From Nemertoderma westbladi (Eukaryota > Animalia > Xenacoelomorpha), in NCBI GenBank assembly GCA_032718475.1, contig JAUCBJ010002752.1, positions 1 to 64,000 of the forward strand: DNA of 64,000 nucleotides, written 5' to 3'. A program made the translations under genes and the position numbers. Positions 1 through 64,000 of the stretch are shown in pieces. How positions within the stretch are numbered: position 1 is the first letter of the stretch; each line of letters opens with the position of its first letter. The notes beneath the pieces are model-generated. The model had not been told where the DNA came from. It saw nothing but the letters and a program-made list of their open reading frames with translations, and searched no databases.

Positions 1-2148
1 TATCAGTAGAGGAAGGAGACGATGAAATCCAAGGGGGTGCTATCAGTAGAGGAAGGAGACGATGAAATCCAAGGGGTGCCATCAGTAGAGGAAGGAGACG
101 ATGAAATCCAAGGGGGTGCTATCAGTAGAGGAAGGAGACGATGAAATCCAAGGGGTGCTATCAGTAGAGGAAGGAGACGATGAAATCCAAGGGGTGCCAT
201 CAGTAGAGGAAGGAGACGATGAAATCCAAGGGGGTGCTATCAGTAGAGGAAGGAGACGATGAAATCCAAGGGGTGCCATCAGTAGAGGAAGGAGACGATG
301 AAATCCAAGGGGGTGCTATCAGTAGAGGAAGGAGACGATGAAATCCAAGGGGGTGCTATCAGTAGAGGAAGGAGACGATGAAATCCAAGGGGTGCCATCA
401 GTAGAGGAAGGAGACGATGAAATCCAAGGGGGTGCTATCAGTAGAGGAAGGAGACGATGAAATCCAAGGGGTGCCATCAGTAGAGGAAGGAGACGATGAA
501 ATCCAAGGGGGTGCTATCAGTAGAGGAAGGAGACGATGAAATCCAAGGGGTGCCATCAGTAGAGGAAGGAGACGATGAAATCCAAGGGGTGCTATCAGTA
601 GAGGAAGGAGACGATGAAATCCAAGGGGGTGCTATCAGTAGAGGAAGGAGACGATGAAATCCAAGGGGTGCCATCAGTAGAGGAAGGAGACGATGAAATC
701 CAAGGGGGTGCTATCAGTAGAGGAAGGAGACGATGAAATCCAAGGGGTGCTATCAGTAGAGGAAGGAGACGATGAAATCCAAGGGGTGCCATCAGTAGAG
801 GAAGGAGACGATGAAATCCAAGGGGGTGCTATCAGTAGAGGAAGGAGACGATGAAATCCAAGGGGTGCCATCAGTAGAGGAAGGAGACGATGAAATCCAA
901 GGGGGTGCTATCAGTAGAGGAAGGAGACGATGAAATCCAAGGGGTGCCATCAGTAGAGGAAGGAGACGATGAAATCCAAGGGGTGCTATCAGTAGAGGAA
1001 GGAGACGATGAAATCCAAGGGGTGCCATCAGTAGAGGAAGGAGACGATGAAATCCAAGGGGTGCCATCAGTAGAGGAAGGAGACGATGAAATCCAAGGGG
1101 TGCCATCAGTAGAGGAAGGAGACGATGAAATCCAAGGGGTGCTATCAGTAGAGGAAGGAGACGATGAAATCCAAGGGGTGCTATCAGTAGAGGAAGGAGA
1201 CGATGAAATCCAAGGGGTGCTATCAGTAGAGGAAGGAGACGATGAAATCCAAGGGGTGCCATCAGTAGAGGAAGGAGACGATGAAATCCAAGGGGTGCTA
1301 TCAGTAGAGGAAGGAGACGATGAAATCCAAGGGGTGCTATCAGTAGAGGAAGGAGACGATGAAATCCAAGGGGTGCTATCAGTAGAGGAAGGAGACGATG
1401 AAATCCAAGGGGGTGCTATCAGTAGAGGAAGGAGACGATGAAATCCAAGGGGTGCCATCAGTAGAGGAAGGAGACGATGAAATCCAAGGGGTGCTATCAG
1501 TAGAGGAAGGAGACGATGAAATCCAAGGGGTGCTATCAGTAGAGGAAGGAGACGATGAAATCCAAGGGGTGCCATCAGTAGAGGAAGGAGACGATGAAAT
1601 CCAAGGGGGTGCTATCAGTAGAGGAAGGAGACGATGAAATCCAAGGGGTGCTATCAGTAGAGGAAGGAGACGATGAAATCCAAGGGGTGCTATCAGTAGA
1701 GGAAGGAGACGATGAAATCCAAGGGGGTGCTATCAGTAGAGGAAGGAGACGATGAAATCCAAGGGGTGCCATCAGTAGAGGAAGGAGACGATGAAATCCA
1801 AGGGGGTGCTATCAGTAGAGGAAGGAGACGATGAAATCCAAGGGGTGCCATCAGTAGAGGAAGGAGACGATGAAATCCAAGGGGGTGCTATCAGTAGAGG
1901 AAGGAGACGATGAAATCCAAGGGGTGCTATCAGTAGAGGAAGGAGACGATGAAATCCAAGGGGTGCCATCAGTAGAGGAAGGAGACGATGAAATCCAAGG
2001 GGTGCTATCAGTAGAGGAAGGAGACGATGAAATCCAAGGGGTGCCATCAGTAGAGGAAGGAGACGATGAAATCCAAGGGGTGCCATCAGTAGAGGAAGGA
2101 GACGATGAAATCCAAGGGGTGCTATCAGTAGAGGAAGGAGACGATGAA
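1..2148. repeat. 39/40-bp minisatellite array (about 54 units; runs off the left edge)
   Basis: Unit TATCAGTAGAGGAAGGAGACGATGAAATCCAAGGGG(G)TGC, with variants G4/G5 and GCTA/GCCA. It accounts for all ORFs in 1-2220. Confidence 0.97.
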
Positions 2149-3368
2149 AATCGGGGCCATTTCGAACCCAATTGGCATCGAAACTCTCCACTCCATGTAA
2201 AATGGGAAGAGGTTTACTAAATTATTGTTATGAGAATATAATAATACTAGACTATAATAAAAGGTAACTTTTCAGCGTTAAAGACCCTTGTTTATTTATG
2301 AAAACCTCCCTTGCTGCGCTCGCTCGGTACATAAATAAACTCGGGTCATAACGCTGCAAAGTGCTACTTTGCACATAATGATCTAAATGGTTATTATTTT
2401 CATTCACTGCGTGCCACACGTACGCAACCCAGTAGCCAGTAATTTTGATTTTGTGTTAGCTAGGACTTTATATTAGCTAGTGAAGAAATTCATAATTTAA
2501 AAATTAAAAAAAAATTGACCAACCTTTTCTTGTGAAAATGTATTTTATTATGATGTTTTTTGTTAGCTAGGCCTACCGAGATCAATTTTACCCTGGATTG
2601 GGATGCTGAGTCCAACGTCCACTCCTATCTGAATTCAAGACCATATAATTATAAATAATGATTGGCCTTGCTTACAACTTTATTTATTTACCAAAACAAA
2701 ACAAAGATTTATTCCGGAATATTTTATTATCATCACCAGGGAGATAGAGAACACTAATTATCAAGTGGACTCACTCTGAAACTACTTCTGCAAGTTTATA
2801 ATCAAACAATTATTTGCTTTATTCCATTTTCGCCTGCCATTTTTTGTGTTCTTTTTAAAAAGGATTTTGAAAGGTTATTAAATAATGTTATTTGTAATTC
2901 AAATTGTACAGGTTAAAAATAATGATGAATTTTAGCATTATTTTGTAGTTTATAACGATAACATTACAGTATGGGCCGTTTCAAATACGAATTAGAGCGC
3001 TTTTCTGTAAAAGCCTATAATTTCGGATTGTGGGTAGTTTTGCATATGTAGTGACTTCCAGGGGACAAACAGTTGCCAAAGTTGTAAAAAATAGCAGTTG
3101 AACCAGTAGTTAAACACTACTTCTGCGATAATTTTAGGTTAGAGTTTTCGGGAGTTAGTTTTTCAGAATCAGCAATCTCGTCTCAACAAAACTTATCGGT
3201 GATCATTTTTATTTTTTGTTTTAATTTTTTTTAATAATATTAACTATATACGTCATTGTTCATAAAATAGCACTTTATAGCGTTACGACACAAGTGATTT
3301 TGTTTCCCGAACGACAGCAAGGGAAATAATAGAACGAGGGCCGTAAAATCTTTAAAGTGCTAATTATG

Positions 3369-3948
3369 AACTAGAAAGCCAGCAAGCTGGCTGGAAGGAA
3401 CCCGGGGGAAGCACTATGTCAGTCAGCAGTAAGTAAACTAAACACTTGTCTAAACTGTAAGGCGTGAATGAAGCTAGCTGACTTTGTGGCTCGCCCCTCG
3501 TAATAAAAAATGAAACTTTGCTACCACTAACAAAAATATAATATGAAGCAAATAATTTCATTATCAAGCACGTTTACAAGATATAAGATACGATTACCGA
3601 ATATTTATAAAAAATGCCCATGATGCACAACCAGATAAATAACAATGAATAGAGCCAAATAACAAATTTAGTTTCCTTCTATAGGTATTACCCCGTCATC
3701 TGAATATCCCTTCCCAGTGAATCTTATGGGAATATCTATAAGGTTACTCACTTCTATGTTAGGTGGTGGGCCAGCTGATTGAAGTATAAGTAAAGGGTCG
3801 TTCAAATCTTAGATTCATAATGACATTTAGGGGCTGGGATTTCTCTCTCTCAAACTTAAGCAAAGTTGTTCAATGGGGTGGGAACCAACTACACTACATT
3901 TGTCTAATGGGCGGTCTTCTTATAGCCAGCTTGCTGGCTTTTCTAGTT
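3369..3948. mobile_element. Non-autonomous element with about 24-bp terminal inverted repeats
   Basis: Left end AACTAGAAAGCCAGCAAGCTGGCT; right end AGCCAGCTTGCTGGCTTTTCTAGTT. A related end occurs near 29210 (ACTGGAGAAGCCAGGAAGCTGGCTATAAGGATACCGC). Confidence 0.55.
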
Positions 3949-4017
3949 AATTAATAGGGCTGCCTTTGTCCTTTGATGTATTCTAATGGGTCAGGCCGAC
4001 CCACCAATAATACTCTT

Positions 4018-4544
4018 AAAGCATAATCGAGTTAGGGTTGGGAGGGGGGAAAACGAGAGGTCGGATCTTTAGGGTGATCGAAAAGGTATTCGTTAATGTA
4101 ATTGGCAATATTTCGGCTACAACATGTAATAATAATTGAATTATTATACAAATAAACAGGCCTTCAACAGGGCAAATGCAATCGGGATGTGTCGGGCTAC
4201 ATAAAAAATGACTAAACACTACTGCACTATTTCCTAAAGACACTACTCAAACTATGTTACTTACTACTGCAGTACGGTAAGCCAGGTGTAGGTAACAAAC
4301 AAATTATATAATTTAATTAAAATTTAAAATTTAATTTAATTTTAGTCAGTTTTTTATGTAGCCCGAAACATCCCGATTGCATTTGCCCTGTTGAAGGCCT
4401 GTTTATTTGTATAATAATTCAATTATTATTACATGTTGTGGCCGAAATATTGGCACTTACTTACATTAACGAACACATTTTCGATCACCCTAAAAATCCG
4501 ACCTCTCGTTTTTCCCCCCTCCCAACCCTAACTAGATTATGTTT
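4018..4544. mobile_element. Foldback/MITE-like long inverted repeat (arms about 200 bp)
   Basis: 4018-4216 is the near-exact reverse complement of 4341-4544. A 14-bp direct repeat AATACTCTTAAAGC lies at 4009-4022 and 4580-4593. Confidence 0.75.
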
Positions 4545-4939
4545 ACCCCGGTGATCTGGGCCCGTAACTATCTTTGTAGAATACTCTTAAAGCCAACTCT
4601 CTGTGTATTCCTTTGCCACTACTGTCAATGAATGTCTAAATACATATAATTTCACGACAAAATAATGTCAAAAAACGAAATATTTCGAATACCACACATA
4701 GAATCGATCTGAAATTTTGTAACGCGATTATGAACCACAAAAGCAATGTACTTGCAAAATTTCATCAAAACGCTACGCAGGAAGTGCCTGACCCTAGATT
4801 AGGATCAGTGAGTGAGTGAGTCAGTTAGTCAGTCAGTCAGTCATTGTTATATGACCTGAGATTTTAACAGTAAGTATCCCGCTGTCACGCGGGCTACTAT
4901 AACAAAGGCGAATCTGATTTTATTTATTTGTGGGTAATT

Positions 4940-5029
4940 ATTAGTAGTTATGGAATTGTAGTTATGCACTTAAACTTTCTAGAACAACCTAATAATGACG
5001 GAAATACATAGTAAAGTAAATGTATGGCG
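4940..5029 (+). repeat. Left copy of the 90-bp target-site duplication of the RTE LINE
   Basis: ATTAGTAGTTATGG...GTAAATGTATGGCG is identical to 7445-7534. Confidence 0.93.
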
Positions 5030-7426
5030 AATGTTCTGGCAAATGAGCTGTTTTCGGCCAATACAAATTTCCAAAAACGACCTGGAAAGCTGTACACCCA
5101 TGTGGGACCCAGTGGTCATAAGTCCCAGATAGACCACCTCATCTTCCGTAAGAAATACAGAGGATCAATAATTGACTGCTCTTCTCTCACAGTGCGGACA
5201 TTTCAGACTGACCATCGATTGGTTATGGGAAAGACCAAATTAAGCCTTCGTGCAAACAAGGGTCTTAAAAAGTCCACCCCACATCATGACTGGTCTACCT
5301 TGGATAAAAACCCCATTATAAAGGATAACTTTACAATTGAGGTTACAAATAGATATTCCAGTCTCATAAATGAAGAAATGAACCACTGTGAGAAATATAC
5401 CCAGTTTGCTGCAGCAGTAAAGTCAGCTGCAAAGAAAACTGTTCCTCTAAAGCCACGGAAGTTGAAGAAGATCCCCTGGGCAGACCAGCGCATTCTAGAC
5501 CTGCGAGAGGCATTGAACAAAGCCCAAAGAGAGTATCGTAGCCGACGTACAACTTCTGCAAAAAATGCAGTGAAAGCTTCAGTGAAATCTCTAAACAAGC
5601 AATACTCGATTAATAAAGCAAAGCTTATCAGCGAGCAGGTTGATACTATCAATGCTGCTGACGAAAGCAGGAAATCTGCTGAAGCCTGGCAAGCAATCAA
5701 CCTGCTCTCTGGAAGAAAAAGCCGACCAACTGCCAAGGTGAAGGCTGATTCTCCAGCCGACCGCTTGGCAGGCTGGAAGTCTCATTTCGAGAAATTGCTA
5801 AATAATGATCGAGAACTGACTGACGATTTCACTGTAAAGCCTGTGTCACACACAATACTCTCAGACATCCCAATTGGTGACATAACATTCGAAGAGGTCT
5901 TAACTGCTTCGAATGACATTAAAACCAATAGGGCATCTGGTGTTGATGATGTGCCTCCCGAGGTCTTTAAGATCAGAGAATGCCTTCAACTAGCCCACCC
6001 TATCCTAGCAGAAATGTACCGCACTAAGATTGCACCACAAGAACTGAAGACTAATCGGCTAACACCCGTTCCAAAGAAGGGCAACCTCTCCTATTTTGGT
6101 TCATATCGTGGAATTAGTCTAATCTCAATTGCAGCTAAATTATTCAACAGAATAATGCTGAATCGCATTAGGGATCCTGTAGAAAGACTCTTGCGTGGGA
6201 ATCAAAATGGGTTTCGAAAAGGTAGAGGTACCTTTGAACCCATTCTGGCACTTAGAAGGATTATTGAAGAGGTTTCTACAAAGAAAGACAGACATTTGGC
6301 TGTCATATTTGTGGATTTCTTCAAGGCCTTCGATTCCGTGTCACGCCCACGCATGTTCCAAATTCTTCAGGCATATGGGATCCCCAATGAGATCATTAAT
6401 GCAATCAGATCAGTATATGACGGTTCCACGACCTTTGTATCCACTACTGATGGAGACACAGACCCATTTGAGGTTCTCTGGGGTGTCCTTCAAGGAGACA
6501 CATTAGCCCCGTTCCTCTTCATTATTGTGGTGGACTATGTGCTGCGGACATCACTCGATCTTCATGAAGCTGATGGGGTGGAAATATCTCCACCATCAGG
6601 TAGCCGTAGACGTGGTTCCCCAGCAGAACATCTAACCGACCTTGACTTTGCAGATGACCTTGGTTTACTGTCAGAGACATTAGAAGGAGCACAGAAGCTG
6701 CTATCTAGCTTAGAGGAGGCTGCATCTAGTGTTGGCCTCTTTGTGAATAGCACAAAGACCAAAATTCTGACAGTAAACATGGATTCAGATCAGCAGAAAA
6801 TTGATCGGGATAACATTCAATCGCTGGATGGACTGGTAAGTCATGTGAACGACTTCTGCTACCTTGGATCATGGGTTCGGAGGTCTGCTGAAGATCTCCG
6901 AATTCGCAAAGGGAAAGCCTGGTCCGCCATCCACAAGCTATCCAGGATCTGGAAGAGCTCTGACATCTCATGCTCTTTAAAGGTACGCCTTTTCCGTGCA
7001 GCAGTGGAGCCTGTGCTGCTCTATGGCAGCCCATGCTGGGCTCTAACTGCTGAAGACACCAGGTCCTTGGATGGCACATACACCAGGATGCTTCGCCGGG
7101 TGCACAACATAGCATATGATGCACACATAAGCAATGAGGTGTTATATAAATATGGTAACATCTCATTGCCAAGACCTAGCATCACCCTGCAGAAACGCCG
7201 TCTAATGCTTGCTGGGCACTGTTTCCGCCGGCAGGATCAACCTGTACACAACCTTGTGCTGTGGCAGCCTGCTGGCGAGAATAGACGTGGTGGACAGCCA
7301 ATGACTTTCCTCAAACGCCTGCTCAAGGACACAGGACTTGAGAACAGGAATGAATTAGGAAATTGTATGGCTGACCGCAAGATCTGGGGGCGCTATGTTT
7401 CTGGGGCCGCCGGCACTGCACCCTAG
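5024..7426 (+). CDS. LINE endonuclease (C-terminal part) and reverse transcriptase, 800 aa
   Basis: Motifs QIDHLI...TDHRLV (APE C-terminus), PKKG..YRGISL, QNGFRKGR, FVDFFKAFDSV, GVLQGDTLAPFLF, FADD, YLGS and LAGHCFR. The ATG lies inside the duplicated host flank. Confidence 0.92.
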   Translation: MANVLANELFSANTNFQKRPGKLYTHVGPSGHKSQIDHLIFRKKYRGSIIDCSSLTVRTFQTDHRLVMGKTKLSLRANKGLKKSTPHHDWSTLDKNPIIKDNFTIEVTNRYSSLINEEMNHCEKYTQFAAAVKSAAKKTVPLKPRKLKKIPWADQRILDLREALNKAQREYRSRRTTSAKNAVKASVKSLNKQYSINKAKLISEQVDTINAADESRKSAEAWQAINLLSGRKSRPTAKVKADSPADRLAGWKSHFEKLLNNDRELTDDFTVKPVSHTILSDIPIGDITFEEVLTASNDIKTNRASGVDDVPPEVFKIRECLQLAHPILAEMYRTKIAPQELKTNRLTPVPKKGNLSYFGSYRGISLISIAAKLFNRIMLNRIRDPVERLLRGNQNGFRKGRGTFEPILALRRIIEEVSTKKDRHLAVIFVDFFKAFDSVSRPRMFQILQAYGIPNEIINAIRSVYDGSTTFVSTTDGDTDPFEVLWGVLQGDTLAPFLFIIVVDYVLRTSLDLHEADGVEISPPSGSRRRGSPAEHLTDLDFADDLGLLSETLEGAQKLLSSLEEAASSVGLFVNSTKTKILTVNMDSDQQKIDRDNIQSLDGLVSHVNDFCYLGSWVRRSAEDLRIRKGKAWSAIHKLSRIWKSSDISCSLKVRLFRAAVEPVLLYGSPCWALTAEDTRSLDGTYTRMLRRVHNIAYDAHISNEVLYKYGNISLPRPSITLQKRRLMLAGHCFRRQDQPVHNLVLWQPAGENRRGGQPMTFLKRLLKDTGLENRNELGNCMADRKIWGRYVSGAAGTAP

Positions 7427-7444
7427 TGCAAGCCGATCATCATC
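5030..7444 (+). mobile_element. 5'-truncated RTE-clade non-LTR retrotransposon (LINE)
   Basis: Lies between 90-bp direct repeats, has a very short 3' UTR ending in (ATC)n, and encodes the C-terminal part of an APE endonuclease plus RT. Confidence 0.9.
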
Positions 7445-7534
7445 ATTAGTAGTTATGGAATTGTAGTTATGCACTTAAACTTTCTAGAACAACCTAATAA
7501 TGACGGAAATACATAGTAAAGTAAATGTATGGCG
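7445..7534 (+). repeat. Right copy of the 90-bp target-site duplication of the RTE LINE
   Basis: Identical to 4940-5029. Confidence 0.93.
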
Positions 7535-7866
7535 CAGGAACATGTGAGGAATAATGTCGCACTGCGATATGAAGCTGGAAAATATGTCGCCCTGGCGATT
7601 TGGTAGTGCGAAATTAATTCCATACAAATAAATAAAAATTATTCATTATCAAGTAGATAATATTAATTAATTAAAAAATAAAAATAAGGATTAAATCAAT
7701 ATTCCAACCGACAATTTTATCATCAAAAGGCGAAAACAAATCGAACAAAAAATGTCGAAAATTGGTTGAGATATGTCTTCAAAGTTTTGAATTGCCTTCA
7801 AAGTATTTCTTTATCGACTAACTACACTTTTATTAACACATGCCGGTATTATAAAATAAAACAAAC

Positions 7867-8027
7867 CTTGACATTTTAACCTCCCCAGTGTATTTCATCT
7901 CCTCGAATTCTGTCTGCATTCTGTCTTTATCTTCTCTCAATCTCACCGTTCTCTTCTCGTTTTCAAATTTCAACTCTTCCAGATGTTGCTGGGTGTCCTC
8001 CTGGTTCTCAAATCGTAGGACAACCTC
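7867..8027 (-). CDS. CCDC151: CCDC151 exon 8
   Basis: tag|GAG GTT GTC ... ATG TCA AG|gtttgt; encodes EVVLRFENQEDTQQHLEELKFENEKRTVRLREDKDRMQTEFEEMKYTGEVKMS. Confidence 0.85.
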
Positions 8028-11000
8028 CTAGTTATAAGTAATAAAGATTATTTTTACTTTATGTAGCCCTACCGGTAAGTAAGTATTATATATGAAGATA
8101 ACAGTTAGTGTGGCTTTAAAAAAATGGTGACTTCCTTCCAAAAGTATCAGACAGCCTGAATATAACGCAAAGGTCCGGAAACCCACCTGAGTATCAGAAA
8201 CACCGGTGGCCTGTTTGATTACAATAAAGGCTTCCTCAAAGGACTGGATTTTTTTCTCCGTTTCGTAAGAATATCCAATAACTCTCCCGTCACCGCTGGC
8301 ACTGCCGCTGTCGTCAGCAGCAACTGATGCTCTCTGAAAATAAAACAATAAATTAATATATTAGCACATCAATATTAGTAATACTCCATAAAACAATATC
8401 TTCTCACTGTGTTTCACCTGTAACCTCCACTCACTGTCCCACGTGTCCCACCAGTAATCCCATCTCAGTTTGTCCCACTTGCAATTTCCTCTCACTGTGT
8501 CCCACCCACCTGGAACCTCCATTCACTGTGTCCGCACCTGTAACCTCCACTCACTGTGTCCCCACCTGGAACCTCCACTCACTGTGCGTAATCCCCACTA
8601 TCACTATGTCTCCCACCACACTGTGTCCCACCTATAATCTCCACTCACTGTGCCCCCACCTGTAACCACCACTCACTGTGTCCCCACCTGTAACCATCAC
8701 TCACTGTGTCCCCACCTGTAACCACCACTCACTGTGTCCCCACCTGTAACCACGAGTCACTGTGTCCCCACCTGTAACCACGAGTCACTGTGTCCCACCT
8801 ACAATCTCCACTCACTGTGTCCCCACCTGTAACCATCACTCACTGTGTCCCCACCTGTAACCATCACTCACTGTGTCCCCACCTGTAACCACCACTCACT
8901 GTGTCCCCACCTGTAACCACCACTCACTGTGTCCCCACCTGTAACCACCACTCACTGTGTCCCCACCTGTAATCTCCACTCACCCACCTGTAACCACCAC
9001 TCACTGTTCCCACCTATAATCTCCACTCACTGTGTCCCTTCCTCTAACCACCACTCACTGTGTCCCTTCCTCTAACCACCACTCACTGTTCCCACCTATA
9101 ATCTCCACTCACTGTGTCCCTTCCTCTAACCACCACTCACTGTGTCCCTTCCTCTAACCACCACTCACTGTGTCCTCACCTGTACTGTAACCACCACTCA
9201 CTGTGTCCCCACCTGTAACCACCACTCACTGTGTCCCCACCTGTAACCACCACTCACTGTGTCCCCAACTGTAATCTCCACTCACCCACCTGTAGCCATC
9301 ACTCACTGTGTCCCATCTATAATCTACACTCACTGTGTCCCCACCTGTAACCACCACTCAATGTGTCCCCACCTGTAACCACCACTCACTGTGCCCCCAC
9401 CTGTATCCACCACACACTGTGTCCCCACCTGTAACCACCACTCACTGTGCCCCCACCTGTATCCACCACACACTGTGTCCCCACCTGTAACCACCACTCA
9501 CTGTGCCCCCACCTGTAACCACCACTCACTGTGTCCCCACCTGTAACCACCACTCACTGTGTCCACACCTGTAACCACGAGTCACTGTGTCCCCACCTGT
9601 ATCCACGAGTCACTGTGTCCCCACCTGTAACCACCACTCACTGTGTCCCACCTATAATCTCCACTCACTGTGTCCCCACCTGTAACCACCACTCACTGTG
9701 TCCCCACCTGTAATCCCCACTCACTATGTCTCCCACCTGTAATCTCCACTCACCCACCTGTAACCACCACTCACTGTTCCCACCTATAATCTCCACTCAC
9801 TGTGTCCCTTCCTCTAACCACCACTCACTGTGCCCCTTCCTCTAACCACCACTCACTGTGTCCTCACCTGTACTGTAACCACCACTCACTGTGTTCCCAT
9901 CTGTAACCACCACTCACTGTGTGCCCACCTGTAACCACCACTCACTGTGTCCCCACCTGTTACCACGAGTCACTGTGTCCCCACCTGTAACCACCACTCA
10001 CTGTGTCCCACCTATAATCTCCACTCACTGTGTCCCCACCTGTAACCACCACTCACTGTGTCCCACCTATAATCTGCACTCACTGTGTCCCTTCCTCTAG
10101 CCACCACTCACTGTGTCCCTTCCTCTAACCACCACTCACTGTGTCCTCACCTGTACTGTAACCACCACTCACTGTGTCCCACCTATAATCTCCACTCACT
10201 GTGTCCCCACCTGTAACCACCACTCACTGTGTCCCCACCTGTAACCACCACTCACTGTGCCCCCACCTGCATCCACCACACACTGTGTCCTCACCTGTAA
10301 CCACGAGTCACTGTGTCCCCACCTGTAACCACCACTCACTGTGTCCCCACCTGTAACCACCACTCACTGTGCCCCCACCTGTAACCACCACTCACTGTGT
10401 CCCCACCTGTAACCACCACTCACTGTGTCCCCACCTGTAACCACCACTCACTGTGTCCCCACCTGTAATCTCCACTCACCCACCTGTAACCACCACTCAC
10501 TGTTCCCACCTATAATCTCCACTCACTGTGCCCCTTCCTCTAACCACCACTCACTGTGCCCCTTCCTCTAACCACCACTCACTGTGCCCCTTCCTCTAAC
10601 CACCACTCACTGTGTCCTCACCTGTACTGTAACCACCACTCACTGTGTTCCCATCTGTAACCACCACTCACTGTGTCCCCACCTGTAACCACCACTCACT
10701 GTGTCCCCACCTGTTACCACGAGTCACTGTGTCCCCACCTGTAACCACCACTCACTGTGTCCCACCTAGAACCACCACTCACTGTGTTCCCATCTGAAAA
10801 CACCACTCAATGTGTCCCCACCTGTAACCACCACTCACTGTGTCCCCACCTGTAACCACCACTCACTGTGTCCCACCTATAATCTCCACTCACTGTGTCC
10901 CTTCCTCTAACCACCACTCACTGTGTCCCACCTAGAACCACCACTCACAGTGTTCCCATCTGAAAACACCACTCAATGTGTCCCCACCTGTAACCACCAC

Positions 11001-14000
11001 TCACTGTGTCCCCACCTGTTACCACGAATCACTGTGTCCCCACCTGTAACCACCACTCACTGTGTCCCACCTATAATCTCCACTCACTGTGTCCCCACCT
11101 GTAACCACCACTCACTGTGTCCCTTCCTCTAACCACCACTCACTGTGTCCCTTCCTCTAACCACCACTCACTGTGTCCCTTCCTCTAACCACCACTCACT
11201 GTGTCCCTTCCTCTAACCACCACTCACTGTGTCCTCACCTGTATTGTAACCACCACTCACTGTGTCCCACCTATAATCTCCACTCACTGTGTCCCCACCT
11301 GTAACCACCACTCACTGTGTCCCCGCCTGTAACCACGAGTCACTGTGTCCCCACCTGTAACCACCACTCACTGTGCCCCCACCTGTATCCAGCACACACT
11401 GTGTCCCCACCTGTAACCACCACTCACTGTGTCCCACCTATAATCTCCACTCACTGTGTCCCCACCTGTAACCACCACTCACTGTGCCCCCACCTGTAAC
11501 CTCCACTCACTGTGTCCCCACCTGTAACCTCCACTCACTGTGTCTCCCACCTGTAATCCTCTCTCACTGCGTCCCAACCTCCACTCACCTGTAACCTCAC
11601 TCACTATGTCCCACCTGGAACCTCCACTCACTGTGTGTAATCCCCACTCACTATGTCTCCCACCTGTAATCTCCACTCACCCACCTGTAACCACCATTCA
11701 CTGTGTCCCCACCTGTAACCACCACTCACTGTGTTCCCACCTGTAACCTCAACTCACTGTGTTCCCACCTGTAACCTCTACTCACTGTGTCCCACCTATA
11801 ATATCCACTGACTGTGTCCCAACCTCCACGCACTGTGTCTCCACCTGTTACCTCCACTCACTGTGTCTCCCACCTGAAATCCTTTCTCACTGTGTCCCAA
11901 CCTCCACTCACTGTGTCCCCACCTGTAACCTCAACTCACTGTGTTCCCACCTGTAACCTCTACTCACTGTGTCCCACCTATAATATCCACTGACTGTGTC
12001 CCAACCTCCACGCACTGTGTCCCCACCTGTTACCTCCACTCACTGTGTCTCCCACCTGAAATCCTTTCTCACTGTGTCCCTACCTCCACTCACTGTGTCC
12101 CCACCTGTAACCTCAACTCACTGTGTTCCCACCTGTAACCTCTACTCACTGTGTCCCACCTATAATATCCACTGACTGTGTCCCAACCTCCACGCACTGT
12201 GTCCCCACCTGTTACCTCCACTCACTGTGTCTCCCACCTGAAATCCTTTCTCACTGTGTCCCAACCTCCACTCACCTGTAACCTCTACTCACTATTTCCC
12301 ACCTATAACCTCCACTCGTTGTGTACCACCTGTAACCTACACTCACTGTGTCCGCACCTGTAACCTCCACTCGCTGTGTCCCTCCCACCTGAACCTGTTA
12401 CCTCCACTCACTGTGTCTCCCACCTGTAATCCTCTCTCACAGTGTCCCAACCTCCACTCACCTGTAACCTCACTCACTATGTCCCACCTGGAACCTCCAC
12501 TCACTGTGCGTAATCCCCACTCACTATGTCTCCCACCACACTGTGTCCCACCTATAATCTCCACTCACTGTGCCCCCACCTGTAACCACCACTCACTGTG
12601 TCCCCACCTGTAACCATCACTCACTGTGTCCCCACCTGTAACCACCACTCACTGTGTCCCCACCTGTAACTACGAGTCACTGTGTCCCCACCTGTATCCA
12701 CGAGTCACTGTGTCCCCACCTGTAACCACCATTCACTGTGTCCCACCTATAATCTCCACTCACTGTGTCCCCACCTGTAATCTCCACTCACCCACCTGTA
12801 ACCACCATTCACTGTTCCCACCTATAATCTCCACTCACTGTGCCCCTTCCTCTAACCACCACTCACTGTGCCCCTTCCTCTAACCACCACTCACTGTGTC
12901 CTCACCTGTACTGTAACCACCACTCACTGTGTTCCCATCTGTAACCACCACTCACTGTGTCCCCACCTGTAACCACCACTCACTGTGTCCCCACCCGTTA
13001 CCACGAGTCACTGTGTCCCCACCTGTAACCACCACTCACTGTGTCCCACCTAGAACCACCACTCACTGTGTTCCCATCTGAAAACACCACTCACTGTGTC
13101 CCCACCTGTAACCACCACTCACTGTGTCCCCACCTGTAACCACCACTCACTGTGTCCTCACCTGTATTGTAACCACCACTCACTGTGTCCCCACCTGTAA
13201 CCACCACTCACTGTGTCCCTCACACCTGTAACCACCACACACTGTGTCCCCACCTGTAACCACCACTCACTGTGTCCCCACCTGTAACCACGAGTCACTG
13301 TGTCCCCACCTGTAACCACCACTCACTGTGTCCCCACCTGTAACCACGAGTCACTGTGTCCCACCTATAATCTCCACTCACTGTGTCCCCACCTGTAACC
13401 ACCACTCACTGTGTCCCACCTAGAACCACCACTCACTGTGTTCCCATCTGAAAACACCACTCACTGTGTCCCCACCTGTAACCACCACTCACTGTGTCCC
13501 CACCTGTAACCACCACTCACTGTGTCCCACCTATAATCTCCACTCACTGTGTCTCCCACCTGTAACCACCACTCACTGTGTCCCCACCTGTAATCCTCTC
13601 TCACTGTGTCCCAACCTCCACTCACCTGTAACCTCCACTCACTATGTCCCACCTGGAACCTCAACTCCCTGTGTGTAATCCCTACTCACTATGTCTCCCA
13701 CCTGTAATCTCCACTCACCCACCTGTAACCTCCACTCACTGTGTCTCCCACCTGTAATCCTCTCTCACTGCGTCCCAACCTCCACTCACCTGTAACCTCA
13801 CTCACTATGTCCCACCGGGAACCTCCACTCACTGTGTGTAATCCCCACTCACTATGTCTCCCACCTGTAATCTCCACTCACCCACCTGTAACCACCACTC
13901 ACTGTGTCCCCACCTGTAACCACCACTCACTGTGTTCCCACCTGTAACCTCAACTCACTGTGTTCCCACCTGTAACCTCTACTCACTGTGTCCCACCTAT

Positions 14001-17000
14001 AATCTCCACTGACTGTGTCCCAACCTCCACGCACTGTGTCCCCACCTGTTACCTCCACTCACTGTGTCTCCCACCTGAAATCCTTTCTCACTGTGTCCCA
14101 ACCTCCACTCACTGTGTCCCCACCTGTAACCTCAACTCACTGTGTTCCCACCTGTAACCTCTACTCACTGTGTCCCACCTATAATATCCACTGACTGTGT
14201 CCCAACCTCCACGCACTGTGTCCCCACCTGTTACCTCCACTCACTGTGTCTCCCACCTGAAATCCTTTCTCACTGTGTCCCACCCTCCACGCACTGTGTC
14301 CCAACCTGTAACCTCCACTCACTGTGTCCCTCCCACCTGTAACCTCCACTCGCTGTGTCCTACCTGTAACCTCCACTCACTGTGTCCCACCTGTAACCTT
14401 CACTCACTGTGTCTGCACCAGCCTGTAACCTCCACTCGCTGTGCCCCTCCCACCTGTAACCTCCACTCACTGTGTCCGCACCTGTAACCTCCACTCGCTG
14501 TGTCCTTCCCACCTGTACCTGTAACCTACACTCACTGTATCCCACCTGTAACCTCCACTCGCTGTGTCCCTCCCACCTGTAACCTCCACTCACTGTGTCC
14601 GCACCTGTAACCTTCACTCGCTGTGTCCCTCCCACCTGTAACCTACACTCACTGTGTCCCACCTGTAACCTCCACTCGCTGTGTCCCTCCCACCTGTAAC
14701 CTCCACTCGCTGTGTCCCACCTGTAACCTCCACTCGCTGTGTCCCACCTGTAACCTCCACTCACTGTGTCCGCACCTGTAACCTTCACTCGTTGTGTCCC
14801 TCCCACCTGTAACCTACACTCACTGTGTCCCACCTGTAACCTCCACTCGCTGTGTCCCTCCCACCTGTAACCTCCACTCGCTGTGTCCCACCTGTGACCT
14901 CCACTCACCGTGTCCCACCTGTAACCTTCACTCACTGTGTCCGCACCAGCCTGTAACCTCCACTCGCTGTGTCCCTCCCACCTGTAACCTCCACTCGCTG
15001 TGTCCCACCTGTAACCTCCAATCACTGTGTCCGCACCTGTAATCTTCACTCGCTGTGTCCCTCCCACCTGTAACCTACACTCACTGTGTCCCACCTGTAA
15101 CCTCCACTCGCTGTGCCACTCCCACCTGTAACCTCCACTCACTGTGTCCGCACCTTTAACCTCCACTCGCTGTGTTCCCACCTGTAACATCCACTCACTG
15201 TCCCACATGACCCACCTGTAACCTCCACTCGCTGTGTTCCCACCTGTAACATCCACTCACTGTCCCACATGACCCACCTGTAACCTCCACTCGCTGTGTT
15301 CCCACCTGTAACCTCCACTCACTGTCCCACATGACCCTCCTGTAACCTCCACTCACTGTCCCACATGACCCACCTGTAACCTCCTCTCACTACGTTCATG
15401 TAGTTTCCTCTCTTCCAGTTGTTGTCTCAGATTCTTTAGATGTGCCTCTCTGTCGCGCCTACCCTCGTATACCAATGTCTCTTGTCTCGTTAACTCTTGT
15501 CTCGCAATATCACGCGAGATCTGCGCGTCGTTACTCATCGTTTTTAGATTGTTCAACTCTTCTTCTAGTTCTTGGATCTCCTGTTCCATGTCATCGAGCT
15601 GCTCGTAAATAATTTATCAAATTTAAGGCAGATTTAGATAAAATAAAAAATAAAACAAAAGTAATTTAATTTAACATATATTAAAGTGTTACAAATATAT
15701 ATTGTTTAATTATTTTAGCCAAAAATACAATATCAGTTATAATGGAAACACACGCAATAAACCCTATTTTGTTTAAATCATCCTTAGTTACCATGGTATT
15801 TGGACTAGGGTAACCATTAAAGGAGATTCCGTCTTAATAATAATGTAGTCAGTCAGTCTTCCTTCGGGTCCAGTGAGATTGGGCAATTTAGTGAAATGTT
15901 GACGTTGTCGCTACGAATAACCGGATGACCGAGATCAAAACCCGATATTGTTTTAGCGTACACGATACGACAACAGATCTATAATACCTGATGGATAAAT
16001 ACTTCCAATTTCGAAATAATTTTACTTAGTCCGCTCCCTTATGATATGACTGCACCGACATGAATTTCCTTAGGATTACGAATAGACCAACTCAAGTTAC
16101 ACGTATGATATTTTCATCGTAATTTGGCTTTATAAGCTTTACAACTTACTCTGTTATGGTGTGTTTTCTGATCGGTTTTCAAGGAATGTAATATCTTCTC
16201 GTATGTCCTATTGAGTCTCTCAGCTTCTTGTGTTTTTAATTGGGCTTTGTCCAATCTGAAAGAGCGGAAAAACCAACAAATTATATATAAATAAATCATA
16301 TTAGCTTTCCATGACGGCGACTATAAAATATGAGAAGAATGATAAACATCGCCGAACTCAGCAACGCATAGATAGATAGCGCATCAATGCTATTGGCAGG
16401 TATTTGGGTGAAAATTGGTTTTATAGATTGAATAATTTCCCAGATGATTGGTATTATTGCCATTTGGGAGATTCGTAAATTGTTCACGTTGTCTATTTAT
16501 GTTATTCACCTGTCGCTTTTTTTTTGCCCCATCTCGTTTTTACCTGCGCTATTTACCTATTCTCCAACTGGCACTTTTTTTGCCCCATCTCGTTTTTACC
16601 CGCGCTATTTACCTATTCTCCAACTGGCACTTTTTTGCCCCATCACGGATTTACCCGCGCTATTTACCTATTCTCCAACTGGCACTTTTTTGCCCCATCA
16701 CGTTTTTACCCGCGCTATTTACCTATTCTCCAACTGGCATTTTTTTTCCCCATCTCGTTTTTACCCGCGCTATTTACCTGTTCTCCAACTCCCACTGGCA
16801 CTTTTTTTACCCCATCTCGCTTTTACCCGCGCTATTTACCTGTTCTCCAACTGCCACTGGCACTTTTTTTTGCCCCATTTCGTTTTTACCCGCGCTACGC
16901 TATTTACCTGTTCTTCAACTGCCACTGGCACTTTTTTTGCCCATCTCGTTTTTACCCGCGCTATTTACCTGTTCTCCAACTGCCACTGGCACTTTTTTTT

Positions 17001-20000
17001 TGCCCCATTTCGTTTTTACCCGCGCTACGCTATTTACCTGTTCTCCAACTGCCACTGGCACTTTTTTTGCCCATCTCGTTTTTCCCTAGCTATTTACCTG
17101 TTCTCCAACTCTCACTGGCACTTTTTTGCCCCATTTCGTTTTTACCCGCGCTACGCTATTTACCTGTTCTCCAACTGCCACTGGCACTTTTTTTGCCCAT
17201 CTCGTTTTTCCCTAGCTATTTACCTGTTCTCCAACTCTCACTGGCACTTTTTTGCCCCATCTCGTTTTTACCCGCGCTATTTACCTATTCTCCAACTGGT
17301 ACTTTTTTTGCCCCATTTCGTTTTTACCCGCACTATTTACCAATTATCCAATTGGCACTTTTTTCCCCATCACGTTTTTACCCGCGCTATTTACCTATTC
17401 TCCAACTGGCATTTTTTTTGCCCATCTCATTTTTACCCGCGCTATTTACCTCTTCTCCAACTGCCACTGGCACTTTTTTGCCCATTTCGTTTTTACCCGC
17501 ACTATTTACATGTTCTCAAACTGCCACTGGCACTTTTTTTGCCCCATTTTGTTTTTACCCGCGCTATTTACCAATTATCCAACTGGCACTTTTTTGCCCC
17601 ATCACGGATTTACCCGCGCTATTTACCTATTCTCCAACTGGCAATTTTTTGCCCCATCACGTTTTTACCCGCGCTATTTACCTATTCTCCACCTGGCACT
17701 TTTTTTTGCCCCATCTCGTTTTTACCCGCGCTATTTACCTGTTTTCCAACTGGCACTTTTTTTGCCCCATCTCATTTTTACCCGCGCTATTTACCTATTC
17801 TCCAACTGGCACCCTTTTTGCCCCATCTCGTATGTACCCGCGCTATTTACCTATTCTCCTACTGGCACTTTTTTTTGCCCCATATCGTTTTACCCGCGCT
17901 ATTTACCTGTTCTCCAACTGTCACTTTTTTTCTCCATCTCGATTTTACCCGCGCTATTTACCTATTCTCCAACTAGCGCTTTTTTGCCCCATCTCGTTTT
18001 TACACGCGCTATTTACCTATTCTCCAACTGGCACCTTTTTTGCCCCATCTCGTTTTTACCCGCGCTATTTACCTGTTCTCCAACTCCCACTGGCACTGTT
18101 TTGCCCCATCTCGTTTTTACCCGCGCTATTCACCTGTTCTCCAACTTCCACTGGCACTTTTTTTGCCCCATCTCGTTTTTACAAGCGCTATTTACCTATT
18201 CTCCAACTGGCACCTTTTTTGCCCCATCTCGTTTTTACCCGCGCTATTTGTTAAATGTGAATAATAATCAGTTTGATCGAGTTATTATATTACAGTTTAA
18301 CCAATATATATAGTCAGACAGTTGAATCCAGTTAGATATAGAATCATGAACTGTAGCCTACTGATTACCGGTACGCGGTAACCATACTACCGTACCTATA
18401 TCAGTAACCAACACATACCGTCATCCAGGTACTGTCTACAGTATTAACAATCTTCCGTTTCTTTCCTTTTTAGTTTGTTCCACAAATAAATTCTAACTAT
18501 AAAAAAAGGTATTCTGGCCATAAGTCAATTATGGTCTTAAGTTTCAACTTGTACAAATACAAATCGGATAGTCATTCAATTAGTTACTTTCAGTTTGTTA
18601 CATTCATTGAAATTTATGCTATCGGCTTGTCAAACATGACCAGTTAGATTTTCCAAAAGCTCATACATCACAAACGGGTCGTTCAATATGCGTTTTAATA
18701 AAACAACGGACTGACTTTTTGCTTTGGTCAGTGTATCAGCAATCTGCAACTTTGTTGGAATCCATTTCAGTTTTTTAATATCAACCACGAGTTCTTTAAT
18801 AAATGCAAAGTCAATTGCCAGTCGTTTCTCTATCGGAATCTTCCCATTATATAAATCCTGAACCAATCCTTTGTGATCGGAGTAAAAATGACAATCAATT
18901 AGATCAGATCGCAATATAGACTTCATAAACATCTGAATATATCGACCCATATCGACACCCTCTACCAGGGCAAACGTCTCGGCAGATAATGTACTTTTAG
19001 TAACACGCCGACAACAACGGCTAGCCCAATATAACAAATAATGTCCCCAGAAAATATAGATAGCTAAGCGAGACGGGTTACCAAACGAAGAATCAACGAA
19101 TATATAAAGATTAGGAATTGTTGAACGCACTGCTTCGGGAGGATCTGCGGTTTCTGGATGGTAATATTTCAATATAACCTTTTCAGACTTTATCTTCCTT
19201 ACTGTTTTGTTTAATAACGCGATATTGTCCGCGTTTGGAGAGTTAATCTGAGATGAACTCCCTACAATAAATCCGATATCTGGTCTAGTGTTTGTTGAAA
19301 CCCACATTAGCTTCCCCAATGTTGATTTGAAATATGATTTGCACGATAACTCACTATCTTTGTCAATAACCTCAAAATCAATGCCTTCAATATACTGTTC
19401 TTGTGATATTTCATAACTACCATTATCTAGCTGGCGAATGCATACTCCCAGAAACTTAGTCCATGTATCTTTGATTCGCCGGACTTTACCCACTTTCAAC
19501 AAATGTGCAATGCCTTCACGAACCTTAGGAAGACCATTCACACCACCTATGAGAAGGTCATCAACGTGTGTTGCTATCATACCAACAAGTCTATCATGTT
19601 CATCATAATTTGTATACAACGCTGGATCAAATTGGTTTTGAAAGTTACCCAGTACAAACAGCTCTTCCTGCAACTTATGATACCAATACCTACAGGCATC
19701 CTGTAACCCATAGACGGCTTTATTTAATTTCCAGAATACATTCGCAGCTTTGATTTCTTTTGATTTGGTGCTTAATTTGTTTATGTACTCTGGAGGTGGT
19801 ACAGCATAAATAACTCGATCACTTTCAAAGTTATTACTCTGAAGAAAGGCCGTTTTAATATCAATGACCCACAAATCCCACTTAAATAAAGAAGCCATGG
19901 ATAACAGAGTTCGTATCGATGTCTTGTCACAAGTTGGCGAAAATGAGATTGGATCTTCTTTATCCTGAAATCCTTTAACTACCAAACGGGCCTTTGTAAA

Positions 20001-23000
20001 TTTTATACCTTCCACATCTTTCTCCGTAATAACCCAGCGAGTCTGAACAATATTAGCTTTACTAGGAACTTCATAGACTTCCGTATATACATCATTCTGC
20101 AGCCAGTTTAACAGTTCCTGTTCCTTGGCTGCCTCAGTGTCTAGCAAAGGTGTAGGTCTTTGTTCGCCAAAATAACCATAGAACTCTGGCGGTTTGCGCT
20201 CTCTTGTAGGATATTTCGAAGAAACTTCCGAAAGAATTGGTTCTTCCATGACCTCACAATTATCAATACTAGTCGATTCCATAGACGGCATCATTGCGTC
20301 ATCGTAATTAGCACTGGACGCATTCAAATCGTCAGAGTATGACTCAGAAGTTGAACCATTGGGATTGACTTGTTTGACTTTATTTATCGCCGGTAATTCT
20401 TCTGGATCAGAAGTGCCAACACTTCCTGAGTGGCTATAATCTTCAACTATCATGTCTGTGTCTTCGGTTTCTTTGAACTCACTTCCAAATCCCAGTTTGG
20501 CACTATCGTGTAGCTTAATTTTTGATCTATGACAACGGATATAGCGAGAGCCATGACCAACAAGTATTTCCGAACCTTTAACAGCAACAACCTTCGCTGG
20601 ACCACACCACTTGCCCGCAGTGTTATAATAATATACTGCATCTCCATTGACAACCTCACTATTAGATGGTCGTATGTTTCTTTGTAATGCTCTACGAACC
20701 CGACTAGAAGCATCCGATTTTGCAAATTGTTCCCTCACATCATTCAATAAAGCGATATGTTCAATAACAGATTTGCTAACTGATTGTGAATTATCTAAAG
20801 CACATAAGTTGTCCGTCAAAACTCCTCCTATATTCGGGCCCCTGCCAAACATTATTTGGTGTGGAGAAAAGCCATTATGATTTGGCCAAGCATTCTTTAC
20901 AAACGTAGCCATAGTTAATATTTTATAATCAGAATAGCTCTGATTATCCGATTTTATTCGACAATATATATCCTTAATTAAACCATTATGTCTCTCCGTT
21001 ATTCCGTTGCTGAATGGAGAGTATGGTGCCGTAACATCATGTGTCATATTAAGCTTATTGCACAACTCAGTAAAGCTTATAGCAACGAACTCGCCACCAT
21101 TATCTGTGAAGACTGATTTGTTAGGTGGACCAAAAATAGAACACCATTTATCCAATAATGCACTCTGAACACTTGTGGACAATTTATTTGGCAGTATCAT
21201 TGTCATACTATAGCGAGAGAATAAGTCTACAACGTGAAGAACAGGCTTACCATGGCTATAATTCAACTCTTCCATAAAAAATAAATCTAAACCGATAATA
21301 TCGTTACATGTTTTGCCAAGAGGCAGTGAAACAATTGGATTAGATGGTTTTCTTCTTCCATGTATTTTACATTCAGCACAATCCTTCATTACTTCATCAA
21401 CAAAAGTTATATAGGACTCACCAACAAACAAGCCAGACTGTTCGATCAGCTTAATTAGCGTTTGTTTCGACGGATGAGCGAACTGTTTATGAAGTTTCAG
21501 AATCTCCTTATATGATAACTGCAATTGAGATTTCGGATTCTGCAATTTCCCACGTTCGGTTTCACTAGAATCGATGCGATTATCACCGTTGTCAGCTCTT
21601 TTATCAGCTGTATCTGTGATTAATGCAGTATTAATAAGCCTTTCACCTGGAATTAGTGGAATCGCACAGTGACCAGATATTAACTCAACAAGTTGCACTG
21701 CTGATCCATTAATTGTTGCAATATTTGCCGAAATATCTAGCATTACCTGAAGTTTGGCCATTGTTGGTCGAGAGAGTAGTAGTGGCAATGATCCCTCTAT
21801 AACGTCAACAGATATTTTATACGTAATATCATTAACCGGAATATCAAGAATATAGTTCTGTTTTGCAATCTTTTCTTCTCCACCGCCAAATATATATACT
21901 GAATAAGTGGTACGAGAAGAAGGATTTACATTGAATATAGCCTTATAAGTTTCAAGCCATTCAGTTCCAGAAACAGTCTTCGTGCAAGCAGTGTCCAAAA
22001 TGGCATAAATGTCAGTTGTTTTTCTAATGAAGTTATTAGTTTTCTTGGTCGGTTTTGCAAGAAACACGCTATTTTTAAACAGATGTTTAAGAAAGTAAAC
22101 ATTTCGTTCATTATCTCCAGAATCTTCTCTACACCCAATGAGCATCTTTTCATTATCAGATTCTGATTCATTATGCGGACAGAGATCATCTGTATGGAGT
22201 ACAGACTCACATACATTACATTGAGATTTATGGGGACAATCCCGTTGAAAGTGATATATCGAATCGCAGACTCGGCAGCGGTTGTTTTTATTAGGGCCCT
22301 TGACATTTGAATTAGTAAATGGTAAAGGTAGTTTGCTGGTGTTTATCGAGTTTGGCTTAAACGATCTACCGGTGCCAGTACCTAGGTTGGATTTGGATTG
22401 AAAACGTGACGGTTTCTTATTCCTAAAATTAGCCTCCAAAGCAATTTCAGTTTTTAGTTCTTCGGAATCAAATCTCGATTCATCGGTGCCTAACTTGGAA
22501 TTACCAGATCCAATATCCGACATCATTCTCAAAATATGTCGTTTCACGTCATTAAATTCAAGTTTAGCAGTTGCCAAAATCATTTTGCGCTCACTATTAC
22601 TTAAATTGGATTTATGTATCAATTCGGCCGCCAAAATAGAATCGTCAAACGTAAGACCAAATTCTTTTAGGTTACTCACCATACTCTCGAATTTTATCAC
22701 AAAGTCACGCACATTTTCATTGGAATTTCGACAAAAATTCCGAAATATAACAAAATTGTTGTAGGCATCTTCCTCTTTTTCTTTTAAAAACGTTTCATCC
22801 AATTGTCTAATAAGAGAAGCTAAACCGCCATCCACCGCTAATGCGGGAACGTCTAAATCCAAAGCTTTATCTTTGGCAACACCACGAAGATTAAGAATTA
22901 CTGTAGCTGCTTGTTTCGCCGCTGAAGTTTCTGTTATCGATTCCCAAACTAAGATTTCTTTCTTCCACCGACGATAGTTTGGATTCTTTCCAGATGGATC

Positions 23001-26000
23001 AAATACGGGAGGTGGTATACGATTTGAATTATTACCCGTTGCCATATTCTGATTACAGGATTGCCGTTAATCGTAGTATGTAACCAGAAACACCTTGTCT
23101 GCAGTCACCGGTACGGTAGGCCTAGCACCTAGGCCTATACAATCAGACGGTACAGATCAACTGGCACTGTCGTTTCGTAGGAATTATCAGTGAGGTTGAC
23201 AGGTTAAAATGTACCGGTACGGTACCGTAGGCTACCGTACAGAAGTTTCAGAATGCCAGAAATCCCTGCGAAAAATTGATTCTCACAATACCGATAGGCC
23301 TACCGGTAAATAATTAAGAAAGCGTCATCACGCCAGATCCGCCATCACGGAATTGAGGTTAAACGTTAAACGTCGAACTGGAGCGCCATCACGCCTGCGC
23401 CATCACGCAGAATTCAAATGTACCGTCAGACCGTAAAAACTTGCGCCGTCACGCCTGCGCCATCACGCATTTAAACCGTAATAAAGTGTAAGCTCTGCTA
23501 CCATTGTTAAATGTGAATAATAATCAGTTTGATCGAGTTATTATATTACAGTTTAACCAATATATATAGTCAGACAGTTGAATCCAGTTAGATATAGAAT
23601 CATGAACTGTAGCCTACTGATTACCGGTACGCGGTAACCATACTACCGTACCTATATCAGTAACCAACACATACCGTCATCCAGGTACTGTCTACAGTAT
23701 TAACACTATTTACCTGTTCTCCAACTCCCACTGGCACTTTTTTGCCCCATCTCTTTTTTACCCGCGCTATTCACCTGTTCTCCAACTGCCACTGGCACTT
23801 TTTTGCCCCATCTCGTTTTTACCCGCGCTATTTACCTGTTCTCCAACTGCCACTGGCACTTTTTTTGCCCCATCTCGTTTTTACCCGCGCTATTTACCTG
23901 TTCTCCAACTGCCACGGCACTTTTTTTGCCCCATTTCGTTTTTACCCGCGCTATTTACCTGTTCTCCAACTGCCACTGGCACTTTTTTTGCCCCATTTCG
24001 TTTTTACCCGCGCTACTTACCTGTTCTCCAACTGCCACTGGCACTTTTTTTGCCCCATCTCGTTTTTACCAGCGCTATTTACCTGTTCTCCAACTGCCAC
24101 TGGCACTTTTTTTGCCCCATTTCGTTTTTACCCGCACTATTTACCAATTATCCAGCACTTTTTTGCCCCATCACGTTTTTACCCGCGCTATTTACCTATT
24201 CTCCAACTGGCACATTTTTTTCCCCCATCTCTTTTTTACACGCGCTAATTACCTATTCTCCAACTGGCACTTTTTTTTACCCCATCTCGTTTTTAACCGC
24301 GCTATTTACCTATTCTCCAACTAGCACTTTTTTGCCCCATCTCGTTTTTACCCGCGCTATTTACCTGTTTTCCAACTGGCACTTTTTTTGCCCCATCTCG
24401 TTTTTACCCGCGCTATTTACCTATTCTCCTACTGGCACTTTTTTTGTCCCATATCGTTTTACCCGCGCTATTTACCTGTTCTCCAACTGGCACTTTTTTT
24501 GCTTCATCTCGATTTTACCCGCGCTATTTACCTATTCTCCAACTAGAGCTTTTTTGCCCCATCTCGTTTTTACCCGCGCTATTTACCTATTCTCCAACTG
24601 GCACTTTTTTTGCCCCATCTCGATTTTACCCGCGCTATTTACCTATTCTCCAACTGGCACTTTTTTGCCCCATCTCGTTTTACCCGCGCTCTTTACCTGT
24701 TCACCAACTGGCACTTTTTTGCTCCATCTCGATTTTACCCGCGCTATTTACCTATTCTCCACTGGCACTTTTTTTGCCCCATCTCGTTTTTACCCGCGCT
24801 ATTTACCTATTCTCCAACTGGCGCTTTTTTTGACCCATCTCGTTTTTACCCGCGCTATTTACCTGTTTTCCAACTGGCGCTTTTTTTGCCCCATCTCGTT
24901 TTTACCCGCGCTATTTACCTGTTTTCCAACTGGCGCTTTTTTTGCCCCATCTCGTTTTTACCCGCGCTATTTACCTGTTTTCCAACTGGCGCTTTTTTTG
25001 CCCCATCTCGTTTTTACCCGCGCTATTTACCTGTTTTCCAACTGGCGCTTTTTTTGCCCCATCTCGTTTTTACCAGCGTCCGTATCCTTAACTTCCTTTT
25101 CCGCCTCCTCCATTTCCTCTAATTGTTTTCGTTTCTCCGCCGTTTCTTTCTCTTTCTTTTCCTGAATAGATAATAATGTTTACCGAATTCCCGCCTTTTG
25201 TAAAACTACAATATTAATCAATATGAATGCCGGTTTATCATTCCCTATTCGAGAAACAAAACTAATTGAATCCAAAATTATATTCATCGAAAACATCAGA
25301 ATAATATATATACCGTGTATATTTAAATCAAATAGTTTAAGAAATAATTTAAGTAACAATAAAGTATGTATAAATGAAACTGGGAGGCACTTTTCTGTAG
25401 CAGAAAATAACTTTAAGGGTGAGGTACAAAGAAATTGTTTTTATATAGATTATAATACGGGATACGATTAAATGTAGTTACAAAAAACGATACCGCTATT
25501 CAATAGCTCTTTAAGTTTTCGAGATATCACAATTCCCATTTAGTAACACCTATTGAAATTACTACTATACTAATGAATATAATAACAAATCCATTCCCTA
25601 TTTCAACATTTTTTTTTTGAGAAATATATTTTTACAACTTTAAAACAGTAGGACACCACATACATTCTTTAAGCAATGGGTCTGAAACTTTCTGTGAGTC
25701 TGAAAATTTCCGTGGGATGACGTATAAGATGACGTTTTGAAAGTTTTTAATAAAATTTAATACTATTTCTAATAAACCTAAAAATTATCTGTCACAAATT
25801 TGCAGCACCACCTAGCGGCTCAGAATAATTTTTCCAAAAATTTGTCTGTAACTGTTGCCACAACCTTACTCTATCTTATAAAATAACTTTCAATTTCTGG
25901 AAGAGTCAAAACTATGAAATCTTAGGATTTCAAGTAGGTCCTACAACCATCGTTACCGGTACAGTATTAAATAGGCCTAGTGAAAATAAAAATATTCTCG

Positions 26001-27198
26001 TAAAACATGTTGAATAATAACTTATGCACATATAAACCAAATGGTGTTAAGAGTGAGGAATCGAACAGTTTGTCTGAAAATGTTGACACCCCCCCCCCCC
26101 CCCCCTCAACACGTCCTGTAACGAATTATTACATACACCTGGCAGCATAACGCGGTACGATACGGTTCACTAAACGTCGTGCGACCAAGAAGTCTCAGTA
26201 TCGTGTTATTAATTAACTTACACTTTGGTTTTTAAGGGCATTTAGCTTCTTTATATCATCACAAACTTTATCGTTCATTATCACTATAGCTTCTCTCGAT
26301 GTCTTACCCTTCATTGCAGCTCTGTCCTCAAACCTATTCTCGAATGCTTCGTCGAGAATGCGCTCGTCGCCCTGATAAAAACAAATAATATTGGATTGAA
26401 TAATGTACTCATTATTGCTTTAAATAGGAAATAAGTAAATACCCGGGATTCCTCAGTCTATGTTCTACTTAATATTCAAACCCCATAATTTTTATTGTTT
26501 AAAATTTTAATAATATCTTATATAATTTGCAGCAATGTAAGATTATTCTTAACTAATAATATTGAGTCAGTTTGTCCAAATTATCATCTTACAAAACTTT
26601 AGTTGTGTAGTGATGTATTGGCTACAAGATTACCTGGTACTCCAGGTATCCTTGGTTGTTGCCATGCCTACTGATAGAAAAGTGACGTTGCAAAAAATAT
26701 AATTATTATTATAATTGTTAATATCAACTCTCTAACCAGTAATCAAACACTAATCTCTAAATCAGTGCAGATTATTTCTATTTATACTATCTCTATCATA
26801 TGGGGTCCACGCCATTCATATAATTTTATTTAAATTAGAAATTACCTGGTCAGCTTCTGCAGCATCCTTATGTAACTCACGCGCATCTTTCCTAAGTTGC
26901 GCTATTTTCTCTTTATTTTTCTTAATCGTCCATTCCGCACTCTCATAATATGCTTTTCTATCGCCGTCTGTAATTCCATGCAAGTTAAAATTAATATATA
27001 GCGGGCAAATATATGAACCGGCGATTTAGTAACTTTTAGGTTACTACTAAATTAACCGACAAACTCTCAAGGAAGTTCGTAATTTATAACCAACACGGCA
27101 ACATAAATTATTTACTTACCCAATAAAGCAATTTTCCTTGTCAGCTCTGAAATCTGAGACGTCAGGCTTTGGTTAGAACCCGGTTTCCTAGGCGGCAT
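7867..27198 (-). CDS. CCDC151: Outer dynein arm docking complex subunit CCDC151/ODAD3, exons 1-8 (further exons presumably left of the window)
   Basis: Joining 27120-27198, 26846-26967, 26222-26371, 25031-25161, 16150-16255, 15374-15598, 8187-8333 and 7867-8027 gives all GT-AG introns in consistent phase. The protein has [73 protein letters not shown] and EEMKYTGE, which match CCDC151 blocks as I recall them ([43 protein letters not shown]). Confidence 0.88.
8187..8333 (-). CDS. CCDC151: CCDC151 exon 7
   Basis: ttttcag|AGA GCA ... ACT CAG|gtgggt; 147 nt; encodes RASVAADD...[11 protein letters not shown]. Confidence 0.85.
8403..15391 (-). repeat. About 7-kb array of a roughly 28-bp unit derived from the exon 6 / intron 6 junction
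   Basis: Minus-strand unit GGGGACACAGTGAGTGG(T/A)GGTTACAG|GT. The exon end is AGTGAGAGGAGGTTACAG|GTGGGT (17/18 match to proximal units). The array fills nearly all of intron 6. Confidence 0.95.
15374..15598 (-). CDS. CCDC151: CCDC151 exon 6
   Basis: cag|CTC GAT GAC ATG ... TTA CAG|gtgggt; 225 nt; coiled coil LDDMEQEIQELEEEL...HERSERRLQ. Confidence 0.87.
16150..16255 (-). CDS. CCDC151: CCDC151 exon 5
   Basis: ttcag|A TTG GAC AAA ... AAC AGA|gtaagt; encodes (R)[35 protein letters not shown]. Confidence 0.87.
16515..18248 (-). repeat. About 56-bp array derived from the exon 4 / intron 4 junction (distal block)
   Basis: Minus-strand unit GGTAAAAACGAGATGGGGCAAAAAAAGTGCCAGTTGGAGAA(C/T)AG|GTAAATAGCGCG; interrupted by the LTR element. 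Confidence 0.95.
18249..18449 (-). repeat. 3' LTR (201 bp)
   Basis: Identical by eye to 23505-23705. Confidence 0.95.
18451..18471 (-). other. Polypurine tract
   Basis: Minus strand AAAAAGGAAAGAAACGGAAGA directly before the 3' LTR. Confidence 0.8.
18630..23045 (-). CDS. Copia gag-pol polyprotein, 1471 aa, uninterrupted
   Basis: Two CX2CX4HX4C knuckles; protease ILDTAC; integrase H..H/CAEC, DLF, TDNGGEF, ERHN; RT KARLVVKGF, DIKTAFL, KAVYGL, HVDD, TRPDI; RNase H VDSSF, SAETFAL, QIADTLTK. Confidence 0.96.
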   Translation of the reverse strand: MATGNNSNRIPPPVFDPSGKNPNYRRWKKEILVWESITETSAAKQAATVILNLRGVAKDKALDLDVPALAVDGGLASLIRQLDETFLKEKEEDAYNNFVIFRNFCRNSNENVRDFVIKFESMVSNLKEFGLTFDDSILAAELIHKSNLSNSERKMILATAKLEFNDVKRHILRMMSDIGSGNSKLGTDESRFDSEELKTEIALEANFRNKKPSRFQSKSNLGTGTGRSFKPNSINTSKLPLPFTNSNVKGPNKNNRCRVCDSIYHFQRDCPHKSQCNVCESVLHTDDLCPHNESESDNEKMLIGCREDSGDNERNVYFLKHLFKNSVFLAKPTKKTNNFIRKTTDIYAILDTACTKTVSGTEWLETYKAIFNVNPSSRTTYSVYIFGGGEEKIAKQNYILDIPVNDITYKISVDVIEGSLPLLLSRPTMAKLQVMLDISANIATINGSAVQLVELISGHCAIPLIPGERLINTALITDTADKRADNGDNRIDSSETERGKLQNPKSQLQLSYKEILKLHKQFAHPSKQTLIKLIEQSGLFVGESYITFVDEVMKDCAECKIHGRRKPSNPIVSLPLGKTCNDIIGLDLFFMEELNYSHGKPVLHVVDLFSRYSMTMILPNKLSTSVQSALLDKWCSIFGPPNKSVFTDNGGEFVAISFTELCNKLNMTHDVTAPYSPFSNGITERHNGLIKDIYCRIKSDNQSYSDYKILTMATFVKNAWPNHNGFSPHQIMFGRGPNIGGVLTDNLCALDNSQSVSKSVIEHIALLNDVREQFAKSDASSRVRRALQRNIRPSNSEVVNGDAVYYYNTAGKWCGPAKVVAVKGSEILVGHGSRYIRCHRSKIKLHDSAKLGFGSEFKETEDTDMIVEDYSHSGSVGTSDPEELPAINKVKQVNPNGSTSESYSDDLNASSANYDDAMMPSMESTSIDNCEVMEEPILSEVSSKYPTRERKPPEFYGYFGEQRPTPLLDTEAAKEQELLNWLQNDVYTEVYEVPSKANIVQTRWVITEKDVEGIKFTKARLVVKGFQDKEDPISFSPTCDKTSIRTLLSMASLFKWDLWVIDIKTAFLQSNNFESDRVIYAVPPPEYINKLSTKSKEIKAANVFWKLNKAVYGLQDACRYWYHKLQEELFVLGNFQNQFDPALYTNYDEHDRLVGMIATHVDDLLIGGVNGLPKVREGIAHLLKVGKVRRIKDTWTKFLGVCIRQLDNGSYEISQEQYIEGIDFEVIDKDSELSCKSYFKSTLGKLMWVSTNTRPDIGFIVGSSSQINSPNADNIALLNKTVRKIKSEKVILKYYHPETADPPEAVRSTIPNLYIFVDSSFGNPSRLAIYIFWGHYLLYWASRCCRRVTKSTLSAETFALVEGVDMGRYIQMFMKSILRSDLIDCHFYSDHKGLVQDLYNGKIPIEKRLAIDFAFIKELVVDIKKLKWIPTKLQIADTLTKAKSQSVVLLKRILNDPFVMYELLENLTGHV
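23492..23503 (-). other. Primer-binding site complementary to the 3' end of initiator tRNA-Met
   Basis: Minus strand TGGTAGCAGAGC, 1 nt inside the 5' LTR. Confidence 0.88.
23505..23705 (-). repeat. 5' LTR (201 bp)
   Basis: TG...CA termini; identical by eye to 18249-18449. Confidence 0.95.
23706..25074 (-). repeat. About 56-bp array derived from the exon 4 / intron 4 junction (proximal block; the first unit overlaps exon 4)
   Basis: Period 56 (for example 24965 to 25021). The unit is the last 44 nt of exon 4 plus the first 12 nt of the intron. Confidence 0.95.
25031..25161 (-). CDS. CCDC151: CCDC151 exon 4
   Basis: ttcag|GAA AAG ... GAC GCT GGT AAA AAC GAG ATG GGG CAA AAA AAG CGC CAG TTG GAA AAC AG|gtaaat. 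Phase 2 matches exon 5 and yields the conserved [10 protein letters not shown]. Confidence 0.85.
26222..26371 (-). CDS. CCDC151: CCDC151 exon 3
   Basis: cag|GGC GAC GAG ... CAA AGT|gtaagt; encodes GDERILDEAF...KKLNALKNQS. Confidence 0.87.
26846..26967 (-). CDS. CCDC151: CCDC151 exon 2
   Basis: cag|AC GGC GAT AGA AAA ... GAC CAG|gtaat; encodes [20 protein letters not shown]. Confidence 0.9.
27120..27198 (-). CDS. CCDC151: CCDC151 exon 1 (coding part)
   Basis: ATG CCG CCT ... TTA TTG G|gtaagt; encodes [26 protein letters not shown]. Confidence 0.85.
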
Positions 27199-27363
27199 TA
27201 TTTAAAGACTGGGAGATAACAAAATAAAGGAAATATTTGCAAAATAATATTTAGAGTAATAAAATTTCCCACTCCATTTACTGATAAACGCCAATAATAG
27301 CAATAAGATTATCGATGCCAATTCAATAACATTCTACCATTGATTAGTGAATGCAATTACAAT

Positions 27364-27387
27364 TGTTTATGTCGGTTGCCAGGTAAC
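27364..27387. promoter_or_regulatory. RFX X-box with an adjacent forkhead (FOXJ1-type) site upstream of CCDC151
   Basis: GTTGCCAGGTAAC (27375-27387) fits GTNRCC-N0-3-RGYAAC; TGTTTAT at 27364-27370; about 180 bp upstream of the ATG of a motile-cilia gene. Confidence 0.7.
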
Positions 27388-28276
27388 CAGTGGAGCAGCA
27401 AGTAAAATAAATTTGACGGAAATAAAATATTATGGAAACTGGAAATCCGTATTTAGTTGTTTTATTCACAAGTCCGACGCTGTTAGTATTTTGTTGGTAT
27501 TGGTATAGGGTATAGTCAGATAATGACTGCCCAGTCAGCGGTATAACAAGAAACAACAGTGAGAAAAAATACCCTGGTATTATTATCATACTGTAACACC
27601 CTCCTACCCCATGCGAAAGATATAGTAATATTTATAAATTTTGAGTCAGGGTAGAAAACTAAATTTATGTTTATTTGTTGTATTTCTTTAAAGTATCGTT
27701 TAATAAAAACTAACTTCCCTCCTAGCATCAGATATCGGGGAGCTTTACAGCCATGTTCCCTTGACAACACCGCCCATGAAGTTCTGAGTGGTAGCCAAGG
27801 ATGTTTTACGTTACGTTACGTTACGGTATTACGTTACGTTACGGTTGAAAAACTGAACTTTTTACGTTACGATATAACATTACGGAATAATTTCCAAATT
27901 ACGTTACGTTACTGAATTCCGAAAAAAATAATTGCGTATTACCGAAAATACCGTAACGTAATAACCGGTTCAGATTCCATAGGACCACAAATAGATATTT
28001 AAAGTTTCATCCTAATTTTGTCTGAAAATCGGAAAATTATAGTTTCAATGTTTTGAAATTGCAAATTAACTTAACTTAAAAATAACTTTAAATTGGTAGA
28101 ACGGCTTGGCTTGTGTTGTAATAGATTGTCATAATAAGGCATTCAGGTAGCGGTAGCCCTGTAGGTAGGCCTACCATGTAACCTGTCCTGTAAATCTATG
28201 ATCTATACCATTGCAACATACTGCGTTGTTATAGGCTACAGCTAGGATAGAGCAGAGACTCAGTATAAATAGTTAA

Positions 28277-29105
28277 CCCTTTGTTGCACTTGTTGCTTTT
28301 AAGCAACTAACAGTTCTATTATCGGTCTTATCTCATAGAAAAACCATCAACCAACCATTACTGCACCTTGTAGCTTATAGTAGGATAATTAAATTATCCA
28401 ATAAAAACGAAGAGACTTGGGTGGGAGGTTTAAATTGTGTTGTAAGTTAACATTCAAAAATGCTGATAGGAAAATAGGGGAAAGATAGTTTATAGGTGTT
28501 TTTATGTCGGCTTTTTTTATTCCTGCGATAATTTCATGGTGCCAAAAAAAATACTAACGTATTTTCTTGTATATCCTGCACCTATTATATGTATTTTTGC
28601 AAATATACAGGTTCATTTGTAATTCTAAGGCACAAAATAAGCCGTGTTGCTTATAAGCAACAGGGTGCAGTAAAGGAAAGTAGTGGAAAATGGAACTGAA
28701 CTGTGCAATTAGGTTTTCCTTTTGTAAAAGCCTTATTGTTTGTCACTTCTAAGTAATTATTGATTGTTATAGAAAGACAGAGTTATTTAGAGCTAATTAA
28801 TGATTTAATTCGTTTAATAATTTAATAAGTGATTAGGCTAATTATTTAATTAGGTAATTAAAGATTAGATTAGAGAGACAGACAGACTGACAGATAGACA
28901 GAGAGAACGACAGACAGACAGACAGACTCACAGAGAGACAGACCGATGAACCATCAAGCATGCATACATATAGACAGACAGAGAGACTGACAGAGAGACA
29001 AACAGACGACAGATAGACAGACAGACAGCTGAACAGACAGAAATCGTCTGCAAATTAATTGGCTTGATTGTCTGATTAAAATCGTCAGCTCGGTGCAATA
29101 AAGGG
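28277..29105. mobile_element. piggyBac-like MITE nested in the hAT element
   Basis: TTAA|CCCTTTGTTGCAC ... GTGCAATAAAGGG|TTAA. Confidence 0.8.
28870..29040 (+). repeat. Degenerate (GACA/GAGA)n microsatellite
   Basis: Runs such as agagacagacagactgacagatagacag. Confidence 0.8.
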
Positions 29106-31720
29106 TTAAGTCAGTAGCCCTAGTTAGCCTAACATTAATTAAAACTTAGTGTTTAATTAAACTTAATTAAACTAATTAATTAATTATTAATTAAAACATC
29201 ATCAAAAATAACTGGAGAAGCCAGGAAGCTGGCTATAAGGATACCGCGTACAGACAAACAAAACCTAAAAGCATTTAGCTTTATATTGAATAGCTAGAAG
29301 ATTCAAGTGGAAGTTTTTTGTTGAAAGATTTACTTTTTTGTCCAAAATGATTGCTTGGTAGATAAAACAAATATTACGCTATTACGTTACGGTTTACGAT
29401 AAAAATATACAGTAATATTACGTTACGGTATTGAAAAAGCTATTACGTTACGGTTTACGTTACGGAAAAATATTGAGCTACGGTATTCCTGAAAAGATAC
29501 CGTAACGTAACGTAACTAACATCCTTGGTGGTAGCAATAAATTATTGTCGTGTATAATGTTAAAATCCTTATTATACAACATCGCGAAATTAAAATACCG
29601 GTGTTTCAGCCAATTCGAAATTATTGCAACACGAACAGCCGACACTCGCCTGGGAAAAGTGTATAAGAAGCTGCGAGTATCTGTATTGTTTTATAGCAGG
29701 AACTATAAACTTTGAGTGTCGGTTTCAATTCTTATCAAGAATCATATTATGAAATGCCATTATTGACTTTCATTGTGATACCCATTCTCACTCGATTATA
29801 TAAAATGCGAAACATTTCTTATAACAAAACAGTTTGAGGATAATAATAATACTACATTCTTAGACAATTTTCTTATTCCATACTTCCAATGGTATAAAAT
29901 CAATATAAAAATACAAATATTTCCAATACTAAATAATATAATTAAATCACGCATAAATACAAAAAAAACTAACGTATATAAAAGTAGGAACCAAGTCTAT
30001 CAACTTAACAGACATTCAAAATTGTATAAAAAAACATTACACCGCCTTTGGGTATATCTTTGCTTTAGGTACAGCTTTTATGCGGAAGCTTAAATAAAAC
30101 TTGAGGTCTAAAATTCAGAAATGGTGAGGGGATGGTGGTGGTTCTGGGGGGGGGGGGGGGGGGGGGGGGTCTTCGCAATCAAAATTCATCCCTCTCCAGG
30201 GGAAATCGACGCAAATAACAGCTGATTATTCTCAAAATAAAAGTGTAACCCATTCTTTGACTTTTGTTTATTGTTAGAATTTTTGTTGTTTATTTTATTG
30301 TTAGAATGATGTGCCACTGTAACCTGCTCCTTTCACTTAATTGATAATTTAACATTGAGTGAGTTAAGATATTAATTTGACGAGATGGGATTTGCGTGAA
30401 GCGCCCCCCCCCCCCCACCCCCCCCCCATGTCACTTAAAAAAAAGGCACATAAAATTCAAGAGCAGGCTCCTGAACGCTGCCGACATCTGCTACTGAATG
30501 AACTTGGCAGAACTAAATCAATAATATATGGGGCTAAATAAAGTAATTTAATATTTACTTAGTCTTGTAAATTACCACTTTATAAGACTACAGTGCGAAG
30601 CTTCGATGATAACTGTTAGTTAGTAGTCGTACAAAGTTCTATATCCCTGAATAAAAAATATGGATAATTTATTGGTATTATTCAATATATAAAAAGCAAA
30701 TCAACCATTTGCCGACCATTTCGAATCTAAAATTATTTATTACTGTAAAACAATTAAGACAACAAGGACACGTCGTTATAGAAATCAAACGGACTTGTTA
30801 ACTTATAACCAAAAATAAAACAGTGGGATGGAAGGGGCCAAACAATGTTGTATTACCTACCTGTGTTTATGGAATTTTATAAATTTGTGAATTTTAAATT
30901 AAAAATAAATAGTGTTAAGACTCAGTCTCCACGGCAATAGATACATTTTATCATTCGCGAAAACAATTGATTGTCAACTTGCTAAACATGGTAGAAGTAC
31001 AAATATTTCCATATTTACAACATTTTGTAGGAATAATTAATTAATTATAAAGTACTTAAGGAAAGTAAATAACGTAAGATAAAACAAAACATTATTAGAG
31101 TACCAATTTGACACACAGTAAGTCTTATAATATGAACAAAAGGCAATATATAGGTATCCCAACTCAGTTATCATACGTTTAAATATAAAATATCAGTCAC
31201 GTTATTTAATACGAAATATAAAGCAATGTGAAAATAAACCACTATGACTGAAAATCTTACAAAATGTCTAAATTAATTATAAATAAATATCAAATATGAC
31301 AGTTCGAAAATATGTTTGTTTTAATATTATGTACAATAAGTATTAAGTATGCGAAACAGGCATTATTTTCTAAACGTAATTTCTTGTCGAAATTATTTTT
31401 GGTTGACTGTTTATAATAAACAAAAAGTCATTTCACGGCGACGTCGTTTTTATTAGAAGCAAAAAAAAATAAAAATAGTAATGTATTTTTCTCGTTAATT
31501 ATTATAATTCCTCTTCAATGTCGAAGTTATTCCACCCCAATATCGTCTACGGCTACACCGGCATTGACTGGAGATGGAGAACCCCACCAACTGAACCAAA
31601 GAAGGTCAGACCTAATGAACAAACAGGTGGCGAACCGGTATCAGTACAGCCCATAACCCCCCCCCCCCCCCCCCACCCGAGGTTGCGTAAGTTAATGTTT
31701 AGCTTCTAGAAATTATAATT

Positions 31721-34700
31721 TCATAAACGGAGTTTATTATTGAATATTTTGGCGATTCGTTTGGCCTCGTCAGCGGTTCCAGTGGATGGTAGACGTCTGG
31801 GATTATTATGAGGAACGTTCCCCTCGGTATGAGAGCGTTCCGACAACATCCGCATGGAGGCGACGAGTTCAGTTGAGGGTATAAAGAAGTTGGGGGGTCG
31901 TGGCTGGAACCCGGTTGGTAGGAAGTCGTCACCAACCTGCGGACCGGGATCAATCTTATCATCTACATTATTAACGACAACCGCATTGGCACTCACTACG
32001 TCTTCCGAGTCAACATTATGTTCATTTAAAGTTTCCGTGGCGGAATCGCGTTTGTTAAGGATATTAAAGAAATCAAGGGAATCATCCCCAAGTTCATTAC
32101 TAACGAGAACTTCAACTTCGTTACGAGGTGGAGAGGATTCGATATCGTAAGCCGGAATAACATCGTTGGCTGTATCTCGGAAGTTATCAACCAATAGTTC
32201 CGGACTTACTGAACCATCACAATGATTTGGAATAGATTCCAAACCAGATTCAACAACATTATTAGTCCCACCAGAAGCTGTAGATTCCGATTCTTTCACG
32301 ACTTCTTCGAAATCTTCAGGAAACGGGACGGAATCGTTCTCGATAACAATATCTTCAACGTCATCATTATTATTATCAAGTACATCATCATTGTTATTCA
32401 AATATTCATTTTCAAGCTCCTCAACATCAAAATGTGATTCCAGACGCTCAATAGGGCTAAACAATACGTCATCGCGGTTCCTGTCACCGTTGGAACTAGT
32501 CGGTACCGGCGTTTTATCTTCAACAACTTCGGCACTGACATCCAACTCACCAGTAAGTTCCCAACGCGTCGTATCATTACCGGGATCCCTGGTATCATCC
32601 TCCACAATATCACCATTCAACAAATATTTATCTGAATCGTGAATAATGCCAAAATCAGCATTACTACCACCAACGTCAGTGTCAACAACCAATCCTTCTC
32701 TATAAACGGTACCATCAACATCTGGTTTGAAACAACTGGGAGATGTAATTGAGTTGTGTTCGCCATGTATTTCATTCGATACAGTGCCCACTCGGCCATT
32801 TATAAGACCGGGGGGTTTCCCTTGGTTACAACGAGGGCTTTGTTGCGTCTTACTAACGTTTCTCACCATCGGGTGCTGGGGAATGTAATCCTTTCTCGCC
32901 ATTATAGACGCGAACCGGGATGGATCGGACTGGAGTTCTGATTGAAAATTCAATGGTTTGCAGAGATCAACATCACATACATCACTGTGGTCTAGAAGAG
33001 GTGGACGAAACTCACCGCAATCTTTCACTGGTGACGAATGGTATTCAACTCTCGCCACTTCCGGGACTATTTTACCGGCCAACGAGCCACGCATTCGCGC
33101 CGTTATATTATCCAGATCTTGAAGGTTTTTCGACAAAACTTCTCGTAAACTTTCCGATGTTTCATTACCCAATATAGATGCGGTTGGCATAGCGGTGTTG
33201 AAGACCCCAGAAGTAAATGATTTAACGGCAGTTTCTTTCAACTCCGAGTAAATAGATACGTGAGTTGGAGCCTTAGTATACGACTTCTGGATTCTCTCGT
33301 ATTGTTTTATCTTTGCAATGTTGTCCATATCATTGTCTGGCGTCAGCGACAGCTTGACTTGCCCGTGGGACTTCCCGCTGAAGTCCGTGATGTTGTACCA
33401 GCCGGATAGCTGATGGAATCCCGATGTTAGTGGAGACAAATCGAACGAGGTGAACCCTAGAACCCGCTCGTAACAGGATTTATCGTTCTTGTGGAGATTA
33501 ACCTGCCAGATTTTCAGCACCAGACTCAATTCACCGGAAAGTAATTCCAACGGAAGTCTCACATCCACTTGGTATTCCCAGACTGGATTCGAGTTGTCGC
33601 AGATAATTTCAGTTTTATAAATCCTGTTTTCGGCTTTACTTTGAAAGGAAATGTAGGATGAGGGTTTGAACTCCCCCTGATACGGTAAATGCAATGCGCG
33701 GTCGATGAATATCGTAGCTGAGAATGTTTCAGAGTCGGGGATTATATTCTGCGAGCGTTCCACATCGTCGAACTGCTCCCTGCAATCCACCTCGTATTTA
33801 TCGTCCTGCGGGGCGATTTCTTTTTCGAGAGTTAGCGAATCCTTGCCGGGCTGCATCACCAACTCAATATCCGCGGCGGCCCCGAACATATCCGGTTGAT
33901 CAGATCTGTGCAACGGAATGAGTTCCACAATCCGCTGGAAACAGCGGGTTGACGTAGCCAATGGGAGCAGTTGAACGCAACAGCTGCCGATTAGTTTATC
34001 CCTATGGGAACCGGTTCCAAACTTCACCCAAAACTGGATCTCTAGAGCTTCTTCAGCCAAATACCAAATAAGTTGAGAATCAACGGGAAGATTAAACTTA
34101 TTCGAGACGTTCATTCGACAGACTTGGACTCCTTGGGTTGCAGGGTTCGTCCCAAAGTGTTTGGTGAGCGTAGCGTCGCGATCGAACAACTTGTATCGCG
34201 CGTAGCATCGCGTCGATTGGTGGAAAACCGGTTGTTTAAACGCCGTCGCTAAATGTTCCGGGAAATAAACCTGCTTAATATTTACGTGGAACTCCATCGA
34301 TACCGGACGGGTTTCCTCGGCCCACAGACTGAGATCGCGGGTTGGGGACCACCCGGAATGGCGACCCGCTTCCGATACAATCTCGCGATCGGATTCGTTG
34401 GCGAATTTAGCGGACAACTCGAGGACGCCCAATGCGTTGCAGCCTTCGACTCGTTCTGAAGTCAATGGATGGCAATAAGGAGCGGAATTAACTGCATACC
34501 AACCCTTTATCCCGGAAGACTTTAGCAGCAACTCGGAGAGCGGGATGGTACAGACTCCCAACAGGTAATCCGGATTCTGTATAACTCTGGGATTCCTGAG
34601 GGATTCGGGGTCGCTATCGCTCGTCTGATGGTAAACCTCCAGGGTTATGTAACTGGACTCCAATAACTCAGCCAGACTAACGAAGGTCTCCTTGTTGGAT

Positions 34701-37700
34701 ACCGTTATGGGCGAAGTAAAGTCAACCGTGTGGTAGTAACTGGGGGTGAACGACCTCGCAATTGTTCTAGTGCAGCGGTGTTCCTCATCGGAGAGATACG
34801 ATAGGGAGATCTTAACGTAGGAGTTAACCCCGACGTCGGAGGCATATTGGAGGTCGTTGTGGACCAGAGCGGCTTCCCGCGCGGCCGCTTGGAGGCCACA
34901 GGCGCGGGATACAGTCACGGAAATCGTCGCCGAGTCACCCAAATCACGCTGAATCCCTTCCTCGGATAGCAACTCGGGGTTCGCCTTGGACTTCCGGTAC
35001 TTGACGACGATGTCCAGCGTGCCGCAGCCATCGGCGGACCCAGGCGCCACAAGCGGCAGAGCGAATGTCGACGCAGACATTCGGGACTTCAACTGGTTCA
35101 TTGTAACCAACGCGCAAACCTTGGAAACGGGTATTTGGCACTTGGCGATGAGTATGTCCCTAACATTGGGGTAGTAATAGCGGCACCAAAGCTCGAAGGT
35201 GAATGCGTTACCTGATACGGAATGGGCGGAAGTCAGGGAGTTCTGGAGGGGTTGGCCGGATTCCAACATGTATTTATGTTTACTGACATGATTAAACGTC
35301 GCGTTGGGCATAGAAAGAGTCGTGGCAGTCTGTTTGGCTTTTATTGACAAAGGGCTATTTATAGTTTTGTAATTGACATCCGCCTGCTGTTCTGGAATGT
35401 AGTAAATAATGTAGCAATCGCTCTCTCCCCAGAGGGTCTCCCCCATTCGGTTGAGCCCTCTTAGCCCTTCTATATTAATCTCAATCTCATGTTCATTCAT
35501 TGACTTCGCAAAGCTTCCCCCAGACTGTGTATAATCGTTTGTGGCTTTAGTTTGGTAAGACCCATTGCATTTGGCCTGATGGAGGTTGTTTATTTGTTCC
35601 TGAGTACCGATTGCGAAGACAACATTCAATGATCCCAAGTCCTCGTTGGTAAACAGATTAACAATAGGTTGATCGATGTCGCTAGCCAGAACGGGGTAGA
35701 CGGAACCCAAAAGGGTCTCTGCGGTCTGTCTCGCCTTGAACGAGAGATAGAACTGGTGCAGAGAAACCTTAACAATCCCTACAATCCGATCTTCCTCAGC
35801 CATTGTCGCTTTGTTCCACATCTCGATGACCATAAAGTTATCCTTGCAACTCAGCAATGTTTTCTCGTCTATAGTAATCGGTAAAACTTGCAATAAACGG
35901 AAGTTGGGTTCGTTGGTTCCCCAACAAACCACCGACTTTATGTCATCCTCTACAAGGGATAGTTTGCAGACGATGTAGCAGTTAGCCTGAATCGCTTTGG
36001 TGACACTCCCGGCCGGTATAGAGAGGTACATGTGAAGGGGGAGGGGCGATCGGACTGCATCCTGGGCGCTCTTTACGCGCTGCCCTTGTTCTAATCTCGT
36101 AACTTCCCCTTCTGCAGGAGTTCGTTGATTCTTCAACTCAGAATTCAATGATTTTCCATTGTCGATTTCATTTACGCTAATTATTAGAGGCGAAGGGGCG
36201 TCAGGTTTTTCTGCCATTTGCATTTTTGCGAGTAAATTGGGAAACTTTCTATCATCGCTTTCTAGTTGAATAGAAACTTTCAAAGTTCCGATTTTTTCTC
36301 CGGTTGTGCCGCCGGTAAAAACGTCAACATCAATGAAACGCTTTAAGTTACAATCCAAAATAACAGGTCGGAGAAAAACTAAACCGGTACCCAATTTCGC
36401 GGATGAATTAGGCGACCGCGACTTGATGTAAACCTTGAATTTGATGGCGGATTTCCACCAAGTCCGTAAAGCATTTCCGGATAACGAGACCGAGAAAGAT
36501 CCCGAGTGATCGAAGACCACCGTGGAACTCCTCTTTACTTGTTTCCCGATGAACGTGACTGTCTCCAATGAGGAACGCCCTTCTGTATTGGACGTTGGGA
36601 AACTGTATTGTAGAACGTAGGATGATTTGGGCTTAGGGCGAGGAGGTTTTCCCTTTCTATGGGCTCTGGGAGACGGAAGTGCGTCGCCATTACGTAGGAG
36701 TTTCAGAGTATCGATGGAAACCTTCGCTAATGAAACCTTGGAGAGAACAGCGAGCCGTTCCACAATGATTCCTTCATTATCGCTGCTGTTAACCGAGGCA
36801 TTCAGATCATCAGCTATTAGAGACGACGACGACGAATTGATACACAAACTGACATCGGAATCGCAACTGGCTTCATCCGTGGAACTCGGATGATGTGGAA
36901 CTAACTCCCCGCGCGTTCCACGCTTCGCTTTGTTTAACTTAGAGCGGGAACGCGGCATCTCTCCTACAGATCTGTTGCGTCTCGCCTTCCCACTAACGGC
37001 GTCGTTTAGGATGGCCAATGGGTTGGGATCGGACGATTCGTTGTCACTAAACGAGTAACCCGATGATAAACTGGAGTTTATTAAAGTCGCCCCCTTCGGT
37101 AGATCGTACTGAGATGGAGACTTATACGCGTTGAACTCGCCGGTAGTAAACAAATCGCGATCCCTGTCAGCTGGCGACACCAAATGCTGAAGTTGGGACC
37201 CTTTATCAAGCAGAATGGAAATTAAATTGTGTCTAGATTTACTTTCACTTTCATTGTAATGCGTAGCGGCAGTAAAATACTGAGGATTTGTGTAGGCCGG
37301 CGATCGGTAATGTTTATCAAGAACATTAGCCGCCGTGTCGTTGTACGACGGCGATGGAAGTTGCTTCGACTGAACAAAATCGACACATTTTTCGCGTTGG
37401 AACATCCCGGCCCTGGGACTGGCCTGTTTGCTCTTATCTTTCACATCGCGAAATTGATTGACATCTACTAAAGGCGACGCATCTAGAGAGGAAGCTAAAA
37501 CCACAGATGATTGGGCATTGGAAAGATCCAAACTGGTTTCTGTACCAGAAGCCGATGACGTATAATTCAAAGAAACAATCGAAAATGAGGCGGATATGTC
37601 GGCTACTTTGTAACCATCTCCTGAGAACACAGGAAATGCTCCCTTTATCGGGTTGTACTCACTCAGATGGGATATAGTGTTTATGTGGCACCTGCCTACT

Positions 37701-38107
37701 GTTTTAGAAGAAGGGCCGATAACAACATCCAACACAACGCTACTCATATCTCGAAAGTATGCAATGAGCTGCTTAGAGCTGCACTTAACTGGAAATTTCG
37801 AAGTTGTTTGCTTCCGAAATTTTATAGTTGTTTTAGGAAATACTGTAGGTCGAAAAACTGTAAATGAGGATGGAGTTTCGCCCCACCACTGTAAGCGGAC
37901 ATGAGCCTGGCAGTCGTCTTGAGGGGTTGGGACGAGCCATCGGAGATTGCTAATACAAACACGAACGAAGCATTTAAGTGGTCCGTCGACGCAGGGTGGT
38001 AATGAGGTTGAGGGCAGGACGTCGTCAGTAACACTCCGTCGTCTTCGTCTGCGAGTAACCGCCGACCCCTTGGAAGTGTAGCTCTTTGTTTTATCTTTAG
38101 TGCTCAT
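31721..38107 (-). CDS. C2CD3: C2 domain-containing protein 3 (distal centriole, ciliogenesis), 2128 aa, single uninterrupted ORF
   Basis: N-terminus PSTSLPPCVDGPLKCFVRV...VRLQWWGET...KCSSKQLIAYFRDM; internal DNFMVIEMWNK, KVSLHQFYLSF, WGESDCYI, LSGWYNITDFSGKSHGQVKLSLTP; C-terminus EAKRIAKIF. All resemble C2CD3 as I recall it. Confidence 0.92.
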   Translation of the reverse strand: MSTKDKTKSYTSKGSAVTRRRRRRSVTDDVLPSTSLPPCVDGPLKCFVRVCISNLRWLVPTPQDDCQAHVRLQWWGETPSSFTVFRPTVFPKTTIKFRKQTTSKFPVKCSSKQLIAYFRDMSSVVLDVVIGPSSKTVGRCHINTISHLSEYNPIKGAFPVFSGDGYKVADISASFSIVSLNYTSSASGTETSLDLSNAQSSVVLASSLDASPLVDVNQFRDVKDKSKQASPRAGMFQREKCVDFVQSKQLPSPSYNDTAANVLDKHYRSPAYTNPQYFTAATHYNESESKSRHNLISILLDKGSQLQHLVSPADRDRDLFTTGEFNAYKSPSQYDLPKGATLINSSLSSGYSFSDNESSDPNPLAILNDAVSGKARRNRSVGEMPRSRSKLNKAKRGTRGELVPHHPSSTDEASCDSDVSLCINSSSSSLIADDLNASVNSSDNEGIIVERLAVLSKVSLAKVSIDTLKLLRNGDALPSPRAHRKGKPPRPKPKSSYVLQYSFPTSNTEGRSSLETVTFIGKQVKRSSTVVFDHSGSFSVSLSGNALRTWWKSAIKFKVYIKSRSPNSSAKLGTGLVFLRPVILDCNLKRFIDVDVFTGGTTGEKIGTLKVSIQLESDDRKFPNLLAKMQMAEKPDAPSPLIISVNEIDNGKSLNSELKNQRTPAEGEVTRLEQGQRVKSAQDAVRSPLPLHMYLSIPAGSVTKAIQANCYIVCKLSLVEDDIKSVVCWGTNEPNFRLLQVLPITIDEKTLLSCKDNFMVIEMWNKATMAEEDRIVGIVKVSLHQFYLSFKARQTAETLLGSVYPVLASDIDQPIVNLFTNEDLGSLNVVFAIGTQEQINNLHQAKCNGSYQTKATNDYTQSGGSFAKSMNEHEIEINIEGLRGLNRMGETLWGESDCYIIYYIPEQQADVNYKTINSPLSIKAKQTATTLSMPNATFNHVSKHKYMLESGQPLQNSLTSAHSVSGNAFTFELWCRYYYPNVRDILIAKCQIPVSKVCALVTMNQLKSRMSASTFALPLVAPGSADGCGTLDIVVKYRKSKANPELLSEEGIQRDLGDSATISVTVSRACGLQAAAREAALVHNDLQYASDVGVNSYVKISLSYLSDEEHRCTRTIARSFTPSYYHTVDFTSPITVSNKETFVSLAELLESSYITLEVYHQTSDSDPESLRNPRVIQNPDYLLGVCTIPLSELLLKSSGIKGWYAVNSAPYCHPLTSERVEGCNALGVLELSAKFANESDREIVSEAGRHSGWSPTRDLSLWAEETRPVSMEFHVNIKQVYFPEHLATAFKQPVFHQSTRCYARYKLFDRDATLTKHFGTNPATQGVQVCRMNVSNKFNLPVDSQLIWYLAEEALEIQFWVKFGTGSHRDKLIGSCCVQLLPLATSTRCFQRIVELIPLHRSDQPDMFGAAADIELVMQPGKDSLTLEKEIAPQDDKYEVDCREQFDDVERSQNIIPDSETFSATIFIDRALHLPYQGEFKPSSYISFQSKAENRIYKTEIICDNSNPVWEYQVDVRLPLELLSGELSLVLKIWQVNLHKNDKSCYERVLGFTSFDLSPLTSGFHQLSGWYNITDFSGKSHGQVKLSLTPDNDMDNIAKIKQYERIQKSYTKAPTHVSIYSELKETAVKSFTSGVFNTAMPTASILGNETSESLREVLSKNLQDLDNITARMRGSLAGKIVPEVARVEYHSSPVKDCGEFRPPLLDHSDVCDVDLCKPLNFQSELQSDPSRFASIMARKDYIPQHPMVRNVSKTQQSPRCNQGKPPGLINGRVGTVSNEIHGEHNSITSPSCFKPDVDGTVYREGLVVDTDVGGSNADFGIIHDSDKYLLNGDIVEDDTRDPGNDTTRWELTGELDVSAEVVEDKTPVPTSSNGDRNRDDVLFSPIERLESHFDVEELENEYLNNNDDVLDNNNDDVEDIVIENDSVPFPEDFEEVVKESESTASGGTNNVVESGLESIPNHCDGSVSPELLVDNFRDTANDVIPAYDIESSPPRNEVEVLVSNELGDDSLDFFNILNKRDSATETLNEHNVDSEDVVSANAVVVNNVDDKIDPGPQVGDDFLPTGFQPRPPNFFIPSTELVASMRMLSERSHTEGNVPHNNPRRLPSTGTADEAKRIAKIFNNKLRL

Positions 38108-38769
38108 CGCAAAGTAAAATACCTATTAATATTCCAAATCAATAAACAATACTGTAGGTTTCAATTGCATTGTAAAAAGATAAAGTACAGAAGTAGAGGC
38201 CTAAAAGCTAAAAATAACATTATAATTTATAAATAAGTTTATCACTCTATCAGCCATCAGGCAGTCAGGGACTCATTCATTACACCATGCCCCGGAATTA
38301 TGGACATGGCAGCATGGAAAGCTGGCCGTGCAAGGATTCCAAATGCATATGTCAATGTCAATATATCTGTACAGCTGTATGTCAGTATGTAAATCATTTG
38401 AATTTGGTTGGAAAATAGCTGAGCCTGAGATATGGGCCGTCGAAAGTTGCATGTATGTATTTGCTTCAGCCTGTCAGGTGCAGGCCACTTAATCTATTTA
38501 ACTGTTTAATCTGTTAATAAATGCACAATCATGGCCTGGCACAATATTCTGGAATATATTGTTTAGCTTATAAGTAAGTAGCTGGGCAACAACAGAACAA
38601 TACTAGCTGACTAGTATACCGGTATGGATATTTATTTATATATACTTATATTACTGGTAATTGATATATTTATAATATAATTGATATAATTGACAGATTG
38701 ATATATATATTTATATACGGTAGGCTAAAGCAATATATGTGTCAGTGAATGCGAAAAGGTACCTAAAGC

Positions 38770-39416
38770 CCTGTATGGAATCCATCCAAAAAGTGCGCCG
38801 GATAGCGCGCCGACCAATTTTTATGCACGCCGCGCGCCGATGCCATTTCGAAGAAAAACCCTGCGCCTCCTAACTGCCTAAATTTTTAAGCACGCCGATG
38901 CAATTTCGAAGAAACCCCGCGCCAACTAAATTTTTAAGCGCGCCAATGCCAATACATTGAAACAATTTTGAAGAGCGCCACGCCCATGCAAATTCAATTT
39001 TGAGGGAGTGTAACCAATCTGTCAATGTCAGTCAGTCAGTACTGCTGTACTAGTCTGCCAGTCCCTGCTGCCCTATACAACAGTTGCCTAACCATAACCA
39101 CTGAACTGAACCATACAACAGAAAAAGAAAGGCGAGCGAAGCGAGCCGAAATTTTTAAACAGCTAATGCAATTTTTAAGTCACTTCCATAGCCTAATTGT
39201 TAAACCTGTAAACAAACAAATCGGCGCCGGTTTTTATTTTTGGGAGCGCCACGTGCCAAAGCCGGCGCGCTTTACGATTTTCGAGCGCGCCACGCGCCAA
39301 AGTCGGCGCACTTTACGATTTTCGAGCGCGCCACGCGCCACATTGGCGCGCTTTTATTGCAAAGTGCGCCGGATTAATCCGGCGCAAAGTGCTGAAGTGC
39401 ATGGATTCCAGTCTGG
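38770..39416. mobile_element. Non-autonomous hAT-like element
   Basis: Imperfect TIRs CCTGTATGGAATCCAT / ATGGATTCCAGTCTGG; 8-bp TSD CCTAAAGC (38762-38769, 39417-39424); many GCGCC subterminal motifs; a partial related copy at about 40228-40400. Confidence 0.78.
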
Positions 39417-39534
39417 CCTAAAGCGCTTAAGGCCTGTTTACATGTGGCAACTTTTAGAGCAACTTTCTCGGCAACTATCAACTTTACTTGGAGCAACTTC
39501 TTTTTAATCGCTGTTTACACGTATGGGGATACAT

Positions 39535-40009
39535 GACCGAACGTAATCAGGATCGAATGTAACATAGTCATTACGTATCGAACGTAACCGCAATTATGTC
39601 AGTATGTTACATTGGATCCTATAACTATGTTACATTCGATCTACAAATTACTAAGCCCGAATGTAACATTGCCATTTAAAGGAGCAGGTTAAAGAGGCGT
39701 GTTGGTGGAACCAAAACAATAAACGAAAGTTAACACATGTTACTTACAAGATTATGCAGGTGACTTAATTGGGTCTTGGGTCTTTGTTTTGTACTCACCA
39801 AACTGTTTCTTCCTGTAAATAAACGAAGCATTTCATTGGTTAACTCCTGAAATCAAAACACAACTGAAATAAATGTAGGCCTATGTTACATTCGAGCTTA
39901 GTAATTTGTAGATCGAATGTAACATAGTTATAGGATCCATTGTAACATAATTGATGTTACGTTCGATTCATAAAAGCTATGCTACATTCGAGCCTGATTA
40001 CGTTCGGTC
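39535..40009. mobile_element. Palindromic MITE-like element with arms of about 135 bp
   Basis: GACCGAACGTAATCAGG...CGAATGTAACAT is the reverse complement of ATGTTACATTCG...CCTGATTACGTTCGGTC. Confidence 0.72.
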
Positions 40010-40554
40010 TGTCAACCTGAAAATATTGTTTTGAGAAAAACCAAATTTAAGAAAGAAATACCGTACACCGTCAAGACAAATTTTAAAATAATTTGATTTT
40101 CAGTGGGGTGGGACTGTCAGACTGTAGGGTGGATAGCCTATGCAGTTTTTAATGAGGAATCCAAATCAGTTAATTTCGTGTTAATAGCTAGCATCGTTTT
40201 TGAGATAATCAGGTTTAAATACAGATCTGTATGGAATCCATCCAAAAATTGCGACGGATGGCGCGCCGATCAATTTTTATATGCGCCAAGCTGCGGAGCG
40301 CGAGCGCCGATGCAAATTAAATTTTTAAGCGCGCCGAACATTGAACGGTTGAAACAATATTGTGTTGCGCCAACGCAATTTCAATTTTGAAGGAGTGTAC
40401 TGCAGTACTGGTTTCACCAGCCAGCCAGCAGACCAGTAGGTACACTGTAGCTAGAAACTTCCTGCCAAAGGGGTTGTCCAGAGACAGCCAAAATCGCGCT
40501 GGACAAATGGGAAAATAAATATTTTGGCGGGGCCTCTGGCATCTGGGTGTTGTC

Positions 40555-40725
40555 GCGTTTCGGCAACTGATAGTCTGATAGTAGCATTAGCTGATTAGAG
40601 CCGCGTTTCGGCAACTGAGTGATGCATTTCGGCAACTCATAGTTTCATTTCGGCAACTCATAGTTGCATTTCGGCAACTGTTAACAGGATGCGCTTAGGC
40701 AAACTGATAGATGCGTTTCGGCAAA
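40555..40725 (+). repeat. Short degenerate repeats of TTTCGGCAACT
   Basis: About 6 copies of the TTTCGGCAAC core. Confidence 0.6.
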
Positions 40726-41207
40726 TCGTATACAACAAAGGCCTGAAGGCCAACTGCGCCAACTGGATACTGTCAGACTGTATAGAGCCTACAGTATAGG
40801 CCTAGAGATACGTAGGTGGAATCTCAACGTCACCATCGCATTGTATCAACATAGGCAATACAGCAATAGGGCAGAGCAAATCAGTATTATATATTCTGAT
40901 ATTACCTTTACCTTTGCCTTATCACCTTATTACTGTATTACGTTTCCCATTATTCATTTTCTTTCTACATTATTTTACCCACGCCTACTCCAACACTACT
41001 TCGAGTTATATAGAAACTGATGTTATTAATTCCATATAATGTGGACTACAGCAATTATACTGCAACTGCAGTACTGCCTGAATGCTGTAAAGCAAAAACA
41101 CCACGGTCAGACTGTCAGACGGTACTGTAATAATACAGGTGCTTAGATCCTACTACTGTATTCAACGTATGTCAGTATGTTGGTAGGTGCTAAAACAGTA
41201 AAATGCA

Positions 41208-41777
41208 CAACGAGCAACAATGACCAACAACGAGAAACAAAGAGCAACAACGAGCAACAATGAGCAACATCGAGCAACAATGAGCAACAATGAGCAACAA
41301 CGAGCAACAATGAGCAACAATGAGCAACAACGATAAGCAATAATAAAGCACAACAACGAGTAACAATGAGCAACAATGAGCAAAACGAGCAACAATGAAC
41401 ATCAACGAGCAACAACGAGCAACAATGAGCAACAACGAGCAACAATGAGCAACAACGAGCAATAATAAAGTACAACAACGAGTAAAAATTAGCAACAATG
41501 AGCAACAACGAGCAACAATGAGTAACAACGAGCAATAATAAAGTACAACAACGAGTAACAATGAGCAACAACGAGCAACAACGAACAACAACGAGCAACA
41601 ATAAGCAACAACGGACAACAATGAGCAAGAACGAGCAATAATAAAGTACAACAAAGAGTAACAATGAGCAACAACGAGCAATCATAAAGTACAACAAATA
41701 GACAAAGAGTAACAATGAGCAACAATGAGCAATAATAAAGTACAACAAAGAGTAACAATGAGCAACAATGAGCAACA
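41208..41777 (+). repeat. 10-bp minisatellite (T/C)GAGCAACAA
   Basis: Tandem tgagcaacaa/cgagcaacaa with interspersed AATAATAAAGTACAACAA variants. Confidence 0.9.
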
Positions 41778-41800
41778 TTACATTACTGGCATCCTAAAAC

Positions 41801-43303
41801 GGTTATATTGAAAAATATCGAGACATGAAAAATATCGAGAGTAAAAATAACGCGAGTAAAAACATCGAGTGTTGAAAAATAACGATAATATCGAGAGTTA
41901 GAAAAATATCGAGAGTAAAAATATCGAGAGTAAAAATATCGAGTGTTGAAAAATATCGAGAGTAAAAATATCGAGTGTTGAAAAATATCGAGAGTAAAAA
42001 TATCGAGTGTTGAAAAATATCGAGAGTAAAAATATCGAGTGTTGAAAAATATCGAGAGTAAAATATCGAGTGTTGAAAAATATCGAGAGTAAAAATATCG
42101 AGTGTTGAAAAATATCGAGAGTAAAAATATCGAGTGTTGAAAAATATAGAGTGTTGAAAAATATCGAGATAAAAATATCGATAGTAAAAAATTTTTTAAA
42201 TAAGGGTTGTATGATAATTTTTTTCCTAAAAATGTTCTAGAACAAAAAAATGTGCTCTAGAACAAAAAATTTATCAACATTTGGTAGCTTTCACGTGTTC
42301 TACAGTATAACATTTATAAAAAGATGTAGAAAATACTAGCTATTTAAAAAAATTAAAAATATGATCTAGAACTAAAAAATGTGTTCTAGAACAAAAATAT
42401 TTATCAAAATTTATAGCTAGCATTTCTTTTATACAATTTATTTAAAAAATAGCAAAAACTAGCTAGTATAATAAATCTGGTAAATGGGTACCCAAGATGC
42501 ATTAATGCCATTCACTTGCACTGTTGTAACCCATGCACTGCAATAGTGTTCCATAATTCTAAATAAAATGCTCAAGCAAAATGCAATACTGTATTTTTAC
42601 TCTCGATATTTTTCAACACTCGATAATTTTACTCTCGATATTTTTACTCTCGATATTTTTCAACACTCGATATTTTTCAACACTCGATATTTTTACTCTC
42701 GATATTTTTACTCTCGATATTTTTACTCTCGATATTTTTCAACACTCGATATTTTTCAACACTCGATATTTATCAACACTCGTTATTTTTACTCTCGATA
42801 TTTTTCAACACTCGATATTTTTACTCTCGATATTTTTACTCTCGATATTTTTCAACACTCGATATTTTTACTCTCGATATTTTTACTCTCGATATTTTTC
42901 AACACTCGATATTTTTACTCTCGATATTTTTACTCTCGATATTTTTCAACACTCGAAATTTTTCAACACTCGATATTTTTACTCTCGATATTTTTCAACA
43001 CTCGATATTTTTACTCTCGATATTTTTACTCTCGATATTTTTCAACACTCGATATTTTTACTCTCGATATTTTTACTCTCGATATTTTTCAACACTCGAT
43101 ATTTTTCAACACTCGATATTTTTACTCTCGATATTTTTCAACACTCGATATTTTTCAACACTCGTTATTTTCGATATTTTTCATCTCGCGTTATTTTTAC
43201 TCTCGATATTATTTAATCACGTTAATTTTCAACACTCGATATTTTTACTCTCGATATTTTTACTCTCGATATTTTTCAAGTCTCGATATTTTTCACCATT
43301 ACC
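41801..43303. mobile_element. Foldback-type element with internally repetitive inverted arms
   Basis: Left arm (AAAAATATCGAGAGT/AAAAATATCGAGTGTTG)n at 41808-42190; inverted right arm at 42594-43297; GG...CC ends; 8-bp TSD CCTAAAAC (41793-41800, 43304-43311). Confidence 0.85.
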
Positions 43304-44367
43304 CCTAAAACGTGTTAGCGCATTTGACAAAAAAGACGTTTTTAATCTCTATTTTTATATATTTTGACTCTTTCCGATGTTTAATAAACCATGTAAGGAA
43401 GCGAGTAAAAACACCCAGTCTGAAACACTGAAACGATAATTGCGCTAGTGTACCTCCAACGGAAGGCCGTTCTAGTGTACAGTATCACTCTATTCCCCTT
43501 TTCCCACTATTGTATTGATTTGCTCAATGTTTCGCTCAGTCTATTACGGTAATTGATCATCTATTATATTTCACTTATATACAGTACCGGGAGGATGTGG
43601 CGGCACAATACAACAAGTAAATGTCTGACTAATTATTTATGTAAGGGCTCAAGTCTGGCGATTGTGTTTCCCTTTAGAGGAAACGTATTGCGACTAGTCT
43701 GTATCTGTTTATATTATTATCGCTACGGCTGTACGGCATTCAATTTGTGACAACTCTCAATCATGGTACAATTAATATCAAGAGCTTCGCTTGCATTACA
43801 GGTCTGAAATATCGCCATAGATTAATTAATTATTCACAATAATTTTTATTGTCCATTTTTATCCTTTTTTTGTCAATTTTTTTTGATTTTTTATGTCATC
43901 CAAAAGTATAATGTTATTCTGTATTTTAGTACCGGTACCGGCACTGGTACTGCTATAGGCCTACTGTGTAGCCTACCATTTAAATACGGTAATGGTAGGC
44001 CTACCGGTTGTGCTAATAAATTTTAAATAATTGATAGGCGAAACTGGATTGTGGAAAATGTGGATATATCTTTCACATAATTTAGGCCTATTACTGTAAT
44101 AGTTTTATAATCAATAATGGATCATGACTACTGTCTGAGTAGTGTTACGGATAGCGGCACCACTACTTCCAACAGCACAGATCAGTTCATAAACTCATCC
44201 GTACTCGAAAAAACTACTTATACATGTTATACCCCGTTACCGTTTGATACCGGTAGTCACAATGATAGCGAAAACAACGACCCGTTTTTAGCCCAAAGGA
44301 TCGGACGGCCAAGAGGTTCGTCCAATAAAGGGTATATACGGATTCGTACATTCTCAGACGTTGACAG

Positions 44368-44900
44368 TTTGGTTAGAAAATCCCGCCTCTGTAATCTGCC
44401 CCTTTCCCTCAATTAGCTAAATGATCGTTTATTGTTTTGGTTAGATAATCCCGCCTCTGTAACCTGCTCCTTTCCCTCAATTGGTAATGTTATCGTTTAT
44501 TGTTTTGGTTAGAAAATCCCGCCTCTGTAACCTGCTCCTTTCCCTCAATTGGTAATGTTATCGTTTATTGTTTTGGTTAGAAAATCCCGTCTCTGTAACC
44601 TGCTCCTTTCCCTGATTTGGTAAAGTGACTGTTTATTGTTTTGGTTAGAAAATCCCGCCTCTGTAACCTGCTCCTTTCCCTCAATTAGTTTAAGTGATCG
44701 TTTATTGTTTTGGTTAGGAAATCCCGCTTCTGTAACCTGCTCCTTTCCCTCAATTGGTAATGTTATCGTTTATTGTTTTGGTTAGAAAATCCCGTCTCTG
44801 TAACCTGCTCCTTTCCCTGATTTGGTAAAGTGACTGTTTATTGTTTTGGTTAGAAAACTCGGCCTTAACCTGCTCCTTTCCATCAATTGGTAATTGTTTT
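44368..44900 (+). repeat. About 68-bp tandem repeat, about 8 copies
   Basis: Unit TTGTTTTGGTTAGAAAATCCCGCCTCTGTAACCTGCTCCTTTCCCTCAATTGGTAATGTTATCGTTTA; related single monomers at about 30300, 60035 and 61970. Confidence 0.9.
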
Positions 44901-46015
44901 TGGCTATAAAATGAGTGTTTTGCTACGTCATGTGGTAATCGATTATCGACAACAACCACAAACTATTAAATATAGAGTCTTTTTACCACAGGCGCATATG
45001 GAAATCTATCTCATAGTCTATAAATCATGGAATCATGGAATGTTTTGGCACAGGCATAGTGAAATCAACTGTCTGACAGTCCAGAAATCAGCAGTCTGAC
45101 AGTTTGAAGAAATACATACATAAAAATTGACAATAAAAGTCATTAAATGGACAAAAAAAGTCATTATGCATAATTCGTAAAAAAAAATTGACAAAAAAAG
45201 TCAAATAAATTGACATAAAAAATCACTGCCTTAATTATTGAGTTAGAGGTAAAATTAGTTGAATTTCCGTTAGTTGGATCTACTGTAAACTGCCCAACAA
45301 AATGTACTGTAGATAGGCCTAACCCAATCGTGACATTCCCCTAACAGTAAGCAATAATACTAAGTGCTGAAGTAATGAACAATGAAGCTACAGTACTGTA
45401 CAATACCAGGCATAAATAAATGCAAGAAAAATAAAAAATACCGTAGTACAGTATAAGTGGATTAGTTTAATCACAATGATGTACTGTAAATGAAATATTT
45501 ATAGTTAAGTCTGGTTTAGTAATAAACATACTGTACTTATACAATGACTCAATGACTCAGTACTTGCCACGTAGCAATATTCAATGTGGGCAAAATGCAG
45601 GTTTCACATATCAGTTCATCACACCCCGAATATCGTGTTGCGTTTTATTCACACAACTTTTATGATACCAACCACTTCGTGCAAACGGGGTGTAAATGCT
45701 GCCCCGTAACGCCGACAACCAACGCCGACAACCATTATTTAAGCTAATTAATGTTATTTATTAATTGGGGGAAAGGAACAGGTTACAGTGGAAGGTTAGT
45801 CTAACCAAAACAATAAACGAGAGTTACGAACTCAGGTTACATTTTCATATTTGCCGTTGTCGGCATTGGTTGCCGGTTGTCGACGTAGTGCAAACGCTAC
45901 ATCCTATCCATTCAATTGGTCCAAGGTCTGTCTGTAGCATTAGCATTCCCGACACGAGAGTAGCAAAAAGAACATTGCAGGCAGGCTGGACAGCGTGGAA
46001 ATGGTTTAGTTTTGC

Positions 46016-49000
46016 TGTGGGGCGAGCCACGAAGTGAGTGAGCCTTAGCGTAGTGGTACCATTAATCAACCTGTGGGGCGAGCCACGAAGTGAGTGAGCC
46101 TTAGCGTAGTGGTACCATTAATCAACCTGTGGGGCGAGCCACGAAGTGAGTGAGCCTTAGCGTAGTGGTACCATTAATCAACCTGTCGTTCTGTCGTTCT
46201 GTCGTTCTGTCGCGTCCAATTTTAAACGTTAATAACTCAGCCAATCTTTGATGAAATCTATCCAAACTTGGTACACATGTTGTTTGGCAAAAGTTTAGAA
46301 ATTTTCCAAGTAGAATTTCCGTGTGGCCTTCGAGAAGCTAAGATAATAGCAGTTAATTAGTTAATTAAGTTGATTACGGTAAAAACACCATTTTCAACCT
46401 GCCTTTTAAAGGAAATTAATTGTTTTACAGTATAAGATTTAAATAATTATACTTAAAAATTATACAGATGTAATCCACATACGCCATTCTATTATAGTTT
46501 TTAATTAGTTCAAGTGATTTGCTTTATTAATTGTGTCTTTAATTGATCTAAAGTAATTAAAACGTCATAAAAAATTGATTCTCATTAAATACTGCTCATT
46601 TATTGGCTAACATGCTGGTACGATGGAAGGATGTGTGTGTAAGGCAGCTATTTGCTGGGAATGATTATTGGTCAAGTCTCTGCTGGTGTGGAGCTAGCTG
46701 GCTTGGAGTTGTGGCTGTAGACTAACCAGAGAGGAATTGTACTGTAATAGGCAACCAGTATTGCTATTCCAGCCCAGACATCATTCTTGAAATCCAACAT
46801 CCCAACATCCTTCCTGTATTGACTCTACTATAAGTGTTGTATTGCTATCTCAGGTAAATGACAGATATAATAACATAAATGCAATCCATGGCATGGCTGT
46901 TGTGTAGGCTTCTGAAATAGTTTATTCCACAATGTATATGTCTGGTTATTTTTTAATTGAATTTTTGCAAAGTAGTAAAATTAATGTGGGGCGAGCCACG
47001 AAGTGAGTGAGCCTTAGCGTAGTGGTACCATTAATCAACCTGTCGTTCTGTCGTTCTGTCGTTCTGTCGTTCTGTCGCGTTCAATTTTAAACGTTAATAA
47101 CTCGGCCAATCTTTGATGAAATCTATCCAAACTTGGTACACATGTTGATTGGCAAAAGTTTAGAAATTTTCCAAGTAGAATTTCCGTGTGGCCTTCGAGA
47201 AGCTAAGATAATAGCAGTTAATTAGTTAATTAAGTTGATTACTGTAAAAACACCATTTTCAACCTGCCTTTTAAAGGAAATTAATTGTTTTACAGTATAA
47301 GATTTAAATAATTATACTTAAAAATTATACAGATGTAATCCACATACGCCATTCTATTATAGTTTTTAATTAGTTCAAGTGATTTGCTTTAATAATTGTG
47401 TCTTTAATTGATCTAAAGTAATTAAAACGGCGTAAAAAATTGATTCTCATTAAATACTGCTCATTTATTGGCCAACATGCTGGTACATAGATGGAAGGAT
47501 GTGTCTTAAGCCAGCCAGTTGCTGGGAATGATTATTGGTCAAGTCTCTGCTGGTGTGGAGCTAGCTGGGAGTTGTGGCTGTAGACTAACCAGAGAGGAAT
47601 TGTAATAGGCAACCAGCAATGCTATTCCAGCCCAGACAGCATTCTTTAAATACAACATCCCAACATTGACTACTATAAGTGTTGTATTGCTATCTCAGGT
47701 AAATGACAGGTATAATAACATAAATACTGTTGTAGGCTTCTGAAATAGTTTATTCCACAATGTATATGTCTGGTTATTTTTTAATTGAATTTTTGCAAAG
47801 TAGTAAAATTAATGTTCTTAAAAATAATATTATTATTTTATATGTAACCTAGGAAATTAGCTACATTTTTTCGCTGCAGCTTTAAGAGTGTACATTGATT
47901 TAATATTATTTCAATACCCATATTACTACATCGGCATAAGATGCGTTGGCGTTGTATCACACATCTCCACATATCACACATCTCCACATAGATGTATCGC
48001 ACAGTTTCGAAACTTCGCATAGTTATAACTGTATAAAGATCGTCAGTCTGCGTTTAGGAAAAATATTTTATGACAAAACAGGACAAGCGACGAGCGCAAC
48101 GAGGCATATAATGAAGACGAGTACCTCGTTGACTAAATTATTATATAAACCACCTGGCTTCACATATTGATCGCATCCCTAGTTATTATTATTATAAATA
48201 TCGTCAGCCTGCGTTTAAGAAATATATTTAAATACAAAACAGGACGAACGCAAAGAGGCTTATAATGAAAACGAGTACTGCGTTTATTATATTCCTATAA
48301 ACCACCTGGCTTTGCATATTTAACGTGCGATTGGAAATAAGTTCGTGCTACCCTTCCGTGGGTGGTAGATGTCCCGGTTATGTATTGGTGGTTGGGAAGG
48401 TTGGGGGGGGGGGGGGATTAAAGGGGGTGAACACGTACTGTCCCCCTTTCTTTGATTGATTGGTGGTGTGGGTAAATTTCTCAAAACCTGATTTTGTGAT
48501 ACAGTCGCTCAATTTTAATTTGTATCTAATAACTGGGCCTCGTGCTGCGCGAAGGCCCCACGAACGTGTCGTTCTGTCGTTCTGTCGCTTTTTTTGCAGT
48601 GTTCAATTTTAAACGTTAATAACTCGGCCAATCTTTGATGAAATCTATCCAAACTTGGTACACATGTTGTTTGGCAAAAGTTTAGAAATTTTCCAAGTAG
48701 AATTTCCTTGTGGCCTTCGAGAAGCTAAGATAATAGCAGTTAATTAGTTAATTAAGTTATTACGGTAAAAACACCATTTTCAACCTGCCTTTTAAAGGAA
48801 ATTAATTGTTTTACGGTATAAGATTTAAATAATTATAATTAAAAATTATACAGATGTAATCCACATACCCCATTCTATTATAGTTTTTAATTAGTTCAAG
48901 TGATTTGCTTTATTAATTGTGTCTTTAATTGATCTAAAGTAATTAAAACGTCATAAAAAATTGATTCTCATTAAATACTGCTCATTTATTGGCTAACATG

Positions 49001-51918
49001 CTGGTAAGATGGAAGGATGTGTGTGTAAGGCAGCAGCTAGTTGCTGGGAATGATTATTGGTCATGTCTCTGCTGGTGTGGAGCTAGCTTGGAGTTGTGGC
49101 TGTAGACTAACCAGAGAGAAATTGTAATAGGCAACCAGTATTGCTATTCCAGCCCAGGCAGCATTCCAACATCCCAACATCCTTCCTGTATTGACTCTAC
49201 TATAAGTGTTGTATTGCTATCTCAGGTAAATGACAGATATAATAACATAAATACCATCCATGGCATGGCTGTTGTGTAGGCTTATCTGAAATAGTTTATT
49301 CCACAATGTATATGTCTGGTTATTTTTTAATTGAATTTTTGCAAAGTAGTAAAATTAATGTTCTTAAAAATAATATTATTATTTTATATGTAACCTAGGA
49401 AATTAGCTACATTTTTTCCGCTGCAGCTTTAAGAGTGTACATTGATTTAATATTATTTCAATACCCATATTACTACATCGGCATAAGATGCGTTGGCGTT
49501 GTATCACACATCTCACACATCTCCACATAGATGTATCGCACAGTTTCGAAACTTCGCATAGTTATAACTGTATAAAGATCGTCAGTCTGCGTTTAGGAAA
49601 AATATTTTATGACAAAACAGGACAAGCGACGAGCGCAACGAGGCATATAATGAAGACGAGTACCTCGTTGACTAAATTATTATATAAACCACCTGGCTTC
49701 ACATATTGATCGCATCCCTAGTTATTATTATTATAAATATCGTCAGCCTGCGTTTAAGAAATATATTTAAATACAAAACAGGACGAACGCAAAGAGGCTT
49801 ATAATGAAAACGAGTACTGCGTTTATTATATTCCTATAAACCACCTGGCTTTGCATATTTAACGTGCGATTGGAAATAAGTTCGTGCTACCCTTCCGTGG
49901 GTGGTAGATGTCCCGGTTATGTATTGGTGGTTGGGAAGGTTGGGGGGGGGGGGGGGATTAAAGGGGGTGAACACGTACTGTCCCCCTTTCTTTGATTGAT
50001 TGGTGGTGTGGGTAAATTTCTCAAAACCTGATTTTGTGATACAGTCGCTCAATTTTAATTTGTATCTAATAACTGGGCCTCGTGCTGCGCGAAGGCCCCA
50101 CGAACGTGTCGGTTCTTCTTTTATCAATTTTTCGTTTGTGTCTTGATAATGCAGAAGTTGCTGTGTATTTTTTATCGCACAAATTGCTGTACATCCACTA
50201 CTGTACTTTTTTAATCGTCTCATTACTGCTCCCATGTAACTACCATGAGAAAGAATAAGGCCCCTTTAAGGCTCTTCAAGTATTGAATAAATAAAACCTG
50301 CTACTGTATTAATAGTATTATGTACCGGTATTGGCTTTGGCTATTATTACCGTTGCTTCAATTCTTAATAATTTGATTTGCTGTACCCTGTTCTGCCTGA
50401 CGCCTGACTGCTTTCGGTATAACTTGTATAATGAAACAGACAAGCTGCAAGGGGAGGGTGATAATAATGAATACAGATCCTGAGATATGGGGCCGTCCAA
50501 GTATGACGTCAGCACTTTAGGGGGGGGAGGGGGGTTGGGAAAATCTGATGACGTGCTGATGAGGGGAGGGGAGGGGGTCAGCCAAAATCTGACGTCAGCA
50601 TGTTCATTTATAGGTGCTAGAAGAGATATAGCAGAAGAGTAAATAGCTTACTATTTTAATTGTTCGAAGCCCCCGAAGGCCCCTAAGCACAACCTTCTGT
50701 TTCAGTTACCAGTCACCATGTTTCAGTGATTAGGACGCGTGCTACTGGGGTACTGCGGTACTGGGGTTCGCCTGAAAATGAAACATCTTCATAATAAAAA
50801 ACAAATAAAATAAAAATTTTTTTGTAATAAACTATTAAGTTTATTACAAATTTTTTTTAATCTGATTTAGGGGGGGGGGGGGGGGGGTCAACGCCTATCT
50901 GATGACATCTGATTTAGGGGAGGGAGGGGGTCAACATTTTGGGGAAAAGTGCAGACGTCATACTTGGACGGCCCCTATGGAATAATGGTAACCTGAACTT
51001 TTTCATGTTTGCAATATTCCATTCTCATTGACTCTGTGTTAAACAGGATAAACGTGATTGGTTGCTGCTTAGTACAGCATGTAGCAGCTTTCTCCAACCA
51101 TATAACTTGTTTTATACAAAATGGAATAATGTTAACTGGAAAAGCCATGATCTAAGCACCAGTCTGTAATAATAGGCCTACAGCTACAGAGATAGGTTGA
51201 CTTAACAATAATCATCTGGACCAATCAGAAACGGTATTTGTCTAAGCGTATGTGAAATCGCTCAATGTAATGTATATACGTGGATACGTACGGCATAAGT
51301 TGAAAAGTAAAACCCAAAAGTGTGTCATAAAACGTTCCCGAAAGTAATTATACCCTTGTTTCTTCTATTCTTATTGTTTCTAATAATAATCTAGAAAAAT
51401 ATGTAGTATATATCTTTCCACTAATTTCATTAATATTACTTCTGTACTTTATAATAAATATGTTCTATTTTTTAATGAAAATATAGAATACTGTAAGCAC
51501 AAACATAACAACCAAAAAGCAACAGCAACTACTGTGTGTTGCGACTACTGGTCGGCTTCATAATAATAATGCAGTTACTATTCGTGAATAAACAAAATCT
51601 AATAATACTGGAATACAAAAAACTAAACTCTAAATAATAACTACGACTTACACTATTCGATGGTGGGCTTTTATTCGAGTAAATACGGTACTTTAGTTCC
51701 TTTTCGCGCCTCCATATTTGACTTAATTACCTCCCTCGCTGCGCTCGGTCGTTTAATATCATATCTCGAGACGAACGGTAAATAAAGCATATTATAACTA
51801 CCGTACAATATTGAATATATGATTATAATTAACGTTAAAATGCGTTAGAATTTAACGTTCAAATATTGACAGATTGAAGCCAAGGCTATCAGCTCGAAAA
51901 CTTCGTGGCTCGCCCCAT
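46016..51918 (+). mobile_element. Helentron-associated (HINE/DINE-1-like) element with head-to-tail internal duplications
   Basis: 5' TGGGGCGAGCCACGAAG and its reverse complement CTTCGTGGCTCGCCCCA at 51901; triplicated 56-bp head; (TCGTTCTG)n microsatellite; three copies of a 1-1.6-kb body (about 46186-46985, 47041-48565, 48566-50110); hairpin GGGCCTCG...GAAGGCCC. Confidence 0.65.
50489..50975. mobile_element. PIF/Harbinger-like MITE
   Basis: 22-bp TIR GGGGCCGTCCAAGTATGACGTC...GACGTCATACTTGGACGGCCCC; 3-bp TSD TAT. Confidence 0.8.
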
Positions 51919-52514
51919 ATTATTGAACTACTTGAAAACTACTGAAAAACGTGGACAGAGCTGCTATAATGTGCTAATCAATCTGATTGGTCAATTCATT
52001 GCCTGTTCTTTCTCAACACTGTCCACCTTTTTCAAATATGAAAAACGTGGACAACAAAGCTGAAAAAGGTGGACATGATGTAATACATCATGTCCACCTA
52101 TTTCAGCTTTGCGAGTTGCGTCATAATGACGCAACTCGCGTGACTGGTCTGTCCACTGTCCATGTTTTCTGTGTCCAGTCCACCTTTTTCAAACACCCGT
52201 TTTGGAGGCCCCCAAACATGAAACAAGATAATTCCCCAGTACTGCCCCGTACCGGTACCGGTACCTGTCAGACTGTGTACCGTTCTGCCGTTAGGCCGTA
52301 CCGTACAGCCCAGCAGCCGTAGGCCTTTAAATTTTTTATTTACGATATGATATAGGTATCGTATCTAGAGTCGGGACAAGACCATAGCTGCATATACTGA
52401 TATAGCCCCTATCACTATATAACCCAACACCTGAACACCTAGATACCGGTACCGGTATTGCAAATTTGATTAGGCAGTTCGGCCTAGACTATTATTATTA
52501 TAACGTAATGTGAT

Positions 52515-55500
52515 ATGGCAATACCTGTGCCTGTTGATGATCAGTTAATTTCATCACTGACTTCGTTAAAGTTTAGTGACTTAAACATAGAGTTTCCAAA
52601 TTACGTCGTTACTTTTCGGGATGCCAGCTTGGCAGACAGACAGAAGGGTGGCCCATGCATAGTATTCTGGCAAAGATTATCTCCGGATAGACCGAAAGAT
52701 GATGTTATTGGCATAGTCAGAGTGCATCATTTAAAAATGCTAGAACCGCATGATAAGGATATCAGAAACGCCCTTCTTCAACTAATGAACTTCGTGGTAA
52801 TTTGTTGCGTTTCCAAAACTGGTTTTAAATGTGACGAATTCTTCCTACGTTTCTCGGATGATGTTGTCACGTGTAAACCGTATCCTAGCAACCGAGATTT
52901 ACATTCTAATGAGTTTAATGGCCAGCACAGGCACAGCCAATCTGGGGTGGATAAGCGCGCTTTGAACTCCAGTCCACCGATTATCAAGCCGTCTCCCCAA
53001 GTAACAGTCTTTAACAGCTCTTCCGGGTGTATCACTGCAACAACACAGAACCAACATCGCAACTGTAGGCCTATCACGGACTCCGTTGCCACTGGAGAAG
53101 AAGACAACATAATCTTATCTTACAACACCAATGCAAGTAGTTTTCGTACTACTGTAACCAAACCCACTCAAAGTGCCACTGTAACCAAACCCACTCAAGG
53201 TGCCACTGTAACCAATTCCTCTCAAAGTGCCACTCTAACCAAACCCACTGAAAGTGCCACTGTTACCAAATCCACTCAAAGTACGACTGTAACCAAACCC
53301 ACCCAAAGCGCCATTGTAACCAAAGACACTCAAAGTGCCACTGTCACCAAACCCACTCAAGGTGCCACTGTTACCATACCCACCCAAAGTGCCACTGTAA
53401 CCAAACTCACTCAAAGTGCCACTGTTACCAAACCCACTCAAAGTGCAACTGGAAGAAAACCCACTCAAAGTGCAACTGTAACCATACCCACCCAAAGTGC
53501 CACTGTAACCAAACCCACTCAAAGTACCACTGGAACAAAACCCACTCCAAGTGCCATTGTAACCAAACCCACTCAAAGTACCATTGTAACCAAACCCACT
53601 CAAAGTGACACTGTAATCAATTCCAGTCAAAGTACCACTGTAACCAAACCCACTCAAAGTGCCACTGTAACCAATTCCAGTCAAAGTACCACTGTAACCA
53701 AACCCACTCAAAGTCCCACTGTAACCAAACCCACTCAATATGCCACTTTGACACAACCTACTCAAAGTGACACTATACCCACTCAACGTCCCACTGCAAC
53801 CAAACCCACTCAATATGCCACTTTGACACAACTTACTCAAAGTGACACTATAACCAAACCCACTCAAAGTCCCACTGCAACCAAACTCACTCAAAGTCCA
53901 ACTGCAACCAAACCCCCTCAAAATGCTACTGTAACCAAACCGACTCAAAGTACCATTGGAACCAAACCCACTCAATATGCCACTGTAACCAAACCCACTC
54001 AATATGCCACTTTGACACAACCTACTCAAAGTGACACTATAAATAAACCCACTCAACGTCCCACTGCAACCAAACCCACTCAATATGCCACTTTGACACA
54101 ACCTACTCATAGTGACACTATAACCAAACCCACTCAAAGTCCCACTGCAACCAAACTCACTCAAAGTCCAACTGCAACCAAACCCCCTCAAAATGCTACT
54201 GTAACCAAACCGACTCAAAGTACCATTGGAACCAAACCCACTCAATATGCCACTGTAACCAAACCCACTCAATATGCCACTTTGACACAACCTACTCAAA
54301 GTGACACTATAACCAAACCCACTCAAAGTCCCACTGCAACCAAACCCCCTCAAAATGCTACTGTAACCAAACTTACTCAAAGTCCAACTGAAACCAAACC
54401 TAGTTCAATCCAATTTGAATCTATCAATCAAAATGAAATTAATGCAGCAACAAACTGGATCAAACATGCCCTCGAAAGTGACACAGATATTATAAGAAAT
54501 CCCATTAATCTTACCGTTGAAATTAAATCCATTCAAAGCAGCTCTAATGCAAATACCACCCCCCAGTCTAAAACTGTTTCCAAACCTGGTCAATGGTTTA
54601 CGATACCGGACCCCAGTCAAAGTGGTATGATAGCGGATACGATTCAATATACTACTGCACACAATTACAGTCAAAACTGCACTATTGCAAAGTCGAGTGA
54701 ATGGGTTACTGTAACTAAGCCCAGCCCCTTTAAAACTACATCAAACCCCATTCAAGAACAAGAAGCTGCTATAAACACAGTTTACCCTATTAAAAGGAAC
54801 GCTGGCAATGTAACTAAACCCATCATCTCCAATGAAATAGACAGAAGCAGCAGCCATATTAAAACGTGTGGCTCAAGTTCTTATAAATCTTCTACCCATA
54901 GCAGTAATGCGAGTTCGAAACCGCAGTTTATTGAAACGATTGTGATTGATTCCGATGATGATGATGATGTTATTGTAATCACCACTAGTGAATCTCTTGA
55001 TCATGTAACCAAAGACGCAGTGGTTGGAACTCAATGTCAAAATTCTGGTAATTTTCACGACATGTTTGCTGCATCATGGAAAAGTATAATGCCGATACCT
55101 GAAGGTTCTGCAAGGAATGCACAATATAATATACTGACTGATCCTGAAAGTAATGTTTCAGTTGGGAATGATGTAACTTCACCCAATAATTGCCCAACGA
55201 TGGACCATAAAAGTAAACCAACTGATGTTACTGAGGATGGAATAGATGGTGCTAAATCTTGCCACTCCTTTACGGGACCAGCCCAGTCATCAAACGATGC
55301 TACAAATATTATACCGATAGTTGCGCCAACAGATGTTCCAGGGTACCTACCCCTAATAGCACCGAATATTCTAAAATCTCTTGCAAATATGGTACCAGCA
55401 GTATGTCCGCGTCCGGCACCACAGCAACATTTTATGATGGACAATTCGCTGAAGATAGTGAATATCCCATCATCAGTTAGTGTTGGAAATATGCAATATC

Positions 55501-55739
55501 ATCCTACGACTGTTGGTAGTGTTGGTAATGGTCCATATGATAATAACATTGCAGTATCATTGAGCACGGGAACCATAACAAAGTATGTTCAAGGCGCTGT
55601 GCCACATACCACAACAGTAGTGCCGATAAGCACAGAAGCTCCTTTTGAAGGCTTTCCAGTTACTACAGAACCTCACCTGTTTCTAATTTTTTTTGTTACA
55701 TACCACAACATGTGCCAGACAGCACAGCATCTGTACTAA
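52515..55739 (+). CDS. Unknown protein, 1074 aa: short N-terminal globular region, Thr-rich 9-aa repeats, low-complexity tail
   Basis: Long ATG-initiated ORF with non-repetitive open regions on both sides of the TVTKPTQSA repeats; no signal peptide; probably continues by frameshift into 55712-56704. Confidence 0.6.
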   Translation: MAIPVPVDDQLISSLTSLKFSDLNIEFPNYVVTFRDASLADRQKGGPCIVFWQRLSPDRPKDDVIGIVRVHHLKMLEPHDKDIRNALLQLMNFVVICCVSKTGFKCDEFFLRFSDDVVTCKPYPSNRDLHSNEFNGQHRHSQSGVDKRALNSSPPIIKPSPQVTVFNSSSGCITATTQNQHRNCRPITDSVATGEEDNIILSYNTNASSFRTTVTKPTQSATVTKPTQGATVTNSSQSATLTKPTESATVTKSTQSTTVTKPTQSAIVTKDTQSATVTKPTQGATVTIPTQSATVTKLTQSATVTKPTQSATGRKPTQSATVTIPTQSATVTKPTQSTTGTKPTPSAIVTKPTQSTIVTKPTQSDTVINSSQSTTVTKPTQSATVTNSSQSTTVTKPTQSPTVTKPTQYATLTQPTQSDTIPTQRPTATKPTQYATLTQLTQSDTITKPTQSPTATKLTQSPTATKPPQNATVTKPTQSTIGTKPTQYATVTKPTQYATLTQPTQSDTINKPTQRPTATKPTQYATLTQPTHSDTITKPTQSPTATKLTQSPTATKPPQNATVTKPTQSTIGTKPTQYATVTKPTQYATLTQPTQSDTITKPTQSPTATKPPQNATVTKLTQSPTETKPSSIQFESINQNEINAATNWIKHALESDTDIIRNPINLTVEIKSIQSSSNANTTPQSKTVSKPGQWFTIPDPSQSGMIADTIQYTTAHNYSQNCTIAKSSEWVTVTKPSPFKTTSNPIQEQEAAINTVYPIKRNAGNVTKPIISNEIDRSSSHIKTCGSSSYKSSTHSSNASSKPQFIETIVIDSDDDDDVIVITTSESLDHVTKDAVVGTQCQNSGNFHDMFAASWKSIMPIPEGSARNAQYNILTDPESNVSVGNDVTSPNNCPTMDHKSKPTDVTEDGIDGAKSCHSFTGPAQSSNDATNIIPIVAPTDVPGYLPLIAPNILKSLANMVPAVCPRPAPQQHFMMDNSLKIVNIPSSVSVGNMQYHPTTVGSVGNGPYDNNIAVSLSTGTITKYVQGAVPHTTTVVPISTEAPFEGFPVTTEPHLFLIFFVTYHNMCQTAQHLY
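53148..54400 (+). repeat. Coding 27-bp tandem repeat (ACTGTAACCAAACCCACTCAAAGTGCC) with higher-order duplication
   Basis: About 45 in-frame units; a multi-unit block recurs in the 3' half. Confidence 0.9.
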
Positions 55740-56704
55740 ATATTGTTGATGATTCTTTATCAGTTAATACAAGAGCTGCTCCACCAGTTGTGCAACGCAA
55801 GTACCGAGAAATAGTTCCAAAAGGAATCGACGATGGCTTAAGAATTTGCGGACGAAATTCTCGAAATACAACTGATAATGCCTTTAAAGTAACCTACGAT
55901 TCAATAAACAAACGTTACAGTTTCCGAAAGAGGAATGCCATTTCATACTTTAGTGATGATGATAGTGACGAAGACTCAAATTGCGATACTGATGAGTGGT
56001 GTGAAGATAAAGACACTGCTTGTCTTGATGATTCTACTGATAGCAGTGATAAAACTGAAACTGGTGAAATTCTCTCAAATTTGAATACCGTAATTAAGTC
56101 GCCAATAAACAAATCTGTCATTTACAATTACGATACCGGAAATAAAACTAATTATATTCAGACAAATTGTGATATTCGGAGAACAACGAGGCCAGAAAGG
56201 GCAGCGACGCCAGAACGGGCAGCGAGGCCAGAAAGGGCAGCGACGCCAGAAAGGGCAGCGAGGGCAGAAAGGGCAGCGACGCCAGAAAGGGCAGCGAGGC
56301 CAGAAAGGGCAGCGAGGCCAGAAAGGGCAGCGACGCCAGAAAGGGCAGCGAGGCCAGAAAGGGCAGCGAGGCCAGAAAGGGCAGCGAGGGCAGAAAGGGC
56401 AGCGAGGCCAGAAAGGGCAGCGAGGCCAGAAATAAATAACTTTTCAGATTCTGATGAAGCTGATGATATACTGCCAAATGTTCAGAAACAACAATTCAAT
56501 ACAGTGTTTTGTGCGCCTTCTTTGTCGATTCTATTGGACCATCCTTACAACCTCAGAGGATTTGGTCCGTCTTCTTTCAGGGTTGATGAACCCTCTGCTA
56601 CAGGCGACGAGTTACCTGCAATAAACTCATCAACTCTTACCAAATCCAAAGGCTCGACCGGTAGTCAGGATGTTGACATGAATGGCCAACCAGATAATGG
56701 TTGA
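55712..56704 (+). CDS. Unknown 330-aa ORF, probable frameshifted continuation of 52515-55739
   Basis: Overlaps the end of the upstream ORF; no ATG at its start; contains acidic patches, RYSFRKR, HPYNLRG and ERAARP repeats. Confidence 0.5.
   Translation: MPDSTASVLNIVDDSLSVNTRAAPPVVQRKYREIVPKGIDDGLRICGRNSRNTTDNAFKVTYDSINKRYSFRKRNAISYFSDDDSDEDSNCDTDEWCEDKDTACLDDSTDSSDKTETGEILSNLNTVIKSPINKSVIYNYDTGNKTNYIQTNCDIRRTTRPERAATPERAARPERAATPERAARAERAATPERAARPERAARPERAATPERAARPERAARPERAARAERAARPERAARPEINNFSDSDEADDILPNVQKQQFNTVFCAPSLSILLDHPYNLRGFGPSSFRVDEPSATGDELPAINSSTLTKSKGSTGSQDVDMNGQPDNG
56186..56430 (+). repeat. Coding 18-bp tandem repeat (GAAAGGGCAGCGAGGCCA; ERAARP/ERAATP)
   Basis: About 13 units in frame. 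Confidence 0.9.
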
Positions 56705-57098
56705 AAGGAAAACGAATGATTTTTACTACAATAATCCCACATATGTTTTTGTTGTTTAACTTTGATGTAGCAGATTCCATATTTTTGATAATTTTAGTTT
56801 TCAATTTTGAATTTTATAATTCATTACATTGTACATCATTTATTGAATGGATTATTGTAATTAAACGAGGGTGAATTGTGTAATAGTGCTACTCTATAAC
56901 TCATTATGTGCAGTTTGTTTTTATAACCCATATATTTCCCATATACAGTTCTGTTTTGTTTTACCTATCTATCATTCATCGTATGAATGGAAGTAACTGT
57001 TTTATATTATAGTTACGTTTTCTGAAAGTTTACTTAGTCACACTGGTAATGGGTGATGTAATCTGTATTAACTGGTAACAGTTTGTGATCTAAGCATC

Positions 57099-57293
57099 AA
57101 TACACACATTGTAGGGGCTAGGTGTGTCTGTTAGTGTAATACACACATTGTAGGGGCTAGGGGTGTCTGTTAGTGTAATACCCACATTGTAGGGGCTAGG
57201 GGTGTCTGTTAGTGTAATACACACATTGTAGGGGCTAGGGGTGTCTGTTAGTGTAATACACACATTGTAGGGGCTAGGTGTGTCTGTTAGTGT
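57099..57293 (+). repeat. 39-bp minisatellite, 5 copies
   Basis: Unit AATACACACATTGTAGGGGCTAGG(G/T)GTGTCTGTTAGTGT. Confidence 0.92.
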
Positions 57294-57340
57294 TAGCATG
57301 TTTCCTTTCACTTCGCATACTGTGTTACAATTTCTTTGAC

Positions 57341-57536
57341 GCCCATGTGAATACCAGGTTTTCACTTTGCGGTTTGCATTTGTTTTAATTTATCATTTTT
57401 AAGTATTATATCTATCTTATAGCCTCTACAGATACCCTGCACAGATAACTCGTTTGTTGGTTTGGTTACATTCAGCCCTTCTGTCTCAGTCTGTAACCTG
57501 GATTTTCAGTGAAAACCTGGTATTCATATCATGGGC
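57341..57536. mobile_element. Small MITE-like inverted repeat
   Basis: GCCCATGTGAATACCAGGTTTTCACT ... AGTGAAAACCTGGTATTCATATCATGGGC. Confidence 0.55.
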
Positions 57537-58586
57537 CCATGGGGGTAAACGGCAAAGTGAAATATATCTCTAGAAAGTTTGGTGGAGGACTTCCCATGGG
57601 CCTTCATTGATTTAGTTTGATTGATTTATATATTCTTTAAATTATGAATGTATTGATTTTCAAATTTTTTATGCTAATAAAGTTCCAATGAACTGTATTC
57701 CATTTCACCGTCTAGTAATATTGTTAAAACAGGTAATATATTATATATAATAAATTTAACATATAACATATGAATGTTTCTATCACTTTTTTAGATTCAT
57801 ATTATTGGCGTTTTCAAGCCGCTGGTAAAAAAAAACGTTTGTGATATGTGTTTAGTTACCTAGTAAATGAATTCCTGGAATGTTAGTATCACAAGATATT
57901 GATATAAAAGATTAACTCAACAGAATAAATAGTAACACTTTATTTAATAAGTAATTGGATAAACATAAAGATTGAGTTGTGATATAATAACATTAAAGTA
58001 ACTTTTGCTATTGGATCGATTTAAATGGACGTTGTCTTGGTTTCCGGAAGTCTTACCGGTTATTAATTGGAGCGGGAATTAGAACGTGACTGTCATGTTG
58101 CATCTCATTGATATTATTATACTATACTGTATAAATCGAATAATTATTAATATTATTATATTTAACTTTGCGAACTAGGTGTCTTATTTTCAAATGGCGT
58201 TTATGATACCTTTGAAATTGACCATAAATTTGCATGGCTGTTATTCATTTCATTTTTAGGTTATATTTTTTTCATGTTTAAAAAAAATGTAACGCCGCTC
58301 AACGCAAAATATTGAAAAACGTTCTTCCAATAGATCCCAAATGAGGTCTCATTTTTTTATTTCCAGAAGCCGAAATAATTTTTATAATTGTCCCAAAATG
58401 ATTCCAAAAGCACAATAATTATGCGTCTCATCCCGACATATCCCTACAAATAGACTGTTAGTCATTTGTAAGTGAAAAAAGTTCCCCAAACATCCTCTAA
58501 GGTGTGATTTTTAAGTCCGCTTAGCGAGACCTCTAGTAATCACTCTGTTGTTGTTGTTAATTTTTGGTTAGGTTTGGGTTTGATAC

Positions 58587-58658
58587 GGCCCCAGTGGCTC
58601 AGTTGGCAGAGCGTGGGACTTGTAATCTCTAGGTAACGAGTTCAATCCCCCGTTCCAG
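58587..58658 (+). pseudogene. tRNA-derived sequence (tRNA-Thr(UGU)-like pseudogene or SINE head)
   Basis: A box TGGCTCAGTTGG, loop CTTGTAA and B box GAGTTCAATCC; the acceptor stem does not close. Confidence 0.6.
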
Positions 58659-61600
58659 ATTGGTAGTAAGTCATTCAAGGAGACAATTCATGCGTTAGTA
58701 GACGCGGACCTTTGCGCGATTTTGCGCTTGTTTTGTTAAACTCTGATCTGCTTTTGAACCTCATCGATTTAGAAAGTTTCTCGACAAAACAGCGCTCGAC
58801 TCTATAGTTATTCATTGAGAAACAGTATTGGATTAATTGAAAATATATTTCTGAGGAATTTTTAATTTGTTACTTGGGCCCTTTTGAAAATAAGCCTTTG
58901 AGTACCAATTGCAGTCACACAATTGATTAATAACCGTACACGATTTACACTGAACCATAATGTTATTACTTTTTGTAATATATTATTAATCTTATACTGT
59001 AAATTATCATGGATACTTTTATATCGGAAATAGTTGATTCTACATTGTGTGGCTAACCTTAGGCCCTATATAAGTGTATCGCGGTCTCTAGCTAACAGAG
59101 GGTCACGGGCAGAGAACCGTTCGAGTATCTGCAATACTCGTTCTAAAAGAATCTGTTCGTTTTGTTTTTGAATATCTATTCAATGACCGAGTGGAATTTC
59201 TCAATTTTGTGGGCCATATGATAGCTAGAATGTAATTATTTGTTAATTAGTTATTAGTAATTATCGATTAAAGACTTTTAAATCTCGAAAACTAGAAGTA
59301 TTTTATATAAACAATGACAGGCGATATTGTTGGCCAAAACCTGGCATCAAGTTTGTATTGTATAGCGGCGTTACCTTTGAAACTTACCTGTACAGTACAA
59401 CATAACTCAGCTGATACAGTGACATCAATAAAATCCAGTTATTCGCTATATATATATATATATATATATGAATATATGTATTATTTCACTATAATGTACA
59501 GTATATGCACAGATAGATTGCAAGAGACATTTTTTAATTTTAGGTCCAACTTTTTCTACATTTATTCACTATTAATACACCTATTATATAGTTGGAGAAA
59601 TTCCATCAAAAAATTGCATTGTTTTTCATCAGCAATCGTTTCGCAAATCTTACTTACAATTTTCGAATAAAACTCAACTTGTTTAAAAGTAATTTACCTT
59701 GTTTTGATCATCAGGCTTTATTCCTTTATTTCCATCTACTCACTCGTGAAAAGAAGATAAGTGATAATATTTTGCGACAACCACCCCCAACTTATATCGC
59801 TCATGTACGCCATGTTCTGTTCACACAGATGTGGTGTTTCAAGTCCTTTAGGCTATCAAGTTAGAAGTTAATGCCGGGACTCTTAAACTTTAGGCATTGT
59901 AATTTGTTATGGAAATATTCATTCCTCAAAAACTTTATAGAGCTATGCATAAATACTAAATAGGCCTAGCCTATCCCAAAGCGCATCTCATGCAATTAAG
60001 TTAACTGGAACATGTGGTATTGACTTTCGTTCATTGTTTTGGTTAGAATAACGTTCCACTGTAACCCCACTCCTTTCCCTTAAATTTAATATTGAGAAGC
60101 GATATTAATAAAAGGAATGGCAGTACACAAATTTTGTAGATTCATTTGTATGCTAATGCCTAACATCAACATCGCTAGAGTATAATGAATGGATCATAAA
60201 ATAACTATCGATCAGCTGTTTGTTGAGTCATTTCAATACCTTTTAGGAGATATGGAACGGTATTGAAAGTACCACAAAGGGATTTTATGGCTTTAGGATC
60301 AGATGTTTGGTTAACCAATAGGCCTACGGCCTACACACCAAGCGCTGATTCTGGGTTTTATTTCGTCACAATTATAAATAGCCGTTGTAAAAAAGCTTGG
60401 AATCTCTCTCCTCTCATCCCCATTTATATTGAAAGCATTGTAATTCCCTTATCTGTTGATTATTATTATGTTTACTATCTGTAAAAGATAATAACACTAA
60501 GGATAAGACTTTGTGTATAATTAATAAATGTTTAGTTTTTTTATATCTTTGACTCATTTATTACAAAATTTATTTTTCAAAAGATATTATTTACACACGG
60601 CGGAAAGGGCACATAATAACTGAAACAATATTATATATTTTGTTGAATATCTAATCCGATTCTTCTAATAATTGAAATAACAAATTGCATTACAAGTGGG
60701 TAAAACACGCAGTTGTTTTCATTAATATTATTACTCTAACGCCTATGAGGTAATCTTCTTCGCCTTTTATTGGTAAGTGCTTCAAAGCATTTAATTAATA
60801 TTGAAAAATTTAATACCATAATATTGAAACCGTTCAATATTCTTGGACGAAAGATTTGCGTTGTTCTACAACTGTTATAATATTGATAAGCAGCTTTTCA
60901 ATTGCTACAAATAATTTAAGGCGAATTTAAAATCTCTGACTCACGAGAAATACAATGTGGAGTCGCAACTTTACGACCGCTGATTCTTCTTTCTTATTTT
61001 GTATGACACAATAGTGGGGCGTCGCGCAGCACACGAACTTTAGCAAGTTCGAAACAAGTTCGATTTTATCTGGAGTCAAAAGTTCCGAGAGGTATTTGCA
61101 CGTAAATTTCAAAAGTATTGGAACATTTTCTCTATAGTATGCCCATACAAAATTTGGTTGAAAAAGGGCTAAATTCTTCAAAAAGTTATTTGCGAATGAA
61201 TGTTTAATTACAGACAGAAAGACGGACATAACATTTTGCCCTATTTGCTTGTGCGCTAAGGCTCGCCTTTACTGCGTGGATATTACTATTGTGTATTTAT
61301 TAAATAGAATAAATGGCTTGCAGCGAACAATAATTCTTGCAATATTTGAACGCCTATATCTCAGCTGTTTCTCAACGAAATTCAGATATTGTTACATATT
61401 TGGAATCCTTGCAACGGAAGCTTTTTAATGATATGAAAAAATTACGACTAATCTGAAGAGTAGCCACGATACGGAGGGTACGATTTCGCAAAAGACACCT
61501 TTTTAAAACGCTTATAAAAAAAAAATTTAAAGGCAAAATCGAAAATTCTGGCTTCATGGTAACAACCACGGTGAGTTGAACTAGTTGTGTTTCAAATTTC

Positions 61601-62721
61601 AAGCAATATGATAAAGATTTGTAGAAAAATCTGGGGGGGGGGGGGGAGGGGGGGTCCGTGTCATCAGAAAATGGCACTATATTACCTGTCATGATGTATA
61701 TTGTTATAGATTACGATAATTATTTTAAATATTTAATTTATCGCGATTTTTTAATACTGAAATTGAAAGTATTTGAATTTTATTTCATTGTTCAGCACTG
61801 GTGAGTGGCATGCAATAATTGTGCGTGCATGTGTCACCAACAGACAGGGGCGGTGGGACTTTCGATGCAAACAAAACTCATCCCTCTCCAGGGGGAAATC
61901 AATCAACACAAATATCCGCTGATTACTCCCAAAAATAAAACGGTAACATGTTCTATTGACTATCGTTTATTGTCTTGGTCAGAATAACGTACCACTACTA
62001 CAACCTGCTCCTTTCCCTTAATTGATAATTGAACATTGAGAAATTGGCCGATATGGGTTTCCCTCATGTCTCGTCACCGCTCGCTATGGTGAACCGGCCA
62101 CTATGGGAAGGCCTAATCTTCCAATTTTTTTTTCCAAATTCGGTAGGCCTACCATTTAACACTAGTGCCAATTTCATTTTTTCGCGAGATTTCACGTACA
62201 TGTCGCATAATTATAATTCAAGTATAAAAATATTATATATATTTTGTGATATTATTATTCCCTTACTGTACTGCATTTATTTGGTTATTGCCATCTTTAT
62301 GTATAACTTTACCGCCTTTTGCTTTGTGTCTGTTTTTATGGGTCACGGACTGGATTAAAGGAAATAATAAAATTATAATATTTGTTACATAGTGCGTAAC
62401 ATTTCTTTTGCAGTTACAGTATCTCGAGGTGTTTGTTTGCCGGCTTTTTAGTTACCATGTCGGAGCCGGTATATGGAAATTGGTTTGGATTTACGATGAA
62501 AGGTAAATTGATTATTACAGTAATTATTGTAAATTGCTTGATTTATATATGAACATCACTATGTATCATATTGGCTTGAATGTTAATTAAAAGTTGTTAT
62601 TGCTAATAATAAGCGGGCTGTTTCATACATTTATATGTGTAGCATTAAGCCAGTTGTTATAGAGTAGGCCTATAAAGGGTCGTCATATTAGACTGATATT
62701 AATTATTACAGTACAGTAGTA

Positions 62722-62891
62722 AAAAAAGCAAAAAAAAAAGCAAACAGTCGGCCGAAGCCGGAGGCGACCCGAAGGCTCCTCTTTCGATAGCTGCTACCCG
62801 AGGGTAGGGGTGGGCGCTACTCCTATCCCAAGATTTGCTTCCAGTTATTTAACTGGTACTCATTTTATCGACCCCAGTGGATGAAAGGCTG
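62722..62891 (-). mobile_element. 5'-truncated SINE with a conserved central domain and a T-rich tail
   Basis: Minus strand CTCAGCCTTTCATCC...GGTCGATAAAATGAGTACC resembles a widespread conserved SINE domain (possibly MetaSINE; from recall). 12-bp TSD AGTACAGTAGTA at 62710-62721 and 62892-62903. Confidence 0.7.
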
Positions 62892-63171
62892 AGTACAGTA
62901 GTAGGTTGATATTATTTATAATTAACGGAAGTAGACTTTTGTGATCTATGATCTAATTATTACTCATTGCACATTATTTATACTATTCTACATTCATACA
63001 TTGGTTATTTATTATCCATCACGACGAACCATGTTCCTACATATTAAACGGTTTATATATCGGATTTGGAGGGGAAGTTCTGAGGTATTAATAATCGGCC
63101 TACTACAGTTAGCTTAATGCATCTAAGTAATATTGATTTAATTACTTTAATTACTAAGTAATAATGATTTA

Positions 63172-63737
63172 ATTAAGTCCGAGCGAACTCAGACAGTGGA
63201 AATGAGATCCTTCCAGACTCCCCGATTCTCCATAGTTGTCACAATTTCGTTTCTCTCAAGTTCAGTATCCCTTGGTCTACTGTATGTATATATGTTAGAG
63301 CCGGTCGTCCACGGGTATGCTTTCCATGTGTTGGTTGCCAGAAAAGATCTGATATGACCTCGTCTTTACTTCTCCAGCAGTGCCCACTGAATTCTGCGTT
63401 CCCGGAGGGTGGTTGATACAGGTAGTATAGTACCATAGAGCTCGGTGTTGACATGTGTTGTCTCCAGCTGAGTTTAGGGCTGCCCTTAGTCGTCTTGTGT
63501 AGCAACCATCAATTCTGTGTTCAAGTGATTTCGTCAGTGTCCAGGTCTCACCCCCGTATAAAAGTACACTTTCCACTGTGGCTCAAAAGAACTTTGTCTT
63601 CAGGTGCCTGGAGAGATCTGATTTCCAAATGGTATCCATTTTTGATAGAGCTACCCATGCCTTTGCTTTCCTAATTTATATGTATTTTTTGCTACTCTCT
63701 ATCCATGATCCAAGGTACTGGAAGTCATCAACCTTCC
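63172..63737 (-). pseudogene. Degenerate RTE LINE 3' fragment
   Basis: YLGSWI, KAKAW, ESVLLYGGETWTLT..IDGCYTRRLR, GHCWR, WQPTHGKHTRGRP, with frameshifts. Confidence 0.85.
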
Positions 63738-64000
63738 TTACTACTACTAGGATCGGCATGCTGTATTGCAGCATCATTTTTAAGAATGCTGTGCCGGCTT
63801 GTCGACAAAATTGAGCCGCCACAACTCCGTATCACCCATGACATTTGCTAGATCATCCGCATCTTCAAGGTCAGTGTCCTTTAAGATGCGTCTCAAGAAA
63901 GTCATGGGTTGTCCACCATGCTTATTCACTCCATGAGGCTGCCAAAGCACACGATTATGCACTGGCTGTTCCTCACTGCGAAAGCAATGTCCTGCAAAGC
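63738..64000 (-). mobile_element. 3' end of a second RTE LINE related to the 5-kb copy (continues off the right edge)
   Basis: AGHCFR..QPVHN.VLWQP...GGQPMTFLRRILKDT; ends GCCGATCC(TAG)n, compared with GCCGATC(ATC)n in the 5-kb copy. Confidence 0.82.

Follow-up and report, generated by a model that had tools for sequence, protein, structure and literature searches.

The locus described here poses the question of how two introns of a single gene came to carry long tandem arrays whose units copy the end of the upstream exon together with its 5' splice site (donor), and why such arrays persist. It lies in a window of 64,000 nucleotides of Nemertoderma westbladi (contig JAUCBJ010002752.1), which is the whole stretch of DNA analysed and represents one haplotype. 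An earlier sequence-only reading of this window had proposed either an amplifier coupled to splicing or the protection of long introns by U1 binding. We instead consider it probable that these are ordinary minisatellite duplications straddling donors, and that they survive because splicing would still go through the first donor.

The CCDC151 gene and its introns

The window gene model comprises the following exons:
27120..27198, minus strand: predicted exon 1, 79 nt from the ATG (homology and frame model)
26846..26967, minus strand: predicted exon 2 (homology and frame model)
26222..26371, minus strand: predicted exon 3 (homology and frame model)
25031..25161, minus strand: predicted exon 4; the terminal 44 nt (25074-25031) form the exonic portion of the array A unit
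16150..16255, minus strand: predicted exon 5 (homology and frame model)
15374..15598, minus strand: predicted exon 6; the terminal 18 nt (15391-15374) form the exonic portion of the array B unit
8187..8333, minus strand: predicted exon 7 (homology and frame model)
7867..8027, minus strand: predicted exon 8, the last exon found in the window

When joined, these eight predicted exons give 373 codons free of stops, and aligned over about 370 residues with each of four full-length homologues the product shows 156-158 identities; one of these homologues, from Aplysia, is named CCDC151. The homology is colinear with named CCDC151 proteins, and the ODAD1_CC domain is present in three of the four homologues; single exons from the window gave no match above the cut-off to domain families. 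On this homology the gene, on the minus strand, is CCDC151/ODAD3, as the sequence-only reading had it. The model also predicts the two junctions claimed there, namely exon 4 end 25031 to exon 5 start 16255 and exon 6 end 15374 to exon 7 start 8333. With the first donors of introns 4 and 6 the exons join in frame and gap-free relative to the homologues, and the residue count across junction 6 is the same in three of eight homologues (L001, L003 and L004). The other five complete introns are short, as previously described (152, 474, 1060, 551 and 159 nt). Intron 8 is incomplete but also large, exceeding 7.8 kb, since no exon beyond exon 8 was found in the window. A LINE lies within it, and the same stretch carries a 39-bp array that does not copy the intron 8 donor.

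Searches for homologues of exon 6 with HMMER recovered 53 homologues, and a word-indexed search recovered none from 3,580 candidates. A metagenome scan with the exon 6 alignment, covering 30 of 64 parts, yielded eight loci: four spliced transcripts, one genomic locus with comparable introns (L005), one distant genomic locus and two single-exon fragments. In L005, the sole genomic homologue with comparable introns, these are about 100 nt long and no repeat was called. Introns 4, 5 and 6 do not sit where the introns of L005 do, so they may be lineage-specific. Two homologous genomic frames (P0015 and P0051) appear to break where junction 6 falls. No close relative was found, the best C2CD3 match being 42% over the matched stretch.

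The arrays of introns 4 and 6

The two introns are organized as follows:
23706..25074, minus strand: 5' block of array A, built on a unit of 56 bp (44 nt exonic, 12 nt intronic), with the first donor GT at 25030 and 23 copies in addition
18249..23705, minus strand: Ty1/copia LTR retrotransposon inserted in array A, 5,457 nt (from LTRs, target site duplication and domains)
16509..18248, minus strand: array A 3' block, with 30 further donor copies in units of 47-69 nt
16256..16508, minus strand: end of intron 4 outside the repeats, carrying the acceptor (GC 0.34)
8402..15391, minus strand: array B, about 240-250 units, with the first donor GT at 15373
8334..8401, minus strand: AT-rich end of intron 6 outside the repeats, carrying the acceptor (GC 0.19)

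As had been noticed, both arrays start inside the upstream exon and copy its end together with the GT. Array A (detected periods 55-56) repeats 44 of 44 exon bases, with homology ending sharply further upstream, and places 53 extra donors downstream of exon 4. Its copies 1-3 are identical to the exon 4 end at 44/44 positions and the other 50 copies at 32-43/44; the GT is kept in 52 of 53 copies and, by inspection, in the remaining last copy too. Reading through exon 4 meets an in-frame stop 4 nt into the intron. The 14 residues encoded by the repeated bases match at 6-7/14 positions in each of the seven homologues used (an eighth gave no usable segment), as against 4-9/29 for the rest of exon 4. 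This conservation indicates that the direction of copying was from exon to array. An exact 25-mer of the array A unit had no match among the metagenome contigs.

Array B (detected period 28) likewise begins inside exon 6, with 17 of 18 exon bases repeated and homology ending further upstream. These 18 bases keep register with the donor, and the residues they encode are conserved. The founder unit, seen as the first and next-to-last units, is 34 bp long (including the 18 exon bases), and the 27-28 bp units of the interior are a derived form differing from the exon 6 end at one fixed base. Hence, of the unit sizes first given, the 56 bp of array A holds and the 28 bp of array B describes only its derived interior. 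Array B shows higher-order repeats of 0.4-3.9 kb. Its second donor copy, the one nearest exon 6, is changed to GA, and GT is kept at 188 of 209 later split points. An in-frame stop lies 21 nt into intron 6, and every repeat-copy donor in both arrays is beyond such a stop.

The statement that both introns are built from such arrays applies to intron 6, of which array B fills 99%, and not to intron 4, whose 8,775 nt comprise 5,457 (62%) of copia element, 3,065 (35%) of array and 253 of ordinary tail. The element in intron 4 is assigned to Ty1/copia, every class feature checked being present: its LTRs (23705-23505 and 18449-18249) are 201 nt each with TG...CA ends, a 5-nt target duplication flanks it, and a single open frame of 1,470 codons places an integrase domain (rve, 587-677) upstream of RVT_2 (985-1222). 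The LTRs are identical at 201/201 positions; the element is young and was inserted after array A had formed.

The units of A and B are unrelated (p 0.52-0.57 against dinucleotide shuffles), which supports the earlier contention that the two arrays arose independently, and in the remaining 53.8 kb of the window no copies of either unit score above shuffled sequence. When collapsed, introns 4 and 6 measure 254 and 84 nt, so that there is some circularity in observing arrays in the large introns. Unrelated arrays abound in the window, and eight of the ten array units examined have no identified splice junction.

Origin and persistence of the arrays

Under the explanation that we favor, a duplication spanning a donor, of 56 bp in one case and 34 bp in the other, would have left the exon and first donor intact, and copies would then have multiplied by slippage and unequal exchange, a mode of growth indicated by array B with its higher-order repeats and its older units towards either edge. 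In array A the copy within the exon would have joined in the latest rounds of amplification. By analogy with an experiment on human F7, the spliceosome would take the most upstream donor, and any transcripts spliced from later donors, containing a premature stop, would be suppressed or destroyed. The result on upstream-donor choice comes from mammalian cells, that is, from another animal than Nemertoderma westbladi. Most intronic latent donors are described as lying past an in-frame stop and as not normally selected (PMC3510495). The arrays would thus be close to neutral, with perhaps a small cost in wasted transcripts, and are likely to be harmless in CCDC151, being tolerated because the first donor is unharmed and an in-frame stop precedes each of the later ones. 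Among the GT sites, 22 of 235 (array A) and 25 of 1,002 (array B) score no lower than the first donor, so competition is real in the sequence. This makes the CCDC151 arrays useful for understanding how the spliceosome picks one donor among 50-200 look-alikes, and also a warning for annotation.

An unlikely alternative, the mechanism of the sequence-only reading, is that seeding is biased to donors by a transcription or splicing process, such as R-loops or polymerase pausing at the 5' splice sites of genes expressed in the germline, which would make exon-end arrays far commoner than chance allows. With uniform seeding on the collapsed gene, both arrays fall on a donor with p = 0.006, and at least two of three with p = 0.019, values that carry the selection of CCDC151 after the fact. 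For a gene this compact the null puts 6-11% of arrays on a donor. Under this simple null it is modestly unlikely (0.6-2%) that one gene is hit at two donors, and both arrays are of the donor type though the null gives acceptor-spanning seeds equal likelihood. The presence of two such arrays (p 0.006-0.02) and the repeated seeding of array A from the exon edge favor a bias, as do the several junction repeats found in single amphioxus genes (PMC3087553, PMC3902484) and the description of the mechanism as unclear in PMC3087553. However, the gene was chosen after the fact among about 250,000 windows, six of its eight donors lack an array, including donor 7, whose nine bases match those of donor 6, and the amphioxus repeats also cover acceptors (PMC3087553). 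Moreover, an 8-mer of array B is common to two arrays without an identified junction (1.2% of shuffles), which points to a seed at the DNA level. We give a similarly small chance to the wider proposition that, across animals, splicing or transcription causes donors to give rise to minisatellites well above chance, with exon ends re-seeding them and multi-array genes forming the tail of a general mutational bias. A genome-wide donor excess, if true, would link splicing to where tandem repeats arise, a mechanism left open in PMC3087553.

Several potential properties of the donors themselves were rejected. The share of G over -35..+15 is highest of the eight at donors 4 and 6 (0.36 and 0.40 versus 0.12-0.26), but as a seed G-richness fails, the gap being nearly gone for exon bases alone (0.34 and 0.34 versus up to 0.31). 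G-quadruplex seeding was not adopted: three-G motifs are present in neither array, two-G motifs number 140 in B and none in A, and fly and nematode splice sites are reported to be without G4 enrichment (PMC9065059). By inspection the units are not recursive-splicing sites either, the windows that span these donors being 70-74% purine with no pyrimidine tract despite the AG/GT in each unit.

It is very improbable that the arrays are kept by selection, with U1 sites protecting long introns or later donors tuning CCDC151 via nonsense-mediated decay. The retention of GT in nearly all copies of A and in 188/209 of B, a slightly more conserved donor core, the location of all repeat-copy donors beyond a stop and the effect of the length of a donor-adjacent repeat on ABCA7 splicing (PMC5954066) could be cited in its favor. 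Against this, random sets of unit positions are as conserved as the donor core with a frequency of 0.09-0.11 (A) and 0.06-0.14 (B), an excess that is not significant and is biased upward by the cutting of units at the donor. If this small excess points anywhere it is to retention, and purging of duplicate donors, sought in the array units, was not seen. Phase-2 donors of this type are automatically followed at once by a stop. Furthermore, the introns are long only through the arrays and the copia element, which renders protection circular, GT is gone from the donor copy closest to exon 6, and L005 has short introns without arrays. Direct support is thus absent for the amplifier and U1 proposals of the sequence-only reading: donor conservation is not significant, a copia element sits amid array A, and eight of the ten array units examined in the window are without an identified junction.

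We regard it as highly unlikely that array B derives from a dispersed minisatellite family or repeat-prone core that merely resembles the exon end. Its unit does resemble a 27-bp repeat at 53151-54400 (p 0.002-0.023 per pair), shares an 8-mer with that repeat, a 68-bp array and a dispersed repeat, and in the interior differs from the exon at one fixed base. However, this is one of 45-54 pairs and is not significant when corrected, the longest exact run in common is 11 nt, the exon bases share the donor's register and code for conserved residues, and neither unit has a copy scoring above shuffles elsewhere in the window. Finally, there is next to no likelihood that these introns were born by tandem duplication of exon sequence at AG/GT, or that the true exon boundaries differ: the AG/GT of every unit and the potential lineage-specificity of introns 4, 5 and 6 are outweighed by the in-frame, colinear gene model and the frames of P0015 and P0051, which appear to break at junction 6 too, and such intron gain, a parallel drawn previously, is ruled out by the 1/12 and 4/16 identities between the intron part of the units and the start of the next exon and by intron tails unlike exon ends (shuffles equal or better in 86% and 99.5%).

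Comparison with known systems

The giant introns of Drosophila Y-linked genes, which had been offered as a parallel, resemble those of CCDC151 in being repeat-filled and in belonging to axonemal genes. Their satellites are simple and are not known to copy the exon end. The likeness is weak also in scale, as those introns span hundreds of kilobases to megabases, versus 7-9 kb in CCDC151 (PMC11207136).

The impression that no named system exists did not hold: both arrays have a head-to-tail tandem structure with units in the range of about 10-160 bp, a first unit spanning the exon-intron boundary predicted from homology and frame, and a splice signal reiterated many times, and on these features belong to known junction-spanning ('mirage' or F7-type) minisatellites. 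No published genome-wide survey of such repeats was found in the largely open-access literature searched. In amphioxus they have been named 'mirages' and described from Adh3, troponin C, the globins BflGb6 and BflGb9, and PGBD5, the lancelet PGBD5 bearing two such junctions in one gene (PMC3902484), and RT-PCR indicates that they leave splicing undisturbed (PMC3087553, PMC3902484). Those of CCDC151 occur in another animal, have junctions predicted from sequence, include one with a copia element, and reach 53 and about 240 copies versus 2-7 in the amphioxus globins and PGBD5 (PMC3087553, PMC3902484).

In human F7, IFI6 (6-16), CBS, LMNB2 and PDGF (intron 4) the first minisatellite unit also spans an exon-intron boundary (PMC1557585). 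The 37-bp minisatellite of F7 intron 7 likewise has its first unit over the boundary and the donor repeated through the intron, though it repeats only 4 exon bases versus 44 and 18 in CCDC151. Judging from the cited titles, the repeat of LMNB2 takes up most of the intron, as does array B, and a substitution in the second repeat of CBS intron 13 prevents alternate splicing, the second donor of array B being changed too (PMC1557585). Only the first donor is described as used in F7, LMNB2 and PDGF, and later donors are used to some degree in IFI6 and CBS (PMC1557585) and in ABCA7 (PMC5954066). The 25-bp repeat of ABCA7 intron 18 has a donor in each unit and forms kilobase arrays of up to about 427 units, and use of its second donor leads to a premature stop, as predicted for CCDC151; however, the GT is described as the start of its unit, unlike the exon-spanning units seen here, and its length affects splicing and disease risk (PMC5954066). 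F7 and the human examples grouped with it have 5-25 copies and one array per gene (PMC1557585); with two arrays and more copies, CCDC151 provides a large and clean natural example of an oddity already described.

Donor-spanning arrays in CCDC151

Homology places CCDC151/ODAD3 on the minus strand of the window, and all of its exon boundaries are predictions on this basis. Exon 6 matched 53 proteins in a HMMER search; one full-length match falls in the same cluster as CCDC151 of Aplysia, and another is named as CCDC151 of a turtle. The predicted exons show GT-AG ends. Joined together, the eight read through 373 codons with no stop, and each of four aligned full-length homologues shares 156-158 identities with the product over about 370 residues. 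The eight exons are also the top eight matches of a 13-homologue profile, which picked up no part of the final third of the protein in the window; hence either intron 8 would be longer than 7.8 kb or the gene is truncated. No close relative was found, the best C2CD3 match reaching 42% over the aligned stretch.

Predicted exons and introns of CCDC151 (by homology)
Exon 1: 27198-27120, minus strand
Exon 2: 26967-26846, minus strand
Exon 3: 26371-26222, minus strand
Exon 4: 25161-25031, minus strand
Exon 5: 16255-16150, minus strand
Exon 6: 15598-15374, minus strand
Exon 7: 8333-8187, minus strand
Exon 8: 8027-7867, minus strand
Introns 1-7: 152, 474, 1060, 8775, 551, 7040 and 159 nt

Array A lies in intron 4. 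Its 56-bp unit joins 44 bases from the end of exon 4 to 12 from the intron start, and resemblance to the exon ceases immediately upstream of the unit, except for a 3-base match that may mark a breakpoint. The first donor (the predicted exon-end 5' splice site) is followed by 53 copies, 52 of which retain GT by script and the last by inspection. Copies 1-3 are identical to the exon 4 end (44/44) and the other 50 match it at 32-43 of 44 positions, implying that the exon copy was involved in the most recent duplications. A Ty1/copia element (23705-18249, minus strand, the orientation of the host gene) interrupts array A. Its 201-nt LTRs are identical, the target duplication measures 5 nt, and a single frame of 1,470 codons encodes integrase and RVT_2 domains; this element is intact and very young.

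Array B, in intron 6, contains about 240-250 units repeating 18 exon 6 bases with one fixed change. Units of 34 bp, mutually alike, stand in first and next-to-last position, and the interior shows higher-order repeats of 370 to 3,920 nt; arrays commonly look like this when their interior has been homogenised and their edges are older. The donor copy closest to the exon has GA instead of GT, and GT is kept at 188 of 209 later split points (G being fixed by the split rule). The sequence-only reading, which had both introns built from such arrays, holds for intron 6 (6,956 of 7,040 nt) but not for intron 4, where it overlooked the copia element (62% of the intron, against 35% for the array); likewise, its 28-bp unit for array B describes the interior, mostly 27-28 bp, and not the 34-bp units.

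Probable origin and tolerance of the arrays

As had been proposed, the two units are unrelated (p 0.52-0.57). The repeated exon 4 residues are identical at 6-7 of 14 positions in each of 7 homologues, compared with 4-9 of 29 elsewhere in the exon, and the exon 6 end agrees with the family alignment. As the repeated bases encode conserved residues, the arrays came from the exons. Neither unit recurs above shuffled scores in the 53.8 kb of the window outside the arrays. Counting the other way, array B resembles the 27-bp repeat found at 53151-54400, with p 0.002-0.023 for individual pairs and 45-54 pairs tested. Moreover, three of ten array units have an 8-mer in common, and such sharing arose in 1.2% of 2,000 shuffles (14% in the 7-mer test); together these point to a possible repeat-prone core. 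The 8-base core occurs in array B, the 27-bp repeat and a 68-bp array (44368-44893), and also in three similar dispersed stretches (30324, 45781 and 60066).

By matrix score, 22 of 235 GT sites in array A and 25 of 1,002 in array B equal or exceed the first donor. An in-frame stop follows after 4 nt of read-through in intron 4, which any phase-2 donor of its type entails, and after 21 nt in intron 6, so that every repeat donor copy lies past a stop. Intronic latent donors mostly lie past in-frame stops and are not normally selected (PMC3510495). Conservation at donor positions is slightly, but not significantly, above that elsewhere in the unit, and the cutting of units favours donors; unit conservation bears out neither purging of donors nor selection for U1 sites. 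We consider it probable that the arrays reflect ordinary repeat birth and growth: a minisatellite would have been born at each donor and then grown, being tolerated because the first donor remained intact.

That donors seed arrays above chance is, by comparison, improbable. With the arrays collapsed (3,855 nt of CCDC151) and seeds wholly inside an exon excluded, 10.6% of 56-nt and 6.0% of 34-nt placements span a donor. Both seeds do so in 0.6% of cases, and at least two of three in 1.9% if the 39-bp array at 1-2149 is counted. This is suggestive, but the gene was picked out of about 250,000 windows because it shows the pattern. Moreover, six of the eight donors lack an array, including donor 7, whose nine bases equal those of donor 6. 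Intron birth by duplication is ruled out, as the units are unlike the next exon.

In L005, a genomic CCDC151 homologue from the metagenome scan, introns 4-6 occupy different positions, measure ~100 nt and have no repeat called. In the stretch L005 260-930, compared with window introns 3-6, intron positions near junctions 4-6 are off by 1-10 codons, while both lineages share introns 7 and 8; L005 intron 7 apparently begins with GC.

Other features of the window

An exact 90-nt direct repeat (4940-5029 and 7445-7534), target-duplication-like and unusually long, brackets a LINE-type reverse transcriptase frame (4940-7534, plus strand, 803 codons, RVT_1) that probably lies inside CCDC151 intron 8; further fragments of a similar element are present near 63200-64000. 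A 39-40-bp array of very high homogeneity (96% matches) occupies 1-2149 in at least 54 copies and continues past the window edge; its unit contains no identified splice junction. Adjoining the intron-rich gene, a C2CD3 homologue (31724-38107, minus strand; Pfam C2_C2CD3_N and C2) forms one unbroken frame of 2,127 codons. C2CD3 has many introns in other animals, pointing to a retrocopy or wholesale intron loss. Two long overlapping frames (52509-56704, plus strand; 1,076 and 351 codons) contain Thr/Pro-rich 9-residue and Arg/Ala/Pro 6-residue repeats and match no Pfam family. Low-complexity arrays cluster at 41207-43293, where the 41807-42192 and 42592-43293 blocks, of 15/32 bp, resemble inverted copies of each other. 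Several stretches at 46200-50300 turn up as repeated reading frames, two to four times each, which suggests an element of about 1-1.5 kb that is dispersed or was duplicated locally.

Relation to known junction-spanning repeats

The claim that no named system resembles these arrays is contradicted by earlier reports. Human F7, IFI6, CBS, LMNB2 and PDGF carry minisatellites whose first unit lies across an exon-intron boundary; F7, LMNB2 and PDGF splice from the first donor alone, IFI6 and CBS also use two further ones, and 50 F7 constructs back selection of the most upstream site (PMC1557585). An ABCA7 array repeats its donor up to about 427 times, and its second donor is used to some extent (PMC5954066). 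In amphioxus, repeats at 5' and 3' boundaries of Adh3 and globin genes were named 'mirages'; splicing is normal and their mechanism of origin is described as unclear (PMC3087553). Arrays A and B belong to this already described kind of junction-spanning minisatellite, as a real and unusually large pair, and the lancelet PGBD5 gene, where two exons each bear such a repeat (PMC3902484), similarly combines two junction repeats in one gene.
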